Notes under the pieces: model-generated
Told to the model about the DNA's origin: nothing
Database searches by the model: none
Seen by the model: the letters and a program-made list of their open reading frames with translations, nothing else
Program-made: the position numbers and the translations under genes
Origin: Candidatus Krumholzibacteriia bacterium
Lineage (GTDB): Bacteria > Krumholzibacteriota > Krumholzibacteriia > LZORAL124-64-63
Direction of reading: 5' to 3'
Length of the DNA stretch: 64,000 bases
Assembly (NCBI GenBank): GCA_024763215.1
Contig: JANTFX010000001.1
Span: 27,816 to 91,815, forward strand
Part shown: positions 1-64,000 of the stretch, in pieces
How the letters are laid out: the number at the start of each line of letters is the position of its first letter
Numbering within the stretch: the stretch's first letter is position 1

Positions 1-2
1 CC

Positions 3-1886
3 GACCTGGACTGCGATCAGGTCCTGTCCCTGGCCGTGCTGCCGGACGGGCGGCTGGTGGCCGGTTGCGAACCCGACGGGCAGGTGCTTCTGGTCTCCGC
101 CGCGGGGCAGGCCACCGTCCTGGGCAAGGTGCCCGAAAAATACGTCTGGGACATGACGGTGGGGCCGCAGGGGAAGGTCTACCTGGCCGTGGGCAGCCCC
201 GCGGCGTTGCTGGTGGCCGATCCCGACCAGGGCGGGCTGGACCAGGTGACGGACTTTCCGGCGGAGAACGCCCTTGCGGTGGCGTTTGGCGCCGACGGCA
301 AGCTCCTGGTCGCCACCCAGGGCCCGGGCCTGGTCTATCGTCTGGATCCGCAGGCTCCCAGGGCCAAGGAGGTCGTTCTGCAGACCGACCAGAACGAGGT
401 GAACGATCTGCTGGCCGGGCCGGACGGCCTGTGCGCCCTGGCCCTGGATGACGGCACCGGGGAAGGCCAGGATCAACAGCCGCCATCGGGTGACCAAGCC
501 AAGGCCGGCCCGCAGAGGCCGGTGGTGATGTTGCCGGGCGTCAGGACCTCCGGGGGCACCGATGTGCCCCACGCGGCCCTGTACCAGCTCGAGGGCATGC
601 CGGCCCCGACGTTGATCTGGTCCGGGGATCTGGACCTGATGTCGGCGCTTTACGTGCCGGATGTGGGCTGGATCGGCGGGGGCCTGCTGGACAAGGAGCA
701 TCCCCTGGCGGTCTTGAACAAGCTGACTCCGCCTGCGGGTGAGCAGACCCTCGCCAGCTGGCGGGGAGGGGACATCATGACCCTGTTGCCGGGCCGTGGG
801 CCCGGCCGGATCATGGTGGTCCAGACCCGGCCGAGCCGCATCGACGTCTTCGGCCCCGGCGGCAAGGGCCAGCGGCTGGTCACCGGCCCGGTCCTCGATG
901 CCGGCCGGGCGGTGGACTGGGGCCGCCTGTCCTGGACGGGTGCGGCGCCGGGGCAGGAACCCGCCTGGTCCGTACGCACCGGCAACCGCGAAACCGCGGA
1001 CGGGACCTGGAGCGAGTGGTCGCGGCCCATGCACGGACCGGATATGAAGCTGGATGTGCCGCCTTCCCGGTTCCTGCAGTGGCGGCTGTCCTTGCCCTCC
1101 TCGGCCGGTGAGGACTTCACGGTGGCGTCGGTGACCGTCAGCGCCTGGGGAAAGAACCGCCCGCCGGTGATCTCGGCCCTGAACCAGGAGAACCTCAAGA
1201 ACGTGCGCAAGGGCGGGCTGATGGAACCCCGGTCCCACCTGACCCGCACCTTCGGCAGCGGTCTGAAAGCGGAATTCAGCCGGCGGGCACCCGCGGCCAG
1301 GCCGGGTTATGACGAGCGGGTGAAACTGGGCCGATCCGTGAAGGTTTTCAGCTGGAAGGCGACCGACCCCGACGGGGACCGGTTGGATTACGAACTGGCC
1401 TGCCGCAGGGAGGGCCAGAGCGAATGGGTCGGCATCGCCTCGGGCCGGGACGGCGGGCTGGAGGCCTGGGACAGCTCCCAGGTGCCGGACGGTTCCTACC
1501 GCATCAGGCTGACCGTCCGCGACGATCCCGACAATCCCGGTGACCAGGCCCTTTCCGGAAGCCGCGTGCTGGGGCCGGTCGTGGTGGACAACACGCCGCC
1601 GCGCATCCGGGATCTGCAGGCCACCGCCCGGGGCCGCATCATCCATATCGAGTTCGAGGCCCGGGATGAGGGCAGCCCCCTGGCCGGCGCCTTCCTCGTC
1701 CTTGCGGATCAGAGCCGGGAGCGCCTGGACCCGCGGGACAGGATCTGCGACAGCGTCCGCGAGAGCTTCTCCTGCGACCACGCCCTGGCGGCCTCGGACA
1801 CCCTCGCCGGCTGGGTCCGCATCGAGGTGCTCGATGCGGCCGGCAACGTGGCCACGGGCAAGTGCCCGGTGGTGCCTAGGCGATGA
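3..1886 (+). CDS. Secreted or periplasmic beta-propeller repeat protein with a C-terminal Ig/FN3-like domain. It is 5'-partial: the reading frame is open to the window edge.
   Basis: The frame of ORF 36..1886 has no stop upstream to position 3. There are repeated blade-like segments (e.g. GKVYLAVGSP..., GKLLVATQGPGLVYRL). The C-terminal region (WKATDPDGD...YRIRLTVRDD) looks Ig-like. No catalytic motifs were recognised. Confidence 0.6.
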   Translation, partial: DLDCDQVLSLAVLPDGRLVAGCEPDGQVLLVSAAGQATVLGKVPEKYVWDMTVGPQGKVYLAVGSPAALLVADPDQGGLDQVTDFPAENALAVAFGADGKLLVATQGPGLVYRLDPQAPRAKEVVLQTDQNEVNDLLAGPDGLCALALDDGTGEGQDQQPPSGDQAKAGPQRPVVMLPGVRTSGGTDVPHAALYQLEGMPAPTLIWSGDLDLMSALYVPDVGWIGGGLLDKEHPLAVLNKLTPPAGEQTLASWRGGDIMTLLPGRGPGRIMVVQTRPSRIDVFGPGGKGQRLVTGPVLDAGRAVDWGRLSWTGAAPGQEPAWSVRTGNRETADGTWSEWSRPMHGPDMKLDVPPSRFLQWRLSLPSSAGEDFTVASVTVSAWGKNRPPVISALNQENLKNVRKGGLMEPRSHLTRTFGSGLKAEFSRRAPAARPGYDERVKLGRSVKVFSWKATDPDGDRLDYELACRREGQSEWVGIASGRDGGLEAWDSSQVPDGSYRIRLTVRDDPDNPGDQALSGSRVLGPVVVDNTPPRIRDLQATARGRIIHIEFEARDEGSPLAGAFLVLADQSRERLDPRDRICDSVRESFSCDHALAASDTLAGWVRIEVLDAAGNVATGKCPVVPRR

Positions 1887-2365
1887 ACGGGCCGGGCTTC
1901 GATTTCGCGGCGGACGAGCGCTGGATGCAGGTCGCCCTCGGCGAGGCCGCCCGGGCGGCCGACCAGGGCGAGGTTCCGGTGGGGGCGGTGGCGGTCGCCG
2001 GCGGCCGCATCATCGGACGCGGAGCCAACCAGGTCGAGAAACTGCAGGACCCGACCGCCCATGCGGAGATCCTGGCCCTGGGCGCCGCGGCCGGAACCCT
2101 GGGCAACTGGCGCCTGAACACGGTGACCCTGTACGTCACCCTCGAGCCGTGCACCATGTGCACCGGGGCCATCCTGCTGGGCAGGCTGGGGCGGCTGGTG
2201 TTCGGGGCGGCCGATCCCCGGGCCGGTATGGTGGTCTCCGGGGGGCGGCTGCTCGATGGCAATCCGTACCGGCACCAGGTGGCGGTCACGGGGGGGGTCC
2301 TGGCCTCGGCATGCGAGGTGCTGCTGCGGGATTTCTTCGCCGCCAGGCGGTCTGACGGCCCCTGA
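1883..2365 (+). CDS. tadA: tRNA-specific adenosine deaminase TadA
   Basis: 160 aa. HAE zinc motif (TAHAEILAL) and PCxxC (LEPCTMCTGA), the typical CDA fold signature. Its start overlaps the upstream stop (ATGA), so it is translationally coupled. Confidence 0.9.
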   Translation: MNGPGFDFAADERWMQVALGEAARAADQGEVPVGAVAVAGGRIIGRGANQVEKLQDPTAHAEILALGAAAGTLGNWRLNTVTLYVTLEPCTMCTGAILLGRLGRLVFGAADPRAGMVVSGGRLLDGNPYRHQVAVTGGVLASACEVLLRDFFAARRSDGP

Positions 2366-2385
2366 AACGGACGGATCCGGCCTTG

Positions 2386-2414
2386 TTGATTTTCCCCGGG
2401 GCCGGTGCTATATT
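2386..2414 (+). promoter_or_regulatory. Sigma-70-like promoter for the tRNA cluster: TTGATT, 17-nt spacer, TATATT.
   Basis: Spacing is near consensus and it lies 18 nt upstream of the first tRNA 5' end. This is sequence match only. Confidence 0.45.
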
Positions 2415-2431
2415 GCTCGCCCTGTTCAGGT

Positions 2432-2519
<88 letters not shown>

Positions 2520-2554
2520 GCGTCGATCAGGCGCACGGCGACGATCCGGATCGG

Positions 2555-2644
2555 GGAGAGGTGCCGGAGTGGTTGAACGGGGCGGTCTCGAAAACCGTTG
2601 AGCTCTTCGGAGTTCCCAGGGTTCGAATCCCTGCCTCTCCGCCA
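2555..2644 (+). tRNA. tRNA-Ser (anticodon CGA), class II
   Basis: Same acceptor as the first tRNA-Ser. D-loop GAGTGGTTGAA. Anticodon loop CTCGAAA. A long variable arm. GGTTCGAATCC T-arm. CCA encoded. Confidence 0.9.
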
Positions 2645-2723
2645 GATCCGAAATTTACCGGCGCAATCCCGCGGTCAGGCCCGGCCTGCACCGGCGGTCG
2701 GGATGCGCTCGGATGACAAGTTT

Positions 2724-2799
2724 GGGGATGTAGCTCAGCTGGGAGAGCGCCTCGTTCGCAACGAGGAGGTCGGCGGTTCGAGCCCGCTCATCTCCACCA
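2724..2799 (+). tRNA. tRNA-Ala (anticodon CGC)
   Basis: Acceptor GGGGATG/CATCTCC with the G3:U70 Ala identity pair. D-arm GCTCAGCTGGGAGAGC. Anticodon loop TTCGCAA. T-arm GGCGGTTCGAGCCCGCT. CCA encoded. Confidence 0.9.
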
Positions 2800-2835
2800 A
2801 CTTCACGGCCCGGCGGATCCGGGCCAGGGCATGAT

Positions 2836-2932
2836 GGGCCAGGCCCGGTGTGACGCCGGAGCACTAATTCCGTCAGGACTGGAAAGTAGCAGCGGTACGT
2901 TCCCTTCGGCGTGTGCGCCGCCAGCCTGGCCC
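2836..2932 (+). ncRNA. ffs: Probable signal recognition particle RNA (small bacterial 4.5S/ffs)
   Basis: A perfect 9-bp closing stem (GGGCCAGGC at 2836-2844 with GCCTGGCCC at 2924-2932). The conserved SRP domain IV motif CCGUCAGGACUGGAAAGUAGCAGCGG (UCAGG...GGAA tetraloop...AGCAGC) sits at the apex. The position immediately upstream of dnaX matches the common ffs-dnaX-ybaB-recR synteny. The internal helix was not fully folded by hand. Confidence 0.6.
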
Positions 2933-3083
2933 ACCTTCTTCATCAGCGAGTCCCCTGCCGCAGGATGTCATGGCCCCGGACCCCCTCCTCGTGTTAGAGT
3001 GGCGACCGGCCAGCCGCCGCCTCGGATCGTGATCGCCGGCCGGGGGCCGCGCCGAGGTATCATCCTCCAGCAAGTGGAGCGCC

Positions 3084-4844
3084 ATGTCCTACGAAGCCAT
3101 CGCCCGCAAGTACCGTCCCGAGACCTTCGCCGAGGTGGTGGGGCAATCCCATGTCACCGACACCCTGTGCGCGGCCGTGCGCAGGGACAAGCTCAGCCAC
3201 GCCTACCTGTTCAGCGGCCCCCGCGGTTGCGGCAAGACCACCGTGGCGCGGCTGCTGGCCAAGGCCATCAACTGCCCGTCGCCGGTCGACGGCGACCCCT
3301 GCGGCAAGTGCGAGAGCTGCCGGGCCATCGCCCGCGGCAGCTACCTGGACGTGCTGGAGATCGACGCGGCCAGCAACACCGGCGTGGACAACATCCGTGA
3401 GCTGCGGGACATGGCCCAGTACTCCCCCAGCGAGGGCAGCAACCGGGTGTTCATCATCGACGAGGTCCACATGCTGTCCAAGGGCGCGTTCAACGCCCTG
3501 CTGAAGATCCTCGAGGAACCGCCGGCCCGGGTCTTCTTCTTCTTCGCCACCACCGAGGTCCACAAGATCCCCCGCACCATCCTGTCGCGCTGCCAGAGGT
3601 TCGATTTCCGCCTGCTCAGCCAGGGCGAGCTGGAAGGCCGGCTGGCGGAGGTGGCCGCGGCGGAGGGGGCTCAGCTCGAGCCGGGCGCCCTGCGTCTGCT
3701 GGTCTCCCTGGCCGAAGGCAGCCTGCGGGACGGTCTGAGCCTGCTGGACCAGGTGCTGGCCTCCTGCGAAGGCGGCGTCACGGAACAGAATGTGGTCGAG
3801 ACCTTCGGGTTGATTCGCAGCGAGATCTACCTCGATTTGAACGATGCCATCGTGGACCACGACCCCGGCCGGGCTCTGGCGCTGGTGGACAGCCTGGCCC
3901 GGGCCGGGCAGAGCCTGGGCACCTTCGCCCGCGGCATCGTGACCGATTTCCGCAACCTCATGCTGCTGAAGATCGACCCGGAGCTGGGCCGCATGGTGGA
4001 TCTGCCGGCCGACCAGCTGGAGCGGCTGGCCAGGCAGGCCGCCCGCTTCAGCGAGCAGGACCTGCTGGCCCTGATCGAACGGGCCAGCGGCCATTTCGAA
4101 CGGATCCACCGCAGCACCCAGCCGCGCATCCTGCTGGAGGCGGCGGTGGTCGAGTACACGCGGTTCGAGTCCCGCATCCTGCTGGCGGATCTGGCCCGCC
4201 GCCTGGAGGCCTTGGCAGGGCCGGGACAGCCCGGCCCCACCGCAGGTGGGGGGCGGCCCGCCACCGCCGCCGGGACGCCGGACCGGGCCCCGAAGCCCGA
4301 TGCGGGGGGTCGCGACCGGCGGCGCGCCCAGGGGCACGGCGTGGTCCGCGAAGCCGGGGGTTCCGTGGCCGCGGCCGCGAAGTTAGCAGACGCTGCCGAG
4401 GCCGGCGACCTGACGGGCACCGACGCCGAGGTCCCCGGCTGGACGCGCCTGATCGAGGTCCTGATGCAGAAGGCGCCCCGCGTGGGGGCCTGCCTGATGA
4501 ACGGCCTGCCGTCGTTCGATCCGCAGCAGGGGAAACTCGTCATCGCTTTCGCCGCAGACAAGGAGTTCCAGGTCGGCAGCATCCAGGGGGATCGGGAGCG
4601 GATCGCCCAACTGGCCAGCCGGCTGTGGCAGAAGCCCGTCAAGGTGGAGCTCGTTCTGGGCCGTCAGGGGCAGCAGGAAACGGTGCGGGAGGACATCCGC
4701 AAGCAGGTGGCGCCGACCCGGAACGAGGAGCTCAAGCGCGCGTGCGCGGACGATCCGGCCCTGGACAGCCTCGTGGAGATGATGGACGCGGCGCCGCTGC
4801 CCCCGGGTGAACAGGAACAATGGGATGATCCCGCCGACGGCTGA
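3084..4844 (+). CDS. dnaX: DNA polymerase III subunit gamma/tau
   Basis: The N-terminus MSYEAIARKYRPETFAEVVGQSHV plus the Walker A GPRGCGKTT, the Zn module CGKCESC and the DEVHML box. It has a long Pro/Ala/Gly-rich tau linker. Confidence 0.95.
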   Translation: MSYEAIARKYRPETFAEVVGQSHVTDTLCAAVRRDKLSHAYLFSGPRGCGKTTVARLLAKAINCPSPVDGDPCGKCESCRAIARGSYLDVLEIDAASNTGVDNIRELRDMAQYSPSEGSNRVFIIDEVHMLSKGAFNALLKILEEPPARVFFFFATTEVHKIPRTILSRCQRFDFRLLSQGELEGRLAEVAAAEGAQLEPGALRLLVSLAEGSLRDGLSLLDQVLASCEGGVTEQNVVETFGLIRSEIYLDLNDAIVDHDPGRALALVDSLARAGQSLGTFARGIVTDFRNLMLLKIDPELGRMVDLPADQLERLARQAARFSEQDLLALIERASGHFERIHRSTQPRILLEAAVVEYTRFESRILLADLARRLEALAGPGQPGPTAGGGRPATAAGTPDRAPKPDAGGRDRRRAQGHGVVREAGGSVAAAAKLADAAEAGDLTGTDAEVPGWTRLIEVLMQKAPRVGACLMNGLPSFDPQQGKLVIAFAADKEFQVGSIQGDRERIAQLASRLWQKPVKVELVLGRQGQQETVREDIRKQVAPTRNEELKRACADDPALDSLVEMMDAAPLPPGEQEQWDDPADG

Positions 4845-4893
4845 GCCGGTGCGGCGGTGACGCAACACGGCCCCTGGGGCCAGGAGATTCGAC

Positions 4894-5217
4894 ATGGATA
4901 TGCGCATGCTCATGAAGCAGGCCCAGCAGATGCAGGCCAAGATGGCGAAGGCCCAGGAGGAACTGGCCAAGAAGGAGGTCACCGCCGAGGTGGCCGGGGG
5001 CCAGGTCAAGGTGGTCATGGACGGCAAGCACAACCTCAAGTCCCTGACCATCGCTCCGGAGGCCATGGACCCGGATGATATCGAGTTCCTGCAGGATCTG
5101 ATCATCGCGGCGGTCAACGAGGGGATCAAGAAGGTCGACGAGATGACCGCCGAGGAAATGGGTTCGGTCACCGGTGGCCTGAACATTCCTGGCATGAACC
5201 TGCCGGGAATGGGTTGA
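4894..5217 (+). CDS. ybaB: Nucleoid-associated protein YbaB/EbfC
   Basis: 107 aa. The family-typical KQAQQMQAKMAKAQEELA...GGQVKVVMDG sequence. Conserved position between dnaX and recR. Confidence 0.9.
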   Translation: MDMRMLMKQAQQMQAKMAKAQEELAKKEVTAEVAGGQVKVVMDGKHNLKSLTIAPEAMDPDDIEFLQDLIIAAVNEGIKKVDEMTAEEMGSVTGGLNIPGMNLPGMG

Positions 5218-5220
5218 GCC

Positions 5221-5847
5221 ATGCCCCGCGGTGAGGCCGCCGGCGACGGCGGCGAGTTCCAGTCCCCGGCCCTGGAGAACCTGGTTCGCAACCTGGGGCG
5301 CCTGCCCGGGCTCGGGCGCAAGTCCGCCACCCGCATCGCCCTGCACCTGGTGGGGGGCGAGGCGGAAACCCGGGAACTGGTCGCGGCCGTCGAGACGGCC
5401 CTTGCGCAGGTGCGGCACTGCTCCCGTTGCGGGGCCATCACCGAGGACGATCCCTGCCGCATCTGCACCTCGCCCCGGCGCGATCCCACCCAGCTGTGCG
5501 TCGTCACCAGCCCCGTGGATATCCTGCCCTTCGAGAAGGGGGGCTTCTTCCAGGGGCACTACTTCGTCCTGGGCAGGCTGCTGTCGCCCCTGGACGGAAT
5601 CCGGGCCCGGGACCTGCCCTTCGATCGGCTGCAGAGGCGCCTGGCGACGGACGGGGTCAAGGAAGTGATCATCGCCCTGGACGCCAGCGTGGAGGGGGAA
5701 ACCACGGCGCTGTACATCCAGCGGCTGTGCGAGGACCGCGATCTGAAGCTCAGCCGCCTGGCCACGGGCATCCCCGTGGGGGGGGCCCTGGCCTACACCG
5801 ACGAGGTCACTCTGCAGCGTGCCTTCCAGTTCAGGCGCAGTTTCTGA
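5221..5847 (+). CDS. recR: Recombination protein RecR
   Basis: A helix-hairpin-helix N-terminus (LPGLGRKSATRIALHL), a C4 zinc finger (CSRCGAITEDDPCRIC) and a Toprim C-terminus. Confidence 0.93.
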   Translation: MPRGEAAGDGGEFQSPALENLVRNLGRLPGLGRKSATRIALHLVGGEAETRELVAAVETALAQVRHCSRCGAITEDDPCRICTSPRRDPTQLCVVTSPVDILPFEKGGFFQGHYFVLGRLLSPLDGIRARDLPFDRLQRRLATDGVKEVIIALDASVEGETTALYIQRLCEDRDLKLSRLATGIPVGGALAYTDEVTLQRAFQFRRSF

Positions 5848-5990
5848 GGGTCCGGCGGCCGGGGGCCGCCGCCGCTCGGGGACGGCATCCGAAATTTCCG
5901 GTTAATTCCCCTTGTTTCCTGCCGATACCCCTGCTGATGCTGGAATTCGAAGCCACCAGGGCGCCGAAGGCGCTACGGGAGAGATGATTC

Positions 5991-6488
5991 ATGGTCAGAG
6001 CAGAGTGGGCCATCTTCGAAGAAGATTTCTGGGCCATCAACAACGTGCTGGACGACCTGCTCAAGAGCAGCAAGGCCGGCAACGTGATGCTGGTCGATCC
6101 GACCGGTCAGCTGGTGAGCCATTGCGGCCGGGACGTGGACTTCGATTTGACCAGCTTCGCCTCGCTGTGCGCCGCCGACTTCGCAGCCAACTACCAGCTG
6201 GCCAAGCTGATCGGCGAGAGCGATTTCAGCACCCTGTACCACCAGGGGGCCAAGGACAGCATGTTCCTGGGCAAGATCGCCAAGGGCGTGGTGCTGGTCG
6301 TGCTGTTCGACAAGAGCACGACACTGGGCCTGGTGCGCCTGCGGGTCAGGCGGGCGGTGGCCGAGCTCGACAAGATCATCGAGACCCTCTACGACAAGCT
6401 GGAGTTCCGCCACGAGGAATACGACGCCCTGGACGATACCTTCACCCGCGAGGTGGAGGCGGAGATAGACAACCTGTTCGCTGATTGA
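5991..6488 (+). CDS. mglB: Roadblock/LC7-domain GTPase-activating protein MglB
   Basis: 165 aa. Alignable over its whole length to Myxococcus MglB, including the C-terminal ...IDNLF tail. There is a GGGAGAG RBS. It sits immediately upstream of mglA. Confidence 0.85.
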   Translation: MVRAEWAIFEEDFWAINNVLDDLLKSSKAGNVMLVDPTGQLVSHCGRDVDFDLTSFASLCAADFAANYQLAKLIGESDFSTLYHQGAKDSMFLGKIAKGVVLVVLFDKSTTLGLVRLRVRRAVAELDKIIETLYDKLEFRHEEYDALDDTFTREVEAEIDNLFAD

Positions 6489-6536
6489 TGCGGGGGCGAC
6501 AGCTCCCGGTTCCGGCAATCCAGAAGGGGAAACGCC

Positions 6537-7121
6537 GTGTCGCTGATCAACTACTCATCGCGTGAGATCAACTGCAAGGTCGTGTACTACGGTCCCGGCC
6601 TGGGCGGCAAGACGACCAACATCCAGTACGTGTACGAGAAGCTCTCGCCCGAGACCAAGGGCAAGCTGGTGACCCTCGCCACGGAAATGGACCGGACCCT
6701 GTTCTTCGATTTCCTGCCCCTGGAACTGGGCGAGGTCAAGGGCTTCAAGACCCGTTTCCACCTCTACACCGTGCCGGGTCAGGTGTATTACAACGCCAGC
6801 CGGAAGCTGATCCTCAGGGGCGTGGACGGCATCGTGTTCGTGGCCGACAGCAGCGAAGCCCGCTTCGACGCCAACATCGAAGCGCTCTACAACCTGCACG
6901 ACAACCTGAAGGAATACGATCTGAGCCTGGACCAGATCCCCTTCGTCCTGCAGTGGAACAAGCGCGACATGCCCGACGCCATCCCCGTGGCCGAGCTCAA
7001 CGAGGAGCTCAACCCCGAAGGCTACGAGAACTTCGAGGGCATCGCCGTCAAGGGCGTGGGGGTTTTCGACACCCTCAAGTGCGTGGCCAAGTTGATCCTG
7101 CGCCAGCTGCAGACGACCTGA
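6537..7121 (+). CDS. mglA: Ras-like small GTPase MglA (GTG start)
   Basis: 194 aa. Near-identical signature blocks to Myxococcus MglA: the P-loop YYGPGLGGKTT, switch I DRTLFFDF, switch II TVPGQ and the NKRD box. Confidence 0.9.
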   Translation: MSLINYSSREINCKVVYYGPGLGGKTTNIQYVYEKLSPETKGKLVTLATEMDRTLFFDFLPLELGEVKGFKTRFHLYTVPGQVYYNASRKLILRGVDGIVFVADSSEARFDANIEALYNLHDNLKEYDLSLDQIPFVLQWNKRDMPDAIPVAELNEELNPEGYENFEGIAVKGVGVFDTLKCVAKLILRQLQTT

Positions 7122-7170
7122 CCGATCACATTTTTTCGGGCCACGGCCCGCCCCGCTTGTTATGATTCAG

Positions 7171-7206
7171 CCCCCCGGCGGTGATGCCGGGGGGCGGTCT
7201 CTTTTC
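7171..7206 (+). terminator. Rho-independent terminator after mglA
   Basis: A 9-bp GC stem CCCCCCGGC/GCCGGGGGG with a 6-nt loop, followed by CGGTCTCTTTTCC. Confidence 0.6.
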
Positions 7207-7231
7207 CCCCTCGTGACCCGAAAGGAACATC

Positions 7232-7717
7232 ATGCCGCGTCCTGTGCTCTACATGCTGGGCACCTTCTTCGGTACCGGCTTCGCGCCCTTCGCGCCCGCC
7301 ACCGTCGCCAGCTTCGCCTTCATGGTGCTGTGGTGGTTGATCTGGTCCCTGGCCGGACCCATCCCTATGGTTGTGACCCTGGCTGCGCTGGTGGTGGTGA
7401 CCCTGGTGGGCATCCCGGTGGCCGGCAGCCTGGAAAAGATCCACGGCGAGGATCCGTCCCTGGTGGTCATCGACGAGATCGCCGGCATGCTGGTGTCGTT
7501 CCTGGGCGTGACGCTGAGCCCCTGGGGTTTCGTGATCGCCTTCTTCTGGTTCCGGTTCTTCGACATCCTCAAGCCCCTGGGGGTGCGGAAGCTGGAGCAC
7601 CTCGGCGGCGGCGGCGGACTCGGTATCATGGCCGATGATATCGGGGCCGGCGTGCAGGCCCTGGTGCTGACGCATCTTACCATCCGCTTCCTGAGTCTGA
7701 CGGGGGTCCTGGGCTGA
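7232..7717 (+). CDS. pgpA: Phosphatidylglycerophosphatase A
   Basis: 161 aa membrane protein with the PgpA N-terminus LGTFFGTGFAPFAPATVAS. RBS AAAGGA. Confidence 0.85.
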   Translation: MPRPVLYMLGTFFGTGFAPFAPATVASFAFMVLWWLIWSLAGPIPMVVTLAALVVVTLVGIPVAGSLEKIHGEDPSLVVIDEIAGMLVSFLGVTLSPWGFVIAFFWFRFFDILKPLGVRKLEHLGGGGGLGIMADDIGAGVQALVLTHLTIRFLSLTGVLG

Positions 7718-9006
7718 TGGGGATGGCGGCACCGGTCAAGATCATCGCCGTGGGTGACGAATTGCTCGAAGGGCGCACCCTCGACAGCAACAGCAGGGAC
7801 ATCCAGCGGGCCCTGGGGGGGCACGCCGTGCAGGTCGAACTTGTGCAGATGGTCCCCGACCGTCAGGATGCCATCGTCCAGGCCCTGGACCGGACCACGG
7901 AGGGCGATCTGGTCTTCATGTGCGGCGGCCTCGGTTCCACCCCCGATGATCTGACCCGGGAGGCGGTCGCGGTCTGGGGCGGGGTCGATCTGCCCGAGGA
8001 CGAGCGGGCCATGGAGATGATCCGGGCCCGCTACCGCCGCCGCGGCCGGGCCATGCACCCGGTGGTGGCACGCCAGGCCAGGGTGCCGGCGGGCCTGCGG
8101 CCGGTGGCCAATCCGGTGGGGTCGGCCCCAGGCCTGGTGGGCCGGCTGCGCGGCCGGCACCTGATCCTGTTGCCGGGCTTCCCCGCGGAATTGAACGGGC
8201 TGCTGCCGCTGATGGTAGCCGAACTGCGCGGCAGCGGTTTGTTGCCGGCTGAGGGGCGGGTCCTGACCTACCGCCTGGCGCAGATCACCGAGCTGGCGCT
8301 GGTGGATCTGTGCCGGCCGGTCATGGACTCCCACCCGGGCCTGAAGTGGTCCTGGTGGGTGACAGACTGGGGTGTGGATCTGCGGGTTGCCGCGCCCGGC
8401 GGGTGCGCCGACGATGCGATGCCCCAGGAGATGGCCGACGCCCTTGAGGCCGCCCTGGGGCACCACGTCTTCAGCCGACGGGACCAGGACCTGGCCGCGG
8501 TGGTGCAAAAGATGATGCTGGCGCGGGCGGCCACCTGCGGCGTCGCCGAATCCTGCACCGGAGGTCTGATCGGCGGAGCGTTGACCGCCAACCCCGGCTC
8601 GTCCGGTTTCTTCAGGGGCGGGTTCCTGGTCTATGCCGACGATGCCAAGTCCAAGCTGCTGGAAGTGGGGGAAGCCGACCTGGCTGGCCACGGCGCCGTC
8701 AGCGAGCCCGTCGCGCGCGCCATGGCCGCCGGCTGCCGCCGGAAGCTGGGCTGCGACTACGCCCTGGCCGTCAGCGGCATATCCGGCCCTGGCGGAGGCA
8801 CCGAAGGCAAGCCTGTGGGGACGACCTGGGTGGCCGTCGCCACCCCGAGTGCGCTCTTCGCCCACTGTTACCGGTTCCCCGCCGACCGGCGCCGCAACCG
8901 CCTGCTGACCGTGGCCGCGGCCCTGGATAGCTTGCGCCGCGTGCTCCAGTTTGGTGATGACGCCGATCCCTGGAGCTTGACCGCGGCCTGGGATTTCCGG
9001 GCATGA
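7717..9006 (+). CDS. cinA: CinA family protein (competence/damage-inducible; nicotinamide-nucleotide amidohydrolase PncC domain)
   Basis: An N-terminal MoCF-binding domain (IIAVGDELLEGRTLDSN...GGLGSTPDD) and a C-terminal CinA/PncC domain (CGVAESCTGGLIGGALT). The start overlaps the pgpA stop. Confidence 0.9.
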   Translation: MGMAAPVKIIAVGDELLEGRTLDSNSRDIQRALGGHAVQVELVQMVPDRQDAIVQALDRTTEGDLVFMCGGLGSTPDDLTREAVAVWGGVDLPEDERAMEMIRARYRRRGRAMHPVVARQARVPAGLRPVANPVGSAPGLVGRLRGRHLILLPGFPAELNGLLPLMVAELRGSGLLPAEGRVLTYRLAQITELALVDLCRPVMDSHPGLKWSWWVTDWGVDLRVAAPGGCADDAMPQEMADALEAALGHHVFSRRDQDLAAVVQKMMLARAATCGVAESCTGGLIGGALTANPGSSGFFRGGFLVYADDAKSKLLEVGEADLAGHGAVSEPVARAMAAGCRRKLGCDYALAVSGISGPGGGTEGKPVGTTWVAVATPSALFAHCYRFPADRRRNRLLTVAAALDSLRRVLQFGDDADPWSLTAAWDFRA

Positions 9007-9551
9007 GGGTCTTCCTGGGTGTCAAGCTGCCGGACCAGCTCCGCGGCGAACTGACAGCGCGACTTGACGCCCTGCCCGGGCTGCCTCCCTTGCGCTGGGC
9101 GGCCCCCGAACGCTGGCATCTGACCCTGCAGTTCCTCGGCGAGTGGCCGCCAGAGCGATGCATCCAGCTGGGAAATCATCTTTTACGGTCAGAGCTGGAT
9201 CCCGCGTTCGAGGTGCGGATCGGAGCGGTGGGCCAGTTCCCGGCCCGCGGCCCGGTGCGGGTGCTTTACTTGCATCTGGACGGGGGCACGAGGTTGCCCG
9301 CACTGGCGGAGAAGGTTCGCACTGCCGTGGATGCGGCCTGGCCGGACGGCCCCCAGGATCGCAAACCGTTCCGTCCCCACCTGACCCTGGCGCGCGGGGC
9401 CAGGAAGCCGGTGCCCATGGTCCTGCCGGAAATCGGCGGGGATCCGCCCCTGCCGTCCTGGCGCGTGGATGGATTCAGCCTCTTCTCGAGCGAGCTGACA
9501 CCGCGGGGTCCGATCTACCGGGAAGAGGCTTTTTTCGGACTGCGAAAATAA
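9003..9551 (+). CDS. thpR: RNA 2',3'-cyclic phosphodiesterase (LigT/ThpR, 2H phosphoesterase)
   Basis: Two H-x-T/S-x motifs, HLTLQF and HLTLAR. About 180 aa. The cinA-ligT-recA arrangement is common. Confidence 0.85.
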
Positions 9552-9564
9552 GGCGAAAAACTGT

Positions 9565-9594
9565 TTGCACGCCTGCGGGCATCCGTGCTATCTT
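9565..9594 (+). promoter_or_regulatory. Candidate sigma-70 promoter for recA: TTGCAC, 18-nt spacer, TATCTT.
   Basis: Sequence match about 100 nt upstream of the recA ATG. No canonical LexA/Cheo box was recognised nearby. Confidence 0.35.
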
Positions 9595-9696
9595 CTGCCG
9601 GTTCCTTCAGCACTTTTGCCATGGTCCTGGAGGCGGCATCACATCATCAACCGGGCCGGTACGGGCCTGCCACCGGCCGACAGGAGCGAAGTTCAC

Positions 9697-10806
<1,110 letters not shown>

Positions 10807-10826
10807 CAACCAAGGTAGGGACCAGG

Positions 10827-11555
10827 GTGAAACCTCGCCGTCCTGCGCGCGGTCAGCCGCGCCCTCGGCAGCACACCATAGGTAACCAGCAGCCGGGCAA
10901 CCCCGCGGGGGAGGCCCGGCTGCTCGGCGTTGACCGTGTGGGCCGGACGGTGGTGGTGGTGCTGGCCGACGGCCGGAGCTTCGAGCTCGACCAGCAGAGC
11001 TTGCCCGACCGGTTGCCGCCGGTCGGCCAGGTGGTGCCCGCGGAGGTCGTGGCCCAGCTCGAGGCCGCCCGGCAGCGGAAGCTGGCCGCCAGGGATCTGA
11101 TGACCATGCTGGGCAGAAGCCTGCAACCGGTGGCGCGGTTGAGGCGGAAGCTCCTGGACAAGGGCCATGCACCCGAGGCGGTGGAGCAGGTCCTGGACAT
11201 GATGCAATCCCGGGGGCTGTGTTCGGACCGCGCCTACGCGGAGGCCTATTGCCGGGACACGTTGCGGGCCAAGGCGGTGGGGTCGGGATATCTGGTGGCG
11301 CGCTTGCGGTCCCGTCAGGTACCATCGGCTGTGGCCAGGGAGGCGGTGGCCGCCACTCTGGACCCTGAACAGGAACAGGAGCTGGCCCTGCAGGCCGCCA
11401 CCGTCAGGTGGCGCCGCCTGGGGGGGGAGGCCGATGTGGCCGCCCTGGCCAAGGTCGTCAGGTATCTGCTGGGCAGGGGGTTTTCACCCGCCGTGGCCAA
11501 TGCCGCGGCCCGCCGGGCCCGGCCGGATTCCCCGGGAGGAACGGACGCGACATGA
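10827..11555 (+). CDS. recX: RecA regulator RecX
   Basis: Immediately downstream of recA. Alpha-helical repeat protein, about 240 aa, with typical RecX C-terminal repeats (LLGRGFSPAVANAA). Confidence 0.75.
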   Translation: MKPRRPARGQPRPRQHTIGNQQPGNPAGEARLLGVDRVGRTVVVVLADGRSFELDQQSLPDRLPPVGQVVPAEVVAQLEAARQRKLAARDLMTMLGRSLQPVARLRRKLLDKGHAPEAVEQVLDMMQSRGLCSDRAYAEAYCRDTLRAKAVGSGYLVARLRSRQVPSAVAREAVAATLDPEQEQELALQAATVRWRRLGGEADVAALAKVVRYLLGRGFSPAVANAAARRARPDSPGGTDAT

Positions 11556-12418
11556 GGATCCTCGTCACAGGTTGTGAAGGGATGCTCGGGCGGGCGGTCA
11601 CCAGCTGTCTGTCCCCGGCCCACCAGGTACGTGGAGTCGACCTGAAGGACGGCGACCTGGCCGACAGGAAGGTCGCCACCCGGATCCTGGAGGGTGTGCG
11701 GCCGGACTGGGTCGTCAACTGCGCGGCCTGGACCGACGTGGACGGCGCGGAGGAACACCGCGAGCAGGCCCTGGCCGCGAACGCGGACCTCCCGGCCAAC
11801 CTGTCGCGCCTTTGCGACCGCCTGGGTTGCGGTTTGACCCACCTGAGCACCGACTACGTTTTTTCAGGAGTGGGCAGAGGGTTTGCCGAGGACAGCCCCC
11901 GCGCGCCTGTGAATCATTACGGGTTGACCAAGGCCAGAGGCGAGGAAGCCGTAGAACGGATGACCTCCCCGTGGCAGATCGTCAGGACGAGCTGGCTGTT
12001 CGGGGACGGGCCCCGTAATTTCGTGCGGACCATCGCGGGATTGCTTTCCCGGCGCAGGATGATCAGGGTGGTCGATGATCAGCGGGGCAACCCCACCTAC
12101 ACCGAGGACCTGGCGGCGGTGATCGAGTTCCTTGTCACGGGGGGCCACCGTGGTATCTTTCACGCCACCAACAGCGGTGTGTGCACCTGGTGGGAATTCG
12201 CACGGGCCATCGCGGCCGAAGCCGGCTGCGATCCGGAGCGGGTCCAGCCTTGCCCCAGCAGCGAATACCCGCGGCCCGCGCCGCGGCCTGCGTGCTCCAT
12301 CCTGGAAAGCGGCCGACTGGAAGCTGTCGGGTGCCCGGCGCGCCCGCCCTGGCGGGACGCCCTGTCCCGGTACTACCGCTTGTTGGTGTCCGATGAGGCC
12401 CGTTATCGGTTGGATTGA
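11552..12418 (+). CDS. rmlD: dTDP-4-dehydrorhamnose reductase
   Basis: Start reassigned to ATG 11552 (RBS GGGAGGA; overlaps the recX stop). N-terminal Rossmann fold MRILVTGCEGMLG. The RmlD core NCAAWTDVD...YVFSG...YGLTKARGE. Confidence 0.85.
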   Translation: MRILVTGCEGMLGRAVTSCLSPAHQVRGVDLKDGDLADRKVATRILEGVRPDWVVNCAAWTDVDGAEEHREQALAANADLPANLSRLCDRLGCGLTHLSTDYVFSGVGRGFAEDSPRAPVNHYGLTKARGEEAVERMTSPWQIVRTSWLFGDGPRNFVRTIAGLLSRRRMIRVVDDQRGNPTYTEDLAAVIEFLVTGGHRGIFHATNSGVCTWWEFARAIAAEAGCDPERVQPCPSSEYPRPAPRPACSILESGRLEAVGCPARPPWRDALSRYYRLLVSDEARYRLD

Positions 12419-12476
12419 TGCCGGCGGTGGCGCCGTGGATGATCGGGGGGCGGTTACGCCCCGGGAAAGGACGCTC

Positions 12477-13088
12477 ATGAAACCCAGTAACGACCGGACC
12501 GTGACCCCTGCCCAGAGCCAGGCCTTCCGGGCGGCGGTGGATTCGCTGACCTCGGTGCTGGGCGCCCTTGGGGCAGAGCACCTGCAGGCGGTCGCCGACC
12601 TCGCCGCGGATGTCCGCGCCGCCTGGGCCGCGGGGGGGAAGTTCCTGGTTTGCGGCAACGGGGGCAGCGCGGCCGACAGCCAGCACATCGTGGCCGAGCT
12701 GGTGGGCCGTTTCATGTCCGAGCGCCGGGGGTATCCGGCCCTGGCTCTGACCACCAACACTTCGACCCTGACCGCGGTGAGCAACGATTACGGCTTCGAC
12801 CGGGTATTCGCCCGGCAGGTGCAGGCCCTTGGCGGCAAGGACGATGTTCTGCTGGTGATCTCGACCTCGGGGAATTCCGCCAATTGCATCCAGGCCGTGG
12901 CGGCCGCCAGGGAGCACCGCATGCGCGTGCACGCCTTTCTGGGCGGCACGGGCGGCGCCCTGGCTCCGCTGGCGGATTCGGCGTTGGTCGTGCCCAGCGA
13001 CAGCACGCCCAGGATCCAGGAAGTTCATATCGCCATGGGGCATCTGTTGTGCGGGCTGCTGGATCTGCCGGATGGGGAAGGGGCATGA
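12477..13088 (+). CDS. gmhA: D-sedoheptulose-7-phosphate isomerase (SIS domain)
   Basis: Start at ATG 12477. The GmhA motifs CGNGGSAADSQH, VISTSGNSAN and ELVGRF. About 203 aa. Confidence 0.85.
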   Translation: MKPSNDRTVTPAQSQAFRAAVDSLTSVLGALGAEHLQAVADLAADVRAAWAAGGKFLVCGNGGSAADSQHIVAELVGRFMSERRGYPALALTTNTSTLTAVSNDYGFDRVFARQVQALGGKDDVLLVISTSGNSANCIQAVAAAREHRMRVHAFLGGTGGALAPLADSALVVPSDSTPRIQEVHIAMGHLLCGLLDLPDGEGA

Positions 13089-14605
13089 TCACCCTGCCCG
13101 GAGAAAGCGGCAACGCGCCGCCGGCAGGCTCCGGGAGGCGATCCGGACGCGGCTCCGTGGTCGAGATCGCCCTGTTGATCCTCGTGGACATGGTCATGCT
13201 CGAGGCCGCCTTCCTGTCCACCTACTGGTTCCGTTTCCACAGCGGCATCTGGCTGGTGCCCCTGGGCATCCCGCCCCTGGGCGCCTACCTGGTGGCCGGC
13301 CTGGTGGTCCTGGTGGTGTTCTTCGGGATCTTCTACTTCAGCGGCATGTACACCGAGCGGGGCGGGCGGACCCTGGAGGACGATCTGGTGGGGTTGTTCA
13401 AGGGGGTGGTGCTGGGCAGCCTGCTGGTGCTGGCTCTGGCGTTCTTCCTGCGCACCTTGACCTTCAGCCGTTCCTTCTTCGGGCTGTTCTTCCTGTCGAC
13501 CTTCGTGTTCCTGACCCTGGGGCGTATCATCGCGCGCCTCGTGTTGCGGAAGGTCGTGCACTGGGAGGGCAACGCGGTCAGGACGCTCCTGGTCGGGGCC
13601 AGCCCCATGCGCCATCGCCTGCTGTGGTTGACGCGCGAGTTTCCCGCCCTTGCCATGAGGCCGGTGGGGTGGCTCGAGGTGCCGGGCGAGGAAGCGACCG
13701 CCGCCTCCGAAGCCGCCGCCGACAGCGGCCTGCTCGACGCCAGCGGCCGCCGCAAGGGTGGGGGCGGACTGCCCTTGCCGCCACGCCTGGGGTCGGTGGA
13801 ATCGGTGCGCCGGGTGGTGCAGGATCAAGGCATCGACCTGGTGGTGCTGACGGTCTCTTTCGCGGACCTGCAGGTGGTCACCGAGGTTTCCCGGGCCCTG
13901 GCCAACCTCAACGTGGATATCCAGTTCATCCCTGACCTGCCCGCCCTGCACACCAGCCGGATGCGGTTGCGGGAGATCGGCGGGATCCCCTTCATAAGCG
14001 TACGGGAAGCGGCCATGAGCCCCGTGGACAGGGTGGTCAAGCGGACCTTCGACCTGGCCGCCGCGGGTGCGGGGCTGCTCCTGCTTTCGCCGGTGATGGC
14101 GCTGATTGCGGCCCTTATCAAGCTGGGCTCCCCGGGGCCCGTATTCTACGGGCAGAAGCGCATGGGCAGGGACGGTCAGGAGTTCCGGATGATCAAGTTC
14201 CGCAGCATGCGGACCGATGCCGAAGCGGCCAGCGGTCCGGTCTGGACGACCGCGGAGGATCCCCGGGTGACAGGGATCGGTCGTTTCCTGCGCCGGTACA
14301 GCCTGGACGAACTGCCCCAGCTCTGGAACGTCGTCAAGGGCGACATGAGCCTGGTCGGCCCCCGGCCCGAACGCAGGGTTTTCGTCGAACAGTTCATGCA
14401 GCAGATGCCGCGCTATTTCGAACGCCACCGCGTCAAGTCGGGCATGACCGGTTGGGCCCAGGTCCACGGCCTGCGGGGCAACACCAGCATCCAGGAGCGG
14501 ACCTACTACGACCTTCACTATCTGGAAAACTGGTCGCTGGGTCTGGATGTCAAGATCCTGCTGATGACCTTGCACCATGTTCTGCGCGGGGAGAACGCCT
14601 ACTGA
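13085..14605 (+). CDS. Polyprenyl-phosphate hexose-1-phosphate transferase (WbaP/WcaJ-type 'bacterial sugar transferase', the initiating enzyme of polysaccharide synthesis)
   Basis: Start at ATG 13085, overlapping the gmhA stop. An N-terminal multi-TM region. The C-terminal catalytic domain KRxFDxxxA...LSPVMALIALLIKLGSPGPVFYGQKRMG...MRTDAE...DELPQLWNVVKGDMSLVGPRPE. Confidence 0.88.
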   Translation: MITLPGESGNAPPAGSGRRSGRGSVVEIALLILVDMVMLEAAFLSTYWFRFHSGIWLVPLGIPPLGAYLVAGLVVLVVFFGIFYFSGMYTERGGRTLEDDLVGLFKGVVLGSLLVLALAFFLRTLTFSRSFFGLFFLSTFVFLTLGRIIARLVLRKVVHWEGNAVRTLLVGASPMRHRLLWLTREFPALAMRPVGWLEVPGEEATAASEAAADSGLLDASGRRKGGGGLPLPPRLGSVESVRRVVQDQGIDLVVLTVSFADLQVVTEVSRALANLNVDIQFIPDLPALHTSRMRLREIGGIPFISVREAAMSPVDRVVKRTFDLAAAGAGLLLLSPVMALIAALIKLGSPGPVFYGQKRMGRDGQEFRMIKFRSMRTDAEAASGPVWTTAEDPRVTGIGRFLRRYSLDELPQLWNVVKGDMSLVGPRPERRVFVEQFMQQMPRYFERHRVKSGMTGWAQVHGLRGNTSIQERTYYDLHYLENWSLGLDVKILLMTLHHVLRGENAY

Positions 14606-15498
14606 TGAAACAGTTGCTGGTCTTTTTCGAGAATCTGCGTCCCCGCCAGTGGACCAAGAACCTGCTGCTGTTCGCCGGGGTGATCTTCGCGCGCAAGCTG
14701 GGAGACCCCCATTGTGTCCTGCGCGCGGCGCTGGGGGCGGTGGTGTTCTGCTTCAGCTCGGGAGTGGTGTACGTCTACAACGACTACCGGGATATCCACC
14801 TCGACCGCCTGCATCCGGTCAAAAGGCTGCGGCCTCTGGCCTCGGGCCGCCTGGAGCCAGTGTTCGCCATGAGGGCAGGCGTGGTCCTGATGATCTTGTG
14901 CCTGGTCGCCGCCGCCCTGCTGGGGCCGCTCTTCCTGGGTGCGGTGGCGTTTTTCTTCCTCTGGAACTGGGCCTATACCAACTTCTTCAAGAAGCTTCCG
15001 GTCCTGGATGTCATCGGCATCGGCATGAGCTTCGTGATCAGGGCCAGCGCCGGGGTCTTCGTCCTGCTGCCCATCCACCCGGAGGTGGGCATATCCATCT
15101 GGCTGCTGCTGTGCACCTTCTTCCTGTCGTTGTTCCTGGGCTTTTGCAAGCGCCGGGACGAATTGCTGCGGATTGTGATCGCCGAGGGTGAAACCCGGCC
15201 GGCCCTGCGGGGTTACAACGAACCGTTCCTGAACGCCATGATCGGGGTGAGCTTCGCCCTGACCACCATGATGTACGCCCTGTACACGGTCTGGCCGGAT
15301 ACGGTGCGCCAGTTCGGGACCAAGGATCTGATCTATACCCTGCCTTTCGTGCTGGCGGGGATGGGGCGCTACCTGTACCTGGTTTTTCTGGAGGACCGGG
15401 GGGGGCGGCCCCACGAGATCCTGTTGACGGATTTCCTGCTGCAGACGGTGGTCATCGGGTGGATCCTGGTGGCGATCCGCGTCATCGGAACCTCGTGA
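14605..15498 (+). CDS. UbiA-family prenyltransferase (decaprenyl-phosphate phosphoribosyltransferase-like)
   Basis: Start at ATG 14605, overlapping the upstream stop. The Asp-rich UbiA motif YNDYRDIHLD. 8-9 TM helices. Its placement in a glycan cluster suggests a polyprenyl-phosphate sugar product. The specific substrate is an inference. Confidence 0.7.
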   Translation: MKQLLVFFENLRPRQWTKNLLLFAGVIFARKLGDPHCVLRAALGAVVFCFSSGVVYVYNDYRDIHLDRLHPVKRLRPLASGRLEPVFAMRAGVVLMILCLVAAALLGPLFLGAVAFFFLWNWAYTNFFKKLPVLDVIGIGMSFVIRASAGVFVLLPIHPEVGISIWLLLCTFFLSLFLGFCKRRDELLRIVIAEGETRPALRGYNEPFLNAMIGVSFALTTMMYALYTVWPDTVRQFGTKDLIYTLPFVLAGMGRYLYLVFLEDRGGRPHEILLTDFLLQTVVIGWILVAIRVIGTS

Positions 15499-15540
15499 CC
15501 ACGAACCGGATCCGGTCGCGGTACCCGGAGGGGAGGATGC

Positions 15541-16377
15541 ATGTCGGCAATTGTAGGGCTGGTGGCCGCGCGGCCCGAGACCATTTTCGAGGACTACCGG
15601 CGCGTGCTGGCGTTGGGCCAGGTCGCTCCGCCGGAATCCGGCGACCCGCTGCAGATGGTGACCCTGGATGCCGGGGGGGATCCCGGCTTCAGTTCACCTC
15701 CCTGGCAGCTCGATGGCGTGGCCAGGGCCTGGGGGCTGGCACCCGGGGGTTTTCAGCTCCTGGACTTGCCCGGGCTCTGCCCCGCCGGGAGGGGGCGGAA
15801 AACGCCCCCTGCACCCGGTGGCAGGATGATCCTGCTGGCGGTCCCCGGCCTGGAGACGGGGTGGGGTGTCCGTGGCGCCGTGGCCATGTGGGCCGCCGCC
15901 GGAGGCGAACCGGTCGCCGATCCGCGCCCGGGGCCCGGGCATCTGGCCAGGGTTCCGCGCGGGATGACAGGGGGCAGACCCGCGGTCGTATGCGACGGCA
16001 TCCTGTGGGGGGTGGGGGGCGGTTCAACCGGGAAGGGGTACCTTGAGCGGAACGTGCTGCTGGCCGGCAACGATCCCGTGGCCGTCGACAGCATCGCCCT
16101 GCAACTGGCGGGCATGGACCCCGCCCGTTTTCCCTGGTTGCAGATGATGCAGGATGCGGGCCTGGGCACGTGTGAGGCGGCACGCATCGAGGTTCGCGGC
16201 CATACCGACCTGCTGGACCGGCCTTTCAGCGGAGCGCAGTGGTGCGGCCCGGGGGCCTGCCGGAACCTGGGGGGAATCTCCTGGCCGGACCTGCTCTGGC
16301 GTCTCTGGAGCCGCAAGAGGATCCTGCGGCGGTATCGTGAATCCGCCTGGGGCCGTTTGGCCCTGACCTGTCAATGA
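15541..16377 (+). CDS. Hypothetical protein, possibly DUF362 family
   Basis: Strong RBS GGAGGGGAGG. A C-terminal block (GNDPVAVDSIALQLAGMDP...GLGTCEAARIEVRG) resembles the DUF362 signature. No other motif was recognised. Confidence 0.5.
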   Translation: MSAIVGLVAARPETIFEDYRRVLALGQVAPPESGDPLQMVTLDAGGDPGFSSPPWQLDGVARAWGLAPGGFQLLDLPGLCPAGRGRKTPPAPGGRMILLAVPGLETGWGVRGAVAMWAAAGGEPVADPRPGPGHLARVPRGMTGGRPAVVCDGILWGVGGGSTGKGYLERNVLLAGNDPVAVDSIALQLAGMDPARFPWLQMMQDAGLGTCEAARIEVRGHTDLLDRPFSGAQWCGPGACRNLGGISWPDLLWRLWSRKRILRRYRESAWGRLALTCQ

Positions 16378-16398
16378 AATCAACCGTGGAGTTCCCGC

Positions 16399-17349
16399 AT
16401 GAACAAGGACATATACCGGCAGGGGCGGCATCGCGTGGGGCGTACGGTCGTCATGGAGGCGCCGGCCAAGGTGAATCTGCACCTGGAGGTGCTGAAGCAG
16501 CGTCATGACGGGTACCACGAGATCGAGACCGTTCTGCAGGCGGTCGAGCTCTGCGACCAGGTGGCCGTAACCCTCGAGGACAGATTCCCGGGAGGAGCAC
16601 CCGAGATCAGCCTCCGCGTGGAAAGCGGTCCGTGGAACTTGCCCGCGGATGAGACCAATCTCTGCTGGCGGGCCGCCCGCCATTTCTGCCGGGAAACGGG
16701 GATGTCGGGTTCGCTGCAGTTGGAACTGCGCAAGGCCATCCCCCCCGCAGCCGGCCTCGGTGGCGGCAGCAGCGACGCGGCGGCGGTGCTGGCCGCCTGC
16801 AACGACCTGTTCGCAACCGGATTGGATGCCTCGGAGCTCGAGGCGCTGGGCGCGGAGTTGGGCGCGGATGTGCCGTTTTTCATCCGCGGCGGGACGGCCC
16901 TGGGGCGGGGCATCGGGACGCGTTTGGCCGCCTTGCCTTTGATAAGATCCGGTCAATTCCTTATCGTTAAACCAGACATGGAGTTAAAAACAAACGAGGT
17001 TTACGCCAATCTCAAAATGGGATTGACAGTCAACAGCTCCAAGGCTAACATCCATGTCATCAAGTCCCAGTTGTCCCGGTTTCCAGCGCGGACGTGGCCG
17101 GGGTTCAACAGGCTTGAGGAAGTGGTGCTGCCCTGGGCGCCCCAGTTGCAACGGTTGGTGTTGCATCTGAGGGAAATGGCCCCGGTGGCGATGATGTCCG
17201 GCAGCGGCGCGGCGGTCGTGGCCGTGTTCCCGGACGGTTTCGATGCCGCAACGATCCGCAACGAGTATACGGAGGCCGGTTTTTTCGTCGCTATGGTTAA
17301 ACCGCGAACGTGCGGGGTGCGGGTCAAGGAGGTGGAAGCATCCGGATGA
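16399..17349 (+). CDS. ispE: 4-diphosphocytidyl-2-C-methyl-D-erythritol kinase
   Basis: The GHMP kinase family. APAKVNLHLEVLKQRHDGYHEIET and the PxxAGLGGGSSDAAA motif. The alternative start at 16456 lacks an RBS. Confidence 0.9.
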   Translation: MNKDIYRQGRHRVGRTVVMEAPAKVNLHLEVLKQRHDGYHEIETVLQAVELCDQVAVTLEDRFPGGAPEISLRVESGPWNLPADETNLCWRAARHFCRETGMSGSLQLELRKAIPPAAGLGGGSSDAAAVLAACNDLFATGLDASELEALGAELGADVPFFIRGGTALGRGIGTRLAALPLIRSGQFLIVKPDMELKTNEVYANLKMGLTVNSSKANIHVIKSQLSRFPARTWPGFNRLEEVVLPWAPQLQRLVLHLREMAPVAMMSGSGAAVVAVFPDGFDAATIRNEYTEAGFFVAMVKPRTCGVRVKEVEASG

Positions 17350-17390
17350 TTTGAGGTGCAGGTTCGGGTTCATTACGGAGAGGGAGAGCC

Positions 17391-17732
17391 TTGAATATTT
17401 CAGAGATCAGGATCACCTTGCGTGATGACAACAAGCTGAAGGGTTTCGCCAGCATCACCCTGGACAATGCGTTCGTCATCCGCGGACTGAAGATCATCGA
17501 GGGCGCTTCGGGCCTTTTCATCGCCATGCCGAGCCGCAAGCGGCGGGATGGGACCTTCCAGGACATCGCCCATCCCATCAACATGGAAACGCGCGAGGAC
17601 ATGGAACGGCAGGTCATCGCGGCTTACCGGCAGGAGATGCAGAAGGTGGAGAACGGCGAGGTTCCGCCTCCGGCCAGGCATGGCTCCTTCGAGGATGGCA
17701 ATCGTGATTCCGTGATGGAGGAGCGATTCTAG
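17391..17732 (+). CDS. spoVG: Septation protein SpoVG (TTG start)
   Basis: 113 aa. MNISEIRITLRDDNKLKGFASITLDNAFVIRGLKIIEG matches the SpoVG N-terminus. RBS GGAGAGGGAGAG. Confidence 0.88.
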   Translation: MNISEIRITLRDDNKLKGFASITLDNAFVIRGLKIIEGASGLFIAMPSRKRRDGTFQDIAHPINMETREDMERQVIAAYRQEMQKVENGEVPPPARHGSFEDGNRDSVMEERF

Positions 17733-17746
17733 CGGTCTGTTCTGGA

Positions 17747-17821
17747 TGGGGCGTCGTCAAGTGGTAAGACACAAGGTTTTGGTCCTTGCATTCGCGGGTT
17801 CGAATCCTGCCGCCCCAACCA
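17747..17821 (+). tRNA. tRNA-Gln (anticodon TTG)
   Basis: Acceptor TGGGGCG/CGCCCCA with U1:A72. Anticodon stem CAAGG/CCTTG with loop TTTTGGT. T-arm GCGGGTTCGAATCCTGC. CCA encoded. Confidence 0.88.
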
Positions 17822-17930
17822 GACACCCCCTCCCTGCGGAGGGTTTGTTTTTTCCCCCTTGCATCATTTTTCCTGCCGTGTTTTTTTCCTGCCGAAGCCT
17901 CTTTTCCTTCGCTCCCGAGAGGACCCCCAA

Positions 17931-18869
17931 ATGGCCAACGAATTGGTGATCATAGGCGGCACCGCCCACCCGGAGATGAGCGTGCGCATCGCCGAGCATC
18001 TCGGCGCCGATCTGTGCGATGTGGCGATCGACCGTTTTTCCGATGGCGAGATCCAGATCAAGATCAAGGAGAATATCCGCGGGACCGATGTCTTCATCGT
18101 GCAGCCGACCATGCCGCCGGCCGAGAACACCATGGAGCTGCTGCTGCTGCTCGACGCTGTGAGCAGGGCTTCCTGCCGCAGGGTCACCGCCGTCATCCCG
18201 TATTTCGGGTATGCCCGCCAGGACCGCAAGGACCAGCCCCGGGTGCCCATCGGGGCCAAGCTCATGGCCAAGCTGATCACCACCGCGGGTGCCCAGCGGG
18301 TGCTGACGATCGACCTGCACGCACCGCAGATCCAGGGGTTCTTCGACATCCCCCTCGACCACCTCTACTCGGCTCCCGTGCTGCTGAAGCATTTCCAGGA
18401 CTGGCCCCGGGAGAACCTGGCCGTGGTGGCCCCGGACGTGGGTTCCATCAAGATGGCCAGGGCGTTCGCCAAGCGTCTGCAGGCCAGCCTGGCCATCATC
18501 GACAAGCGCCGCCCCTGCCCCAACGAGGCCGAGGTCATGAACTTCATCGGCGACGTCCGCGACCGGGATGTGATCATCTTCGACGACATGATCGACACCG
18601 CCGGCACCCTGAGCGACGCCGTCCGGGAATGTGTCGAGGAGCAGGGCGCCCGCTCCGTGACCGCCTGCTGCACCCATCCCATCTTCAGCGGCCGGGCCCT
18701 GGAACGTCTGGAGGCCTCGCCGGTCAAGGAGGTGGTGGTCAGCAACACCATCCCCTTCGACCGGTTCCGGGAGTGCCCCAAGGTGAGGGTGCTCGACATG
18801 TCGGGGCTGCTGGCCGATGCCATCGAGAGGATCCACCTGGAAAAGACCGTCAGCGCGTTGTTCCTGTAG
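17931..18869 (+). CDS. prs: Ribose-phosphate pyrophosphokinase
   Basis: Start reassigned to ATG 17931 (protein begins MANELVIIGG). The PRPP-binding site DLHA and DDMIDTAGT. 312 aa. Confidence 0.95.
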   Translation: MANELVIIGGTAHPEMSVRIAEHLGADLCDVAIDRFSDGEIQIKIKENIRGTDVFIVQPTMPPAENTMELLLLLDAVSRASCRRVTAVIPYFGYARQDRKDQPRVPIGAKLMAKLITTAGAQRVLTIDLHAPQIQGFFDIPLDHLYSAPVLLKHFQDWPRENLAVVAPDVGSIKMARAFAKRLQASLAIIDKRRPCPNEAEVMNFIGDVRDRDVIIFDDMIDTAGTLSDAVRECVEEQGARSVTACCTHPIFSGRALERLEASPVKEVVVSNTIPFDRFRECPKVRVLDMSGLLADAIERIHLEKTVSALFL

Positions 18870-18905
18870 CTCGTGCTGCGGCGGCTGCGCCTGCCGGGGG
18901 CCAGC

Positions 18906-18935
18906 TTGACAGACACTTCGCATGGTGCTTACTTT
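18906..18935 (+). promoter_or_regulatory. Candidate sigma-70-type promoter upstream of ctc: TTGACA, 18-nt spacer, TACTTT.
   Basis: Sequence match only. The -10 element is weak. Confidence 0.3.
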
Positions 18936-19120
18936 ACCGTCCTTTTCCGGGATAAACGCCCCGCGGCGCGGAGTAGCCCTCCGTAGCAGCGAACCGCGGC
19001 CGTTCTTCCCATGCCGGCACCGCTGCTTATCGGGCAGCGGGCCAGAAGGTTCCTTGCCGCCGGTGCGGTGAGCCCTTTTCGCGACCCCGGACAGGGTCAC
19101 AATCTGCAAGGAGAGACGCC

Positions 19121-19786
19121 ATGGGTCTCGTCAGTCTGGAAATTCAATCCCGTACCGCGACCGGCAAGAACGTCAACCGCCGCCTGCGCGCGGCCGGACG
19201 TATCCCCGCGGTGTTGTACGGCAAGGGCCGTGACAGCGAACTGGTGAGCATCGATGCCCACAACTTCGGTGTCGTCATGACCCACCTGAGCGGCCGCACC
19301 GCCCTGTTCTCCATCGAACAGGAGGGCCGGGATGAGGAGATCACCGCCCTGTTGCGGGAAGTGCAACGGAATCCCGTCACCGACGAGGTTCTCCACGTGG
19401 ATCTGATGGAGATCCCCCGGGGCGTGCCGGTCACCGTGCCGGTGCAGATCGAGGTCACGGGCGATTGCAAGGCCATCAGGAACGGCGAGGCCACGCTGGC
19501 CCAGACCCTGGACGCGGTGGAGATCAGCGTCCGGCCCCGGGATCTGCCCGAATTCCTGGAGGTGGACATCAGCGAGATGGAGATGCACGACAAGGTGTAT
19601 GCCCGCGACCTGGATCTGCCGGCCGGCGAGCTGGTCACCGATCCGGACACGCTGGTCCTGAACATCAAGCCCCAGGTCATCTTCGAGGAGCCTGTCGAAG
19701 AGGGCGAGGGCGAGGAAGTCGCTGCTGAGGGCGAAGAGGGAGCCGAAGGCGGCGAAGAGCAGGAGAAGGCCCCGGAAGGCGAGTAG
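19121..19786 (+). CDS. rplY: 50S ribosomal protein L25 / general stress protein Ctc
   Basis: 221 aa with an acidic C-terminal extension. N-terminus LEIQSRTATGKNVNRRLRAAGRIPAVLYG. RBS AAGGAGAG. Confidence 0.9.
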   Translation: MGLVSLEIQSRTATGKNVNRRLRAAGRIPAVLYGKGRDSELVSIDAHNFGVVMTHLSGRTALFSIEQEGRDEEITALLREVQRNPVTDEVLHVDLMEIPRGVPVTVPVQIEVTGDCKAIRNGEATLAQTLDAVEISVRPRDLPEFLEVDISEMEMHDKVYARDLDLPAGELVTDPDTLVLNIKPQVIFEEPVEEGEGEEVAAEGEEGAEGGEEQEKAPEGE

Positions 19787-19864
19787 CAACCCGGGTGAGC
19801 GCGATGAGAAGGCCGGCCCAGCCTGGGTCGGCCTTCATCTTGACCGGACATGCAGGGGGTCGGG

Positions 19865-20503
19865 ATGAGGGGCAGGACCTTGATCGTGGGGCTGGGGAAC
19901 CCGGGCCAGCAGTATGCCGCCACCAGGCACAACGTCGGTTTCCGGGTGGTCGACCGGATCGCCCGCCGGCTCGGGACCGAATTCGGGGCGCCCGGGTCCG
20001 GATACCGGCTCGCCACGGCATCTGACAGTGGCAGTCCCCTGGTCCTGATGAAGCCTCTGACCTACATGAACCGCAGCGGCGAGGCCGTGGCGGCGTGGCT
20101 GGAACAACAGGGGGTGCGGGCCGGTGATGCGGATCCTGAAGCCGGCGGACAGCCGGCGCCGGAGTTGCTGGTCGTGTGTGACGATCTGAATTTGCCCCTG
20201 GGCGCGTTGCGCCTGCGGCCGGGCGGGGGCGGCGGCGGCCAGAACGGCCTGGCCGACATCATCGCCGCCCTGGGCACGGAGGAATTTCCCCGCCTGCGGC
20301 TGGGCATCGCCCCGGTGAAGGGCCCCCTGGATCCGGCCCTGTGGGCCGATTTCGTGCTGTCGCCGTTCACCAGCGAGGAATCGCCGGCTGTGGACGACAT
20401 GGTGGAGCGGGCGGCGACCGCGGCGCTGGCCTGGTTCGAGCATGGCTGCGAATATGCCGCCTCGCGTTTCAACCGTCGTGGCGGCGTGCCACCCGAAGAA
20501 TAA
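19865..20503 (+). CDS. pth: Peptidyl-tRNA hydrolase
   Basis: Begins MRGRTLIVGLGNPGQQYAATRHNVGF. Catalytic His in HNVG; D in LVVCDDLNLPLG. The start was chosen at the second ATG, which has an upstream G-rich SD. The locus has a glycine insertion (RPGGGGGGQNG). Confidence 0.9.
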   Translation: MRGRTLIVGLGNPGQQYAATRHNVGFRVVDRIARRLGTEFGAPGSGYRLATASDSGSPLVLMKPLTYMNRSGEAVAAWLEQQGVRAGDADPEAGGQPAPELLVVCDDLNLPLGALRLRPGGGGGGQNGLADIIAALGTEEFPRLRLGIAPVKGPLDPALWADFVLSPFTSEESPAVDDMVERAATAALAWFEHGCEYAASRFNRRGGVPPEE

Positions 20504-20712
20504 TTTGCAGGAAAGGCCGACCTGCCGTATATTTTGCGGCCAGTCGCCGTGAGCTGCCCTCCGGGTATGCGCCACGGCCCGAAAACGCCATAACCCAGCT
20601 GCAAAGCTGAGTGATCGCATCCCTACCTGGGCCGACACCGGCGGCGGTCGTCAACCGGCCGTACCGGCGAAAAAGGGGCCTGGGTCGTTCTGTCCGAAGG
20701 GAGGTGAAACCA

Positions 20713-21075
20713 GTGAAAAAGTACGAACTCATATTCATCCTGCAGGCGGACCAGCCGGATTCCGAGATGGAGGCCCGCGTCCAGCGCGTGAAGGAGATCC
20801 TGGCCGACCATGAGGGCGAGATCACCCAGGAGAACCACTGGGGGGTACGCCGTCTGGCCTACGAGATCGAGCACGAGAACAAGGGGAACTATATGTTCCT
20901 GAAGTTCCGCAGCAAGGGCACGGCCGTCGAGGACCTCGACAAGTTCCTGCGTCTGGACGACAAGGTGCTGCGGCACCTGGTGGTCGTGGACGAGGAGTGG
21001 GACGAGCGGAACCGCAAGGCGCGCGCCAAGCGCAAGGTCGACGCGGCAGCCGAGGCCCCGGTGGCCGACCAGTAG
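20713..21075 (+). CDS. rpsF: 30S ribosomal protein S6 (GTG start)
   Basis: Begins VKKYELIFILQAD... RBS GGGAGG 10 nt upstream. Acidic C-terminal tail. Confidence 0.9.
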   Translation: MKKYELIFILQADQPDSEMEARVQRVKEILADHEGEITQENHWGVRRLAYEIEHENKGNYMFLKFRSKGTAVEDLDKFLRLDDKVLRHLVVVDEEWDERNRKARAKRKVDAAAEAPVADQ

Positions 21076-21137
21076 GATCACAGTAGGCATTCAACCGCCG
21101 GCCAGGCCCTCTGGCCTGCTGGCAAAAGGAGAATCCG

Positions 21138-21404
21138 GTGGCTCGTAAGAATCTTCGGATCAAGAAGAAGAAAAAGACAAGGCGGTTCGGCAAACAGAAA
21201 GCTTGCTTCTTCAGCAAGAACGGGATCGTCGCCATCGATTACAAGGATGAGGAGCTCCTGCGGCGTTTCATCACCGAGCGCGGCAAGATCGCACCGCGGC
21301 GGAACACCGGCACCAGCCCCCGATTCCAGCGGCCCCTGGCGACGGCGATCAAGAGGGCCCGGCATCTGGCCCTGCTGCCGTTCGTCAAGGAGTACTACCG
21401 CTAG
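21138..21404 (+). CDS. rpsR: 30S ribosomal protein S18 (GTG start)
   Basis: 88 aa. Contains [40 protein letters not shown]. Confidence 0.93.
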
Positions 21405-21487
21405 TTTCGTTGCGGCGCTGGGTGGTCGCGAATCCGTGCTGCGGCGTTTGCCGGCAGGCGGAGTCGCCAACGGTGGGCAAGGTGGTC

Positions 21488-22486
21488 ATGGCTCGTTTCG
21501 GGAAGCTGCCTCTGGTCCTGGCAACGTTGATCAGCGTCATGGCGATCGTGGCGCTGCAAACCGCGTCCGTCGGGGGGGATGCTTCCCGGCAGACGGGCAG
21601 CCTGCTTGCGGTCCTGGCCTTGCCGTTGCCGTTGTTCCTGTCGGTGCTCTGGGGCTGGGCGATGCTGGCCCTGCAACCTCGGCGCTGGGTGCCCCTGGCC
21701 GCGGCGGTCGCCCTGGCGGCCGCGGGTCTGTGGGAGCACGGTCCCATGCTGTGGCAGGCTGCGTCCAACATGGCCGCGGGGCTGGTCGCAGGATGGGCTC
21801 TGCAGAAGCGACTGAGGCCCGATGCCGCCCTGGTCCTGTGCGCCGGGCTCCTGGTGCCCATGGTCGCGGTCGGTCTGCGGGAAATGCCCGTCAGCGACCA
21901 GATGGCCATGCTGCGGCAGGATATGTCTTCCATGATGGAAGCCAGGGTACCGGCTGCGGCGGACGAGGCTCAGCGCGAAAAAGCGCTGGCCCTGGAGATG
22001 AAAAAGTTCGATGCCGCCCTGCATGCGGCGGCCAAGGTGTATCCGCTGATGATGGCCCTGGGGCTATTGACCCAGGCGGCCCTGATCCTGGGGCTGGTCT
22101 GGTTCAGCGCCAGGTTGACCGGCGGGCTCACGCAGGGGTGGAAGTTCGGATCCTTTTCCCGCCTGAGGTTGCCGTTCTATACGGTCTGGTTGCTGATCGC
22201 GGGGTTGGGTCTGCTGCTGACCAGGGCCGAGCCCCTGCTGTCGGTGGGGTTGAATCTGGCCTTGCTGGCGGCCCTGGTCCTCAGCGTGCAGGGAGTCGCG
22301 GTGCAGGTGGCGGTGATGGGCCGCATGCTTTCACCTCTGGGTAGGTTTTTGTTCTGGTTCGTGATGGGTGTGTTCTTCGCCCCCCTGGTGCTCGCCAGCG
22401 GTGTTCTACTGGGGCTTGCGGACCAATGGCTCGATTTCCGGGGGTTAGACCGCCCGGTGATCGATGATGATGAAAAGGTGGTTTGA
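21488..22486 (+). CDS. YybS-like DUF2232 integral membrane protein
   Basis: A polytopic membrane protein sitting between rpsR and rplI, as in the Firmicutes rpsR-yybS-gdpP-rplI arrangement. The upstream ATG at 21410 is an alternative start. Confidence 0.6.
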   Translation: MARFGKLPLVLATLISVMAIVALQTASVGGDASRQTGSLLAVLALPLPLFLSVLWGWAMLALQPRRWVPLAAAVALAAAGLWEHGPMLWQAASNMAAGLVAGWALQKRLRPDAALVLCAGLLVPMVAVGLREMPVSDQMAMLRQDMSSMMEARVPAAADEAQREKALALEMKKFDAALHAAAKVYPLMMALGLLTQAALILGLVWFSARLTGGLTQGWKFGSFSRLRLPFYTVWLLIAGLGLLLTRAEPLLSVGLNLALLAALVLSVQGVAVQVAVMGRMLSPLGRFLFWFVMGVFFAPLVLASGVLLGLADQWLDFRGLDRPVIDDDEKVV

Positions 22487-22487
22487 G

Positions 22488-22931
22488 ATGGACGTGATTC
22501 TGATGCAGGATGTGGATGATCTCGGGCAGATGGGCCAGACCGTAGCGGTTAGCCGTGGCTACGCCCGCAACTACCTGTTGCCCCAGGGGTTGGCCCTGGC
22601 TGCCACGCCCGGAAACAAGAACGTTGTCCAGGAGCACATGAAGCTCGAGCGCAAGCGGGACGACCTGCGCAAGGCCGGGGCTCTGGAGCGCGCCGGCGAG
22701 CTGGGCGAGCTGTCCTGCACCATCAGCGTGCAGGCCGGAGACGATGACAAGCTGTTCGGTTCGGTGACCGCCCGCAACATCGTCGAAGCCCTGGCCAAGG
22801 AGAACGTCGAGCTGGATCACAAGCAGATCGTGCTGGACGAGCCCATCAAGCAGCTCGGGGTCTACTCGGTGCCGGTGCGGCTGCACCCCGAGGTGGAGAT
22901 CACGGCCAAGGTCTGGGTCGTCAAGAGCTGA
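22488..22931 (+). CDS. rplI: 50S ribosomal protein L9
   Basis: Start at ATG 22488. Begins MDVILMQDVDDLGQMGQTVAVSRGYARNYLLPQG. 147 aa. Confidence 0.93.
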   Translation: MDVILMQDVDDLGQMGQTVAVSRGYARNYLLPQGLALAATPGNKNVVQEHMKLERKRDDLRKAGALERAGELGELSCTISVQAGDDDKLFGSVTARNIVEALAKENVELDHKQIVLDEPIKQLGVYSVPVRLHPEVEITAKVWVVKS

Positions 22932-23110
22932 GCGGCCACACTGGCCTCGGCTCCGGCCCCTGCCGCGGCGGCCGGCTGCCGAGATCCGCTGGAACCTGCG
23001 CGGGGTTCCGGGTGTTGGATCCGGGCTCGGAGTACCTTCCATGGTGGCGGTGGTCCCTGCCCCCGCCTCGAGTGATGATATGAGGCCTGGAAACCCAAGG
23101 AGTAGCTGAC

Positions 23111-24346
23111 ATGCCCAGATTTTCCCGCTTGTTGACCCTCGTGGCCTTCATGGCCGCCCTCGCGATCTGTGCCGGGTGCGGTGATAAGGGGGCTGGCAGC
23201 CCGCGCGATAAATTCCTTCCCCTGTTCGGGGATGGCTCCCATGACACCACGCCGGTGATCGCCCGGGTGGGGGATATCGAGATCACGGACATGGATCTGG
23301 ACCTGTACCTGGATGAATTGCCCAATGCCCAGCGGGACAAGTACAAGGGGCCGGACGGCCGTCGCCTCGCCTTGAAGAGGATGGTGGACCAGGCGGTCAT
23401 GGCTCTGGGAGCCATCGACGAGGAACTCTACCGGGATCAGGATGTGGCCCGTGCTCTCATCTCACTGCGGCGCAACACCCTGGATAGCGCCATGCGCAAC
23501 TACGGGCTCTTGCGGGGCCAGCAGCCGGACGAGGAAGCTGTGCGGAAGTTCTTCCAGGACAACCGCGACAAGTACCGCGAACTGGGTCTCGTGAGGGCCA
23601 GGGATGTGGTGACCTTGACGAAAGAGGACGCCGACGAGGCCTACCGGCGGTTGCAGGCCGGGGGCAGGGGCAACGATTTCGCCCACGTGGTCAAGGATCT
23701 GTGCGTCAACCAGGATGTCAAGGACAAGGACGGGGAGATCGGCTGGTTCAACAAGGGCGGCTTCGTCCCCTTCATCCGCAATGCCAAGGTTTTTTCCAGC
23801 AAGGCCTACGACCTGAAGGACGGCTTGAACCCGCCGTTCAAGGTCTCGGATCGCTGGCATGTTGTGGAAATTCTCCAGCGTCAGCCCGAACGCCCCATGA
23901 CCTTCGCCGAGGCGCACGACAAGGCGCTCCAGGAAATGTTGCCGGGCTATCAGGACGCCATCATCAAGGATTACCTCCTGTCCGCCCGCTCCAAATACGA
24001 TGTGCAGATGTTGGGGGAATACGCCCCCGGCAAGGGCATGACCGCCGACGAGATCTTCGCCCGGGCCATGGCCCTGAAAGATCCCCAGCAAAGGATCGAC
24101 CTCTTCACGCTGATCCATACTGATTATCCCCGGAGCGACCGGGCCGATGACGCCCTGTTCATGGCCGCCCAGGTGGCCATCGAGCAGTGGGAGGACGTCA
24201 GGATCGCGGGCCGTTACCTCAAGATGCTGATCGGCGAATATCCTGACAGTGAACTCATTGACGATGCCACTTACTTGCGGGACAATCTCTACAATCCCGA
24301 GGTGATACGCCGCCTGAAGGGCGGGGGGCCCGTCCAGAGCCAGTAG
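23111..24346 (+). CDS. Parvulin-type peptidyl-prolyl isomerase lipoprotein (SurA/PrsA/PpiD-like)
   Basis: Signal peptide with a lipobox (LAICAGC). A central PPIC/rotamase domain (GEIGWFNKGGFVPFIRNAKVFSS...VSDRWHVVEIL) flanked by SurA-like helical regions. Confidence 0.8.
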   Translation: MPRFSRLLTLVAFMAALAICAGCGDKGAGSPRDKFLPLFGDGSHDTTPVIARVGDIEITDMDLDLYLDELPNAQRDKYKGPDGRRLALKRMVDQAVMALGAIDEELYRDQDVARALISLRRNTLDSAMRNYGLLRGQQPDEEAVRKFFQDNRDKYRELGLVRARDVVTLTKEDADEAYRRLQAGGRGNDFAHVVKDLCVNQDVKDKDGEIGWFNKGGFVPFIRNAKVFSSKAYDLKDGLNPPFKVSDRWHVVEILQRQPERPMTFAEAHDKALQEMLPGYQDAIIKDYLLSARSKYDVQMLGEYAPGKGMTADEIFARAMALKDPQQRIDLFTLIHTDYPRSDRADDALFMAAQVAIEQWEDVRIAGRYLKMLIGEYPDSELIDDATYLRDNLYNPEVIRRLKGGGPVQSQ

Positions 24347-24360
24347 GAAAGGTCAGGGGT

Positions 24361-24801
24361 ATGCGCTGGATTAAGGTTTTGCTGCCTTGGCTGGCCGCGG
24401 TGGCGGTCTGCGGTGCCGCGAACGCAGGGGCGGCAGCGCAGCAGCAGGCCGCCTCGCCGGTGAGGGCCGACGTCGCGGTGGGCCGTGACGTGGACCGTGC
24501 AGCCAGGACCCTGGTGGCTACAGCCGAGGAATTTCCCGCCGATGTGGGCCGTGTCTTTTGCCTGGCCCGGGTCGTCGGCGCTTCGGCTCCCGCCGAGGTG
24601 ACGTTCGCCTGGTATCGCGACGGCAAGACCATGGCCCGTGTGACCCTGCCCGTGCGTTCGGCGGATTTCCGCACCTGGTCCTCCAAGCGTATCATGCCCG
24701 CCTGGACCGGAACCTGGGAGGTGAAGGTCCTCGATGCCAAGGGGCAGGTCCTGGGAGAGACCTCTTTCGCGGTCGGCGAGGGGGGAGCGGGTGCTGACTA
24801 G
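24361..24801 (+). CDS. Small secreted hypothetical protein
   Basis: Signal peptide MRWIKVLLPWLAAVAVCGAANA. 146 aa. No recognisable catalytic motif. Confidence 0.55.
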   Translation: MRWIKVLLPWLAAVAVCGAANAGAAAQQQAASPVRADVAVGRDVDRAARTLVATAEEFPADVGRVFCLARVVGASAPAEVTFAWYRDGKTMARVTLPVRSADFRTWSSKRIMPAWTGTWEVKVLDAKGQVLGETSFAVGEGGAGAD

Positions 24802-26665
24802 CCGGCCCCACCGCAACCGACTGCTGCTGGCGCTGACGTGCCTGGCGGGGATCCAGCTGGCGCTGGCCGGTGGCTGCGCCATGACCGGCGGCCGGCACGA
24901 GCCTGATGCCAAACCGCTGGCCGGCTCCGACCATGAACAGGCTTCCCGCCTGCTGGAGCAGGTTCTCCGGTACCAAACCCAGGGGCAATGGCGCCAGGTG
25001 GTCAAGACCACAGGGGTCATGCTGGATTACCACCGGGATGATCCTTCTTGTGCCCAGGCCCTGGCGGCCGCTGTCCCGGCCGCCCTCAAGACGGGAGACA
25101 GCACGGCCGCCCTGGGGCTTGCCCGGATCTACCTGGCCGAGTTCCCATCCGATGCCCGGCTCGTCCCCACCCTGCTCGATGCGGTGTCCGTTTCAGCTGC
25201 CGCCGCCGATTCCCTCGCGGCAGCCGAATTTCAGCTGATGGCTTTCACGGCCGATCCGGAAGCGGTCATGCCCTCCGCTTCGGTTCCTGCTCCGCTGACC
25301 ATGCTGGATGCCCTGGATCCCATCCAGTTGGGGCGCCTGGCCGATCTCTTCCCCGGACAGGCGACCGCTACCCTGCTGGGGTACCACCGCGTGCGGGCCT
25401 TGTTGCGGTCCGGTGTTGCCGCGCAGGCCCGGGAAGTGGCCGCCGCTCTGGCCGCGGATGCGCCGGACGATCCGTGGGCAGCCGGGGCCCTGGACCTGGC
25501 CTCGGGAAGCAGCGGCCAGGCGTTCGCCCGGCCCGCCATCCTGGGCCTCCTGGCTCCCTTGTCCGGGCGCTATGCGGGCTTCGGCCTGGCCATGCAGGAG
25601 GCCGCCCACCTGGCCCTCAAGGATGCCGGCGCACCGGGTGATTCCACGTGGGCCCTCGAGGTGAAAGATACCAGCGGCGATCCCGTGGCCGCGGCCAAGG
25701 TCGCCCGGGCCCTCTGCGCCAGGCCGGAGGTCGGTGTTCTGGTCGGGGCTCTCAGGACCGGGACCACCGTCGCCGCGGCTCTGGTGGCCGACCAGGCGGG
25801 TGTGCCGCTGGTTTCGCCGACCGCGACCAACGAACAGATCGAAAGCCTGGGGGCCGCGGTTTTTCAGACCAACATGAACGACACGCGGGAAATCCGTCAG
25901 CTGGCCGAGCTCGCCGTCAGGATCCTGGACAAGAAGCGCGCGGCCATCCTCGGTCCCGACACCCCCAACGGCCATCACCTGGCCGGGCTGTTCCGTGAGC
26001 AGGTGGAGGCCCAGGGCGGTGAGGTCGTCGCCCAGGCCTATTTCCCGCCCGCGGTCACCGATTTTCGCGCCCAGATCCTGATGGTCAAGGCGACCCGGCC
26101 TGAAGTGGTGTACGTGCCGGCCTCCTTCGAGCAGATGGCCTTGCTGGGGCCTCAGCTCGATTTCTACCACCTGGCCTCCCTGGTTCTGGGGTCCAGTTCC
26201 TGGAGCATGGCCCGCCCCACGGCGCAGCAGACAGGCAGCCTGGAAGGGACCATTTTCCCCGACGCCCAGGCCCGCTTCCCCGCGGCCTGGACTGCGAGTT
26301 TCCAGGCTCACTGGGATGCGGCGGCTTTCGCAGCGGACCAGACGGCCGTGGCGAGGTCGACCTATCTTGCGGTCAGGAAAGTGATCAACGCGGGCGTTGG
26401 CATGGACGGCCATAGCCGGCCAGCCCTGTGCGCGGCCCTGAGGCGTCCATTCAAGAGCGGCTCGCAGGCTGTGGCCGACACCCTGTCTCCGGTTGCTGCG
26501 GCCACAGGACTGCTGCTGGTCAGATCAGGCCAGACCATGGCGTTTCCTGGGAAACTGTTCACCGAAGCCCTGGCCGCCGGCCAGCCCGCCGGCGCGGCCG
26601 GTGCCGATTCCACCGGGGCGGTCATGGGCCCGGTGCCGGTGCCTGCTCCCGGTCGGAAGCGCTGA
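24734..26665 (+). CDS. LpoA/LppC-like lipoprotein: an N-terminal TPR-like helical domain plus a C-terminal periplasmic-binding-protein (PBP type 1) fold
   Basis: Lipoprotein signal RLLLALTCLAGIQLALAGGCA; the real start is probably GTG near 24790. The C-terminal block ILGLLAPLSGRYAGFGLAMQEAAHLA...VLVGALRTGTTVAAA...VPLVSPTAT resembles LppC/LivK-type binding domains. Confidence 0.5.
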   Translation: MPRGRSWERPLSRSARGERVLTSRPHRNRLLLALTCLAGIQLALAGGCAMTGGRHEPDAKPLAGSDHEQASRLLEQVLRYQTQGQWRQVVKTTGVMLDYHRDDPSCAQALAAAVPAALKTGDSTAALGLARIYLAEFPSDARLVPTLLDAVSVSAAAADSLAAAEFQLMAFTADPEAVMPSASVPAPLTMLDALDPIQLGRLADLFPGQATATLLGYHRVRALLRSGVAAQAREVAAALAADAPDDPWAAGALDLASGSSGQAFARPAILGLLAPLSGRYAGFGLAMQEAAHLALKDAGAPGDSTWALEVKDTSGDPVAAAKVARALCARPEVGVLVGALRTGTTVAAALVADQAGVPLVSPTATNEQIESLGAAVFQTNMNDTREIRQLAELAVRILDKKRAAILGPDTPNGHHLAGLFREQVEAQGGEVVAQAYFPPAVTDFRAQILMVKATRPEVVYVPASFEQMALLGPQLDFYHLASLVLGSSSWSMARPTAQQTGSLEGTIFPDAQARFPAAWTASFQAHWDAAAFAADQTAVARSTYLAVRKVINAGVGMDGHSRPALCAALRRPFKSGSQAVADTLSPVAAATGLLLVRSGQTMAFPGKLFTEALAAGQPAGAAGADSTGAVMGPVPVPAPGRKR

Positions 26666-27392
26666 AATAGGGGCTCTTGAAGTTCCACGTCATCTCGATC
26701 CAACGGCCCTGTCCTGGGTCCACCCGCCAACCGAATTTCCACTGCTCCAGAGCCGCCAGCACTTCCCTGCTGAAGGCAGGGCCTCCGTTGGTGGCCAGAA
26801 TCATCTTTTCCAGAACCGATCCGTCGGGTCCGACGAAGATGGCGGCCCTGACGAAGATGATCGGTTGCCGGCGTTCGGTCTCGCTGGTCTGCAAGGGGTA
26901 TTCCGGACGAACCTGTTTGAGGATGTACCAGTCCGGGTTGCTCTGGCTGGGGAGCTTCAGCTCGGCCTGGTTCCTCGCGGCCTGTTCAGCCTTGGGGTCG
27001 ATCTGCTGGGCCGTTTCCAGGACGGGTTTCGGCTGCATCTTCTTGGGTACGGGGACGGCCTCCTCGGCTTCGGGCCGGGGACGTTCGTGTTCCGGCTCGA
27101 AGTAGGAGGGTGGAGGCGGCTTCTGCAGGGATTTCGGCAGCTGGTGCCTGGTGTCGCTCCCATTGTCGATGGAGACCTCCGGCATGATCTTCAACTCGCC
27201 GGGTTTGCCGTAATTCTCGAACCGTCGTTTCACACTCTGCTGGTCGGGCCCGAGCCAGGCGAGCAGGGCGAGGATGACCACGGCCACCACGGCCGCCACG
27301 GCCAGCCGCCTGGTGCTGCGGCCTTTGAAAGCGGCCTGGGCGGCGGTCGTGTAGGCCGGTCTGCGCTGCTGGCCTGAGGGGCGTTTATTCAA
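26622..27392 (-). CDS. TonB-family energy transducer (C-terminal TonB domain)
   Basis: An N-terminal TM anchor, a Pro-rich linker (PPPPSYFEPEHERPRPEAEE) and a C-terminal TonB fold (IIFVRAAIFVGPDGSV...ALEQWKF). Its 3' end overlaps the convergent upstream gene by about 44 bp. Confidence 0.75.
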   Translation of the reverse strand: MNKRPSGQQRRPAYTTAAQAAFKGRSTRRLAVAAVVAVVILALLAWLGPDQQSVKRRFENYGKPGELKIMPEVSIDNGSDTRHQLPKSLQKPPPPSYFEPEHERPRPEAEEAVPVPKKMQPKPVLETAQQIDPKAEQAARNQAELKLPSQSNPDWYILKQVRPEYPLQTSETERRQPIIFVRAAIFVGPDGSVLEKMILATNGGPAFSREVLAALEQWKFGWRVDPGQGRWIEMTWNFKSPYFSASDREQAPAPGP

Positions 27393-29902
27393 GATCCGTC
27401 GCGCACCTTCCTTCCCCGCCAGCCGGAAGCATCGCGCTGCAGCAGCCAGACCTGCCAGGTGTCACCCGTGTGAAGCTCCAACTGGTGGGTGGTCCCGTTT
27501 CCAGGCAATAGAACATCGTATAATGTTACCGAAGATCGCTCCTGCGGGCCAGCAAAGGTGGCGGCGGCATCCCCGACCGCAGGGGTGATATTCCCGTCCC
27601 ACAGGGCTCCGGTGATCTCGGCGACGGCAGGGGCGCCCGGAAGGGTCCTGACCAGGCTGGGCAGCGACAGGGTGGGGTAGGCGGCCCCCCGATCGGCCAG
27701 ATATCCCAGGATGCCCATGGCCAGAGCCGAAGCCTCGGCCCGCTGGTTGGCCGGCAGGCCCTCACGTATCTCGGCTGATGCATCGGGCAGGCCCGGCAAC
27801 TCGACCACCAGGGCGGGGCAATGGGTATGGCGCAGCAGGTAATCGGCACCCGCGCCGATGGCCAGGGAATCGGAGCCCACCCGCGCCCTGGTGAGCATGC
27901 CGGCGGTGGCCCGGGCCCAGGAACTGCCCCGGCTGCTGCCCGGGTAGTGGCGTATGGGCGCTGCGGCACCCGAGCCCCTCCTGCCGATGACCAGGAAAAG
28001 GTCGGCCCGGGCATCCCTGGCCAGCAGAACCTTGTCCGGCTCGTTCATCGTCATGTCGCCGGCGCGGGTCAGCAGCACGTGGGCGCCGGCACCTGTCAGA
28101 TAGGCCGCCGTCAGCTGCGCCACCTCCAGATTGAGGTCGGCGCCCCGCGTGCCCAGAGGGCCCTGGCCATCGGTTTCGGTGCCTCCGCCGCGGGGGTCGA
28201 TGACGACCGTCCGGCCCCATGCGTCCGGCTCCAGCAAGGTCGCCTGCAGGGGGCGCGGCTGCTGCGGGATGGCTTGGCCCTGCACATCGAGCAGCGGCAG
28301 CAGGCCGTCCCTTTCGAGCCAGGTTCCCGAGTCGGGAACCGCTGCGAATCCGTCCGGCACGAGGCCCGGATCCAGGCCTGGTGGCAGGGTGCCCAGGCGG
28401 TAGCGCCAGCGGTGCTGTGCGGTACCGCCGTGCTGCCCGGCGGGCAGCCCGCGGATCTCCTGCCAGTGCCAGGAACGCGGGAGGGTGCCCCTGGTGACCG
28501 CACAGGCGACGGTGTCGCCGCCGGCCGTCGGAATCCACAGGGCAGGCTTGCCCCACCAGGGCTCCGCGGGTCCGGCCAGCAGCCGGCCGCCTCCGGAAGA
28601 CGAGGCCACGTCGATGGTCGGGCCCTGGTCCCAGGCGAGGGTGCCGCCCGGGGAGTCCGTGGTCCCGGTCCGTTCCCATCCGATCAGCACGGCGCCGCGG
28701 TCGTCGGCTTCCCTCCAGAGCGAAACCCGCGGGGGGCGGGAGCCCGAAGGAAGGATCAGAACGGTGTCCGCTGGCGTGCTGCGGCCGGCCAGGTTCCGCC
28801 CCGAGATCACCAGGGGGCCGGCCTTCCGGCGCGAAGGTGGTGCCCAGGTCACCGTTCGGCCGTCGGGGCTCAGTGCGAAGGGCTGGGGGCGGCCGCCGAA
28901 TTCCACCCGGAAGGAGTCGGGGTCCGGGCCGGGCAACCCGGGTGCGGAGAAAACCTCGCCGCGGTGGCCGTGGTCCACCAGGAAGATCCAGGAAACCGTG
29001 GGTAGCTCGCCTTCGGCGGGCAAGGCGAGGCTGTCCGGTGCGCTCGTATGCCAGGCCGGGGCGCCCTGGGCGAAGTAATCCAGCAAGCCGAGGAAGTAGG
29101 CTTCGGCCTCCAGGCGCTGGCTGGCCGCCAGGGACAAGCGTCCGGCCATGACCGGATTGGAGAGCATGGCCGGTTCGCCCAGCACTGCAGGCACTGTGGC
29201 CTCGCGCAGGACGTGGAAATTCCCCGGCAGGATCTTGGCCGGGGTGATCTGGAGGTTCAGGGCCAGGTGGCGGTGGATGGCCCGGGCCAACTCCAGGGAA
29301 GCGCCCTCGTCACCGAGGCGGTAGTAGGTCTGGGTTTCATTGATGGTCGGGTCGCGGGAAGGGTTGCTGTTGTGATGAAGTGAAATGAATACATCAGGTT
29401 GCAGGGAGTCCATCATGGAAACCCTGAAGGCGAGATCGCTCGCCAGTGTGGTGTCGGCAGCGGTCAGGAAATCGCGGTCGGTGGTGCGGGTCATGACCAC
29501 GTCGGCTCCGGCCCACTCCAGCAGGCCGCGCAGGTAGAGGGCCACACCCAGGTTCACGTCCGCCTCGGCCAGACCGTTGGGGCCGACGGCGCCGCGGAAC
29601 TTCCCCCCGTGGCCAGGGTCCAGCATGATCAGGCGGCCGCGCAGGGGGGAGGGGTCGACGTCCCGCACATCCTCGATCATCTGGCGGTAGCCAGGCACAT
29701 CGGGTTCGGTGGAGGGGTGGGGTGGGGATCCGCAGCCAGCGAGGCCAAGGGCGGCAACCGCCAGGATACCGCAACGCAGTGGCAGACTGCGGCCGGATCT
29801 GCGCATTGGTTGGTGAGTGATCCTCATGAATGTTCCCCCGGGTCCCTGAGCCGCACCGGGCTCCTGTAACTGGTTGCGCGCGTCGTGGTCACCGTAAGCC
29901 AT
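27389..29902 (-). CDS. Tandem-domain N-acetylmuramoyl-L-alanine amidase (Amidase_3 x2) lipoprotein
   Basis: Lipoprotein signal (LAVAALGLAGCGS). Alternative starts lie at 29827 and 29806. Domain 1 has intact zinc ligands (DPGHGG, ...E..., SLHHNS). Domain 2 is recognisably Amidase_3, but the equivalent positions read DPRGGG and GRRGSG. Confidence 0.8.
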   Translation of the reverse strand: MAYGDHDARNQLQEPGAAQGPGGTFMRITHQPMRRSGRSLPLRCGILAVAALGLAGCGSPPHPSTEPDVPGYRQMIEDVRDVDPSPLRGRLIMLDPGHGGKFRGAVGPNGLAEADVNLGVALYLRGLLEWAGADVVMTRTTDRDFLTAADTTLASDLAFRVSMMDSLQPDVFISLHHNSNPSRDPTINETQTYYRLGDEGASLELARAIHRHLALNLQITPAKILPGNFHVLREATVPAVLGEPAMLSNPVMAGRLSLAASQRLEAEAYFLGLLDYFAQGAPAWHTSAPDSLALPAEGELPTVSWIFLVDHGHRGEVFSAPGLPGPDPDSFRVEFGGRPQPFALSPDGRTVTWAPPSRRKAGPLVISGRNLAGRSTPADTVLILPSGSRPPRVSLWREADDRGAVLIGWERTGTTDSPGGTLAWDQGPTIDVASSSGGGRLLAGPAEPWWGKPALWIPTAGGDTVACAVTRGTLPRSWHWQEIRGLPAGQHGGTAQHRWRYRLGTLPPGLDPGLVPDGFAAVPDSGTWLERDGLLPLLDVQGQAIPQQPRPLQATLLEPDAWGRTVVIDPRGGGTETDGQGPLGTRGADLNLEVAQLTAAYLTGAGAHVLLTRAGDMTMNEPDKVLLARDARADLFLVIGRRGSGAAAPIRHYPGSSRGSSWARATAGMLTRARVGSDSLAIGAGADYLLRHTHCPALVVELPGLPDASAEIREGLPANQRAEASALAMGILGYLADRGAAYPTLSLPSLVRTLPGAPAVAEITGALWDGNITPAVGDAAATFAGPQERSSVTLYDVLLPGNGTTHQLELHTGDTWQVWLLQRDASGWRGRKVRDGS

Positions 29903-29927
29903 GGCTGGTGATTTTCCCAGCCCGGGT

Positions 29928-31160
29928 TCAATCCCGATACAGGTCGGCCAGGCGTTCGGTGATGGACCGCCAGCTGAATTGTTCCTCGATGAGGCCGCGG
30001 GCGGCGGCCGAGCGCCGCCGGCAGGCGTCGAGGTCCGCGGCCGCGGCCAGCACGCTACCGGCGAAGGATTCGTCGCAGGGTGAGACGGCCAGGATCCGCG
30101 GGTCGGTGGTGATCCCCTCGGCCCCCACCGGGGAGGTCACCACGGGCAAGCCCCTGGCCATGGCTTCGAGGATCTTGATCTTGATGCCGCCGCCCTCGGT
30201 CAACGGGGCCACGAACAGCCGGCAGGATCCGAACAGCTCCGCCAGGTCGTCCACGAAACCCAGGGCCCGGACCCCGTCGGGCGCGGGGGCTTTGCGGTCG
30301 GCCAGGAATTGCCGTGAGCCCCTGCCCGCCAGCAGCAACAAGGCCTCCGGCCTGGCCCGGTGCACCTCGGGCCACACCCGCGTGAGCAGGAACTCGGCCG
30401 CGCTGCGGTTGGGCCGGTGCTGGAACGAGCCCAGGAACAGGTGGCGTTCCGGCGGCACGGGGTGCCAGGCGCAGGTGACAGCTGCGGTGTCCATGCCCAG
30501 GGGCATGGTGACGAGGTTGCGCCCGCCCATGGCCGCGTACAGGGCGTGGTCCTCGGGCGTGACGCACAGGGTCCGGTCGGCCCAGGTGCTGGCGGCCACC
30601 TGGTAACTCCGCCAGCGGGCGGCCTCGCGCCGATAGAGCCGGCGGGCCACCGGGTTGGCCGCCAGGCCGGCATGCCGGTCCCTGGGGACCGACCCCAGCT
30701 CGTGGCTGTTGAGGATCAGCCGGGGACGTGGTGCCGCGCCCCGCCAGCGCCGCAGATCCCGGCAGTACAACCCCATCTGCAGGTATTCGATCTGGATGGC
30801 GTCCGGGGCGAAGGCGGCCGCGGCAGCGCGGATGTGTGCGGCGGCCGACCGTGACCAGTACTTGCGGATGTAGAAGGGATGACCGGTTGCGGCGGCCGCG
30901 ACCGCGGCCAGCGCCCGGTCGGCAGCCAGCAGGACCTTCGCCGGGCCGGCGGCCCCCTTGTCCCGGAAGGGGATGCCCGCCACCTCGGCCCCCAGGTCCC
31001 TGACCTCGTCCTCCAGGCCTTCCTCGCCGGGGCGCAGCAGGGAGGCGACCAGCACCCGGTGCCGGCGGGCCAGCCAGGTGACCAGGTCCCGTACGGCGGT
31101 TCCGCCCCCGTGCCCCACCCGGCGGTGGGGGAGGTAGGGGGTCAGGATCATGATCTTCAT
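29928..31160 (-). CDS. Glycosyltransferase family 4 (GT-B, group 1)
   Basis: 410 aa. The C-terminal EX7E-type region (GGIKIKILEAMARGLPVVTSPVGAEG) is typical of GT4. Confidence 0.8.
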   Translation of the reverse strand: MKIMILTPYLPHRRVGHGGGTAVRDLVTWLARRHRVLVASLLRPGEEGLEDEVRDLGAEVAGIPFRDKGAAGPAKVLLAADRALAAVAAAATGHPFYIRKYWSRSAAAHIRAAAAAFAPDAIQIEYLQMGLYCRDLRRWRGAAPRPRLILNSHELGSVPRDRHAGLAANPVARRLYRREAARWRSYQVAASTWADRTLCVTPEDHALYAAMGGRNLVTMPLGMDTAAVTCAWHPVPPERHLFLGSFQHRPNRSAAEFLLTRVWPEVHRARPEALLLLAGRGSRQFLADRKAPAPDGVRALGFVDDLAELFGSCRLFVAPLTEGGGIKIKILEAMARGLPVVTSPVGAEGITTDPRILAVSPCDESFAGSVLAAAADLDACRRRSAAARGLIEEQFSWRSITERLADLYRD

Positions 31161-31216
31161 GAGCTCACGCCCGGCCCGGCGGGGCCGGCGGGAGGATCAG
31201 GATCGGGCGGGGAATC

Positions 31217-31501
31217 TCAGAAGGCCACATAACCGCGGGCCACGGCGAGGTCTTCCTTCTTGCGCTCCAGCTCGATTTCCCATTCGGTGGAGCCTTCCTC
31301 GAGGTTGGGTTTGGTCCTGAGCAGGAAAGCGGTGGCTTCCTCGTCGATCTCGTCCTCGACCTTGAGGTCCCTGAGGATCAGGTTCTCGACCAGATGCCGG
31401 AAATCGGTCTCGGCGATCTCCAGGTCGATGATCTCCTCGTCCAGCAGGCGGTCACAGATCCGGCGGGCCAGCACCGCGACGCGTTCTTCGGTCAGTCGCA
31501 C
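31217..31501 (-). CDS. DUF507 family protein (paralog 1)
   Basis: 94 aa, acidic and helical. Shares the pattern I..L..K....L.........A.DE..DL...EDEID.EA with its neighbour. Confidence 0.6.
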   Translation of the reverse strand: MRLTEERVAVLARRICDRLLDEEIIDLEIAETDFRHLVENLILRDLKVEDEIDEEATAFLLRTKPNLEEGSTEWEIELERKKEDLAVARGYVAF

Positions 31502-31514
31502 CAGATTCCTCCGT

Positions 31515-31796
31515 CTACAGGGTGAAGTTCCGCTTGCGGGCGATCTCGCGCTTCATCTTGTTGCGCAGGGCGCCCACATCCATGTCCATGGCCCGGATCT
31601 CCTCGACGTTCTGGCTGATGAGGGCTTCCACCTCGGCGTCGATCTCGTCCTCGGCCTTCATGTTCTCCATCATGGCGTCGTCCGCGGCCCGCACCAGCAG
31701 ATCCTCGTTGGCCAGGATGTGGATATGGGGGTGGGCCTGGATCATCTTGAGGATCTTGTCCGAAAGGTATTCGATCTTGTGTTTGCTGAGCCTCAA
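31515..31796 (-). CDS. DUF507 family protein (paralog 2)
   Basis: 93 aa. Tandem paralog of the DUF507 gene at 31217..31501, with the same acidic EDEIDxExE core. Confidence 0.6.
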   Translation of the reverse strand: MRLSKHKIEYLSDKILKMIQAHPHIHILANEDLLVRAADDAMMENMKAEDEIDAEVEALISQNVEEIRAMDMDVGALRNKMKREIARKRNFTL

Positions 31797-32069
31797 TCCA
31801 TCCTCCGCGAAAGGTGGGGGCGCCCGGGCGACCAGCGCCCGGGGACCGCTTGGCGTCGATGTAAAAACCAGCGCTTATTGAAAGACTTTTCCCTTGGCTT
31901 GGCAAGGAAAAAGGGTCGGCGTATTGTGGGGCGGAACGCCGGGAGCTCCCGCCGGACGAAATATGGGAACCCGGAGCCGGACCTGGCCGTTTCATGCGGC
32001 TGTCGAGGGATGCGAAACGTGGGTGGGGTGAGGGTTGTGACCGGACGCCCCGGGCAGTGGAAGGTAGCC

Positions 32070-33055
<986 letters not shown>

Positions 33056-33056
<1 letters not shown>

Positions 33057-33976
33057 TGCGGCCGGTGCGCAGGCAGAAGACGGACCGCATCCCGCCGGAA
33101 ATCCTCGCCGCCGTGCGCAGGATAGAGATCCGGACGCGGCGTTTGGTGGAGGAGGTCTTCTCGGGAGAGTACCAGTCGGTGTTCAAGGGCACGGGCATGG
33201 AATTCCGCGAGGTGCGGGAGTACGTGCCCGGGGATGACATCAGAACCATCGACTGGAACGTGACCGCGCGTACCGGCCAGCCGTTCGTCAAGATCTACGA
33301 GGAGGAGCGCGAACTGACGGTGATCCTGGCGGTGGACATGAGCCGCAGCGGATGGTTCGGCTCCGGCGGGGTCTTCAAGGTCGAGGTGGCCGCCGAGCTT
33401 TGCGGTGTGCTGGCGTTCGCGGCCATCGCCAACAAGGACAAGGTGGGGCTGATCCTGTTCAGCGACGAGGTCGAGAAGTTCATCCCGCCGGCCAAGGGCA
33501 AGAGCCATGTGCTGCGCCTGATACGCGAATTGCTGACCTTCCGGCCCGCCGGTACCGGGACCGATCTCAACGCCCCCTTGCAGCTGCTGGGGTCGGTCTT
33601 CAAGCGCCGGGCCACGGTGTTCCTGGTCTCGGATTTCTGGGCCCGGGATTTCGATGTGAGCCTGTCGGTCATGGCGCGCCGGCACGACATGGTGGCGGTC
33701 CGGATCCGGGACCCCCGGGAGACGAGCCTGCCTGAGGTGGGGCTGGTGGAGTGGCGGGACGCCGAGACGGGGGACCGGATGGTGGTCGACACCGCCGATC
33801 CGCGGCTGGTCGCCGAGCTGGCGAGCCGGGCCGCGGTCCGGGACCGCGATCTTGAGCATCTGCTGGCCTCGCGGGGGGTGGACCTTGTGGATGTCGAGGC
33901 CGGAAGCGGTTACGTGGAGCCGTTGCGGCAGTTCTTCCTGCGCCGTGAGGGGCGGCGGTTGAGGGGGCGGGCTTGA
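33056..33976 (+). CDS. DUF58 domain protein (MoxR partner with a vWA-like fold)
   Basis: Start overlaps the moxR stop. The typical DUF58 block EFREVREYVPGDDIRTIDWNVTAR. Confidence 0.85.
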
Positions 33977-35094
33977 ACAGGCGGAGCATCAGGTACCGGA
34001 TCCTGTGGGTGGGCCTGTGGCTGCCGGCCCTCTGTGCCGCTGCGTACGCCGGGAATCAGCCGGTGGGATCTGCGACCGCGCCTGCGCCCACTGATACGGC
34101 CGTGGCGACCCTGGCCTGGCCGGCTGGGGGCCCTGGTCCGGAACGCCTGCTGGTCTGGCCCGATTCCCTGTTGCTGGGCCAGGTGCTGACGGTGGGGGTG
34201 GACATCGCCGGTCCGGTTCCGGGGAAGCTCGACTCCCTGCTCCAGGCGGATAGGCCGTGGCTGGCGCCCGACCGCAATGGTGGCGCCGTGGAGGGGGCGC
34301 AGGTGGCAAAGCCGGGTTCGGTTGCCGGCCTGCCGGACAGCTGGCCATCGGTGCCGGAGGGCAAGACGCGCCTGATCCGCAGGTTCCGCGTCTACGGCCT
34401 GGACCCGTTCCGGGTCGCCCTGGGAGACCGCTCCTCGCCGGTGGTCCGGGTCGGCCGCCGCCTGGCCGGAGGCGGGAACCTGGCGCCGGTCCGCGATCCC
34501 CGGCCCCTGGGCTGGAGCCCGGCCCGGTGGTTGCTGTGGACCGTGGGCGCCGTCCTGCTTGCGCTGTGCTCATGGTGGTGGTGGCGGCGCCGGAAAAGGG
34601 CCGGACGCCCCCTGCCCCGGGCGGCCTTGCCGTTGCCGGGGTGGCTGGAGGCGGCCTGCGGGCTGGAGGACCTGCTGGCCGAGGGTTGGCTGGAGCGGGG
34701 CGAGCATCACCGTTTCCTGGACGGTCTGGCGGGGCTGATCCGCGGTTACCTTTCGGGACGCTACCTGATCGGCGCCCGCCAGATGACCGCCCCGGAGATC
34801 TTGGCCGCCTGCCGGGACAGAGGCTATGACACCGGGCCGGTTCGCCAGCTGGTGGCGGTGATGACCGAGGCGGACCGGTCCCGTTACCAGCCCCGCGCGC
34901 TCAGGGGGGAGGATTGCCGCCGCTGGGCCGCGGCCTTTTTCCGGATCATGGCCGCCTGCCGCATCATGCCGGTCTTCACGCCGGTTCCGGCGGAGCTTTC
35001 CTTGCGGGCGGGCAAGGCCTGGTCGCACCTGGATCGGGAACTCGCCTCCGAGGCTGTTGAGCCCGAGGCCCTGCGGACCGGGGAGGTCGGCTGA
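33973..35094 (+). CDS. Hypothetical single-pass membrane protein of the Bat operon (possibly DUF4381-like)
   Basis: Signal peptide, then a TM segment followed by a basic cluster (WLLWTVGAVLLALCSWWWWRRRKR), then a cytoplasmic domain. Translationally coupled to both neighbours. Confidence 0.5.
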   Translation: MNRRSIRYRILWVGLWLPALCAAAYAGNQPVGSATAPAPTDTAVATLAWPAGGPGPERLLVWPDSLLLGQVLTVGVDIAGPVPGKLDSLLQADRPWLAPDRNGGAVEGAQVAKPGSVAGLPDSWPSVPEGKTRLIRRFRVYGLDPFRVALGDRSSPVVRVGRRLAGGGNLAPVRDPRPLGWSPARWLLWTVGAVLLALCSWWWWRRRKRAGRPLPRAALPLPGWLEAACGLEDLLAEGWLERGEHHRFLDGLAGLIRGYLSGRYLIGARQMTAPEILAACRDRGYDTGPVRQLVAVMTEADRSRYQPRALRGEDCRRWAAAFFRIMAACRIMPVFTPVPAELSLRAGKAWSHLDRELASEAVEPEALRTGEVG

Positions 35095-36080
35095 TGGAAC
35101 TGGCCCGCCCCTGGCTGTTGTCGTTGATCGTGCCGGTGGTGCTGGTGGTCTGGCATCGGTTGCGGTCCAGGGGGATGGCCCCGGTGGTCCGGCACGCCGA
35201 CCTGTCGCTGCTGGCCGGGACCAGACCGTCGCTGAGGGTGCGGGTGCACCGTCTTTTGCCGCTGCTTTCGGGGCTGGCCATGATCCTGCTGGTGCTCGGG
35301 GCGTCCGGGCCGCGCATCGCCCACCACAGCGAGACGGTCAAGGGCCGCGGCATCGACATCGTGCTGGCGCTGGATATCAGCGGCAGCATGCGTTCCCTGG
35401 ATTTCCAGCCCAAGGACCGCCTCGAGTCGGCCAAGGACGTGATCAGGGGGTTCATCGCCGGCCGGCCCCACGATCGCATCGGCCTGGTCCTGTTCGCGGC
35501 CAAGGCCTTCACCCAGTGCCCCCTGACCCTGGACCACCCCGTGCTGACCGGTTTTCTGGACGAGGTCCAGGTGGGTCTGATCGACGACGGGACGGCCATC
35601 GGGCTGGGCCTGGCCACCGCGGTCTCGCGCCTGAAGCATTCGGACTCTCCCAGCAAGACGGTGATCCTGCTCACCGACGGGGCCAACAACATCCCCACCC
35701 TGGAGCCGGAGACCGCCGCGGACCTGGCCAAATCCCTGGGGGTGCGGGTCTATACGGTGGCCATCGGCAAGGAGGGGCTGGTCCCCTATCCGGTGGACGA
35801 TCCCTTCTTCGGCCGCCGCACGCGCCAGGTGGAATCCCACCTGGATCTGGATCTGCTGCGCCGGATCGCCGCCAAGACCGACGGCCGGATGTTCCAGGCC
35901 ACCAGCGCGGACATGTTGAAGCAGATCTTCGGGACCATCGACAAGCTGGAGACGGCGCGGTACGAGACGGTGGTCAGCACCTGGTACCGGGAGCTGGTGG
36001 GCTGGTGTCTGATCCCGGCTGTGCTGATGGTGCTGCTGGAGGTCCTGTTGCAGGTGACGTGGGTAAGGAGATTGCCTTGA
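35094..36080 (+). CDS. batA: BatA-like vWA-domain membrane protein
   Basis: An N-terminal TM, the vWA MIDAS motif DISGSM and a C-terminal TM. Confidence 0.85.
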   Translation: MELARPWLLSLIVPVVLVVWHRLRSRGMAPVVRHADLSLLAGTRPSLRVRVHRLLPLLSGLAMILLVLGASGPRIAHHSETVKGRGIDIVLALDISGSMRSLDFQPKDRLESAKDVIRGFIAGRPHDRIGLVLFAAKAFTQCPLTLDHPVLTGFLDEVQVGLIDDGTAIGLGLATAVSRLKHSDSPSKTVILLTDGANNIPTLEPETAADLAKSLGVRVYTVAIGKEGLVPYPVDDPFFGRRTRQVESHLDLDLLRRIAAKTDGRMFQATSADMLKQIFGTIDKLETARYETVVSTWYRELVGWCLIPAVLMVLLEVLLQVTWVRRLP

Positions 36081-36096
36081 GCGGAGGCTGCCGACC

Positions 36097-38010
36097 ATGA
36101 AGTTCGCCCGGGAGATATGGTTGTACGCGGTGCCCCTGGTGCCGGTGCTGTGGCTGCTGCTGCGGTGGGGCGACCGCCGGTCGCGCTCGCGTCTGCAAAG
36201 GCTGCTGGGAACCCTGGGCTACGCCCACATCGAAGAAGACCACCCCCGCGTGCGCGCCTGGAGCCGGTTCCTGCTGCTGGCCGGGATCTTCTGGCTGCTG
36301 CTGGCGGCAGCCAGGCCCCAGTGGGGCGCCAGCGAGGTCACGGTCACCCAGCGGGGTTCGGACATCGCCGTGGCCCTGGATATCTCCAATTCCATGCTGG
36401 CCCAGGATGTGGTCCCGGACCGGATCAGCCGTGCCAAGGGGGAGCTCGACTCGTTCCTGGACCGCCTCACCGACAGCCGCATCGGTCTGGTCTTCTTCGC
36501 CGGTTCGGCCTTCGTCCAGTGCCCCCTGACCCTGGATTATGCCACCGCCCGCATCTTCCTGGACATGGCGGGGCCGGACATGCTTTCGGAGCAGGGCACC
36601 GCCATCGCCGCGGCTCTCAAGACGGCCCATGAGCTGCTGACCAGGGGCAGGGGGGACCAGCCGCCGGGTTTCCAGGCCATCCTGCTGGTGACCGATGGGG
36701 AGGATCTGGAAGGCGACTGGGAGGCCGAGGCGAAGCGGTGCCTGGACGACGGCATCCGCATCATCCCGGTGGGCGTGGGGACGGCCGAGGGGGGGCTGAT
36801 CCCGGTGACCGACGACAAGGGCCAACCCGCGGGGTTCATGAAGGGGCAGGACGGGTCGGTGGTCATGAGCCGCCTCGACATGGCATCGCTGGAGAAGCTG
36901 GCCGCCCTGAGCGGCGGCAGCGCCTTCCGCATCGGGGTGGACGGCCTGGCAGGGGACAAGCTTTTCGCCGAGCTGGCGCGCCTGGGCAAGCGGGACCTGC
37001 AGGACAGGCGGATTTCCGCCTACAAGGAACGTTACCTGTGGCCGCTGCTGCTGGCGTTGATCTGCTTCTGGGCCCGCTGCCTGCTGGAGGCGGGCTGGAG
37101 CCGCCAGCGCGGCGGCGCCCTGGCGCAGAAGGGGGCCCTGCTGCTATTGCTGCCGGTGTTCCTGACCGGCGGTCAGGCCTCGGCCGGGATCGTCACGCCC
37201 CAGGCCGAAGCCATGGCCAGGGGCCGCCAGGATTACCTCAAGCAGGACTACCAGGGAGCCCTGTCGGAATTCGGGGCCGCCCTGGTGCATGATCCGGATA
37301 ATCCGCGCATCAGCCTGGCTTTGGGGGAGGCGCTCAGCCGGCTGAAGAAATACGACGATGCGGTGCGGGAATTCGGACGCACCCTGGAGTTGACGGACGA
37401 TCCGGCGCTGAAGGCGGAGGCCCTCTACAACGCCGGCACCACCCTGCTGGCGGCCGGGAAGGCCCAGGACGCGGTCTCCCGGCTGAAGGAGTCCCTGGCC
37501 CTGGATCCCGACCAGCCCGATGCCCTGGCCAACCTTGAACAGGCCCTGGAGCTTTTGCGGCAGCAGCAGCAACAGCAGAAGGATCAACAGCAGAAGCAGC
37601 AGGACCAGAACCAGGACCAGCAGAAAAAGGACAAGCAGCAGGACCAGTCCAAGGATCAGCAACAGAAGCAACAGCAGGAGCAGGGGCAGCAGGACCGGCA
37701 GCAAAATGACAACCGGCAGGACCGGCAACAGCAGCAGCAGGAGCAGCAGCAGGAACAGCAGGACCAGCAGAAGCAACAGGAGCATCAGAAACAACAGGAG
37801 CAGAAAGAGCAGCAGAAGCAGCAGGATCAGGACAAGCAGCAGCCGCAGGCCTCCGAGGGGAAGAAGAACCCGCAGCAGGGGGATGAGGATCTGGACAGGG
37901 AGCACGCCCTGCAGGTCCTCAAGGCCCTGGATCGGGATGAGCAGGAGCTGAAGCGGTCGGTCCAGAAGCGTCTCAAGGGCGGAAAACCAAGGAGCGGGAA
38001 ACGGTGGTAA
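36097..38010 (+). CDS. batB: BatB/BatC fusion: a vWA domain, a TPR domain and a long Gln-rich low-complexity tail
   Basis: MIDAS DISNSM. TPR repeats (ALGEALSRLKKYDDAVREF..., EALYNAGTTLLAAGKAQDAV). Then about 100 aa of QQ/K/D/E low complexity. Confidence 0.85.
   Translation: MKFAREIWLYAVPLVPVLWLLLRWGDRRSRSRLQRLLGTLGYAHIEEDHPRVRAWSRFLLLAGIFWLLLAAARPQWGASEVTVTQRGSDIAVALDISNSMLAQDVVPDRISRAKGELDSFLDRLTDSRIGLVFFAGSAFVQCPLTLDYATARIFLDMAGPDMLSEQGTAIAAALKTAHELLTRGRGDQPPGFQAILLVTDGEDLEGDWEAEAKRCLDDGIRIIPVGVGTAEGGLIPVTDDKGQPAGFMKGQDGSVVMSRLDMASLEKLAALSGGSAFRIGVDGLAGDKLFAELARLGKRDLQDRRISAYKERYLWPLLLALICFWARCLLEAGWSRQRGGALAQKGALLLLLPVFLTGGQASAGIVTPQAEAMARGRQDYLKQDYQGALSEFGAALVHDPDNPRISLALGEALSRLKKYDDAVREFGRTLELTDDPALKAEALYNAGTTLLAAGKAQDAVSRLKESLALDPDQPDALANLEQALELLRQQQQQQKDQQQKQQDQNQDQQKKDKQQDQSKDQQQKQQQEQGQQDRQQNDNRQDRQQQQQEQQQEQQDQQKQQEHQKQQEQKEQQKQQDQDKQQPQASEGKKNPQQGDEDLDREHALQVLKALDRDEQELKRSVQKRLKGGKPRSGKRW
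37557..37850 (+). repeat. CAG/CAA-rich coding microsatellite-like tract encoding the poly-Q/K/D/E region of BatB
   Basis: Dense cagcag/cagaag repeats, visible directly in the nucleotide sequence. Confidence 0.8.
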
Positions 38011-40673
38011 GGCCCATGGTGGTCAGGGAACGTTGGCGGCGGCGAGGGGCCCGGCCCGGGCTTGGCCTGCTCGTGTTGTTGTTGCTTACGGTCCCGGTGA
38101 CCGCCCTTGGCACGGGGATCTCCTGCCGGGCCGAGCTGAGCAGCGCCACGGCCAAGCAGGGGGATGTGGTCGTCCTGACGGTGACCGCCGAAGGCGATTT
38201 CGGGTGGTCGGCCGACTTCCAGCTTCCCGAGGTCGAGGGCGCCAACCTCGCCGGCGGCGGCACCAGCCAGAGCGTGTCGATGGTCAACGGCCGGACGCAG
38301 GCTTCGCTGAGCCGGACCTATTATCTGACGGTGACGGGGCAGAAGGACGTGATCATCGGCCCGGTGCGGGTCAGCGCCGGCAAGGAGCATTGCTCGACCA
38401 GGCCCTTGACCCTCAAGGTCGAACCGGGGACGGGCGGCCAGGCCGTGCCGCCGGCGATTACCGGGAACCGGTCCCTGCGGCCGGGAGCCTCCGGAGGCCA
38501 GGGGCGGCCGCAGGGGACGGGCCAGGGCGGCAAGCCGGGAGACGAGGTCTTCGTCACCCTGCAAACCGACCAGACCGAGGCCTACGTCGGGCAGCAGATC
38601 ATCCTGACCTTCAGCTACTGGCGCCGCGTCCAACCCTGGAACAACCCCACCTACACCCCTCCGCGGACCGAGGGTTTCTGGCGGGAGGATCTGGGTACCG
38701 AGCGCAACTTCCGCAGGGTCGTGCAGGGGCTCAACTACAGCGTGACCCAGGTCCGCTACGCCCTTTTCCCCACCCGCAGCGGCGACCTGGTCATCGAACC
38801 GGCGGAGCTGCGTTTTGCCGGGGATGTCTTCGACCGCTTCTTCGGCTCGCCCTCCCGGCGCCGGGGGCCCAAGGTTCTGCGCACCGATCCGGTGAAGATC
38901 ACCGTCCACGAGCCGCCCACGCCCCGACCGGAGGGTTTCAGCGGCCTGGTGGCGAGCCAGGTCGATCTGGCCTGCAGCGTGGACCGGGATTCGGTTCAGA
39001 CCGGCGAGGCGGTCAGCCTGAAGGTGACCCTCAAGTCCGACGGATTCCTCAAGGGGTTCGCGGGGCTCGTGGTCGATCCGCCGGAGGATGCCCAGCTTCA
39101 CGACGCCACCAACACCTTCGACACCAGCATCATCGGCGACCGGCTGGTCGGCAGCATCGCGTTGGAGAAGATCCTGGTTCCGCAACGGCCAGGGGTCATG
39201 CGGACGCCGCCCGTGGAACTGGTCTGGTTCGATGCCGGCAGCCGACGTTACCGCACGGCCACGGCCACGGTCCGGACCGTCATGGTGGGCGGGGAGGATC
39301 TGACCACCGGCCAGAAAGACACCTCGGGTTTCCTGCGGGCCGGGCTGACCAGGGTCGGTCGGGACCTGGCCTTCATTCACCCGGCGCCGCGCCACCTGCG
39401 CCGCGCAGGCCGGGTGTTCACAGCCGGCCCCCTGTGGTGGGTGCTGCTCGTGCTGCCGGTGATCCTGCTGGGGGTGCTGAAGGTCTACCTGGCGCGGGTT
39501 TCGGCGGCGGCCAGGGACCCCGAAGCCAGGCGGCGCAAGCAGGCCTGGGCCAGGGCCCGGACCCTGCTGGACGAGGCCCGTCGCCTGGATGACACCATGG
39601 GCATCTGCACCGCCGTGGCCCGGGCCGTGCGGGGCTATGTCGCCGACTGCACGGGGGTGCCCGAGGCCGAGGTCGAGGCCGGAACCGTACGCGCTTTCGC
39701 CGCGGATTTGATGCCTCCAGAGGATGGCGAGCGCCTGGTGGATATCCTCATGCTGTGCGATGGCATCCGTTTCGGGGGCACCGAGGCAGCCCGGCCGGCG
39801 GACCTGGTCGCCGAGACCAGGGACAAGCTGTCACAGTTGGATCGAGCTCGTACCCGCCGCCGTCCCGGCAAGTCGTCTGCGACCGCCCTCTTGCTGCTGG
39901 TCGCCCTCGGTTTGTGGGTCGCGTGGCCAGGATCAGCGGCCGCCGTGGAGGATGATCCGCAGCGTTTGCTGGCCGAGGGAAACCAGGCCTACACGGCCGG
40001 TGACCTGGACCAGGCCGTCAAGGCCTACGTGCGGGTGCTGGATCTGGGCGTGGACGATGCGGTTCCTCATTTCAACCTGGGCAACGCGTACGCCCGGCAG
40101 GGTAGGCTGGGCAAGGCGGTGGCCAGTTACCTCAGGGCGTTGCGGCTGGCCCCCCGGGACCGGGACATCCGCCGGAACCTGGCTCTGGTCAGGCGGAACC
40201 TGCGGGATATCGAACTGGCCGACCAGTCCCTGCCCCTGTTCATCGCCCAGGCTGCCCAGGCGGCGGGCTGGCTGTCCCTGACCGAATGGGGGGTGGTGGT
40301 CCTGGTCCTGGTGTGGATCCTGTGCGGCCTGGCCGCCTGGAGCATGGTGACCGGAAACCGGTCCGATGGCCTGCGCCGCGGCATGCTGGCGGCAGGGGCG
40401 GTGCTGGCGCTGTCAGCGTTCGTGGCCGGATGGCGTTACTACCAGGAGGAGATCATTCACCAGGGGGTCGTGGTCGGCGGCACCGTCGAGGTGCGGTCAG
40501 GGCCCGCCGAGAGCTTCCCGGTGCTCTTCGAGGTCCATGACGGCTTGACGGTCCACCTGAATGCCACCAGCGACCGATGGAGCCGGATCAGCCTGGGAGG
40601 CGACTGGACGGGGTGGCTGCCGGCCGACCAGGTCGAAGCGGTGGACCGGGCTCTTCCCCCTCAGGGACGGTAG
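38004..40673 (+). CDS. batD: BatD/BatE fusion: oxygen-tolerance BatD domain, TPR repeats and a C-terminal SH3-like domain
   Basis: 889 aa. The N-terminal signal/TM region and the BatD-like body overlap the batB stop. TPR block LGNAYARQGRLGKAVASYLRALRLAP. C-terminal SH3b-like block GTVEVRSGPAESFPVLFEVHDGLTVHL...WTGWLPADQV. Confidence 0.75.
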   Translation: MVRPMVVRERWRRRGARPGLGLLVLLLLTVPVTALGTGISCRAELSSATAKQGDVVVLTVTAEGDFGWSADFQLPEVEGANLAGGGTSQSVSMVNGRTQASLSRTYYLTVTGQKDVIIGPVRVSAGKEHCSTRPLTLKVEPGTGGQAVPPAITGNRSLRPGASGGQGRPQGTGQGGKPGDEVFVTLQTDQTEAYVGQQIILTFSYWRRVQPWNNPTYTPPRTEGFWREDLGTERNFRRVVQGLNYSVTQVRYALFPTRSGDLVIEPAELRFAGDVFDRFFGSPSRRRGPKVLRTDPVKITVHEPPTPRPEGFSGLVASQVDLACSVDRDSVQTGEAVSLKVTLKSDGFLKGFAGLVVDPPEDAQLHDATNTFDTSIIGDRLVGSIALEKILVPQRPGVMRTPPVELVWFDAGSRRYRTATATVRTVMVGGEDLTTGQKDTSGFLRAGLTRVGRDLAFIHPAPRHLRRAGRVFTAGPLWWVLLVLPVILLGVLKVYLARVSAAARDPEARRRKQAWARARTLLDEARRLDDTMGICTAVARAVRGYVADCTGVPEAEVEAGTVRAFAADLMPPEDGERLVDILMLCDGIRFGGTEAARPADLVAETRDKLSQLDRARTRRRPGKSSATALLLLVALGLWVAWPGSAAAVEDDPQRLLAEGNQAYTAGDLDQAVKAYVRVLDLGVDDAVPHFNLGNAYARQGRLGKAVASYLRALRLAPRDRDIRRNLALVRRNLRDIELADQSLPLFIAQAAQAAGWLSLTEWGVVVLVLVWILCGLAAWSMVTGNRSDGLRRGMLAAGAVLALSAFVAGWRYYQEEIIHQGVVVGGTVEVRSGPAESFPVLFEVHDGLTVHLNATSDRWSRISLGGDWTGWLPADQVEAVDRALPPQGR

Positions 40674-41014
40674 ACCGCGGAGGTGGAGGGCGTCTCCCTG
40701 ACCATGACGTCGGCCAGCAGGGGCAGGCCGGGCTTGAGCCGCTCGTAGACCCACACGGCCAGGTGCTCGGCGGTGGGATTCTCCAGGCCCGGGATCTCGT
40801 TCAGGCAGTGGTGATCAAGCTCCTCCAGGAGGGGCTTGCAGGCCCGGGAGATCTCCCCGTAATCGATGACCCAGCCCAGCGCGGGATCCAGATCCCCCTC
40901 CACGCCCAGGACGATGCGGTAGGTGTGGCCGTGAAGCCGCTTGCATTTGTGGCCCGGAGGGACCTCGGGCAGCCAGTGGGCGGCGTCGAAAGTGAACTGC
41001 TTGGTGATGCGCAT
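40661..41014 (-). CDS. queD: 6-carboxy-5,6,7,8-tetrahydropterin synthase (6-pyruvoyl-tetrahydropterin synthase family)
   Basis: Begins MRITKQFTFDAAHWLP...CKRLHGHTY (zinc-binding His and Cys). About 118 aa. Start chosen at the internal ATG. Confidence 0.85.
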   Translation of the reverse strand: MRITKQFTFDAAHWLPEVPPGHKCKRLHGHTYRIVLGVEGDLDPALGWVIDYGEISRACKPLLEELDHHCLNEIPGLENPTAEHLAVWVYERLKPGLPLLADVMVRETPSTSAVYRP

Positions 41015-41046
41015 GGCCACGGCTCCCGGTTCGTCTGGTCCGACAG

Positions 41047-43179
41047 TTGCTTCCCGATGCCCAAGATAAGTCGGGGCCTGCCCGGGGCGCAATCCCGGTC
41101 CTTTTCCCGGATATTTTGTTCAAGGAACCGTGCAATTTGCCGACAGGATGGGGTAGGGGACCCGATTCCGAATCGGGGCATGGCAACAGGATCCGACCCG
41201 AAAGGGATAGCTTGGCAACGTCTACCGGCGAACTGCAGGATATTCTCGGCACCCTGGACAACCTGCGGGCGCGCGTGGAAGCGATGTCCGCGGCCAGGCC
41301 TGCACCGGAACAGCCAGTGGCTGCGACCGCGGAACCGACGGTTACCGAAAGGACCTTGGCCAGGGAACCGGGTGGGCTGGATGCCGCCCAGACGGCCATG
41401 CTGCTGGGTGGCCTCGGGCGGATGAACGGCCTGCACCAGCAGCGCGAATTCGTCGAATTCTTCTGCCGCCTCGCGCGGCAGAGCGGGCTGCGCCTGCTGT
41501 TGCTCAAGCGCTGGACCAGCGGATTGCAGGTGTACCACGAGGAAGGCGTGAAGCTGCCCGAGGAGGCCCGCAAGAAGAGGTCCGACGGCCGGGCGCCGAT
41601 CCCTTTGGCCAAGGGGGATATCTTCGTTTCCGTGGCCGAGGAGACCACCGTCTACGCGGGCCCGGTCCCCGCGCGGAATTTTCCCCTGGATCTGACCCTG
41701 ATGCTCGGCCGTGGCGCCAAGGACCGCCGCATCATCATCCTGCCCCTGCCCAGCCAGGGCCACTGGAACACCTTCCTCTACCTCGACGGGGATGATGGGG
41801 ATGGTCCCTGGCTGGTGCTGGCCGAGGTGCTGGCCCGGTACGCCTTGTCCCGGATGTACCTGCTGGAAAAAGGCGTGCACCTGCGGGAGGGCAGGGTCGA
41901 CGCCATCTTGAAATCCGAGCTGGCGCGGCGGGGGGAGGCCCGCCGTAGCAGGGTGGTCCGGGAAGAGGCCCCGGCACCCGCCCAGGCTGCCACCCGTCCG
42001 GCGGTTCCGGAGAAACTTCCCGCGCAGGAACATCAGGAGCATCCTGCACCTGCTCGACCTGAAACCGAGGCGGCGGCGGTGGATGAGGATACCTTCGCCA
42101 TGATCGAGCAGGCCCTGCGCGGCGGTAGAAAAACCTCGTCGCCCCCGCCTTCCGAGCCCCCAGCCGGCCCGGTTGCCGACCCCGTCGCCGGCCCGGTTGC
42201 CGCCCCCGGAGCCGAGGCTGCGGCCGGCCCGGTTGCCGACCCCGACGCCGAGGCTGCCGCCGGCCCGGCCGAGGCTGCGGACATGACCGCGGCTTGCCCC
42301 CTGCCCAGCGCGGGGTTCAAGCAGCTGCGGCCCGAGGACATCCTCCACCACAGCGGCGAGTTGCCGGCCCTGCCCAAGGCGGCCTGCCACATCATGGCGG
42401 TCATCGAGGATCCCAAGACCACGGCCACCCGCCTGGAACGCGCCTTGGCCATGGACCAGGCCCTGACGGCCAAGGTCCTGCGCATCGCCAACAGCCCGTT
42501 CTACGGGGCGGTCCGGGAGATCAAGACCGTCAGCGAATCAATCGTGCGCCTGGGCTTCGTGGCCATCCGCAACTGGACCCTGGTCACGGCGGCGCGTTCG
42601 GTTTTCCTGGCGCCGGGGGCGGGGATCCTTTACCGCAAGATCTGGCAGCAATCGGTGATGTCGGCCATGGCCGGCCAGCTGGTGGCCCAGGAGGCGCGGC
42701 TGCGGGATCCCGAGACGGTGTTCATCGGCGGGTTGATGCAGAATATCGGCCAGCTCGTGCTCGCGCGCAGCAATCCGGAATTCTTCCAGGAGATCCTGCT
42801 GGAAAGCACCAGCACGGGCAAGCCCTACCATGTGATCGAGCGCAATCTGCTGGGCTACGACCACGGCGAGCTGGGGGCCCTGCTGATCAGGGAATGGAAC
42901 CTGAGCCCGGACCTGGAGGAGGCCGTCCGCTGGCACCACCGCTTCGATGATCCACGGGCCAAGAACGCGCGCATCGCGGCCATGATCGCCCTGGGCGAGG
43001 AGATTGCCTGGTGCAGCGGAGCGGCCGCAGAGGGCGCGGATGCCGACGGGCAGGACCAGGAGGGCCAGGAAATTCCGGTGAGCAAAGCGGCGCGATTCCT
43101 CGGTTTTTCCGCCGAGAAGATAGCTTCGCTCACGGCCCAGGCGGCGAGCCTCAAGATCGATCCGCATTTCTTCAGCTGA
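41047..43179 (+). CDS. HDOD-domain signalling protein with an uncharacterised N-terminal region
   Basis: A C-terminal HDOD domain (LPALPKAACHIMAVIEDPKTTATRLERALAMDQALTAKVLRIANSPFYG...GYDHGELGALLIREW). The start is uncertain: 41047 is the longest frame, a TTG at 41212 has an AAGGGA RBS, and there is an ATG at 41284. The N-terminal 300 aa have no recognised motif. Confidence 0.65.
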   Translation: MLPDAQDKSGPARGAIPVLFPDILFKEPCNLPTGWGRGPDSESGHGNRIRPERDSLATSTGELQDILGTLDNLRARVEAMSAARPAPEQPVAATAEPTVTERTLAREPGGLDAAQTAMLLGGLGRMNGLHQQREFVEFFCRLARQSGLRLLLLKRWTSGLQVYHEEGVKLPEEARKKRSDGRAPIPLAKGDIFVSVAEETTVYAGPVPARNFPLDLTLMLGRGAKDRRIIILPLPSQGHWNTFLYLDGDDGDGPWLVLAEVLARYALSRMYLLEKGVHLREGRVDAILKSELARRGEARRSRVVREEAPAPAQAATRPAVPEKLPAQEHQEHPAPARPETEAAAVDEDTFAMIEQALRGGRKTSSPPPSEPPAGPVADPVAGPVAAPGAEAAAGPVADPDAEAAAGPAEAADMTAACPLPSAGFKQLRPEDILHHSGELPALPKAACHIMAVIEDPKTTATRLERALAMDQALTAKVLRIANSPFYGAVREIKTVSESIVRLGFVAIRNWTLVTAARSVFLAPGAGILYRKIWQQSVMSAMAGQLVAQEARLRDPETVFIGGLMQNIGQLVLARSNPEFFQEILLESTSTGKPYHVIERNLLGYDHGELGALLIREWNLSPDLEEAVRWHHRFDDPRAKNARIAAMIALGEEIAWCSGAAAEGADADGQDQEGQEIPVSKAARFLGFSAEKIASLTAQAASLKIDPHFFS
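42163..42285 (+). repeat. Imperfect tandem repeat (about 24-33 nt units, x3-4) encoding a Pro/Ala/Val linker
   Basis: GCCGGCCCGGTTGCCGACCCCG... repeated. Protein: AGPVADPVAGPVAAPGAEAAAGPVADPDAEAAAGPAEAAD. Confidence 0.7.
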
Positions 43180-43189
43180 TCAACCCGAC

Positions 43190-43765
43190 CTATTTCTCAG
43201 GCTCCTCGGCCGGCGGCTCGAAATGCCGGCGGCAGCGGGCCTCGTAGGTCTCGGAGGCCCCCACCAGGATCTGATCCTTGGCGGAGGTCAGGCGCTGGGT
43301 GAAGTTGGCGGGGTCGCCGCAGGTCATGCAGATGGCCAGCTGCTTGGTGATGTATTCCGCCGAGCACATCAACTGGGGCATGGGGCCGAAAGGCCGGCCC
43401 CGGTAGTCGAGATCCAGACCCGCTATGATGACCCTCTTGCCCTGGTTCGCCAGCTTGTTGGCCACCGCGATGATGTGTGCGTCGAAAAACTGGCCTTCGT
43501 CGATGGCCACCAGCTCGGTCCGGTCGTCGACCATCTGCATGATATCCTCGATATCCGTCACGGCGATGCCAGGCAGTTTCTGCTGGCTGTGGGAGACGAT
43601 ATCGGTGCTGTTGTAACGGTCGTCTATGCCGTGCTTGAAGATCTGCACCCTGCGCTTGGCTATCTGGGCGCGTCTGATCCGCTTGATGAGCTCTTCGCTT
43701 TTGCCGCTGAACATGGGGCCGCAGATGACCTCGATCCAGCCGGTCTTGCCGTTGACGATCTGCAT
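43190..43765 (-). CDS. tdk: Thymidine kinase
   Basis: Begins [29 protein letters not shown] (P-loop). C-terminal zinc ribbon ([14 protein letters not shown]...RCRRHF). The start at the internal ATG has a GGAG SD. Confidence 0.92.
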   Translation of the reverse strand: [191 protein letters not shown]

Positions 43766-43889
43766 GGTTCTCCATTCCTGTCTTTCGGTCACGGGGATGA
43801 TAATTTATCCTAGTCGAGGCGTCGAGGCCAGAACTCTGTCCCTGCCGGTCGCCGGGGCGGGCCAACCCTGATCGAAAGCGGAACCAGAT

Positions 43890-44723
43890 ATGTGGACACG
43901 CAGTGATTTCGGCTGCCTGTGCAGCCCGCCGGTGATCGGCATGGTGCACCTGCAGCCCCTGCCCGGATCTCCCGGCTGGGCAGGTGATTTCCGGACCGTG
44001 CTCGAGGCGGCCCTGACCGATGCCGACAACCTGGTCGCCGGGGGCGTGGGCGCCCTGATGGTGGAGAACTTCCACGACGTTCCGTTTTATCCCGGGCCGG
44101 TGCCGGCGGTCACGGTCGCGGCCATGACCCGGATCATAGCCGCCATCGCCTCGGGCCACGGCGGCCTGCCGGTGGGGGTCAACGTCCTGCGCAACGATGC
44201 CGAGGCGGCCCTGGCCGTGGCCGCGGCGGTCGGGGCTGCTTTCATCCGGGTCAACGTCCACTCCGGGGCGGCGGTCACCGATCAGGGGACCATCGAGGGC
44301 CGGGCCTGGCATACCCTGCGGCTGCGCCGGGAGTTGTGTCCGGACGTCGGCATCCTGGCGGACGTGAGGGTCAAGCACGCCAGGCCCCTGGCGCCGCGCC
44401 CGCTGGCCGAGGAGGCCGGGGACCTGCGCCTGCGGGGGCTGGCCGACGGGATCATCGTCACCGGCGCTGCGACCGGCAGCGGGGCCGAAGTGGCCGACGT
44501 GGAAGCCGTCCGTGCCGCGGTTGCCGATTGTCCGGTCCTGGTCGGCAGCGGGGTCACCTCCGCAAGCATCGGCTCCTTCGCCCGCGCGGCGGACGGCGTC
44601 ATCGTGGGCACGGCGTTGAAGGAACCCGGGGGGGGCAAATTCGCGGCGGTTTCGACCGCCCTGACCCGTGACCTGGTCGCGGCCTGGAACCGGTCCGGCC
44701 GCACCGCCAAGGAGACGTCATGA
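43890..44723 (+). CDS. BtpA/SgcQ-family TIM-barrel protein
   Basis: The N-terminal signature PVIGMVHLQPLPGSP characteristic of BtpA. 277 aa. Confidence 0.7.
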   Translation: MWTRSDFGCLCSPPVIGMVHLQPLPGSPGWAGDFRTVLEAALTDADNLVAGGVGALMVENFHDVPFYPGPVPAVTVAAMTRIIAAIASGHGGLPVGVNVLRNDAEAALAVAAAVGAAFIRVNVHSGAAVTDQGTIEGRAWHTLRLRRELCPDVGILADVRVKHARPLAPRPLAEEAGDLRLRGLADGIIVTGAATGSGAEVADVEAVRAAVADCPVLVGSGVTSASIGSFARAADGVIVGTALKEPGGGKFAAVSTALTRDLVAAWNRSGRTAKETS

Positions 44724-45757
44724 ATATCCTGGTGACCGGTGGGGCGGGGTTCATCGGCTCGAACTTCGTGCGCCACCTGCTGACCGCCTCGGACGACACC
44801 ATCGTCAACCTCGACCTGCTGACGTATGCGGGCAACCTGGAGAACCTTGCCGGCTGCGAGGACGACCCCCGCTACCGCTTCGTCAGGGGGGATATCAAGG
44901 ACCGCGCCCTGGTGCGCCGGGTCATGAACGATTTCCGGATCTCCGCGGTGGTCCACTTCGCCGCCGAAAGCCACGTCGACCGCTCCGTGGAAGGGCCCGA
45001 GGCCTTCGTGGCGACCAATGTCATGGGTACGGAGATCCTGCTGGAAGAGGCCAGGCGCGCCCAGGTGGAGCGCTTCGTCATGGTCTCCACGGACGAGGTC
45101 TACGGTTCCCTGGGCGACAAGGGCGCCTTCACCGAGACCACGCCCCTGGCTCCCAATTCCCCCTATGCGGCCAGCAAGGCCGCGGCCGATCTGCTGTGCC
45201 GGGCCTTTCACCGCACCTTCGGCTTTCCGGTCCTGATCACCCGCTGCAGCAACAACTACGGGCCTTACCAGTTTCCCGAGAAGCTGATCCCCCTGATGAT
45301 CGCCAACGCCCTGGAGGATCGCCCCCTGCCTGTCTACGGCGACGGCCAGAACGTGCGCGACTGGCTGCACGTGTCCGACCATTGCCGGGCCGTGGACCTG
45401 GTCCTCAGGTCCGGCGTTCCCGGCGAGGTCTACAACATCGGGGGCTGCAACGAGAAAAGAAATCTGGACCTGGTGCAGCTGCTGGTCGACGAGCTGGGCA
45501 AGAGCCGGGACCTGATCACCTTCGTGCCCGACCGCCCCGGCCATGACCGCAGGTACGCCATCGATGCCGGCAAGATCAGCCGCGAACTGGGCTGGCGGCC
45601 GACCGTGACCTTCGCTGCGGGCATGGCCGACACCGTGAAGTGGTACCTGGACCACCAGGACTGGCTGCAGCAGGTGCGCAGCGGCAGATACCGCGAGTAC
45701 TACGACCGCATGTACGGCGCCGGCGGCCGCCACGAGCCGGAAGAAGGCCGATCGTGA
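44720..45757 (+). CDS. rmlB: dTDP-glucose 4,6-dehydratase
   Basis: Begins MNILVTGGAGFIGSNFV. YxxxK in PYAASKAAAD. 345 aa. The start overlaps the btpA stop. Confidence 0.93.
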   Translation: MNILVTGGAGFIGSNFVRHLLTASDDTIVNLDLLTYAGNLENLAGCEDDPRYRFVRGDIKDRALVRRVMNDFRISAVVHFAAESHVDRSVEGPEAFVATNVMGTEILLEEARRAQVERFVMVSTDEVYGSLGDKGAFTETTPLAPNSPYAASKAAADLLCRAFHRTFGFPVLITRCSNNYGPYQFPEKLIPLMIANALEDRPLPVYGDGQNVRDWLHVSDHCRAVDLVLRSGVPGEVYNIGGCNEKRNLDLVQLLVDELGKSRDLITFVPDRPGHDRRYAIDAGKISRELGWRPTVTFAAGMADTVKWYLDHQDWLQQVRSGRYREYYDRMYGAGGRHEPEEGRS

Positions 45758-46455
45758 GCACCGGCTGCACCTTGAGCGGCGGGCGGCGGTTGACCCTGGC
45801 GTCCACGGTCGTCGGGAGGTTGCGTTGCGGCGTTCTGGAACTGGACCGGGTTCATGTGGATCAGGGCCGGGGGGCGGCCCTGGAAACCCTGGAGACCGCC
45901 GCCCGGCAACGGGAGCGCTACGCGGGGCTGGCCCCGGCGGCCATCGAACCCCTGGCCGCGGCCCGGACGCTGTACAAGGCGTTCGGCATGGACCCTTCCC
46001 GCCACAGGCCCAGCAGCGAGGCGCTCCTGCGGCGTGTGCTCAAGGGTAAGGACCTGTACCGGATCAACAGCGCGGTGGACTGCTGCAACCTGGCGTCCCT
46101 GACCTTCCTCTTGCCCGTCGGGATGTATGACCTGGACCGGGTGCAGGGTGATGTCGAGGTGCGCGTGGGGGCCGAGGGCGATTCCTACGCCGGGATCCGC
46201 AAGGGTCCGGTCAACGTGGGCGGGCGCCTGGCCTTGTACGATGACGAGGGACCCTTCGGTTCGCCCACGAGCGATTCGGACCGGACCAGCGTGCAGCTGG
46301 AGACCACGCGGGTGCTGGCGGTGATCTTCGCTCCGGACCGGTACCCGGAAGAAAAAATGGCGGAAAACCTGGCCCTTTTCGCCGCCTTGTTCGGCCGGCA
46401 TTGCGGGGCCGAGGTCGCCGGGCGGAGGTGCCTGGGCTGGAGGATGGAAGCATGA
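45754..46455 (+). CDS. B3/4-domain protein (tRNA-binding fold, PheT B3/B4-like)
   Basis: GTG start overlapping the rmlB stop. GMDPSRHRPSSEALLRRVLKGKDLYRINSAVDCCNLASLTFLLPVGMYD is typical of stand-alone B3/4 proteins. Confidence 0.6.
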   Translation: MSTGCTLSGGRRLTLASTVVGRLRCGVLELDRVHVDQGRGAALETLETAARQRERYAGLAPAAIEPLAAARTLYKAFGMDPSRHRPSSEALLRRVLKGKDLYRINSAVDCCNLASLTFLLPVGMYDLDRVQGDVEVRVGAEGDSYAGIRKGPVNVGGRLALYDDEGPFGSPTSDSDRTSVQLETTRVLAVIFAPDRYPEEKMAENLALFAALFGRHCGAEVAGRRCLGWRMEA

Positions 46456-47729
46456 AACGGATGGCGATGGGTATCCTGCTGGCCGCCGTGGCCGCGTTCG
46501 CGGGGACGGCCGGCGCCGCGGCCGTTCCGGAGACCATGCTGGCCCGGGTCAGGGTTCTGGCCGGTCCCGACCTGGCGGGGCGTGGCGCGGGCAGCTGCGG
46601 CGGGCATGCCGCCGGTGACACGGTGGCGCGTTGGTTCGCGGCAGCGGGCCTCCAGCCGGCCTGCCGCGGGTCATGGTTCCAGGAGTTCCCCCTGTACGGC
46701 CAGGGCTGGAGCGGCCAACCCCTGGACGGCAGGACCGGGCGCAACGTGGCGGGCATCCTGCCAGGTAGCGGCCCTCTGGCCACGCGTTACGTCCTGGTCA
46801 GCGCCCATTACGACCATCTGGGCCGCAGCGACGGCGACAGCACCTGCGCACCGCCGGCGCCGGATGCCTACTACCCCGGAGCCAACGACAACGCCTCGGG
46901 GGTGACGGTCCTGGTCGATCTGGCCCTGCATGCCCGCCGTGGCGGGGCAGGGCAGGCCGAAGTCCGGCGCAGCGTGCTGTTCGTCAGCTTCGATGGGGAA
47001 GAGGTCGGGTTGCAGGGCTCGGCCTACATGGCCGGCCACATGCCTGTCCCCCTGGACAGCCTCGATGCGGTGATCAACATGGATACGGTGGGCCAGATGG
47101 GGCAGGGCAAGCTGTACGTCAGCGGCATCGGCACCACAGCTGCCTTCGCCGGGATCGCCCGGGCGGCCGGCTGGCAGGGGCTGGATCTTTCCCTGGCCCC
47201 CGGCGGCTGGTCCGGCAGCGACCATATGACCTTCGACCGGTTGCACGTCCCCGTGCTTTTTCTTTTCGGGGGACCCTACCCCCAGTACAACCGTCCGGCC
47301 GATACCTGGGATTCCCTGGATTCCCTGGCCCTGGACAAGGTCGCCCACTATGCCGGGGCCCTGCTGGATCTGGTGCGCCAGGAAGCGGGGCCCCTGCCGT
47401 GGCGGGAAACGGCTCCGCCGGAAGCCGCGGTCGAGACGGCCGTGGAGGGCAATCGCCGGACCTGGCTGGGGACCATGCCCGACTTCGACTCCGGGGTGTC
47501 AGGCTACAAGATCGGCGGGGTGTTCGACGGCAGCCCCGCCGCGGCCGCGGGTCTGGCGGCCGGGGATGTGCTGGTGCGGCTGGGCGGCAAGGAGGTGACC
47601 GACCTGGCCACGTTCACCCGGGCGTTGCGGTCGTTCGATCCGGGATCTCCGGTGGAGATCACGGTGCTGCGCGGAGGGCGCTCCCTGAACTTCACCGTGG
47701 TGCTGGGTGATCGTTCCGATCGGCGCTGA
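46452..47729 (+). CDS. M28-family zinc aminopeptidase with a C-terminal PDZ domain, secreted
   Basis: Signal peptide MKRMAMGILLAAVAAFAG. M28 metal-ligand blocks (SAHYDHLG, DNASG, FDGEEVGLQGS, SDHMTF). PDZ block GYKIGGVFDGSPAAAAGLAAGDVLVRLGGKEV. Confidence 0.8.
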   Translation: MKRMAMGILLAAVAAFAGTAGAAAVPETMLARVRVLAGPDLAGRGAGSCGGHAAGDTVARWFAAAGLQPACRGSWFQEFPLYGQGWSGQPLDGRTGRNVAGILPGSGPLATRYVLVSAHYDHLGRSDGDSTCAPPAPDAYYPGANDNASGVTVLVDLALHARRGGAGQAEVRRSVLFVSFDGEEVGLQGSAYMAGHMPVPLDSLDAVINMDTVGQMGQGKLYVSGIGTTAAFAGIARAAGWQGLDLSLAPGGWSGSDHMTFDRLHVPVLFLFGGPYPQYNRPADTWDSLDSLALDKVAHYAGALLDLVRQEAGPLPWRETAPPEAAVETAVEGNRRTWLGTMPDFDSGVSGYKIGGVFDGSPAAAAGLAAGDVLVRLGGKEVTDLATFTRALRSFDPGSPVEITVLRGGRSLNFTVVLGDRSDRR

Positions 47730-48687
47730 TCGTTTCTTTGTCCTCCTGCAACCGGAGCTGGGGGCAGTCGTGTTCGCTTGTCGGCTCGCCCGGTTCGACG
47801 TGGACGAACACCCTCGAGACATTGTCCACCCCCGACAGGACCGCCTGCTCCACCTGGTGGGCGATCTCGTGGGCCGCGCCGATGGTGTGGGCCGGGTGGA
47901 TGGAGATGCGCAGATCAGCCAGATAGCGCGAGCCCCGTTGCCTGGCCTTGATGTCCCGCACCTCCTGGACGCAGGCCACCTGCCCGGCGGCCTGCCGGAT
48001 GGCCGTCACCAGCGAGGGGTCGGGCATGGTGTCCATCAGGGTCATGACGTTTTCCCGCAGCAGGCTCCAACCCATGCGCGTGATGAACAGGGCGATGACC
48101 AGGGCGGCCAGGTTGTCAAGCTGGGGCCAGCCCAGCTGGGCGCCGCCGATGCCCAGGGCCGCGGCCATGGAACTGATGGCATCGCTGCGGTGCATGGCGC
48201 CGTTGGCCTGCAGGGCCGGGCTGTTGTGCCTCTTGCCCACCGCCAACGTATAGCGGGCCATGACCTCCTTGACCGCCACGGAGATGAGCGAGGCCCACAA
48301 GGCGATCAGGCCGGGGGCAGGGTGCTCGCCCCGGATCAGCTCCACCACGGCGCTGCGCCCGATCAGGAACGCGGTCAGGAGCATGAAGCCGGCGACAATC
48401 ACCGCACCCAGGGTCTCGAAGCTCTGGTGTCCATAGGGGTGGTTGGCGTCGGGGGGTCGGTTGGCGGCCTTCAGGGCCAGCAGGATCCCGATATCGCTGA
48501 GCACGTCGGCCAGGCTGTGGAAGCCGTCGGCGATCAGGGCCGTGCTGCCGGCGGTCAACCCGAAGACGATCTTGCCCGCGGAAAGCCCGATGTTGCCCGC
48601 CATGCCCACGGTGGTGCACCCGACCGGACTCATCAACAAGGTGCTGGCGGAAAAGCCGGGCCCGGTTGCCCGGCGATGCTCCTGCAT
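47692..48687 (-). CDS. Cation diffusion facilitator family transporter
   Basis: Six TM helices with the CDF signature GSTALIADGFHSLADV, plus a C-terminal cytoplasmic domain. Start chosen at MQEHRR. Confidence 0.85.
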   Translation of the reverse strand: MQEHRRATGPGFSASTLLMSPVGCTTVGMAGNIGLSAGKIVFGLTAGSTALIADGFHSLADVLSDIGILLALKAANRPPDANHPYGHQSFETLGAVIVAGFMLLTAFLIGRSAVVELIRGEHPAPGLIALWASLISVAVKEVMARYTLAVGKRHNSPALQANGAMHRSDAISSMAAALGIGGAQLGWPQLDNLAALVIALFITRMGWSLLRENVMTLMDTMPDPSLVTAIRQAAGQVACVQEVRDIKARQRGSRYLADLRISIHPAHTIGAAHEIAHQVEQAVLSGVDNVSRVFVHVEPGEPTSEHDCPQLRLQEDKETISADRNDHPAPR

Positions 48688-48691
48688 GATG

Positions 48692-50497
<1,806 letters not shown>

Positions 50498-50607
50498 GGC
50501 ACGCTCCGGGCTGGGGTGTGAAAGGACGGTTCCACCGCTGCTCATGCTTACCCGCCGCGCGGAATTTGTCAATGACCCTGATCATTCAAGGACCGGAGGG
50601 ATTGGTG

Positions 50608-51759
50608 ATGGCGCCAGCGTGGGATGAGAAGGCCCTGACCGGGTTGCGGACAGACCTGCAGGCCTGGTTCACCGCCAACAAGCGCGACCTGCCCTGGCGC
50701 GGGCGGGATTCCCTGTACGCCATCTGGATTTCCGAGATCATGCTGCAGCAGACGGTGGTCAACGCCGTCATCCCGTATTACCGCCAATTCATGGCCCGTT
50801 TTCCCGACGTGGAGAGCCTGGCCCGGGCGGATCTGGAGGAGGTTCTGGAGCTCTGGTCCGGCCTGGGATACTACCGTAGGGCCCGCCTGCTGCACCGGGC
50901 GGCGCGGCTGGTCACCTCGGAACTGGGGGGAGAATTGCCCCGGACCCGGGACCAGTGGCTCGGATTGCCGGGGGTGGGGGACTACGCCGCCGGCGCCATC
51001 GCCAGCCTGGGGCTGTCCGAGTGCGTGCCCGCGGTGGACGCCAACGCCCGCAGGGTGCTGGCGCGGTGGCTCTGCGCCGATGCCGCCTGCGTCGCCGCCA
51101 TGACCCCCGGCCGGCTTGCCGGATTGGCGGCCGAGGCGGTCGACCCTCGCGCGCCGGGTGACTGGAACGAAGCGGTCATGGAGCTGGGGGCTCTGGTCTG
51201 CCGCGCCGACAACCCGCGGTGTGGTGAATGTCCGGTCCGCCGCTGGTGCCGGTCCGGACGGGCCGGTACAGCTGCCGCCGTGGGCGGTGCGGCGCCGCGG
51301 CCCCCCACGATGCCGGTGGTCCTGGCGCACCTGGTGGTCACCTGGCGGGGCCGGGTCCTGCTTGCTCCTCCGGGAGAGGCTCCCGTTGCTGCCGTTGCGG
51401 CGGATGACCAGGCCGTGCGCGACGATTTCACGGGTCTGCACCCGGGGCTGTTCGGCCTGCCCACCTCCGCCTGGCTCGAGCCGGGTGCGGACCTGGACCC
51501 GGAGAGGTTGTGGAGGCCCTTCCTGAAAGCCGGCGGGGTCCGGACGTCGTGGGGGGCGTTGTCGACGGCGGGAACTTGCCGCCACGCCATCACCCGGTAT
51601 CGTCTGAAAATACAAGTGCATACCCTGCCGTTGCCCGCCTCGGCACCGGATCGAAGGTTCGCCTGGCCGGCAGGGTGGCGGTTTCACCCCTGGCCTCTCG
51701 ATGGCCTGCCGGTATCGCGGCAGGCGGGCAAAGTGCTGGCATCGGTCCTGGGGTCATGA
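50608..51759 (+). CDS. mutY: A/G-specific adenine DNA glycosylase
   Basis: Begins LQAWFTANKRDLPWR...YAIWISEIMLQQT. HhH-GPD. A 4Fe-4S loop CRADNPRCGECPVRRWC. A C-terminal NUDIX-like domain. Confidence 0.9.
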   Translation: MAPAWDEKALTGLRTDLQAWFTANKRDLPWRGRDSLYAIWISEIMLQQTVVNAVIPYYRQFMARFPDVESLARADLEEVLELWSGLGYYRRARLLHRAARLVTSELGGELPRTRDQWLGLPGVGDYAAGAIASLGLSECVPAVDANARRVLARWLCADAACVAAMTPGRLAGLAAEAVDPRAPGDWNEAVMELGALVCRADNPRCGECPVRRWCRSGRAGTAAAVGGAAPRPPTMPVVLAHLVVTWRGRVLLAPPGEAPVAAVAADDQAVRDDFTGLHPGLFGLPTSAWLEPGADLDPERLWRPFLKAGGVRTSWGALSTAGTCRHAITRYRLKIQVHTLPLPASAPDRRFAWPAGWRFHPWPLDGLPVSRQAGKVLASVLGS

Positions 51760-51836
51760 GGTTGACAATCCGGCTGCAATCGACCTTTTTTGCCTGGGGG
51801 TCGCAACGGGAATGGACACAGAGGTAGGTTGAGCAC

Positions 51837-52235
51837 ATGCTTCAGATCACAAGGCAGACCGAGTACGCCATCAGGGGTCTTCAGGAACTCGCCCGCAGGG
51901 ATCCTTCCCACCCCATCCAGCTCAAGGTCATCGCGGCCTCCTGCGAGGTGTCGGAGGCTTTTCTGGCCAAGATCTTCCAGATGCTGGCCCAGGCCGGGAT
52001 CGTCAAGTCGCACCGGGGGGTCAAGGGCGGTTTCAGCATGGGCCGCCCCGCCGAGGATATCACCCTGCGTGAGATCGTCGAGGTCTGCGAGGGAGGCATC
52101 GCCCTCAACCACTGCCTGCGCAAGGTCGACCCCTGCAAGGACGTCGACACGTGTTCGGTGGCCGAGGTCTGGCGCCGGGCCCAAACTGCCCTGACCGGGG
52201 CCCTCGAGGAAACCAGCCTGGCCGATGTGATCTGA
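51837..52235 (+). CDS. Rrf2-family transcriptional regulator, probable Fe-S cluster sensor
   Basis: wHTH (EVSEAFLAKIFQMLAQAGIVKSHRGVKGG). Three clustered Cys (HCLRKVDPCKDVDTC) as in IscR/NsrR. Confidence 0.85.
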   Translation: MLQITRQTEYAIRGLQELARRDPSHPIQLKVIAASCEVSEAFLAKIFQMLAQAGIVKSHRGVKGGFSMGRPAEDITLREIVEVCEGGIALNHCLRKVDPCKDVDTCSVAEVWRRAQTALTGALEETSLADVI

Positions 52236-52300
52236 GTCCCTGCTCTTTTTCCGCGATCCTGAAGCCCTTCTCCCCCTGGAGGAGGGCTTTTTCTTGGGGG

Positions 52301-53353
52301 CTAGGCGGGCCGGGAGCGGCGGCGGCGCAGCTGGCCGCAGGCCGCGGTGATGTCCTGGCCGCCGCTGGCGCGGATGAAGGCGCCGATGCCGGCATCGGTC
52401 AGGACGCGCTGGAAGGCGAGGGTCCGCTCGGGGCCTGGGGCGGTCTGGTCGTCGTCATCCAGAGGGTTCAGGGGGATCAGGTTGACCTTGAAGGGGCGGT
52501 GCCGCAGAAGATCCGCCAGGCGCCTCGCCTGGTTCAGATGGTCGGTCCTGCCCTCGATCAACACCCAGGCGATGGTGCCCTTGCGCCCGCTGCGTTTCCC
52601 GTAGCGCTCGGCCAGGTCCAGGACCTCGGTCACGGGCGTGCGCCCGGGGACGGGCATGACGGCCTTGCGCTCGGCGTCGTCGCTGCCGCCCAGGCTCAAG
52701 GTCAGGCCCACCGCCAGGTCCGAGGCCAGCAGCCGGCGCAGGCCGTCGCCCGGGCCGCTGGTGGAGATCCTGATCCGCCGCCGGGAAAACCCCAGGCACC
52801 TGGCATCCAGCATGATGCCGATGGCCGACTCCAGGGCGGGGAAATTGTCGAGGGGTTCGCCCATGCCCATGAACACGATGTTGGGATGGCCGTCGCTGCC
52901 GGGCAAGGGCTCCCGGTCCAGATCCTGCCGCAGCAGCAGCACCTGCTGGATGATCTCGCCGGGCACAAGGCCGCGGACCAGCCCGCCGCGCGCGGTGGCG
53001 CAGAAACGGCAGGCCATCCGGCAGCCGACCTGGGTGGACAGGCAGAAGGTCACGTGGTCGGCCATGGGAATGATGACGCTCTCGATGGTGTGGCCGTCCC
53101 GCAGGCCGAACAGGAACTTGCGCGTGCCGTCGCCGGAGACCTGCCGCTCGACCTGCTTGAGCGCGCGCAGGTCGCACGCCTCGGCCAGACCCGCGCGCAG
53201 CACGCCGGGGATGTTGGCCATCGCCTCCCATGACAGGACCGGGTGCCGGTACAGCCAATCCAAAAGCTGCCGCGCCCGGAAGGCGGGTTGGCCGCGATCG
53301 GTGACCAGGGTTTCGAGGTCCTCCGGTGCCAGGCTGTGCAGAAGTTCCTTCAA
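52301..53353 (-). CDS. rlmN: 23S rRNA (adenine2503-C2)-methyltransferase RlmN (radical SAM)
   Basis: Radical-SAM CxxxCxxC (CRMACRFC). The N-terminal FRARQLLDWLY region. The TTG start (codon at 53353..53351) has an AGAGGA RBS. Confidence 0.88.
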   Translation of the reverse strand: MKELLHSLAPEDLETLVTDRGQPAFRARQLLDWLYRHPVLSWEAMANIPGVLRAGLAEACDLRALKQVERQVSGDGTRKFLFGLRDGHTIESVIIPMADHVTFCLSTQVGCRMACRFCATARGGLVRGLVPGEIIQQVLLLRQDLDREPLPGSDGHPNIVFMGMGEPLDNFPALESAIGIMLDARCLGFSRRRIRISTSGPGDGLRRLLASDLAVGLTLSLGGSDDAERKAVMPVPGRTPVTEVLDLAERYGKRSGRKGTIAWVLIEGRTDHLNQARRLADLLRHRPFKVNLIPLNPLDDDDQTAPGPERTLAFQRVLTDAGIGAFIRASGGQDITAACGQLRRRRSRPA

Positions 53354-53521
53354 GCGTGGTCCTCTCTGGAGGCGGAGCTGCGGATGACGGTCGATCCCGA
53401 TATCATGTTCCGGATGACAACATGCGGGGTGTCGTCCACAATGTGGCCGTGACGCCACGAGGTGGCAAGTATGCAGGCGGGCCTCCGGCACCGGTGGCCA
53501 TCAAATCCTGGGGAGCGAACG

Positions 53522-54883
53522 GTGAAGAAGATCCTGGTCGTCGATGACGAAGCCGCCATCCGGGAGACCCTGGAACAGATCCTGGGCTACGAGGGCTACC
53601 ATGTGCAGAAGGCCGGATCCGGACCCGAGGCCTTGCAGCTGATGTCCTCAGGGCTGCCGGATGTGGTCCTGCTGGACGTCAAGATGCCGGGGATGGACGG
53701 CTTCGAGGTCCAGCAGCAGGTGGCGGCTCGGGGCTGGGATGTCCCGATCATCGTGATCTCCGGGCACGGCAACATCGAAACCGCCGTGGAGGCGGTGCGC
53801 AAGGGCGCCTATGATTTCCTGGAAAAACCCCTGGACCGCTCCCGGTTGCTGCTGACCATCGCCAACTGCCTGGGGCACCACAAGGTGGTCAGGGACAACC
53901 GCGTTCTCCAGCAGCAGCTGCTCGAGGGGCCTCCCCTGGTGGGCGACAGCCCGGCCATGCTGCAGGTCAAGGACTTCATCACCAAGGTCGCCGCCAGCGA
54001 CGCCACGGTCCTGATCACCGGGGAGAACGGCACGGGCAAGGAGCTGGTGGTCAAGGCGATCCACCGCGCCAGCTCCCGGGCCGACAGGCCCCTGGTGGAA
54101 GTCAATTGCGCGGCCATCCCCCGCGACCTGGTCGAGAGCGAATTGTTCGGTCACGAGAAGGGCAGTTTCACCGGGGCCGACCGCCCGCGGACCGGGAAGT
54201 TCGAGCAGGCCGACGGGGGCACCCTGTTCCTGGACGAGATCGGGGATATGAACGAGCAGGCCCAGGCCAAGGTTCTCAAGGCCGTGGAGGAGAGCCGCTT
54301 CCAGAGGGTGGGTGGGGACGAGACCAGGGAGGTGGACGTCCGGATCATCGCGGCCACCAACAGGGACCTGACGGCCCCGGATTCCGGCTTCCGGCAGGAC
54401 TTGTTTTTCCGCTTGAACGTGCTGGCGATCCACTTGCCGCCCCTGCGGGAAAGGGGGGATGATGTCGAGCTGCTGCTGAACTGGTTCATGGCCGACCTGG
54501 GACGCAGGCTCAAGCGCAAACCCCTGCGGTTCCACCCCGACGCGCTGGCGATCCTGAAGGCCTACTCCTGGCCGGGGAATGTGCGAGAATTGCGTAACCT
54601 CGTGGAAAGACTGTTGATTATGGCTGCCGGGGAGACCGTCAAGCCCGTGGATCTGCCGCCCATGAATGTGGTGGCTCAGGAGGCGGGCATGGAGGAGGGG
54701 CTGCTGGCGTGCGGCGATTTCCAGGAGTTCAAATCGCGCAGCGAGGCGATATTTCTGCAACACAAGTTGCGGGAGAACCTCTATAATGTTTCCAGAACGG
54801 CTGAGGCGCTGGGCATGCAGCGAAGCAACCTCTACAAGAAGATCGCCAAGTACGGTTTGCAGACCCAGCCCGATTTCGGGTAG
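53522..54883 (+). CDS. Sigma-54-dependent response regulator (NtrC family: REC + AAA+ + Fis-type HTH), GTG start
   Basis: The receiver domain has the phospho-acceptor context (VVLLDVKMPGMDG). The AAA+ domain has Walker A GENGTGKE and the GAFTGA variant GSFTGA. C-terminal HTH. No histidine kinase gene is adjacent. Confidence 0.88.
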   Translation: MKKILVVDDEAAIRETLEQILGYEGYHVQKAGSGPEALQLMSSGLPDVVLLDVKMPGMDGFEVQQQVAARGWDVPIIVISGHGNIETAVEAVRKGAYDFLEKPLDRSRLLLTIANCLGHHKVVRDNRVLQQQLLEGPPLVGDSPAMLQVKDFITKVAASDATVLITGENGTGKELVVKAIHRASSRADRPLVEVNCAAIPRDLVESELFGHEKGSFTGADRPRTGKFEQADGGTLFLDEIGDMNEQAQAKVLKAVEESRFQRVGGDETREVDVRIIAATNRDLTAPDSGFRQDLFFRLNVLAIHLPPLRERGDDVELLLNWFMADLGRRLKRKPLRFHPDALAILKAYSWPGNVRELRNLVERLLIMAAGETVKPVDLPPMNVVAQEAGMEEGLLACGDFQEFKSRSEAIFLQHKLRENLYNVSRTAEALGMQRSNLYKKIAKYGLQTQPDFG

Positions 54884-55002
54884 TTGACGGGAGGCTTGAA
54901 TTTCCGTACATATTCTTGAGGGAGGTACATCTTTACCCCGGTGGGGCGTTCAGTACCGGGCATGGATTGCAGCCGACGGGATGTTTTTCTGGAGGAGAGG
55001 CC

Positions 55003-55326
55003 ATGAAAAGGGTTGTTCTGATGCTGGTTTTCCTGGTCGCATGGAGCGTGGCTCTGCCCGCCGTGCACCACGGGAGCGCTCTAGCCGGTGACCAGGGAAC
55101 CGTGACTGACGGTGATGCCCATGATGGCAATGGTGGCAGGGTCTTCGATTCCTACGGGGCGGCCGATGATGGTGGCGACGGTGATCCGGGCGATGCCGGG
55201 GATGGGTACGGCTATGCCGACGATACCAGCGGCACGGGTCTGCAGGGCTACCAAGACGTCGATCCCCAGTGGTGGGATTTCCTGTTGCAATTGTTGATGG
55301 AGGTCCAGGCGGAGATCCTGCAATAG
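55003..55326 (+). CDS. Small secreted acidic Gly/Asp-rich protein
   Basis: RBS GGAGGAGAGG. Signal peptide MKRVVLMLVFLVAWSVALPAVHHGSALA. A low-complexity DG-rich core and an amphipathic C-terminus. Confidence 0.55.
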   Translation: MKRVVLMLVFLVAWSVALPAVHHGSALAGDQGTVTDGDAHDGNGGRVFDSYGAADDGGDGDPGDAGDGYGYADDTSGTGLQGYQDVDPQWWDFLLQLLMEVQAEILQ

Positions 55327-55353
55327 ATGGCAGGAGTCGTCGCTATCTGAAAG

Positions 55354-58300
55354 TTGATCCGGATCACCGATCCACTTCCTCGCCAAGGGATGCGGTTGAT
55401 GCAAGAACGGTATGATAGCCGAAAAAACCTGGATGGGGATTCCTCACGGATCCTGCCGTCCCTCAGCGCTGAGGACTGCATCCGCCTCGAGGAGATCGCC
55501 GACCTCCATTTCCACGCCTCCGCCTATTCTTCCTCCCTGGACTACTACCGCCAGCTCTGCCGGCCCGACATCCTGGCCCGCATGCCCCGCCAGCAGGCCT
55601 TCCGCCTGCTGCGCAAGTCCATCGACGCGGCCATCCTGCTGGGGGATTTCCACCATGTGGACCACCTGCTGGCCCACGCCGATGCCTTGCTGGCCGAAGC
55701 CCCGGTCGAGGATCCCGAACTCGCGGCGATCACCAGAGCCATCTTCCAGACCCGCAGGGCCACGGCCTTGCGTGAACGGGGCAGGCTCAACGATGCCCTG
55801 AACCTCGGCAAACGTGCCTTCTCCGTGCTGGCGATGACCGACCTGCATGCCGATGTCGCCATCCTTCAGGTCGGCATGGGGATCTGCTACATGCGCCTGG
55901 GCAAGCTGGAAAAGGCCGAGGAATTCTTCGGCGACGGCCTGGCCACCTTCCGCCGCATCGGCCATGACCTGGGGGTGGCCAACCTCCTGAACAACCTGGC
56001 GCTGATCCACAAGATCCGCTGCCGTTGGAGCAAGTCCCTGGACCTGATGGACCGCGCCGTGGAGCTGGCCCGGAGCATCGGCGCCAGCCATTTGCTGCCC
56101 GGTTTCTACCTCAACCAGGCCCTCGTGCTGCAGAAGACGAACAATCTCGGCGAGGCCCGCGGTTTGCTCGAGAAGGGCTTGCGGCTGGCCGTCAGCCTCG
56201 GCGACCGGTTGCGGCGCACGCGAATCCTGCTGGCGTACGGGCGCCTGGAGATTTTGGCCGGACGCCTGGCCCGGGCCGAGGAGATGATCCTCGAGGGCAA
56301 GACCCTGGCCGACGAATTCGGGCTCCTGCGTGAGTCCACCATCGCCGACGAATACCTGGGCGATGTGCTGCTGGGGAGGGGCGACCTGGAAAAGGCCCGT
56401 TTCAATTACGGGCTGGGTCTGGAAAAGGCCCGCCGCATCGCTTCGGGGAACGATCTGGAAGGTGAACTCCAGCGCCGTGTGGGGCAGGCCCTGCTTCTGG
56501 CCGGTGATCATCCCCAGGCCGTTGCGGTCAGCCAGGCCGCCATCGCGGTCTGCGAAAAGTGCGGTGAGGATTTCGAGATCGGATTCTGTCACCTTACCCT
56601 GGGGCAAGCCTACTCCGCCCTGGGGGATCGCAAGCAATCCGACCATCACTTCCGTCAGGCCATCGGCATTTTCCACGCCCAGAATCTCGGCCATCTGTGG
56701 TGCGAGGCCATCATCCGGTTCTGTGACCGGAGGCTGGAGACTGCGGGCGAAGCAGAACTGCTGCTGTTGCGGCGCTACCTCATGGACGCCCAGGAAAACG
56801 GCGCCGCCGCCGTCAGCGACCGTATGCTGTGTGAGGTGCTGGAGAGGCTGGCAGGAGTCCAGATCGGGCTGAAGCAATTCGACGATGCATTGCTGACGGT
56901 GTTCGAACTGGAACGGATCGGCTCCGGGCTCGGGGACGAAGGCCTCGCCCGCCGCGTCGCCGGGCTGCGCGGGACCATCGAAGCCGGTCTGCTGGGCGAT
57001 GTGCAGACGACCCGGCGGCACCTGAACGCCCTGTCCTCGGTGCCGGGGCTGCATGCCTCGGGCGATGCGTCGGTGCCCCGGAACCTGGGGTCGGTGCTGG
57101 CCGCGGGCATGGAAAGGGTCGAGGCCAGAGGCGGTTTCATCGCCATGACCACCCCCTCGGGCGAGGTGGAGATCACAGCCCGGAACGGCATGACGGAGAA
57201 CCTCTGCCTCCAGCTTACCAGGTGGTTCGGCGCCGCGGACGATGCCGACCAGGAAGCCAGGCCCGTCCTGTTTTCCCGCCTGGGCGCAGGCGACACCTTG
57301 CTGGACGACGTCCCGGCCGTGGCCACCGTGGCTGATTCCTGCATCTTCATGCCCATCGGGCTCTATGGCCGCAACTTCGGCTTGATGTTCCTGGCGCGCA
57401 AGGGCGCGGGGACGAGCTTCCCGCGTGCCTCCCTTGACTTCCTGGCGACCTACATGGGCTTTTTGGCCCTGTTCCTGCACGAGAAGGACAGGGGCACCGG
57501 CCATGGTCAGGAGGCCACGCCCCTGGCCGAGGTCGAGAGTTTCCAGAACATGATTACCCGCAACGCGGGGATGCTCGAGATGTTGGAGTTGGCCCGGAAG
57601 GTCGCCGCCAGCGAGCTGACCGTGCTGCTGACCGGAGAAACAGGAACGGGCAAGGGCCTGCTGGCCTACTCCATCCACGCCCTGAGCCACCGCTCGACCG
57701 GGAAATTCATGGCCATCAACTGCGCGGCCATCCCCGAAGCCCTGCTCGAGAGCGAGTTGTTCGGTCATAAGAAAGGCAGCTTCACCGGAGCTTACCAGGA
57801 CAAGCGCGGCCTGCTGGCCGAGGCCGAGGGCGGGACGGTATTCCTGGATGAAGTCGGGAAAATGCCCCTTGCCATGCAAGGCAAGCTGCTGCAGTTCCTC
57901 GATACGCGCAAGGTCAGGCGCGTGGGGGACAACCAGGAAACCCGGGTCGATGTGAGGATCATCTGCGCTTCCAAGCGTAATTTGCAGGAACTGGCCGCCG
58001 AGGGGCTTTTCCTCGAGGATCTTTATTACCGGCTGCGCGATTTTCCCCTTGCCATCCCGGCCCTGCGTGAACGTCCTGATGACATCATGCTGCTGGCCAG
58101 GCATTTCGTCCAGCGCTTCAGCCAGGAAGCTGGTCTGCCGGTGCCGGATATGGACCATTCTTTCCAGCAATGCCTGCTCGCCCACGACTGGCCAGGCAAC
58201 GTCAGGGAACTGGAGAAGACCCTCCAGCGCGCCATCGTGCTGGCCAAGGATGACCACACCTTGCGTCCCGAACATCTGCCCCGGGATATGAGGCTCCAGG

Positions 58301-58482
58301 AAGCTTCCTCGCCGGCGGCATCGACCTGCCCCTTGCGCGAAACCCTGGCAGTGGTCGAATGCCGGGAGATTGCCCGCGCCCTGGCCGTGTGCAACGGGAA
58401 CAAGGCCGCAACCGCCAGGGCGCTCAAGATCAGCTACCCGAATCTGCTGAAGAAGATCCGCCATTACGGAATCAGCACCTGA
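55354..58482 (+). CDS. Sigma-54-dependent transcriptional activator with a long N-terminal TPR array and a GAF-like domain (TPR-GAF-AAA+-HTH)
   Basis: 1042 aa. Multiple TPR-like repeats across the N-terminal 500 aa. A GAF-like block from about residue 560 to 700. AAA+ with Walker A GETGTGKG, GSFTGA and Walker B VFLDEVG. C-terminal Fis-type HTH. The start is uncertain (TTG 55354, or ATG 55390/55399). Confidence 0.85.
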   Translation: MIRITDPLPRQGMRLMQERYDSRKNLDGDSSRILPSLSAEDCIRLEEIADLHFHASAYSSSLDYYRQLCRPDILARMPRQQAFRLLRKSIDAAILLGDFHHVDHLLAHADALLAEAPVEDPELAAITRAIFQTRRATALRERGRLNDALNLGKRAFSVLAMTDLHADVAILQVGMGICYMRLGKLEKAEEFFGDGLATFRRIGHDLGVANLLNNLALIHKIRCRWSKSLDLMDRAVELARSIGASHLLPGFYLNQALVLQKTNNLGEARGLLEKGLRLAVSLGDRLRRTRILLAYGRLEILAGRLARAEEMILEGKTLADEFGLLRESTIADEYLGDVLLGRGDLEKARFNYGLGLEKARRIASGNDLEGELQRRVGQALLLAGDHPQAVAVSQAAIAVCEKCGEDFEIGFCHLTLGQAYSALGDRKQSDHHFRQAIGIFHAQNLGHLWCEAIIRFCDRRLETAGEAELLLLRRYLMDAQENGAAAVSDRMLCEVLERLAGVQIGLKQFDDALLTVFELERIGSGLGDEGLARRVAGLRGTIEAGLLGDVQTTRRHLNALSSVPGLHASGDASVPRNLGSVLAAGMERVEARGGFIAMTTPSGEVEITARNGMTENLCLQLTRWFGAADDADQEARPVLFSRLGAGDTLLDDVPAVATVADSCIFMPIGLYGRNFGLMFLARKGAGTSFPRASLDFLATYMGFLALFLHEKDRGTGHGQEATPLAEVESFQNMITRNAGMLEMLELARKVAASELTVLLTGETGTGKGLLAYSIHALSHRSTGKFMAINCAAIPEALLESELFGHKKGSFTGAYQDKRGLLAEAEGGTVFLDEVGKMPLAMQGKLLQFLDTRKVRRVGDNQETRVDVRIICASKRNLQELAAEGLFLEDLYYRLRDFPLAIPALRERPDDIMLLARHFVQRFSQEAGLPVPDMDHSFQQCLLAHDWPGNVRELEKTLQRAIVLAKDDHTLRPEHLPRDMRLQEASSPAASTCPLRETLAVVECREIARALAVCNGNKAATARALKISYPNLLKKIRHYGIST

Positions 58483-58980
58483 GCCGCAGGGTATCGGGTA
58501 TTTTTCGTATCTATTCCCGGCAGGACCATTAATTTTCTTTCCATGCCAAGTGTCATGTTTGCAACAGGTTAAAAAAACATGAAAATATATATAAACATTA
58601 TTAATAGAACGACCCTCCATTGCCGGGACGGCCTTCTTTCTGGTTCTGTAACTTGTTGCTAGAGAAGTATTTAAAAATATCGAAATTTATCCTGTTTCGG
58701 TATGATCCCTGCTGTTGTTACGGCAGAGAGGCGACATTGACAGGAAACCTCTTGTGAAGAGTTTGACGCAAATGACATTCGTGTTTTCGGGAGGAATGGT
58801 TCGTACCCTGTTGGTCCTAGGATGAGCAGGGGGCTTTCATCAAGAAGTGCCGGTCCGGTGGCTGTGAAGAGGTGGGGTCTGAGCAACCCACCGCGGCGGG
58901 CAAAGGGAAAGCCAGGATTTTTCTCCCGAAACGCGAAACCTCCCTGGATCTGATCACCGGATCCCAGGAAAAAGAGCCCT

Positions 58981-59039
58981 TCGATCTTGAAAAGGCGAGA
59001 TTCAAGATCGAGTCACCGCAAGGTGGGGCTCTTTTTTTT
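58981..59039 (+). terminator. Double hairpin plus U8 tract (candidate intrinsic terminator / sRNA 3' end) inside the long IGR
   Basis: A perfect 11-bp inverted repeat TCGATCTTGAA...TTCAAGATCGA (58981-59011). Then the hairpin GAGUCACC-GCAA-GGUGGGGCUC and TTTTTTTT (59032-59039). Confidence 0.45.
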
Positions 59040-59165
59040 GGTGTATCCTTCCCGCCTGCTCGTCCCTTTTTGGAAACATTGTCCCCATTCCTAGCCGCCG
59101 TTTCCCTCTGCTTGGCCTTTTTCCGGGCCCTCCGGGGTACCCTGTGCGGGTCGTCTGTGAGAGGC

Positions 59166-59184
59166 GGCATGACCCGCTCGTGCC
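59166..59184 (+). promoter_or_regulatory. Imperfect inverted repeat GGCATGA-N5-TCGTGCC: a candidate enhancer-binding-protein upstream activator site
   Basis: About 120-140 bp upstream of the -24/-12 element at 59306. This is the usual distance for a bEBP UAS. Confidence 0.3.
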
Positions 59185-59305
59185 GAGGCGTGACTGTTCA
59201 ACCTCTTAGATGACAATGCATTAGGATGGGGACGATTCTGGGCTACCTGCGTGCCTTCTACCTCCGGAAGAGAATTCCGCCCCCCGGATGGGTCGGGGGT
59301 CCTTG

Positions 59306-59321
59306 TGGCATGGACCGTGCG
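59306..59321 (+). promoter_or_regulatory. Candidate sigma-54 (-24/-12) promoter TGGCAT-N5-GTGC
   Basis: GG and GC separated by the canonical 10 nt. It lies 45 nt upstream of the lipoprotein ATG at 59365 and immediately downstream of two sigma-54 activator genes. Confidence 0.45.
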
Positions 59322-59364
59322 TAGGACTTGATGCGGAGAATCACAGGCTTGGCCGGAGGTGGCA

Positions 59365-60379
59365 GATGGATGCTCTGAATAACAGGAAACGGTCCCGGAA
59401 ACGCTGGAGTGCCGCCGTGGGCATGGTCTTGCTGACCCTGTGCATGCTGGGGGTGGCCGCATGCAATAACGAGGATTGCGTCAGTTGTATCAACACTCCC
59501 GAGCCGCCGGTCGTTCCCACCGGTGTCTACTCGGTCAGCGGGGACAACCAGGTGACCGTCTACTGGTATGATATCTCCTATTCCCCTTATGACGGACGCT
59601 ACAACGAGAACGTGGTTTCTTATGCGGTGTACAGCAGGTTCTTCCAGGAGGGGGACCTGAATGATCCCAACCGGGATTTCTATTACATAGGGGAAGTAGC
59701 CTGGGACGAGAATTTCGATCCGGACACGGGCCAGCATTGGTTCGTCGATACGGACGTTCAGAACGGTTTCGAATACGAATACGCCGTCACCGCGGTCAAT
59801 GCAGCGGGTATGGAAAGTGCCCTGAGTTACGAAAATGTCGTCGATGCCCCCCTGCCCATGAGCCCTCCGGGCACCTTCGTGGAGGTATTCGATTCCCTCA
59901 ACGGGAGTTCCCGTCAACTGGGCGGTTTCGATTTCAGCCTGGCCGGGGAGAACCCCACCGATCTGTATGCCGGCAGGGTGGACCCCAACCAGGCCGAGTC
60001 CACCGCGGACATCCGGGTGTATTTCGAGGGCTCGGTGCCCTATGTCGAGCGCACCTCCACCAACGTGAAGATCCAGGATTTCGGGGTCTTCCTCGACGGG
60101 CAAGATAACCTGATCTTTTCCGGGGTGTCCTGGGCGCCCGCCGACGGTTACTCCAGCACCGGCAAGCTGGAACTGGTCGATGGCCACATCTACGTGCTGG
60201 AGCTCTACGATCCGCAGACCCAGAGCCTCCACTACGCCAAGTTCGGCGTGGTGGGGATCGCGCCCACGGTCTCGGTGCGTCTGGTCTGGGCATACCAGCT
60301 TATTCCGGGACTGCCGGAACTCAAGGCCCCGGAAGCGCCGGAGCCCGCCGATGGTCAACTCCGGTTCATCCGCTTCTAG
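59365..60379 (+). CDS. Secreted lipoprotein with an FN3/Ig-like beta-sandwich region
   Basis: RBS GGAGGTGG. Signal peptide plus lipobox (LGVAAC), followed by a Cys-rich stretch (NNEDCVSCINTPEPP). Strong GC3 codon bias on this strand. Confidence 0.7.
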
Positions 60380-60406
60380 CGGGATCGGAAAAGGGAGCGT
60401 GCAGTC

Positions 60407-62149
60407 ATGAAACGGATAATCAAGGCAAGCCTGCTGGTCCTGGCCCTCGGTGCGATGATTCCCATGTCCACCCTGGCCGCTGCTGCCGATGGCAAGGACA
60501 AGGATTTCGACTACGGCCAGGTCGACCTGCGGGCGGGCGTCTGGGTGGACAAGTCCGCCGATGAGGTCTACCAGGCCGGCGAGCGCCTGGATGTCGGGTT
60601 CCAGGTCAACCGGGACGCCTACGCCGTGGTCTACCGGATCGATACCGACGGTCTGGTCACCGTCCTGTGGCCCCGCACCCGCATGGACGACGGATTCGTC
60701 TTCGCCGGTCATGAATACCAGGTGCCGCTGCCAGGGTCGGCCCCCATGCAGGTCGGCGATGACGAGGGGGAGGGCTACGTGGAAATCGTGGCTTCCCTGT
60801 ACCCCTTCGATCTGCGGGAACTGGAAATCGATTTCCACGGCGAGGACCGCCGGGACCCCTACGTCTACGAGGTAGCCGGGGACCCCTTCCTGGCCATGAA
60901 CGAGGTCAACTACGCCATCACGGGTCTGGAAGATACGGCCGACTACGTGGTGACCAACTACACCACCTACTACGTGCACCGCAAGGTGGACCATCCACGT
61001 TACCTGTGTTCCCAGTGCCATGTGGATGACGGCCAGCAGTATGATCCCTACCGGGACCACTGCACCCTGGACATCGAGTATGATTACGGCTGGAGCAACC
61101 GCTGGTACGACACCTACGGGTATTATCCCGTCTACGCCCAGCCGGTATACGTGTACGTCGATCCCTGGACCTACCGCCCCTGGGTCAACTTCTGGTACTG
61201 GCCGGATTATGTCTGCGGACCCACGCTGGGATACACCTGGTATTCCGATTGCTGGGCCTGGAGCTATTCCCCCTACTACTACGGTGATGTCTACACCTAT
61301 TACAACGGAGGCGGGCGCAGGTACCGCCCCCTGACGCCCGGTGGTGGGGACCGGGTGGCGCACAAGACCCGGGACTATCGGCGCGTGACGCCCCTGGTCG
61401 AGAACGACGGGCCCGATGCCCGCCAGCGCCAGGCCATGACGCGCCGCTCCCCCGCTGCGGGTGAGGCAACGAGAACCAGGACCCCCGCGGCAGGCGGCGG
61501 GGGAACCACCGTGGCCCGCGGGAATTTCCGCGGTGAGCCGCCCGTCATCAGCGCCGGGCCGGTGGTGGACGATCCGGGCGACAGGAACCTGAAGCCCGGC
61601 CTGCGCATCCGGGAACCGGGCCAGCCGGTGGGCCGGGAACGCTCCGGCACCGGATACCGGCACGTCGCCGGGGACCGGGCGGCGAAGCCGGCCCTCAGAC
61701 CGGTGACGCCGGCGGCGCCCGTGCGGAAGCCCGGGACGACCCGGAGAGCAGGAACCCCAGCGGGCGTTCACAGGACGCGGACTCCTTCCGGGGACCGGGA
61801 AGCCTCCGGCCGCACCATCAAGCCGGTCGAGCCCCGGCGTCGAGGAACCAGGATCTGGAATTCAGGTGCCGCCACCAACCGCGGGAGCGATCGCTCGCAG
61901 CGGGTGCAGCCGCGATCCGATTCCCGCTCCAACCGGGCGCGGCAGACACCGCGGACGGCGCCGCGGACACGGACCCGTGACAGCGGTGACCGTTCCGGCG
62001 GCAAGTCCGACACCAGGGTCCGCAGCGGCGATTCAGGGGGCAGCAGGACCCAGGGGGTCAAGGAACCGGCGCGAGGAAGTGGATCGGCGACCCGCGGCAA
62101 AGGTGGCACGAGCAGCTCCCGCAGCAGCTCCGGAAGCCGCCGAAGGTAG
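60407..62149 (+). CDS. Secreted DUF4384-like protein with a Tyr/Trp-rich segment and a 270-aa Arg/Ser/Thr/Gly-rich disordered C-terminus
   Basis: RBS AAGGGAG, 27 nt after the upstream stop, so probably an operon. Signal peptide MKRIIKASLLVLALGAMIPMSTLAAA. An N-terminal domain resembling DUF4384 (AGERLDVGFQVNRDAYAVVYRIDTDGLVTVLWP). Then a Y/W-rich block and a basic RS-rich tail. Confidence 0.7.
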   Translation: MKRIIKASLLVLALGAMIPMSTLAAAADGKDKDFDYGQVDLRAGVWVDKSADEVYQAGERLDVGFQVNRDAYAVVYRIDTDGLVTVLWPRTRMDDGFVFAGHEYQVPLPGSAPMQVGDDEGEGYVEIVASLYPFDLRELEIDFHGEDRRDPYVYEVAGDPFLAMNEVNYAITGLEDTADYVVTNYTTYYVHRKVDHPRYLCSQCHVDDGQQYDPYRDHCTLDIEYDYGWSNRWYDTYGYYPVYAQPVYVYVDPWTYRPWVNFWYWPDYVCGPTLGYTWYSDCWAWSYSPYYYGDVYTYYNGGGRRYRPLTPGGGDRVAHKTRDYRRVTPLVENDGPDARQRQAMTRRSPAAGEATRTRTPAAGGGGTTVARGNFRGEPPVISAGPVVDDPGDRNLKPGLRIREPGQPVGRERSGTGYRHVAGDRAAKPALRPVTPAAPVRKPGTTRRAGTPAGVHRTRTPSGDREASGRTIKPVEPRRRGTRIWNSGAATNRGSDRSQRVQPRSDSRSNRARQTPRTAPRTRTRDSGDRSGGKSDTRVRSGDSGGSRTQGVKEPARGSGSATRGKGGTSSSRSSSGSRRR

Positions 62150-62466
62150 GATGATTGCGCAGGCGGGGCGGCCGGCCTCGCCCGCGGGCAGGGTCGGACA
62201 GTGCAGAGTGTGTGTTGGTGGTTTCCCCCCATCACCCGTCAGCCGCGCGGTAGCGGATTCTCGGAAAGGTTGGCGCCACTGGGAATCAGTAATCCGAAGG
62301 CAAGGACGGGGACACCAGCACATGTGAGAACCCGGCGAGGGAATGTCGATCAGGGGTGACAGGTACTTCGTCGGGTTCTCCTTTTTTGCGCGGACGGAAG
62401 CTTCCTTCGGCATGATCGCCGCCTGGTCACGAGCCGCCGGGGGCTGGATCTGCGCTCGGGGAATCA

Positions 62467-62496
62467 TTGACCGTGTGGGGCTGCTTTATCTATACT
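62467..62496 (+). promoter_or_regulatory. Sigma-70-type promoter: TTGACC, 18-nt spacer, TATACT
   Basis: A near-consensus -35/-10 pair about 65 nt upstream of the metalloprotease ATG at 62563. Confidence 0.45.
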
Positions 62497-62562
62497 TCCG
62501 GGTCCGAGGTTGAAACCAACGCCTGCACCGAAGCCCGAGGACATGAGAAAGGGTATGCATTC

Positions 62563-64000
62563 ATGCGGATCCGGCCTGACCGTTTTTCCCTGCTGTTGCT
62601 GAGCCTCCTGTGTGCGGTGAGCATGACGGGTATCGGCCGTTCCCTGGCCGCGGCTCCCCTTGCCGGGCAGCGGGATCTGAACCGGCTCCTCGCGCGCACG
62701 GACGCCATGGCTCCGGGGCTGCTGAGGGCGACGGCTGCGGTGCGTGATGACGGCGACCGGGACCTTCAGCGCCGGCGCCTCGCCGGCGAAAAGGCGCCCG
62801 CGGAATTGCGGGCCGTGGTCGTGATGTGCGACTTCAGCGACAGCCTGCTGCTCGGCAGGTACGGCACCCTGCCCGGGGAATTTCCGCCGCCGACCCAGAG
62901 CGAGTTCCTTTTCGCGGCCCACGATTCGGTCTATTTCCACCATTTGTTGCAGGATGTCGCCCAGTACTACCGGGCGGTCAGCGGGGGGCGGTTCACCCTG
63001 GGGTTCACCATCGTTCCCGAGGTCGTGAACCTGCCCCGGCCCATGGCGTATTACGGCGACGATGCCGAGCGGGGCGAGCAGCCGGTGGTGCTGGCGCGGG
63101 ACGCGCTGTCGGCCCTGGATCCGGTGGTCGATTTCAGCGCCTACGATACCGTGATCCTGATCCATGCCGGAGCCGGCCAGGAGACCGATATCCTGGGCGC
63201 CCATCCCGAGCAGATCTCCAGCACCTATCTGGGCCCAAGGGATTTCGTGGCCGCGGTGCAGGACAGCATCCTGGACGACCCCTGGCTCGTCGGGGGTGAT
63301 TTCCCGGACTCCGTCGGCCTGGACCACGTCCTGGTCTTGCCGGAAACGGAATACCAGGCGCCCTTCGGGGCCATCGGCAGCCTGGGCGTCTATTGCTTCG
63401 AGGTCGGCCTGCGCCTGGGCATGCTGTCCCTCAGCGATTTCACCCCGGCGGGGAATCCCGACAGCCAGGGCATCGGCATCATGGGGCTGATGGGGTACGG
63501 CCTGTACGCCGGAGCGGGGCTGATTCCCCCTGAACCCTGCGCCTTCAACAAGCTGCTCATGGGCTGGATCGACCCGGTGGCCGTGCAGCCCGGTTCGCCG
63601 GGCCGCTACGAATTGTCGCCCGCCGAAGATCCCCAGGGGGCGGCCGCGGCCGCGCGGGTGGACATCAACGGGCAGGAGTACTGGCTGCTGGAATACCGGC
63701 TCCAGGATCCTGACGGCAACAACGTGTTCTCCTTCGGGGACGACAAGAACCACAACGGGATCCCCGATTTCTACGACATGGATTCGGCCCTGGGCAACGG
63801 GATCCCGACGGGGTTCTTCGACCCGGCCGTCGATTCCCTCGAGACGCTGGTCGGGGCCGAATGGGACTTTGCCATGACGGCCAATTCCGCCCGGCCCCGC
63901 GGGGTCAACGCGGCAGGCAGCGGAATCTTCATCTGGCACGTGGACGAGGGCGTCATCCGCGACGCGTTCGGCGCCGAAGGCAACCTGTTCAACGCCGACC
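62563..64000 (+). CDS. Secreted M6-family (immune inhibitor A-like) metalloprotease domain protein, 3'-partial
   Basis: The frame is open to the window end, so it is absent from the ORF track (which needs a stop). Signal peptide MRIRPDRFSLLLLSLLCAVSM. The N-terminal M6-type block LRAVVVMCDFSDSLL. No HEXXH lies within the window; it is expected downstream. Confidence 0.6.
   Translation, partial: MRIRPDRFSLLLLSLLCAVSMTGIGRSLAAAPLAGQRDLNRLLARTDAMAPGLLRATAAVRDDGDRDLQRRRLAGEKAPAELRAVVVMCDFSDSLLLGRYGTLPGEFPPPTQSEFLFAAHDSVYFHHLLQDVAQYYRAVSGGRFTLGFTIVPEVVNLPRPMAYYGDDAERGEQPVVLARDALSALDPVVDFSAYDTVILIHAGAGQETDILGAHPEQISSTYLGPRDFVAAVQDSILDDPWLVGGDFPDSVGLDHVLVLPETEYQAPFGAIGSLGVYCFEVGLRLGMLSLSDFTPAGNPDSQGIGIMGLMGYGLYAGAGLIPPEPCAFNKLLMGWIDPVAVQPGSPGRYELSPAEDPQGAAAAARVDINGQEYWLLEYRLQDPDGNNVFSFGDDKNHNGIPDFYDMDSALGNGIPTGFFDPAVDSLETLVGAEWDFAMTANSARPRGVNAAGSGIFIWHVDEGVIRDAFGAEGNLFNAD

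Follow-up and report, generated by a model that had tools for sequence, protein, structure and literature searches.

A Myxococcus-type MglA/MglB pair of the Krumholzibacteriia and the putative sigma-28-type promoter that precedes it

A two-gene module, mglB-mglA, was found between recR and pgpA in the window, the 64-kb stretch of DNA analyzed here. The best explanation of the whole is a canonical Group 1 MglA/MglB switch that is vertically inherited and that, in the window's clade, would form an autonomous sigma-28-type operon; we put the probability of this reading at about 0.75. The pair as such is routine, an ordinary, lineage-wide copy of the MglA/MglB polarity switch. Group 1 MglA/MglB proteins have previously been reported in the neighboring FCB phyla (Wuichet & Sogaard-Andersen 2014), and the NCBI records of these MAGs already name the protein MglA. 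What is new is a conserved sigma-28-type element ahead of mglBA and the finding that no other protein of its block is as conserved as MglA.

The mglA gene (positions 6537 to 7121, plus strand) starts with GTG, is preceded by the Shine-Dalgarno sequence AAGGGG at 6524 to 6529, and encodes a Group 1 Ras-like GTPase of 194 amino acids. Judged by its residues, the protein is a Myxococcus-type MglA with a coupled MglB. Its Pfam matches (Arf and Gtr1_RagA) are those of a small single-domain Ras-superfamily GTPase; an NCBIfam scan gave no model matching it. The top match among solved structures is MglA of Myxococcus xanthus (E value, 2e-84), to which residues 1 to 192 align colinearly and gap-free with 126 of 192 positions identical (66%). 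MglA of Thermus thermophilus (PDB 3T12 and 3T1Q) matches with an E value of 9e-78; that GTPase, too, belongs to Group 1, carries an intrinsic arginine finger, and has a dimeric Roadblock protein as its GAP. The P-loop residues G19, G21, K25, T26, and T27 (GPGLGGKTT at 19 to 27, invariant in the lineage) are the same as in M. xanthus, as are D52-R53-T54, which place the intrinsic arginine finger beside the G2 threonine, the G3 motif T78-V79-P80-G81-Q82 (TVPGQ in place of DxxGQ), and N141, K142, and D144 of the G4 motif NKxD, here N141-K142-R-D144. Also shared are L64 and the α5 lysines K181 and K185, which would pair with the acidic C-terminal helix of MglB. Among 81 lineage sequences, the MglA segments GKT, DRTLFFDFLPLELG, TRFHLYTVPGQ, and NKRD are invariant. 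The arginine finger, TVPGQ, and a coupled MglB belong to the published definitions of the Group 1 MglA family (Wuichet & Sogaard-Andersen 2014). An earlier note on this DNA had described both proteins as near-colinear with those of M. xanthus and the P-loop, switch I Arg/Thr, and switch II Gln as conserved; the alignments bear this out, with R53, T54, and Q82 intact.

The mglB gene (5991 to 6488, plus strand) encodes a predicted Roadblock/LC7 GTPase-activating protein of 165 amino acids with an acidic C-terminal helix, EAEIDNLFAD. The Roadblock/LC7 domain PF03259 was detected by Pfam scan (E value, 1.4e-8; 34.7 bits against a cut-off of 23), and the top solved-structure match is M. xanthus MglB (E value, 4e-34; 44% identity along the entire protein); MglB of T. 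thermophilus is much more distant (E values of about 1e-11 to 4e-12). The C-terminal tail, EVEAEIDNLFAD, includes EIDNLF, so the conserved IDNLF ending noted previously is present, and EID.LF is invariant in 76 lineage sequences. With the M. xanthus pair (PDB 6IZW, 6H5B, 6HJH, and 5YMX) the module has in common the mglB-mglA order, the motifs, the Roadblock fold, A64 of MglB, and the IDNLF end. In contrast, mglBA of M. xanthus is flanked by masABK, here by recR and pgpA, and M. xanthus has no counterpart of the putative sigma-28-type promoter described below; it is also not known to have flagella. Neither RomR/RomX nor MglC nor Frz, the partners in M. xanthus, turned up within the 64-kb window, and among about 55 ORFs that cover it Pfam scans detected no genes for pili, gliding, Frz, RomR, MglC, or flagella, in agreement with the earlier note, which had listed all of these as missing except the last.

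By homology with M. xanthus and T. thermophilus, GTP-bound MglA would be the "on" state, marking one cell pole and recruiting or activating a motility machine there, and GDP-bound MglA would be the "off" state. The MglB Roadblock dimer would speed GTP hydrolysis by placing MglA's own arginine finger, R53, and the catalytic Q82, and the acidic C-terminal helix of MglB is expected to dock on the K181/K185 pocket of MglA and to modulate nucleotide exchange, a mechanism described by Baranwal et al.

Ahead of mglB, the window contains a putative promoter on the plus strand made up of a −35-like element, TTAAT (5902 to 5906; clade consensus, TCAAG), and a −10-like element, GCCGATAC (5921 to 5928), which lies exactly 15 nt after TTAA, to be compared with the sigma-28 consensus TAAA-N15-GCCGATAA. 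The whole element, TTAA-N15-GCCGATAC, starts 89 nt and ends 63 nt ahead of the mglB ATG and is co-oriented with the gene. In the close clade, T[CTA]AA-N15-GNCGATA is found in the recR-mglB spacer of 40 of 41 sequences (the window and 39 of the 40 others with this region), its two conserved blocks at fixed N15 spacing and 86 to 98 nt upstream of the mglB ATG. The spacer is otherwise unalignable: T.AAG is invariant or nearly so in 40 distinct sequences, its flanks do not align, and information content is restricted to T.AAG and G.CGATA.

As a regular expression, this pattern matches once in the window and not at all in Markov simulations of it; in the 1.15 Mb formed by the window and the related loci it matches 41 times, 39 of which are the orthologous mglB site. 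One other match (L030, position 12936) was rejected as a promoter site, falling as it does within an ORF of 757 amino acids. The window holds ribosomal-protein, tRNA, and recA genes but has a single copy of the motif, which is therefore not the housekeeping promoter. With an independent position weight matrix for Escherichia coli FliA, the window element ranks top of 127,946 window positions, and in 37 of 40 loci the mglB site outscores every other position. The window site scores 13.7 bits (next-best window site, 13.0) against 12 to 21.7 bits in relatives, and the window's own site is a weaker sigma-28 match than the sites of its relatives. In the −10 box, the last letter is frequently C, not A. 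The architecture, T(A/C/T)AA(G)-N15-G(C/A/T)CGATA(A), is that of class 3 promoters of sigma-28 (FliA), such as flgKL, ycgR, modA, and fliC of E. coli and fliC of Pseudomonas aeruginosa; flgKL of E. coli reads TCAAGTCCGGCGGGTCGCTGCCGATAAT and modA TCAACTTCCTGCTTTTCCTGCCGATATT, compared with TTAATTCCCCTTGTTTCCTGCCGATACC in the window. The variants TCAAG, TTAAG, and TCAAC also occur in the ChIP-validated E. coli FliA promoters flgKL, fliL, ycgR, and modA. Unlike those class 3 promoters, the putative promoter of the window has a polarity GTPase pair downstream, not flagellar or chemotaxis genes.

The deeper sister clade (L044 to L080) is without the motif and has a recR-mglB gap of only 26 to 80 nt, so sigma-28 control would not be a property of the module as such. 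High matrix matches in this distant clade were discarded as candidates; they sit within ybaB and dnaX coding sequence and are unconserved.

At its 3' end, the unit is closed by an intrinsic-terminator-like hairpin with a T-rich tail (7170 to 7205, plus strand; the GCCCCCCGGC-GGTG-ATGCCGGGGGGC region). G-C pairs account for 10 of the 11 pairs in the hairpin itself (7170 to 7195), and TCTCTTTT comes after it, which upholds the terminator previously proposed after mglA. About 28 of 40 loci in the close clade have a similar hairpin and T tail behind mglA, with differing stem sequences. A sigma-70 scan of 5400 to 7800 found no promoter. What the earlier note missed is that mglBA is putatively insulated from its housekeeping neighbors in the window's clade, having its own sigma-28-type promoter (5902 to 5928) as well as the terminator. 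The two genes lie on the same strand with a gap of 48 nt and are adjacent wherever a locus holds both, 14 to 106 nt apart. From these elements, mglBA of the window's clade is probably an autonomous bicistronic operon bounded by the sigma-28 (FliA)-type promoter TTAAT-N14-GCCGATAC and the terminator. In the register of P. aeruginosa fliC, in which GCCGATAA spans −15 to −8, transcription would start near 5936, giving a predicted 5' untranslated region at 5936 to 5990 (plus strand) that contains a GC hairpin (5960 to 5974) and the Shine-Dalgarno sequence GGGAG (5977 to 5981). Most close relatives have a hairpin just 5' of the mglB Shine-Dalgarno sequence, with differing stems and a statistically weak signal (per-sequence folding; mean z, −0.7). 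RNAalifold predicted no structure on the MAFFT alignment of this untranslated region, and Rfam returned no family in 5830 to 7240.

A sigma-28 promoter would put mglBA in the late motility regulon together with flagellin, stator, and chemotaxis genes. Tentatively, we propose that in flagellated Krumholzibacteriia mglBA may belong to the flagellar/chemotaxis regulon as a class 3, sigma-28-dependent operon that selects or switches the active pole for flagella or coordinates flagella with type IV pili. A Krumholzibacteriota genome, bin 3.1, has been reported to contain fliA, four fliC, and 38 flagellar and 23 chemotaxis KOs. Such flagellar wiring and output, if true, would be undescribed for any MglA and, if confirmed, would carry the paradigm of MglA polarity beyond pili and gliding into flagellated cells. 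The footprinted sigma-28-type promoter offers a cheap, testable hypothesis on the role of MglA outside gliding bacteria, as it predicts coexpression of mglBA with late flagellar and chemotaxis genes.

It is also possible, though again this can be put forward only with reserve, that TCAAG-N14-GNCGATA is the promoter of another alternative sigma factor (e.g., of the ECF type, AAG-N16-CGA) or of a nonflagellar sigma-28 paralog, and that mglBA stands outside the flagellar/chemotaxis regulon and has type IV pili or surface motility under its control, as is the case in Myxococcus, Thermus, and Bdellovibrio. All characterized Group 1 MglA proteins act on type IV pili or gliding, not on flagella; Latescibacteria SAGs encode type IV pili plus flagella; and sigma-28-family factors with nonflagellar programs exist (WhiG). 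In the literature searched, no paper linked a polarity MglA to FliA, and none joined Latescibacter* with MglA. Papers containing MglA, MglB, and FliA together were set aside: they look enteric and so probably concern the mglBAC galactose-transporter genes of the same name. The nearest parallel in a flagellated non-myxobacterium, the Group 1 MglA of Bdellovibrio bacteriovorus, acts at one pole; together with RomR, it reportedly serves type IV pili and the invasion of prey. The Bdellovibrio protein is not known to have a cognate MglB, whereas MglB is present and conserved here. Against another sigma factor, both boxes of the element and its exact spacing fit the sigma-28 consensus, and its variants are those of the validated E. 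coli FliA promoters. Typical ECF boxes (CGTC or CGTA at −10 and GAAC at −35) do not fit it, and the phylum has a member with fliA and a full flagellar set.

The surroundings of the pair speak for vertical inheritance of the switch. The neighbors dnaX, ybaB, recR (5221 to 5847, plus strand; the conserved upstream neighbor), pgpA (7232 to 7717, plus strand; the usual downstream one), cinA, thpR, and recA were confirmed; recR and pgpA are context and lie outside the module. The order dnaX-ybaB-recR-mglB-mglA-pgpA-cinA-thpR-recA was found in 80 of 80 related loci from Krumholzibacteriota/Latescibacterota MAGs, and recR-mglB-mglA-pgpA also in two further contigs (L081 and L082). Since the same recR-mglB-mglA-pgpA arrangement recurs in all of these, the placement among housekeeping genes is an inherited chromosomal position and no anomaly, and the pair has been vertically inherited at a fixed place between recR and pgpA across Krumholzibacteriota/Latescibacterota. 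The earlier note had singled out the embedding of mglBA in a dnaX-ybaB-recR / pgpA-cinA-recA region; it was right about the neighbors, but the arrangement is not distinctive, as lineage-wide synteny was what the note itself had named as the mark of an ordinary case. P0111, which is labeled Gemmatimonadales, was rejected as evidence of synteny beyond the lineage, having exactly the same synteny and 89% identity.

Within this block, MglA is conserved above even RecA: median identity to the window is 90% in the close clade and 78% in the distant clade for MglA, compared with 85% and 65% for RecA. Purifying selection on MglA is thus stronger than on RecA. That MglA is more conserved than RecA over phylum-scale divergence implies a central role and many binding partners.

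We consider it improbable that mglBA is functionally linked to dnaX-ybaB-recR and cinA-recA, with MglAB serving chromosome, replication, or cell cycle polarity or DNA repair and being coexpressed with recR. The nine-gene order has been kept over two deep clades despite the divergence of DnaX and RecR to about 37 to 41% identity, recR and mglB are almost never split (an insertion separates them in 1 of 76 loci), and cotranscription is plausible in the distant clade, where the two genes lie close together and no separate promoter motif was seen. In the window's clade, however, the pair appears to have its own promoter and terminator, and a DNA-related role has been reported for no known MglA. 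The housekeeping arrays tadA-tRNA-ffs-dnaX-ybaB-recR and pgpA/cinA-recA-recX are widely conserved in bacteria without MglA, and mglBA simply sits where the two meet. Between mglA and pgpA, moreover, lies a hot spot for insertions, with unrelated ones interrupting the order in about 17 loci. Their cargo is heterogeneous (multiheme cytochromes, Cache sensors, a decarboxylase, asparagine synthase, ABC permeases, glycosyltransferases, and a hybrid kinase), and a search of the insertions in these relatives found no recurrent partner gene. Only L006, L011, and L016 have a Pro/Ala-rich membrane ORF of about 475 amino acids after mglA.

The MglB sequence departs from known models in some respects. Against the NCBIfam equivalog NF052242, it scores 85.7 bits, under the cut-off of 200, with residues 1 to 163 aligned to profile positions 1 to 160 of 161; this indicates subfamily distance and not a difference of fold, and the model name points to a Thermus-type seed. 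At the M. xanthus interface positions, A64 is kept, N37 is replaced by T, R98 by G with an adjacent K, and G68 by Q, and these states are fixed across the lineage. An A64/G68 mutant of M. xanthus MglB is reportedly a loss-of-function mutant, and the in vitro GAP activity of an N37A/R98A double mutant is only slightly reduced. SofG, the M. xanthus paralog of MglA, is likewise a Group 1 GTPase with an arginine finger; it carries terminal extensions, MglB does not stimulate it, and no GAP is known for it, in contrast to the MglA-sized protein coupled to MglB here. It is very improbable that MglA here is a paralog, SofG-like or degenerate, that is insensitive to MglB, and the pair no working GTPase/GAP couple: this view could draw on the sub-cut-off MglB score and the loss of N37, R98, and G68, but the model is Thermus based, the N37A/R98A effect is slight, A64 and the C-terminal helix of MglB are lineage invariant, and MglA has the length of its M. 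xanthus counterpart, no extensions, and the conserved R53, T54, TVPGQ, K181, and K185, with MglB adjacent. The Myxococcus-type identity that had been proposed over a SofG-like one therefore holds. In base composition, mglB and mglA resemble the adjoining genes, with a GC3 of about 0.9 in each.

The mglBA module is an ordinary, lineage-wide, already-annotated member of a known family, and the modest new leads that it offers are a putative sigma-28-type promoter and an unusually high conservation of MglA. Two intact, co-oriented open reading frames lie where the earlier note had placed the pair, mglB (5991-6488; ATG start; 165 aa) and, after a gap of 48 nt and on the same strand, mglA (6537-7121; GTG start; 194 aa). 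Their third-position GC contents of 0.89 and 0.92, respectively, in a window with an overall GC content of 66.8%, show the strong bias of real genes. A Pfam scan detected a Roadblock/LC7 domain in MglB, whose top match among solved structures is MglB of Myxococcus xanthus (E value, 4e-34), with 44% identity over the full length and a single 5-residue gap, in the linker. The top structure matches of MglA are to M. xanthus MglA (E value, about 2e-84), followed by T. thermophilus MglA (E value, 9e-78); residues 1 to 192 align with the M. xanthus protein without gaps, 126 of the 192 being identical, which bears out the near-colinearity claimed previously. The alignment likewise shows the catalytic residues to be intact: P-loop residues G19, G21, K25, T26, and T27, the motifs D52-R53-T54, TVPGQ (78-82), and NKRD (141-144), L64, and the α5 lysines K181 and K185 are all as in M. 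xanthus, while I67 is replaced by V. The conserved MglB tail described in the earlier note is present in the acidic C-terminal helix and reads EVEAEIDNLFAD, compared with DDDIDNLFSE in M. xanthus. The identification as MglA and MglB is therefore correct, with all family-defining residues present.

When one genome per species was scanned, 563 stretches encoding MglA relatives were found. The best 80 of these (96 to 75% identity) are all from uncultured metagenome-assembled genomes (MAGs), labeled mostly Candidatus Krumholzibacteriia/-ota or Latescibacterota and in some cases merely "bacterium" or, implausibly, Fibrobacteraceae. Placement of nine window proteins on these loci by tblastn revealed the order dnaX-ybaB-recR-mglB-mglA-pgpA-cinA-thpR-recA to be kept, within contig reach, in 80/80 of these best loci, as well as in two additional contigs, of which one is labeled Gemmatimonadales. 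The housekeeping-region setting was thus correctly described, but it is no oddity, because the pair is ubiquitous in the lineage and syntenic, and the case for mglBA as a noteworthy locus falls with it. In the window's own, close clade (L001 to L043), MglA is 81 to 96% identical to that of the window and RecA has a median identity of 85%; in the deep clade (L044 to L080), MglA identity is 75 to 80%, with medians of 65% for RecA, 41% for RecR, and 37% for DnaX. MglA, with median identities of 90% and 78% in the close and deep clades (DnaX in the close clade, 64%), is the most conserved member of the nine-gene block in both (window positions 5991-10806 compared with L001 to L080) and is under very strong constraint. 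Since the order is kept in both clades, mglBA has stayed at a fixed chromosomal position through a phylum-scale split and has been inherited vertically across the lineage. The labels "uncultured Fibrobacteraceae" and "Gemmatimonadales" on MAGs with this locus (L002, L004, L018, L021, L031, L038, L040, L041, and L043; L081) look unreliable, because gene order and 82 to 96% MglA identity group these MAGs with the Krumholzibacteriia loci.

When the recR-mglB spacer of the window was aligned with those of 42 close-clade loci, the sequences proved mostly unalignable, except for the blocks TCAAG and G[CTA]CGATA at a fixed spacing, which the earlier note does not mention. The pattern T[CTA]AA-N15-GNCGATA is found at 5902-5927 in the window and in 39/40 of the remaining close-clade loci containing the region, 86 to 98 nt 5' of the mglB ATG and with a spacer of invariably 15 nt; the lone exception, L023, reads CGACA. 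Within 1.15 Mb (window and loci, both strands), 39 of the 41 matches are the orthologous mglB site, the remaining two being L030:12936, within a long ORF, and L067:4820; the pattern had no match in Markov simulations of the window. The information content of the aligned sites is limited to T.AAG and G.CGATA. Promoters recognized by sigma-28 (FliA) have this architecture, with the consensus TAAAGTTT-N11-GCCGATAA, as in the Pseudomonas aeruginosa fliC promoter with TCTAAAG (-36 to -30) and GCCGATAA (-15 to -8). Variants in the mglBA element recur in ChIP-seq-validated FliA promoters of Escherichia coli, namely, those of flgKL (TCAAGTCCGGCGGGTCGCTGCCGATAAT), fliL (TCAAG...GCCGATAAG), ycgR (TTAAG...GACCGATAAA), modA (TCAACTTCCTGCTTTTCCTGCCGATATT), and fliC (...GACGATAAC). 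With a position weight matrix built from 25 E. coli FliA sites with high ChIP scores, the window site ranked top of 127,946 positions, narrowly (13.7 versus 13.0 bits), and the orthologous site was the locus-wide best on both strands in 37/40 close-clade sequences (12 to 21.7 bits; E. coli sites, 6.5 to 25.2 bits, median 19.7). No second copy of the motif occurs in the window despite its ribosomal-protein, tRNA, prs, and recA genes, which means that it is not the housekeeping promoter.

These sequence features suggest, at a probability of roughly 0.6, that a sigma-28-family holoenzyme transcribes mglBA, which would therefore be co-expressed with late motility genes. By the P. aeruginosa register, the predicted transcript would start near 5936 and have a 5' untranslated region of about 55 nt. 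The Krumholzibacteriota MAG bin 3.1 is reported to contain one copy of fliA and four of fliC, along with 38 KOs for flagellar assembly and 23 for chemotaxis, and single-cell genomes of Latescibacteria carry genes for flagella as well as for type IV pili. Transcription by another sigma factor or by a nonflagellar sigma-28 paralog, in which case the output would be the classical one on pili, is a possible but less probable reading. By homology, MglA-GTP would mark one pole and activate a motility machine, which may be the flagellum, type IV pili, or both, the MglB dimer would speed hydrolysis via R53 and Q82 of MglA itself, and the MglB C-terminal helix would dock onto the K181/K185 pocket of MglA. 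In the literature searched, no paper combined Latescibacter* with MglA; papers combining MglA, MglB, and FliA appear, by their titles and abstracts, to deal with enteric bacteria and so probably with the namesake mglBAC galactose-transporter genes. A small GC-rich hairpin (5960-5974) lies directly 5' of the mglB Shine-Dalgarno sequence, with equivalents of varying stem sequence in close-clade loci; comparison with shuffled sequences gave no significance (mean z, -0.7), and RNAalifold did not recover the hairpin.

The terminator reported after mglA corresponds to a terminator-like hairpin at 7170-7205, which has 11 pairs (10 G-C) and is followed by a T-rich tail. Most close-clade loci have a hairpin and T tail 3' of mglA, with differing stem sequences. 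With a footprinted promoter-like element on one side and a terminator on the other, mglBA probably forms an insulated two-gene unit in the close clade. The deep clade lacks the sigma-28-like motif, and its recR and mglB genes lie only 26 to 80 nt apart; transcription from recR may continue into the pair there. That mglBA is functionally tied to the flanking DNA-metabolism genes, beside which it has persisted but from which it is probably insulated in the close clade, appears improbable.

The junction of mglA and pgpA (7122-7231 in the window) is an insertion hot spot, with inserts of 0.7 to 8.7 kb in about 17 loci (L001, L003, L006, L011, L013, L016, L026, L031, L034, L041, L045 to L050, L052, and L053), while only one locus has an insert between recR and mglB, and mglB adjoins mglA in every locus. 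The cargo varies by locus, including a multiheme cytochrome, dCache sensors, a PLP decarboxylase, asparagine synthase, DUF748, a beta-eliminating lyase, an ABC permease, glycosyltransferases, and a hybrid histidine kinase, and these inserts show no motility theme. In one subclade, mglA is directly followed by an ORF of about 475 aa (L006:1248-2672, L016:10666-12105, and L011:~10417-12057); Pro/Ala rich, with the conserved N terminus WVIDDG..PELTSLGDPL and no Pfam match, it looks like a multipass membrane protein from its long hydrophobic stretches. The recR-mglB insert (L036:1219-2596) consists of two 223-aa ORFs in tandem, neither of which matched Pfam, and L036 keeps the sigma-28-like motif 3' of them, beside mglB.

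Wuichet and Søgaard-Andersen defined Group 1 MglA by an Arg beside the G2 Thr, a G3 motif reading TVPGQ, and coupling to MglB, and already counted Fibrobacteres and Gemmatimonadetes among the phyla with members. The window MglA has all of these features, as well as the basic α5 residues that Baranwal et al. reported to covary with the MglB C-terminal helix. A GAP-insensitive paralog is highly improbable, and the SofG-like assignment raised in the earlier note is ruled out by the MglA-like length, the lack of extensions, and the adjoining mglB. The Roadblock domain is kept in MglB, as are A64 and the acidic helix; N37, R98, and G68 of M. xanthus are replaced by T, G (with K beside it), and Q, respectively, which are fixed in the lineage. 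These interface changes are not taken as loss of function, because GAP activity was only slightly lower in the M. xanthus N37A/R98A mutant. Against the NCBIfam equivalog model, which is of the Thermus type, MglB scores 85.7 bits, below the cutoff of 200. NCBI records of close relatives already carry the name "gliding-motility protein MglA."

Pfam scans covering essentially every plausible ORF of the 64-kb window confirmed the reported absence of pilus, gliding, Frz, RomR, and MglC genes and found no flagellar genes. They recovered replication/repair, ribosomal-protein, sugar-nucleotide and glycosyltransferase, and other housekeeping genes, together with a MoxR-DUF58-VWA-BatD cluster, an HDOD protein, and two sigma-54 activators. 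A canonical array (1883-4844) comprises tadA (1883-2365), tRNA-Ser(GGA) (2432-2519), tRNA-Ser(CGA) (2555-2644), tRNA-Ala(CGC) (2724-2799), and the small SRP RNA (2837-2934), followed by dnaX. The Bat/aerotolerance-like cluster (~32100-40673) encodes a MoxR AAA_3 ATPase, DUF58, VWA, VWA-TPR, and BatD-TPR proteins, with an ORF lacking a Pfam match (33973-35094) between DUF58 and VWA. The 598-aa ORF called at 31260 probably starts much later, since its AAA_3 domain begins only at residue 319 and two DUF507 half-ORFs occupy the opposite strand at 31217-31796. Unlinked to mglBA are the signaling genes for the 710-aa HDOD protein (41047-43179), an NtrC-type response regulator with REC, sigma-54 activator, and HTH_8 domains (53462-54883), and a 1,042-aa TPR sigma-54 activator (55354-58482).

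Follow-up and report, generated by a model that had tools for sequence, protein, structure and literature searches.

What do two sigma-54 activators control when their genes lie back to back, upstream of a long intergenic region and a group of genes for secreted proteins? The question is raised by a locus in a 64,000-nucleotide stretch of DNA from a Candidatus Krumholzibacteriia bacterium (contig JANTFX010000001.1), referred to here as the window. A first-pass annotation had placed in it two activators, a small secreted protein, a lipoprotein, a DUF4384 protein and an M6-like protein, and all of these reading frames are present where it put them (Table 1). It interpreted the locus as a dedicated sigma-54 module for surface or matrix remodelling; a module with secreted and surface outputs is borne out, while nothing specific points to matrix remodelling. 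The locus is probably a sigma-54 regulatory node, conserved throughout the phylum, with two outputs: a regulatory RNA and a surface complex linked to the type IX secretion system (T9SS).

Table 1. Features of the locus, in window positions
Feature	Positions	Strand	Basis and remarks
Orphan NtrC-family response-regulator (RR) activator	53522..54883	+	Pfam: receiver, Sigma54_activat, AAA lid, HTH_8; in all loci
Small conserved protein between the activators	55000..55326	+	108 aa; signal peptide, acidic low-complexity stretch, GDP(D/G)-x-x-G, C-terminal hydrophobic helix
Leader hairpin of TPR-activator mRNA	55365..55398	+	SD-like GGGA in 3' strand; apical loop with invariant CUCGCC (55379-55384)
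TPR + GAF-like + sigma-54 AAA+ + HTH_8 activator	55399..58482	+	Pfam; alternative start TTG 55354
Candidate activator site UAS1	58589..58607	.	ATATAAA-N5-TTAATAG palindrome; precedes P1 by 100 nt
AT-rich GTAAC...GTTAA inverted-repeat zone	58647..58678	.	Between UAS1 and P1; at fixed distance in P1-aligned upstream sequences
Putative sigma-54 promoter P1	58698..58713	+	CGGTATGATCCCTGCT; GG 58699-58700, GC 58711-58712; predicted to start the ~315-nt RNA
Structured ncRNA, ~315 nt	~58724..59039	+	Apparently P1-driven; nhmmer, RNAalifold, terminator scan
Candidate UAS2 for P2	59062..59086	.	Degenerate GTCCCC-N4-GGGGAC..TGTCC, directly after the RNA terminator
Putative sigma-54 promoter P2	59306..59321	+	TGGCATGGACCGTGCG; ~45 nt upstream of lipoprotein ATG; SD GGAGGTG at ~59353
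Lipoprotein	59366..60379	+	Lipobox Cys, then C-x4-C-x2-C; two beta-sandwich domains, the first FN3-like
Secreted DUF4384 protein	60407..62149	+	PF14326, 47.6 bits (cut-off 27)
M6-like protein, 5' part	62536..64000	+	~1150 aa in full; runs past the window end

The two activators and the protein between them

Judged by sequence, both activators are bacterial enhancer-binding proteins: each has a sigma-54 AAA+ domain (PF00158, 222.8 and 218.5 bits) with intact Walker A and B motifs, a contact loop of the GAFTGA type, and a C-terminal Fis-type helix-turn-helix (PF02954). The loop reads GSFTGA in both window proteins, and GSFTGA or GAFTGA is kept in 116 of 117 and 69 of 69 orthologs of the two activators; degeneracy of this region had been considered for the TPR activator, and in the ortholog alignment the region is intact. 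Pfam and NCBIfam domains agree with the architectures originally described, REC-AAA-HTH for the first protein and TPR/GAF-like for the second, with the GAF match weak and below cut-off (GAF_2, E 6.6e-4, 20.3 bits against 28.6, although it covers positions 11-135 of the 136-position profile). Several TPR-activator orthologs have a precomputed PF13185 match.

The receiver of the RR-activator scores 108.7 bits with PF00072, and its orthologs conserve the phospho-acceptor Asp, within (L/I/V)LLD(I/V)KMP, together with the DD pocket. The original observation that a cognate histidine kinase is missing from the neighbourhood holds up: none is encoded within ~17 kb upstream in the window or within 10 kb on either side in a syntenic locus (L001), and the window genes spanning 36 to 64 kb contain no kinase domain.

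Comparisons of the TPR activator were made across 79 GTDB loci. The N-terminal part of the protein carries about six TPR_12 stretches and a MalT-like TPR region, and the C-terminal part the Sigma54_activat and HTH_8 domains. Its orthologs form a family of ~1030 aa (187 matches, the named ones from Krumholzibacteria), across which GETGTGK and FLDE(I/V) are conserved. Because a database protein that is 100% identical to it is 1027 aa long, the true start is probably the ATG at 55399. The spacer between the two activator genes measures 500-700 nt and in every locus examined contains a reading frame of ~100 aa with the features of the small protein, for which neither Pfam nor NCBIfam gives a family match.

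Promoters and a structured RNA in the intergenic region

The intergenic region between the TPR-activator and lipoprotein genes is 750-1260 nt long in all loci except two, one of 576 nt in which the activator gene is disrupted and one of 2006 nt that carries an insertion; in the window its GC content drops to 46%. The region had been described as AT-rich and structured, with a -24/-12 match. The conserved -24/-12 element stands, but two promoters are present, and the description had missed this as well as a structured RNA gene, apparently driven by sigma-54, that occupies the middle of the region and is the most distinctive element of the locus.

With their GG-N10-GC spacing, TGGCAC/TTGCW-like flanks and conserved position, P1 and P2 fit the -24/-12 class and would both be sigma-54 promoters. 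In 60 of 62 loci the conserved element carries at its 5' edge the P1 consensus, TGGYAYG-N4-STGCW, whose core bases (GG, A, G and TGC) are each at least 90% conserved; the window copy is poorer than typical, matching the family consensus at only 8 of 12 specified positions. Of the 62 loci, 58 have the P2 consensus, TGGCACG-N4-STGCG, and 57 have both promoters. P2 mostly precedes the lipoprotein gene by 50-100 nt, with the start of the tblastn match up to ~350 nt away. Two control regions were compared in 66 loci: upstream of the activator genes only 6 loci have such matches, and between these genes only 10 (9-15%). No RpoN box was detected in the 1.85 Mb of sequence scanned, in which this genome was represented by the window alone.

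Candidate activator sites precede each promoter. The UAS1 pattern occurs once in the window (0.03 expected). Among 60 loci, 43 carry CTATAAA-N4-6-TTTATAG, with a median distance to P1 of 102 nt; the background rate of this motif is 0.054 per kb. The GTAAC...GTTAA zone could be a bending site or a second binding site. The UAS2 motif is well formed (at most two mismatches) in 28 of 55 loci, with ~0.08 expected per region, and lies ~60 nt past the RNA end and ~190 nt upstream of P2; the window copy does not satisfy the pattern at that tolerance, and its assignment as an activator site for P2 is a weak one.

The RNA itself was found by nhmmer in 66 loci, always as a single copy and on the plus strand. 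An independent metagenome scan recovered 37 additional copies, with the TPR activator upstream in 27 of 28 testable cases and the lipoprotein gene downstream in 33 of 33. It consists of a 5' hairpin with the loop ACAGG(G)A, a core in which three branches lie inside a long-range helix and the loop GAGGUGGGGUC (58869-58879) is invariant, and a 3' domain containing a hairpin (58981-59011) with the loop GGCGAG (58994-58999), followed by an intrinsic terminator (59013-59026) and U8 (59032-59039). RNAalifold reports covariation, with compensatory pairs 30/35 and 34/72; 93% of cells are paired, versus 40-57% with slid partners, and the observed values were reached in 0 of 500 shuffles. The minimum free energy (MFE) is -140 kcal/mol (z -6.0). 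The RNA is previously undescribed: Rfam 15 has no family at gathering score anywhere in the intergenic region, and when the filters were relaxed (E up to 1 or up to 5) the RNA is unmatched in the window, L001 and L043, with chance-level matches only in its flanks (SNORD50 at the activator-gene end; STnc420 and radC past the RNA in L043). A sponge of the CsrB/RsmZ type was considered and rejected, since a median of 9 GGA per copy is no enrichment over dinucleotide shuffles (z -1.2); the loop of the 5' hairpin is the only part that we take to resemble a CsrA site.

One possible target of the RNA lies within the locus. The sequence CTCGCC occurs between -60 and +40 of the TPR-activator start in 76 of 79 loci, and not near other genes; in the window it ends 15 nt before the ATG. 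It falls in the loop of the leader hairpin, whose lower stem varies in sequence by clade but keeps its complementarity, and of 77 MFE folds, 67 leave the loop exposed and 76 have the SD paired. This motif is the exact 6-nt complement of the RNA loop GGCGAG; both lie in apical loops, and the stems of both hairpins covary. A kissing interaction between the two loops might alter translation from the SD-sequestering hairpin and create a feedback loop, as a sub-mechanism of the two-output node rather than an alternative to it, and the Qrr small RNAs, which feed back on the luxO activator mRNA, provide a precedent (PMC3262071). The proposal is tentative and may well be wrong. The pairing amounts to six invariant base pairs only, flanking positions contribute equally in cognate and permuted combinations (6.83 vs 6.83 bp; 1117 of 2000 permutations equal or exceed the cognate value), the complement emerged from 20 motif-by-gene combinations tried, and the L065 clade has GUCGCC in the leader with the RNA loop unchanged.

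A predicted envelope operon and its link to type IX secretion

The cysteines of the lipoprotein are invariant, and all of its named homologs are labelled "hypothetical". Pfam gives it no match; its AlphaFold model (pLDDT 84.6) has tandem FN3 domains as Foldseek matches. The DUF4384 protein contains an invariant RYLCxQCH with a CXXCH motif (CxQCH in 60 of 60 orthologs), a Y/W-rich block (25% Y+W) and a basic disordered tail (21% R+K).

The M6-like protein had been called a protease, and this designation has to be withdrawn. FEVGL replaces HEXXH in the window protein, HEXXH is absent throughout all orthologs examined (>50), and the conserved block at this site reads GVYCFEVGLRLGM in nearly all of them; because the catalytic motif is lost in so many orthologs, the protein is predicted to be catalytically dead. 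It reaches 24.1 bits with PF05547 (M6; cut-off 22), yet no single stretch passes, and 58-78 bits with TIGR03296 (cut-off 110.8); no sequence match is found in the PDB. The best NCBIfam match is NF052323, "T9SS-dependent M6-like inactivated metalloprotease", although its cut-off of 600 bits is missed by both the window fragment (128.6) and the full-length L001 ortholog (162). Beyond the window, the structure model contains a BamB-like beta-propeller and a confident C-terminal beta-sandwich. Por_Secre_tail matches residues 1048-1124 of the L001 ortholog, outside the window, at a weak E of 0.036-0.052, below cut-off; PF18962 is precomputed in two orthologs, one of which NCBI names "T9SS type A sorting domain-containing protein".

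A PorV/PorQ-family gene, past the window end, directly follows the M6-like gene in 29 of 29 loci, and in L001 it scores 152.6 bits with NF033709 (cut-off 90). Because of this constant neighbour and the NF052323 match, the lipoprotein, DUF4384, M6-like and PorV/PorQ genes are read as an operon linked to type IX secretion.

The proposed regulatory node and its known relatives

In the proposed node, one input would be an NtrC-type response regulator that can be phosphorylated, its kinase gene lying elsewhere, and the other an activator that senses through a long TPR array and a GAF-like fold; the protein encoded between them would be secreted or membrane-bound. Each activator, on its own signal, would bind upstream sites (the AT-rich palindrome being the candidate for P1 and the GC-rich dyad for P2) and use ATP to open sigma-54 closed complexes. 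P1 would then give rise to the multi-helix RNA, ending at its own terminator, and P2 to the four-gene envelope operon, encoding the FN3-like lipoprotein, the DUF4384/CXXCH/aromatic-rich protein, the dead M6-like protein with its propeller and presumptive T9SS sorting domain, and the PorV/PorQ-family protein as an outer-membrane barrel. The RNA could in addition feed back on TPR-activator translation.

Alternatively, the conserved element could be a cis-acting leader of the lipoprotein operon, a riboswitch- or attenuator-like 5' UTR in which P1 transcripts terminate or read through depending on a ligand or protein. It is co-oriented with the operon and immediately upstream of it, and has a large conserved fold with a terminator at the end. 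It also always accompanies the operon. A leader is nonetheless unlikely, because the better-conserved P2 lies ~270 nt past the terminator and ~45 nt from the start codon, and because the sequence from terminator to P2 is unconserved and tolerates a 1-kb insertion in L068. In addition, the terminator helix is part of the conserved three-way 3' domain, and no alternative antiterminator pairing was seen in a search that was not systematic.

Inherited synteny without shared regulation, in which the activators serve promoters elsewhere and the intergenic motifs are unrelated, is more improbable still. Co-localisation in related genomes, on which the first-pass annotation had made its reading depend, proved universal in the phylum: the gene order from RR-activator to M6-like gene is kept in all ~60 Krumholzibacteriota genomes with a long enough contig, and down to 32% TPR-domain identity, in a most divergent locus that has lost the upstream housekeeping synteny. 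Flanking housekeeping genes (Rrf2, RlmN, metallophosphoesterase) share the synteny in most of the phylum, so that gene order taken by itself is a weak argument for a functional link. However, the core cluster is still intact in L080, where upstream synteny has been lost. The two activator genes are immediately followed by two putative sigma-54 promoters in 57 of 62 loci, and position-fixed palindromes precede P1 and P2; these observations likewise argue against mere inheritance. That the conserved block is instead a small-protein gene can safely be set aside: many copies have stop-free stretches of 60-115 codons, but their strand and frame vary between copies and no reading frame is consistent among them, conservation lacks a third-position pattern, indels are frequent, and 34 base pairs show compensatory changes.

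The two-output sigma-54 node can be compared with several described systems. The RR-activator has the REC, AAA+ and HTH_8 domains and all key motifs of NtrC/AtoC/NtrX-type regulators, but falls below the cut-off of every NCBIfam equivalog and has no adjoining kinase. The pairing of a cytoplasmic TPR sensor with a neighbouring small secreted protein recalls the RRNPP family (NprR, Rap, PlcR). This is a resemblance only: the TPR profile matches these proteins weakly, no better than kinesin light chain or LGN, the output runs through a sigma-54 AAA+ module and not through a lone HTH, and the small protein is ~100 aa long with a C-terminal hydrophobic helix.

The locus had been said to match no described system, which is too strong given the T9SS link. 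An inactivated M6-like domain, a C-terminal beta-sandwich resembling a sorting domain and an adjoining PorV/PorQ-family barrel are what the locus has in common with T9SS cargo and its PorV/PorQ shuttle. Because the scores lie far under the equivalog cut-offs (128-162 vs 600 bits for NF052323, 40 vs 325 for NF052325, "PorV2"), what is seen here is a relative and not a member; lipoprotein and DUF4384 partners and sigma-54 control are in no description that we found.

For the RNA, the nearest parallels are other sigma-54-dependent RNAs. The Qrr RNAs of the Vibrio quorum-sensing circuit are ~100 nt long and Hfq-dependent and act by linear seed pairing, and qrr1 adjoins luxO; the feedback proposed in Krumholzibacteriota, in contrast, involves a 6-nt loop-loop complement only. 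CrcZ of Pseudomonas is an A-rich Hfq/Crc sponge, whereas the Krumholzibacteriota RNA has a GC-rich multi-helix fold and matches nothing in Rfam, which includes CrcZ. The locus differs further from cbrB-crcZ in its two activators, its second promoter and its phylum. In luxO-qrr, as proposed here, an NtrC-type activator and sigma-54 drive small RNAs (bioRxiv 10.1101/2021.07.01.450815; PMC4878744). The arrangement of cbrB-crcZ is closely similar, an NtrC-family activator gene being followed by a -24/-12 promoter, a long sigma-54-dependent RNA (~400 nt) and a terminator, with clade-wide linkage: every Pseudomonas genome has crcZ downstream of cbrB (PMC5113210). By analogy with these two systems, we infer that the Krumholzibacteriota RNA acts in trans as a regulator.

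Conservation of the cluster and its two activators

Exact-protein look-ups recorded no database contig for the DUF4384 protein of the window or for the database protein P0001; the comparison material consisted of the locus of a relative (protein P0118) and a GTDB scan, which with one genome per species gave 79 loci. The first-pass annotation had proposed a module of neighbouring genes, and tblastn with the window proteins found its members together in every locus with sufficient contig: the response-regulator activator (RR-activator), the TPR-containing activator (TPR-activator), a long spacer (IGR), and the lipoprotein, DUF4384 and M6-like genes. At locus L080 this core order is intact at 32% identity in the TPR region, with the upstream housekeeping synteny gone. 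Since the flanking Rrf2, RlmN and convergent metallophosphoesterase genes are likewise syntenic in most loci, gene order alone is weak evidence for functional linkage. The IGR is 750-1260 nt long in all loci but two. Locus L068 (10726-12733) carries about 1 kb inserted between the RNA and the promoter P2 described below, with an IGR of 2006 nt; at L034 (about 13489-14066), where the activator gene is apparently disrupted or extended, the IGR measures just 576 nt and the RNA match is truncated. The MAGs behind many loci (L004, L018, L021, L030, L063, L069 and others) are labelled 'uncultured Fibrobacteraceae', 'Gemmatimonadales', 'Gemmatimonas sp.', 'Latescibacterota' or 'Fibrobacter sp.'; this taxonomy is probably outdated or wrong. 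A literature search found nothing on DUF4384, PorV2 or M6i modules, nor on regulation in Krumholzibacteriota.

The ORFs called in the first-pass annotation are all present, with their natures borne out by Pfam and NCBIfam profile searches, and its positions for the 108-aa protein, the lipoprotein, the DUF4384 protein and the M6-like fragment are correct. Both window activators contain GSFTGA and the Walker A and B motifs, and the sigma-54 contact loop is undegraded among orthologs, which have GSFTGA or GAFTGA with almost no exception. The RR-activator scores under every NCBIfam equivalog cut-off, which points to a generic NtrC-family regulator; its receiver Asp is kept in orthologs. It had been described as an orphan, and indeed no histidine kinase gene lies between 36 kb and the window end, or within 10 kb on either side in the syntenic relative. 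The region upstream of the module (36097-43179) encodes a 710-aa signalling protein with an HDOD domain and two Bat-type proteins, one VWA+TPR and one BatD+TPR. Elsewhere in the window, three tRNA genes (2432-2516, 2555-2641 and 2724-2796) lie immediately upstream of an SRP RNA gene (2837-2934), and a further tRNA gene is at 17747-17818.

In the TPR-activator, the segment linking TPRs to AAA+ covers nearly the whole GAF_2 profile at a score below cut-off (E 6.6e-4). Translation probably starts at ATG 55399, because a database protein 100% identical to this activator is 1027 aa long. Searching with the TPR sensor region returned 187 proteins of about 1030 aa, the named ones nearly all labelled Krumholzibacteria, and the combination of TPRs with a GAF-like sensor appears confined to Krumholzibacteriota in the searches made. 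Three database proteins (P0103, P0111 and P0115; 636-818 aa) consist of TPRs without the AAA+ part; these and the L034 activator may reflect frameshifts or split genes.

The small protein between the activators went undetected by tblastn and was found as an ORF in every locus. Throughout the phylum it combines a signal peptide with an acidic low-complexity stretch and a GDP(D/G)-x-x-G motif, and its C-terminal helix is hydrophobic. A small secreted product encoded beside a TPR sensor recalls peptide-signalling pairs, although nothing specific supports the pairing; a profile search of the TPR region against the PDB gave generic TPR proteins only, and thus no specific support for an RRNPP-like peptide receptor.

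Features of the proposed sigma-54 module (window coordinates)
Feature	Position	Description	Basis
RR-activator	53522-54883	receiver, sigma-54 AAA+, HTH_8	profile searches
Small protein between activators	55000-55326	108-aa ORF (about 100 aa across loci)	
TPR-activator	55354-58482	about six TPR_12 stretches and MalT-like TPR, then sigma-54 AAA+ and HTH_8	
Leader hairpin of TPR-activator	55365-55398	invariant CUCGCC in apical loop; predicted to sequester the Shine-Dalgarno (SD) sequence	folds
UAS1	58589-58607	candidate activator site for P1; unique in window, 0.03 matches expected	
P1	58698-58713	predicted sigma-54 promoter, CGGTATGATCCCTGCT	cross-locus comparison
Predicted structured ncRNA	about 58724 (predicted start) to 59039 (U-run end)	about 315 nt	
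3' end of RNA	59013-59039	stem-loop, then U-run	terminator scan
P2	59306-59321	predicted sigma-54 promoter, TGGCATGGACCGTGCG	cross-locus comparison
RYLCxQCH of DUF4384 protein	61001-61024	residues about 199-206; c-type haem-binding signature	

The envelope operon

The model of the lipoprotein is confident (pLDDT 84.6) and shows two beta-sandwiches, of which the first is FN3-like; an invariant C-x4-C-x2-C motif follows the lipobox. In the DUF4384 protein the RYLCxQCH motif, which includes CXXCH, is invariant in 60/60 orthologs and is followed by a block of 25% Tyr+Trp and then a basic disordered tail; this secreted product is possibly a surface protein that carries one haem or is redox-active.

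The third product had been described as an M6-like protease, a description that does not hold: HEXXH occurs in no ortholog, and nearly all have the conserved block GVYCFEVGLRLGM. Its top match, far under cut-off, is the NCBIfam family 'T9SS-dependent M6-like inactivated metalloprotease' (T9SS, type IX secretion). The full-length model also contains a BamB-like beta-propeller, which dominates the fold search, and a C-terminal beta-sandwich with a weak match to a T9SS sorting domain, with which the NCBI name of one ortholog accords; neither single-sequence nor profile searches of PDB sequences gave a match. In 29/29 loci the next gene, beyond the window end, encodes a barrel of the PorV/PorQ family (152.6 bits; cut-off 90). 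The missing HEXXH, the T9SS-like domain and the PorV/PorQ neighbour together argue that the operon probably yields a surface-exposed complex handled by type IX secretion, probably non-catalytic, and not a protease system. The kinship of the operon with curated T9SS families is distant.

Predicted promoters and a candidate structured RNA in the spacer

DNA-level conservation in the window IGR is confined to its central part (about 58700-59050), and an iterated nhmmer profile defined a block of about 360 nt, present once per locus and always on the + strand. The 5' edge of this block is TGGYAYG-N4-STGCW. Conservation reaches at least 90% at GG, A, G and TGC, and both its spacing and its core fit a sigma-54 promoter (P1). 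A second predicted promoter (P2; consensus TGGCACG-N4-STGCG) occurs in 58/62 loci, mostly 50-100 nt ahead of the lipoprotein start. The same promoter rule, applied as a control, matched in only 6/66 loci upstream of the activator genes and 10/66 between them. A scan for TGGCAC-N5-TTGCW with up to 2 mismatches gave no match in the IGR and no enrichment in the window; P1 and P2 emerged only from comparing relatives. No sigma-70-type promoter was detected in the IGR. In the control regions, neither the activator genes nor the small ORF is preceded by a conserved sigma-54 promoter, arguing against sigma-54-dependent autoregulation of the activators.

Alignment of the loci on P1 revealed, in order, the activator-gene terminator, the palindrome CTATAAA-N5-TTTATAG (centred about 102 nt ahead of P1) and a GTAAC...GTTAA zone at about -50. 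The palindrome is present in 43/60 loci when up to 3 mismatches are allowed; its background frequency is 0.054 per kb. Ahead of P2, GTCCCC-N4-GGGGAC followed by TGTCC lies directly after the RNA terminator in 28/55 loci (about 0.08 expected per region), and there is an AT-rich patch about 100 nt before the promoter. In the window itself this second candidate site (UAS2; 59062-59086) was rejected, the pattern not being enriched and the window copy being degenerate and failing the pattern. Two distinct dyads before two promoters, together with two activators whose HTH domains differ, tentatively suggest one activator per promoter.

The window RNA has a predicted folding energy of -140 kcal/mol (z -6.0 against shuffles). 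RNAalifold supported 35 pairs in 47 diverse copies, 30 of them with compensatory changes, and 72 pairs in 11 helices in 14 closer copies, 34 with compensatory changes. In the 72-pair structure 93% of cells are paired, versus 40-57% after shifting the partners 1-3 columns, and none of 500 shuffles reached the observed pairing values. Distant copies folded independently (MFE) arrive at the same plan. It begins with a 5' hairpin (loop GUUACAGGGAU). A long-range helix (UUCGUGUUUUCGGGAG with CUCCCGAAACACGAA) then encloses two elements, a hairpin with GCUUACCGGC and a helix whose cap is the invariant loop GAGGUGGGGUC. A variable hairpin follows, and last comes a 3' domain, where pairing of AAAGAGCCC with GGGCUCUUU surrounds two hairpins; the invariant loop GGCGAG belongs to the first of these. 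There are four invariant loops in all.

Neither the strand nor the frame of stop-free stretches in the conserved block is constant among copies, and the block is therefore not a protein gene; a CsrB-like sponge was rejected because GGA is not enriched. Rfam 15 contains no family matching the window element or two distant copies, making the RNA a candidate new family. A metagenome scan with a pattern from two invariant loops returned 65 stretches, of which nhmmer identified 37 as true copies. The other 28 are chance matches (26 within ORFs, and two, L094 and L121, a single identical sequence spanning a gene end). True copies have the TPR-activator upstream in 27/28 testable cases and the lipoprotein gene downstream in 33/33, and the RNA is thus known solely in this context. 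Loci L065, L076 and L078 form a low-GC lineage (IGR about 35% GC) in which the profile misses the RNA nearly or wholly; on inspection, however, all hallmark loops and both promoters are there, so the family is wider than profile counts suggest.

A leader hairpin and comparison with known systems

Complements of the four invariant loops were sought near the start codons of the cluster (20 combinations), and the one that stood out was CUCGCC at the TPR-activator leader. CTCGCC occurs between -60 and +40 of this start in 76/79 loci, and is essentially absent elsewhere in the regions scanned; in the window it ends 15 nt ahead of the ATG. The motif is the exact complement of the RNA loop GGCGAG. 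The lower stem of the leader hairpin varies in sequence by clade with complementarity kept, and an SD-like GGGA sits in its 3' strand. The hairpin was judged from per-sequence folds; RNAalifold missed it, registers differing in two clades. Its conservation points to translational control of the TPR-activator, whatever the partner. The GGCGAG loop might be that partner, kissing the leader loop and feeding back on the activator, but this is doubtful: in a covariation test, the flanks of GGCGAG and CUCGCC paired no better in cognate than in permuted combinations, and the match was the pick of the 20 combinations tried.

The cluster is best described, on present comparisons, as a sigma-54 activator accompanied by a neighbouring ncRNA and coupled to an operon with a T9SS link. 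A fuller scheme, which we regard as improbable in its entirety, would make the RNA a new large structured regulatory class. It would be produced only when a sigma-54 activator fires, and would act back on the SD-sequestering leader hairpin of the TPR-activator through kissing of the GGCGAG and CUCGCC loops. An extracellular cue for the TPR sensor might come from the small secreted GDP-motif protein, and the parts together would form a self-contained signalling circuit timing deployment of a T9SS-anchored surface complex.

To our knowledge, Krumholzibacteriota has no cultured, genetically studied member, and a regulatory circuit that is conserved and has readable parts therefore offers a rare way into its biology. 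The candidate RNA family (about 315 nt, roughly 72 supported base pairs, four invariant loops) is phylum-wide and not in Rfam 15, and its promoter type and neighbours provide a testable hypothesis on when it is made. The apparent tie of sigma-54 control to a T9SS-associated surface complex around a dead protease fits the proposal that sigma-54 governs the bacterial exterior (PMC3162934).

Two known systems resemble this arrangement. In Pseudomonas, crcZ lies downstream of cbrB in all genomes (PMC5113210), and this layout of an activator gene beside an ncRNA is alike here, as is that of luxO-qrr. Qrr sRNAs feed back on luxO mRNA (PMC3262071), which is comparable in kind to the kissing-loop feedback considered here. 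The CrcZ and Qrr RNAs themselves have nothing detectable in common with the RNA of the window. The recurring pairing of a sigma-54 activator gene with an adjacent ncRNA of its own, as in CbrB-CrcZ and LuxO-Qrr, would now reach the FCB superphylum, of which Krumholzibacteriota is a member (PMC10936416).

Follow-up and report, generated by a model that had tools for sequence, protein, structure and literature searches.

A conserved structured non-coding RNA gene with a putative sigma-54 promoter between an activator gene and a lipoprotein operon in the Krumholzibacteriota

The intergenic region at 58483-59364 of the window (the whole stretch of 64,000 nucleotides analysed here) separates the gene of a TPR-type sigma-54 activator from an operon for a lipoprotein and a DUF4384 protein, and a second, response-regulator-type activator (bEBP) gene stands further upstream (Table 1). 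The arrangement is shared with related genomes: the TPR-type activator (57-85% identity by tblastn) is found in all loci with upstream flank, always directly upstream of the RNA described below; orthologues of the response-regulator-type activator (71-89% identity) lie upstream of it in every locus with enough flank; and the downstream operon is syntenic in all loci. The lipoprotein gene has a lipobox-type signal sequence and a GGAGG ribosome-binding site, and the AlphaFold model of its product (pLDDT 81) contains two FN3-like beta-sandwich domains with FN3 matches; when searched for function, the model gave these two generic folds and no functional clue.

Table 1. Features of the locus, in window coordinates; promoters, binding sites, helices and the RNA itself are predictions.
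Feature	Position	Strand	Description
Response-regulator-type sigma-54 activator (bEBP) gene	53462..54883	+	Pfam Response_reg, Sigma54_activat, HTH_8
TPR-type sigma-54 activator gene	55354..58482	+	N-terminal TPR, AAA+ sigma-54 interaction domain, Fis-type HTH (Pfam)
Degenerate remnant of the activator gene's intrinsic terminator	58546..58582	+	Includes the TCATGTTT/AAACATGA repeat
AT-rich palindrome	58586..58606		Consensus CTATAAA-N5/6-TTTATAG; ~100 nt upstream of P1
GTAAC-N4-TTG motif	58648..58658		~65 nt upstream of P1; conserved in P1-upstream alignment
P1, sigma-54-type promoter	58698..58713	+	CGGTATGATCCCTGCT; GG 58699-58700, GC 58711-58712
RNA gene	58724..59041	+	Predicted start to end of U-tract, ~318 nt
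H1, 5'-terminal hairpin	58725..58754	+	Stem GAAGGGG/CCUCUUC; AGAGAGG/CCUCUUG in window
Central domain	58778..58937	+	H4-H9 inside the 17-bp long-range helix H3
H3	58778-58795 with 58921-58937	+	94% paired, 7 double changes
H9 loop	58869..58879	+	GAGGUGGGGUC; invariant, Shine-Dalgarno-like
H10, variable hairpin	58946..58964	+	The CCTGGATC...GATCCCAGG repeat of the initial annotation
3' domain and intrinsic terminator	58970..59039	+	Stem H11 and U8, enclosing H12 and H13
DNA block after the terminator	59061..59097		Consensus CGTCCCnTTTTGGGGAAnCTGTCCCnCAAnTCnCACA; ~230 nt upstream of P2
IHF-like motif	59197..59209		TCAA-N4-TTR; ~110 nt upstream of P2
P2, sigma-54-type promoter	59306..59321	+	TGGCATGGACCGTGCG; promoter of lipoprotein/DUF4384 operon
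Downstream operon	59366..62149	+	Lipoprotein 59366-60379; DUF4384 protein 60407-62149 (Pfam)

GC content is 66.8% in the window, 52% in the intergenic region (58483-59365) and 39% at 58483-58723. An initial annotation of this DNA had singled out the region as AT-rich and dense in hairpins, and the features that it listed are present in the sequence, mostly where it placed them: the TCCCGGCA/TGCCGGGA inverted repeat is found at 58515-58522 and 58621-58628 and the perfect 11-bp inverted repeat at 58981-58991 and 59001-59011, while the TCATGTTT/AAACATGA repeat exists ~5 nt away from its assigned place, at 58553-58560 and 58575-58582. The AT-rich part is promoter-upstream DNA outside the RNA. Folding of 58700-59045, proposed as a check, gave -150.9 kcal/mol (z = -6.9), unusually stable with respect to shuffled sequences, none of which folds as well; none does so either for 58930-59045 (z = -6.25). 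The 3' end had been described as a double-hairpin terminator, of which the termination at U8 stands and the architecture does not: both 3' hairpins lie inside an additional 16-nt pair (58964-58979 with 59026-59041), so that the end is a conserved three-way junction, with H11 as closing stem followed by the U-tract, rather than hairpins in tandem.

Comparison with other genomes supports a gene of its own in the intergenic region, specifying a structured non-coding RNA, ~318 nt long, on the + strand at ~58724-59041; the small RNA of 150-330 nt ending at U8 that had been suggested earlier is thus borne out in length, in end and by covariation in 47 sequences. The RNA is kept in sequence, fold and position across the Krumholzibacteriota, an uncultured phylum, and is present wherever a related locus extends far enough upstream. 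From 37 genome loci together with 23 metagenome contigs, 47 non-redundant copies were obtained. By blastn and nhmmer the RNA is found in each of the 32 genome loci that include upstream flank, and truncated copies occur at two contig ends; nhmmer E-values range from 4.5e-62 to 1.5e-13 with a single sequence and from 1e-96 to 1e-58 with a profile, with one copy per locus. The further 23 contigs, whose sources are sulfidic springs and marine and estuarine sediments, came from a metagenome scan with a DNA pattern built from the RNA alone, neighbours not being used, and the same neighbours were found in every one with enough flank. The position is constant, with the TPR-type activator gene on one side and the lipoprotein/DUF4384 operon on the other. 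A cis-regulatory leader would likewise always be co-oriented with one and the same downstream operon. Viral contigs searched for the RNA gave 0 matches, and a mobile or viral origin was rejected on that ground.

In the fold of the RNA, a hairpin at the 5' end is followed by a central domain of several helices, by a hairpin that varies, and by a three-way junction with terminator at the 3' end. The model comprises 13 helices and 92 pairs and is 90.6% paired, compared with 39.5-53% when the partners are slid. A search for compensatory changes, also proposed initially, revealed strong covariation among the 47 sequences: 55 of the 92 pairs change on both sides (23-31 when slid), 350 cells carry double changes (69-103 when slid), the covariation score is 0.301 (0.065-0.111 when slid), and none of 500 shuffles reaches any of the five structure measures. 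Compensatory changes include pairs up to ~160 nt apart. In paired cells G-U (9.6%) is three times as frequent as A-C (3.1%), which indicates the + strand, and it is on this strand that the U-tract after the RNA is kept.

The helices differ in what they conserve. H1 is 97% paired and shows sequence conservation rather than covariation, with double changes in one of its seven pairs and an invariant loop, ACAGGnA. In the central domain, 4 of 7 pairs of H6 and 14 of 16 pairs of H8 have double changes, and covarying pairs close the hairpin that presents the H9 loop, whose core GTGGGGTC is identical in 47/47 sequences, each column of the 11-nt block being at least 93% conserved. The 3' arm of H1 (CCUCUUC) could alternatively pair with AAGAGG of the H9 loop, with near-invariant bases on both sides; in the one informative variant, L018, H1 is kept and the alternative is weakened. 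H10 has double changes in 5 of 7 pairs and is paired in 81% of cells; in a GC-rich sub-clade it is replaced by other hairpins. In the 3' domain, H12 is an 11-bp stem with double changes in 10 of 11 pairs and an invariant GGCGAG loop at 58994-58999, and H13 is a hairpin with a GNRA tetraloop that is 100% paired. H11 reads GAGCCC/GGGCUC in the window, followed by U8, and is terminator-like by scan and by folding; the stem covaries, and a T-run follows it in 47/47 sequences. With its GC-rich stem and U-tract it has the make-up of an intrinsic terminator, atypical in that the stem encloses two conserved hairpins. An all-against-all column scan for additional helices or pseudoknots returned mostly clade-level noise and no convincing helix; internal repeats in the RNA were likewise not found, and the whole forms one integrated fold.

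No family of Rfam 15 matches the RNA. The Rfam scan proposed with the initial annotation was run on 58300-59500 with permissive filters (E <= 10) and gave no plausible match, only 4 chance-level models (eukaryotic or Streptococcus) that all fall outside the RNA; 7 diverse family members gave nothing at E <= 1, and the same tool found SRP RNA and tRNAs in the window and nothing for this element. The models covered included 6S, tmRNA, RNase P, CsrB/RsmZ, CrcZ, GlmY, Qrr and Pxr as well as the Y-RNA-like and OLE/ROOL/raiA families, none with a covariance-model match. A tRNA or tmRNA in the region was rejected because ARAGORN finds none. The literature yielded no described regulatory RNA for the Krumholzibacteriota, a phylum without a cultured representative. 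The RNA thus appears to be a previously undescribed family, and its 47 sequences and a model backed by covariation make it a candidate for inclusion in Rfam as a new family.

The RNA is preceded by a predicted sigma-54-type promoter, P1, whose spacing puts the start near 58724. GG and TGC are invariant columns, and the GG-N10-GC spacing is fixed in 46/47 sequences; the exception, L035, has a spacer 1 nt longer in an indel-ridden assembly where the activator gene is also frameshifted. The family consensus, TGGTAYG-N4-YTGCW, departs at 2 positions from the extended consensus TGGCACG-N4-TTGCW, and the window copy, CGGTATG-ATCC-CTGCT, at 4. Sigma-54-like strings with up to 2 mismatches occur in the window at chance frequency, so the assignment of P1 rests on its conservation in other genomes and on context. 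The TATGAT at ~58700 that had been taken for a -10 box sits in the -24 element of P1, and a simple scan of the region gave no sigma-70-type promoter. With good support, we infer that the RNA is transcribed from P1 as its own promoter. In the alignment of 32 P1-upstream regions the AT-rich palindrome forms a conserved column block, and from its position it is a candidate site for the activator or a bending protein; the GTAAC-N4-TTG motif, followed by a conserved TTAAAA at 58671-58680, may be IHF-like, and we take it to resemble the IHF consensus WATCAANNNNTTR. Relatives carry, at the counterpart of the terminator remnant, a covarying hairpin TAACCCGTTG..CAACGGGTTA and then a T-run (in L024, at 3064-3090, a 12-bp stem and T6), which would terminate the activator gene; in the window copy the stem is lost and an A-run stands instead. 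Since the window lineage is without a clear activator terminator, part of the RNA may arise by read-through and processing.

Between the terminator and the start codon lies a spacer of 330-520 nt that is mostly unalignable. The TGGCAT-N5-GTGC string with -24/-12 spacing that had been noticed before the lipoprotein gene corresponds to a GG-N10-GC promoter, P2, found as TGGCAYR-N4-NTGCS at the corresponding place in 34/34 loci amid unalignable spacer; its predicted start is near 59332, leaving a 5' UTR of ~34 nt, and there is good support for the lipoprotein/DUF4384 operon being transcribed from it. The DNA block after the terminator is present in 34/34 aligned spacers between flanks that are unalignable and of variable length, and is the sole zero-mismatch match to its core pattern in the window; it is a candidate enhancer (UAS). 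Further copies of this block or of sigma-54 promoters were sought in the window, with chance-level matches only. The motif at 59197..59209, which may be IHF-like, corresponds to a column block, TAAC/TCAA-N4-TT, that is loosely conserved when the regions upstream of P2 are aligned. Two other features named initially did not hold up: the palindrome GGCATGA-N5-TCGTGCC (59166-59184) lies in a window-specific insertion and is not conserved, and the GC hairpin at 59281-59300 is incidental, no conserved hairpin being found upstream of P2 (mean z -0.23 over 34 loci).

Regulatory sites at the DNA level, such as a long enhancer or operator region, are a very improbable cause of the conservation and close to refuted, and so is a small protein gene. 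The region does lie between two predicted sigma-54 promoters and adjoins two activator genes, and it accommodates ORFs of 43-117 aa; however, neither idea accounts for compensatory changes in 55 of 92 pairs, long-range ones among them, an excess of G-U over A-C on one strand, or a conserved hairpin with U-tract. The 113-aa ORF at 58872-59213 exists, as the initial annotation had it, and as suspected there is not a gene; it has no Pfam match. Pairwise indel lengths leave a remainder of 1 in 226 cases, 2 in 130 and 0 in 24 on division by three, and this predominance of lengths that are not multiples of three rules out a coding gene; no reading frame is kept open across the RNA family, and a small protein gene was rejected, the three ORFs through the region being without Pfam match. 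It is also quite unlikely that the RNA is mainly derived from the 3' UTR of the TPR-type activator gene, by read-through and processing rather than as a primary transcript from P1, the GG-N10-GC element then belonging to the RNA or serving as a signal for processing. CrcZ of Pseudomonas putida is made both ways (PMC5113210), and in the window no clear terminator follows the activator stop codon before the RNA begins; yet most relatives have a strong one (hairpin and T-run) and still keep both the RNA and the element, the stretch from the -12 element to H1 varies in sequence and length as a promoter-to-start spacer should, and P1 and P2 are alike in form.

A cis-acting leader, riboswitch-like or a protein-dependent attenuator, would have transcription from P1 stop at the conserved terminator until a ligand or protein on the structured domain allowed read-through into the operon, on top of its expression from P2. 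The same operon always follows the RNA in the same orientation, the terminator is integral to the conserved structure, and the complex fold, with its GNRA tetraloops and with bases in loops and junctions that do not vary, would suit a leader. We nevertheless regard this as unlikely: a separate promoter, P2, is conserved between terminator and gene in 34/34 loci, the long spacer is mostly unalignable, no conserved antiterminator pairing was found for the arms of H11, and the RNA is tied no less strictly to the activator gene upstream.

The best explanation, to which we give a probability of about 0.6, is a sigma-54-driven gene for a structured RNA that acts in trans in the activator's regulon. 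The activator encoded just upstream (TPR-type, response-regulator-type, or both) would switch on P1 and P2 by way of the block after the terminator and of sites conserved in the AT-rich DNA further upstream; the RNA, once made, would act in trans as the regulatory output of the signalling module, binding its partner through three invariant G-rich loops, ACAGGGA, GAGGUGGGGUC and GGCGAG. A trans-acting regulatory RNA of the adjoining activator's regulon is the most likely role, proposed more tentatively than the gene itself. The data fit both a protein or ribonucleoprotein partner and simple base pairing with mRNA, and the former is slightly favoured because nearly the whole fold, and not a short seed alone, is conserved. 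This conservation of fold and three loops throughout the phylum suggests a specific molecular partner.

Known modes of action were compared with the RNA. A CsrA sponge of CsrB/RsmZ type was rejected, with 8.0 GGA per RNA against 7.0 expected from composition; the only GGA in a conserved loop is that of ACAGGGA in H1, which we take to match the CsrA SELEX consensus, so that one contact of CsrA type may be possible. A Hfq/Crc sponge of CrcZ type was rejected in view of the lack of conserved A-rich repeats, with 0.4 AANAANAA and 1.7 ARNx3 motifs per RNA and none at a conserved column. Genes for hfq, ProQ, CsrA and IHF were not found within the 0.5 Mb of DNA searched, too little to be informative. 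Neighbouring mRNAs show no convincing conserved complementarity to the RNA, and for the operon leader RNAduplex proposed only a duplex that is implausible. When complements of the three invariant loops were sought, one to the H1 loop, GATCCCTGG, turned up in the DUF4384 coding sequence at 61160-61168; as a target it was rejected, since it shows ordinary synonymous variation (Asp GAT 37/42, Pro CCC 29/42) and is most likely a coincidence.

A bolder reading, and a rather doubtful one, is that the RNA is no ordinary base-pairing sRNA and represents a new phylum-specific class of functional RNA, a highly structured effector of the sigma-54 module that depends on a partner, either a protein or the ribosome; full-length structural conservation, GNRA tetraloops and three invariant loops would fit this. 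The GAGGUGGGGUC loop, with its core GUGGGGUC identical in 47/47, might then make contact with the anti-SD of 16S rRNA, or else with an RNA-binding protein dedicated to it, and a ligand-sensing or catalytic RNA is conceivable.

Whichever partner serves the proposed trans-acting RNA, the closest known designs appear to be CrcZ beside cbrB and NrsZ beside ntrC. Like CrcZ, which is ~400 nt long, the Krumholzibacteriota RNA is comparatively long, and its gene directly follows, and is co-oriented with, that of a sigma-54 activator and has its own promoter, dependent on RpoN and a bEBP in CrcZ and predicted to be so here. The crcZ gene lies directly downstream of cbrB and requires CbrB and RpoN (PMC5113210), and additional production by read-through of the activator gene is possible in both. 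There is no sequence or Rfam similarity between the two, however; CrcZ works through repeated A-rich Hfq/Crc-binding motifs, none of which is conserved in the Krumholzibacteriota RNA, whose fold is much more constrained, and the phylum differs, as does the N-terminus of the activator (TPR here, a receiver domain there). NrsZ of Pseudomonas aeruginosa is likewise encoded in the intergenic region directly after a bEBP gene, adjoining ntrC; it requires NtrC and RpoN, an activator dependence also proposed here, and its RpoN promoter, TGGCACAGCCCCTGCA, shares the CTGC -12 element (PMC4253122). Unlike the single, repeat-free fold described here, NrsZ consists of three similar stem-loop modules processed into short forms, and the two show no homology.

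GlmY/GlrR of Enterobacteria is another case of a sigma-54/bEBP-dependent small RNA beside signalling genes, and GlmY acts through protein binding, not base pairing, which is the mode slightly favoured for the Krumholzibacteriota RNA. The Qrr RNAs of Vibrio, with LuxO, have the same dependence and setting (bioRxiv 10.1101/2021.07.01.450815). Both GlmY and Qrr are much shorter (~100-180 nt), have known targets and belong to defined Rfam families, none of which matches the Krumholzibacteriota RNA. Large structured bacterial non-coding RNAs of unknown function, all in Rfam, include OLE, ROOL, GOLLD and the raiA motif, and the present RNA resembles them in the large number of its covarying helices, in its GNRA tetraloops, in loop and junction positions that do not vary, in its restriction to one lineage and in a function not deducible from sequence. 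It differs from them in having no Rfam match, in being smaller than OLE, ROOL and GOLLD, and in the clear regulated type of its predicted promoter and its fixed position in a signalling module. The locus offers a testable module of two sigma-54 activators, two conserved putative sigma-54 promoters, a structured RNA and an envelope-protein operon, together with candidate enhancer and bending sites, and it would extend the design of a small RNA gene beside an enhancer-binding activator, as in Pseudomonas, Vibrio and enterobacteria, to a deep branch of the FCB group.

Sequence comparison establishes that the element at window ~58724-59041 (+), referred to here as the RNA, is a single-copy gene for a structured RNA: it is conserved and does not code for protein, has promoter-like and terminator elements, and keeps fixed synteny with an envelope-protein operon and a pair of sigma-54 activators. 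The surrounding intergenic region (IGR) has a GC content of 52% (39% in its first 240 nt), as against 66.8% for the window. The inverted repeats listed there by the initial annotation are all recovered by an inverted-repeat search, with positions within ~5 nt, and folding of 58700-59045 gives -150.9 kcal/mol (z = -6.9), far better than shuffled sequences. An additional 16-nt inverted pair (58964-58979 with 59026-59041) lies around both 3' hairpins; thus the proposed double-hairpin terminator does possess its hairpins and U8, but its architecture is that of a three-way junction in which the stem GAGCCC/GGGCUC precedes U8.

Features of the intergenic region and its borders (window coordinates)
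Feature	Position	Strand	Description
TPR-type sigma-54 activator gene	55354-58482		1042 aa; TPR repeats, Sigma54_activat, AAA lid, HTH_8
IGR	58483-59365		between TPR-type activator gene and lipoprotein gene
AT-rich palindrome	58586-58606		CTATAAA-N5/6-TTTATAG; conserved in flank alignments
GTAAC-N4-TTG and TTAAAA motifs	upstream of P1		conserved in flank alignments
P1 (sigma-54-type promoter of the RNA)	58698-58713	+	CGGTATGATCCCTGCT; window copy of TGGTAYG-N4-YTGCW
37-nt block	59061-59097		CGTCCCnTTTTGGGGAAnCTGTCCCnCAAnTCnCACA; directly after RNA terminator; conserved in 34/34 loci, surroundings unalignable
IHF-like motif	~110 nt before P2		TCAA-N4-TTR; flank alignments
P2 (sigma-54-type promoter of the lipoprotein/DUF4384 operon)	59306-59321		TGGCAT-N5-GTGC
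Lipoprotein gene	start 59366		GGAGG ribosome-binding site before start

Homologues of the lipoprotein are numerous, some of them labelled Candidatus Krumholzibacteriota, and 29 were aligned to retrieve 37 loci from a one-genome-per-species collection. In related loci blastn finds IGR positions ~245-556 (window ~58727-59038) at 68-87% DNA identity, whereas protein identity of the neighbouring lipoprotein reaches only 45-70%. The whole 58700-59040 element is detected by nhmmer in 31 loci (E 4.5e-62 to 2.7e-15), and also in locus L018 and in two copies cut by contig ends; in a profile search each locus has a single copy, and the window has no second one elsewhere. As a guard against circularity, a metagenome collection was scanned with a DNA pattern built from the RNA blocks alone, yielding 23 further contigs with the RNA. 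In every one with enough flank, the TPR-type activator precedes the RNA, and the lipoprotein and DUF4384 genes follow it; where the contig extends further upstream, the TPR-type activator is itself preceded by a response-regulator-type one (71-89% identity to window 53462-54883). Viral contigs gave no match to the pattern. Between the two activator genes lies a small ORF (55003-55326, ~107 aa) that has a GGAGG ribosome-binding site and whose product would combine a signal-peptide-like N-terminus with a body rich in Asp and Gly; similar DNA occupies the same place in the closest relative, L049.

Support for the fold comes from covariation. RNAalifold on 31 sequences predicts 64 pairs, and compensatory changes occur in 31 of these. 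A model of 92 pairs in 13 helices (H1-H13) was tested on A3, an alignment of 47 non-redundant copies, against partners slid by 1-3 columns and 500 column shuffles. Paired cells amount to 90.6% (slid, 39.5-53%), pairs changed on both sides to 55 (23-31), cells with both sides changed to 350 (69-103) and the covariation score to 0.301 (0.065-0.111); none of the 500 shuffles reached any of the structure's values. The best-supported helices are H12 (double changes in 10/11 pairs), H8 (14/16), the long-range H3 (58778-58795 with 58921-58937; 7/17) and H6, while the 5' hairpin H1 is supported by conservation of sequence, not by covariation. G-U exceeds A-C among paired cells (9.6% and 3.1%), which together with the U-tract places the RNA on the + strand. 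A GC-rich sub-clade (L020, L025-L027, L030-L032, L042, L047 and L057) has one GNRA-capped hairpin instead of H4 and H5 (A3 columns 115-160, window 58796-58831) and other hairpins in place of H10, so H4, H5 and H10 count as dispensable or lineage-specific portions of the fold.

The 113-aa ORF that runs through the region, already doubted as a gene, is spurious, since pairwise indel lengths are mostly not multiples of three (226 are 1 mod 3, 130 are 2 mod 3 and 24 are 0 mod 3), nor does any reading frame through the RNA persist across the family. Nor did the suggested covariance-model scan assign the structured part to a known Rfam family: a permissive scan of 58300-59500 returned only four chance-level matches, all outside that part, and seven diverse family members had no match at E <= 1. 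The same library detects the SRP RNA and tRNAs of the window, an ordinary cluster at 2432-2934 comprising three tRNA genes (Ser-GGA, Ser-CGA, Ala-CGC) and then the bacterial small SRP RNA (2837-2934, 68 bits), so Rfam scanning performs as it should on this genome. At 22029-22123 ARAGORN calls a 95-nt 'tRNA-Asn' whose anticodon, ATT, is unusual; the Rfam tRNA model does not report it at gathering score, and it is thus probably a false positive within coding sequence.

At its 5' edge (first ~20 columns) the RNA alignment reads TGGTAYG-N4-YTGCW, with GG and TGC invariant and their spacing fixed. The TATGAT once read as a possible -10 box is, by these columns, part of the -24 region of P1. Transcription from P1 is predicted to begin near 58724, a single base ahead of H1; a simple promoter scan found no sigma-70-type promoter. 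The sigma-54 promoter proposed before the lipoprotein gene, P2, is borne out by a counterpart (TGGCAYR-N4-NTGCS) in 34/34 loci, embedded in otherwise unalignable spacer DNA. Read as a single sequence, the window matches the sigma-54 consensus at chance frequency, and the assignment therefore rests on conservation and the two adjacent activator genes.

In most relatives the activator stop codon is followed, in flank alignments, by a covarying hairpin and a T-run, read here as the terminator of the TPR-type activator gene. At L024 3064-3090, the same position as in most loci, it forms a strong intrinsic terminator with a covarying 10-12-bp stem. Its window counterpart (58546-58582), the site of the TCATGTTT/AAACATGA repeat, is decayed; throughout the lineage that the window shares with L001 and L049, the stem has degenerated and an A-run replaces the T-run, so read-through into the RNA gene may be greater there. 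The 37-nt block contains an inverted GTCCCC/GGGGA half-site pair and a repeated TGTCCC, its core has no other mismatch-free match in the window, and it could be an enhancer for P2, or even for both promoters. Judged from position only, the conserved flank elements would be enhancer or bending sites. Two elements emphasized earlier fare less well: the palindrome at 59166-59184 falls within a window-specific insertion, and upstream of P2, where a GC hairpin had been drawn, no hairpin is conserved (mean z = -0.23 over 34 loci).

An activator encoded upstream would switch on P1 and P2 together, making the RNA a co-regulated output of the sigma-54 signalling module. The favoured reading is that the RNA acts in trans through its invariant loops, ACAGGGA (H1), GAGGUGGGGUC (H9) and GGCGAG (H12); nearly all of the fold is conserved and it carries GNRA tetraloops, features that suggest a protein or RNP partner at least as strongly as mRNA pairing. 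The main rival, a cis-acting leader or attenuator of the lipoprotein/DUF4384 operon, would fit the invariable co-orientation of RNA and operon, but P2 intervenes, the spacer is long and variable, and no conserved antiterminator pairing was found. A more unusual identity for the RNA, either as a sensing RNA or as a structured effector that has its own dedicated partner, seems rather improbable.

Multi-site sponge models are unsupported, GGA and A-rich motifs being neither enriched nor conserved. The target search among neighbouring genes gave a sole lead, GATCCCTGG (Asp-Pro-Trp, 61160-61168), which lies within the coding sequence of DUF4384, occurs in roughly two thirds of loci and is perfectly complementary over 8 nt to the invariant H1 loop CAGGGAUC. 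Codon analysis finds normal variation at synonymous sites, as in ordinary coding conservation, and the match is therefore treated as coincidence. The DUF4384 protein ends in a low-complexity tail rich in Arg/Ser/Thr/Gly/Pro, encoded by its final ~280 codons (61300-62149); GC content there is 72-77%, and A strongly outweighs T (skew +0.27 to +0.42). The lipoprotein model, two FN3-like beta-sandwiches, offers no functional clue.

On the evidence of sequence comparison, the structured RNA is new and solidly supported, and the locus makes up a complete regulatory module of a phylum that is uncultured; no paper tying Krumholzibacteriota to any regulatory RNA was found in the literature. The RNA family itself is new to Rfam. 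The design, an sRNA gene next to an enhancer-binding activator with a sigma-54 promoter and an intrinsic terminator, is already known, and the nearest precedents for an RNA beside a sigma-54 activator gene are crcZ, which lies directly downstream of cbrB, is CbrB- and RpoN-dependent and also arises from read-through and processing (PMC5113210), and nrsZ, which adjoins ntrC (PMC4253122).
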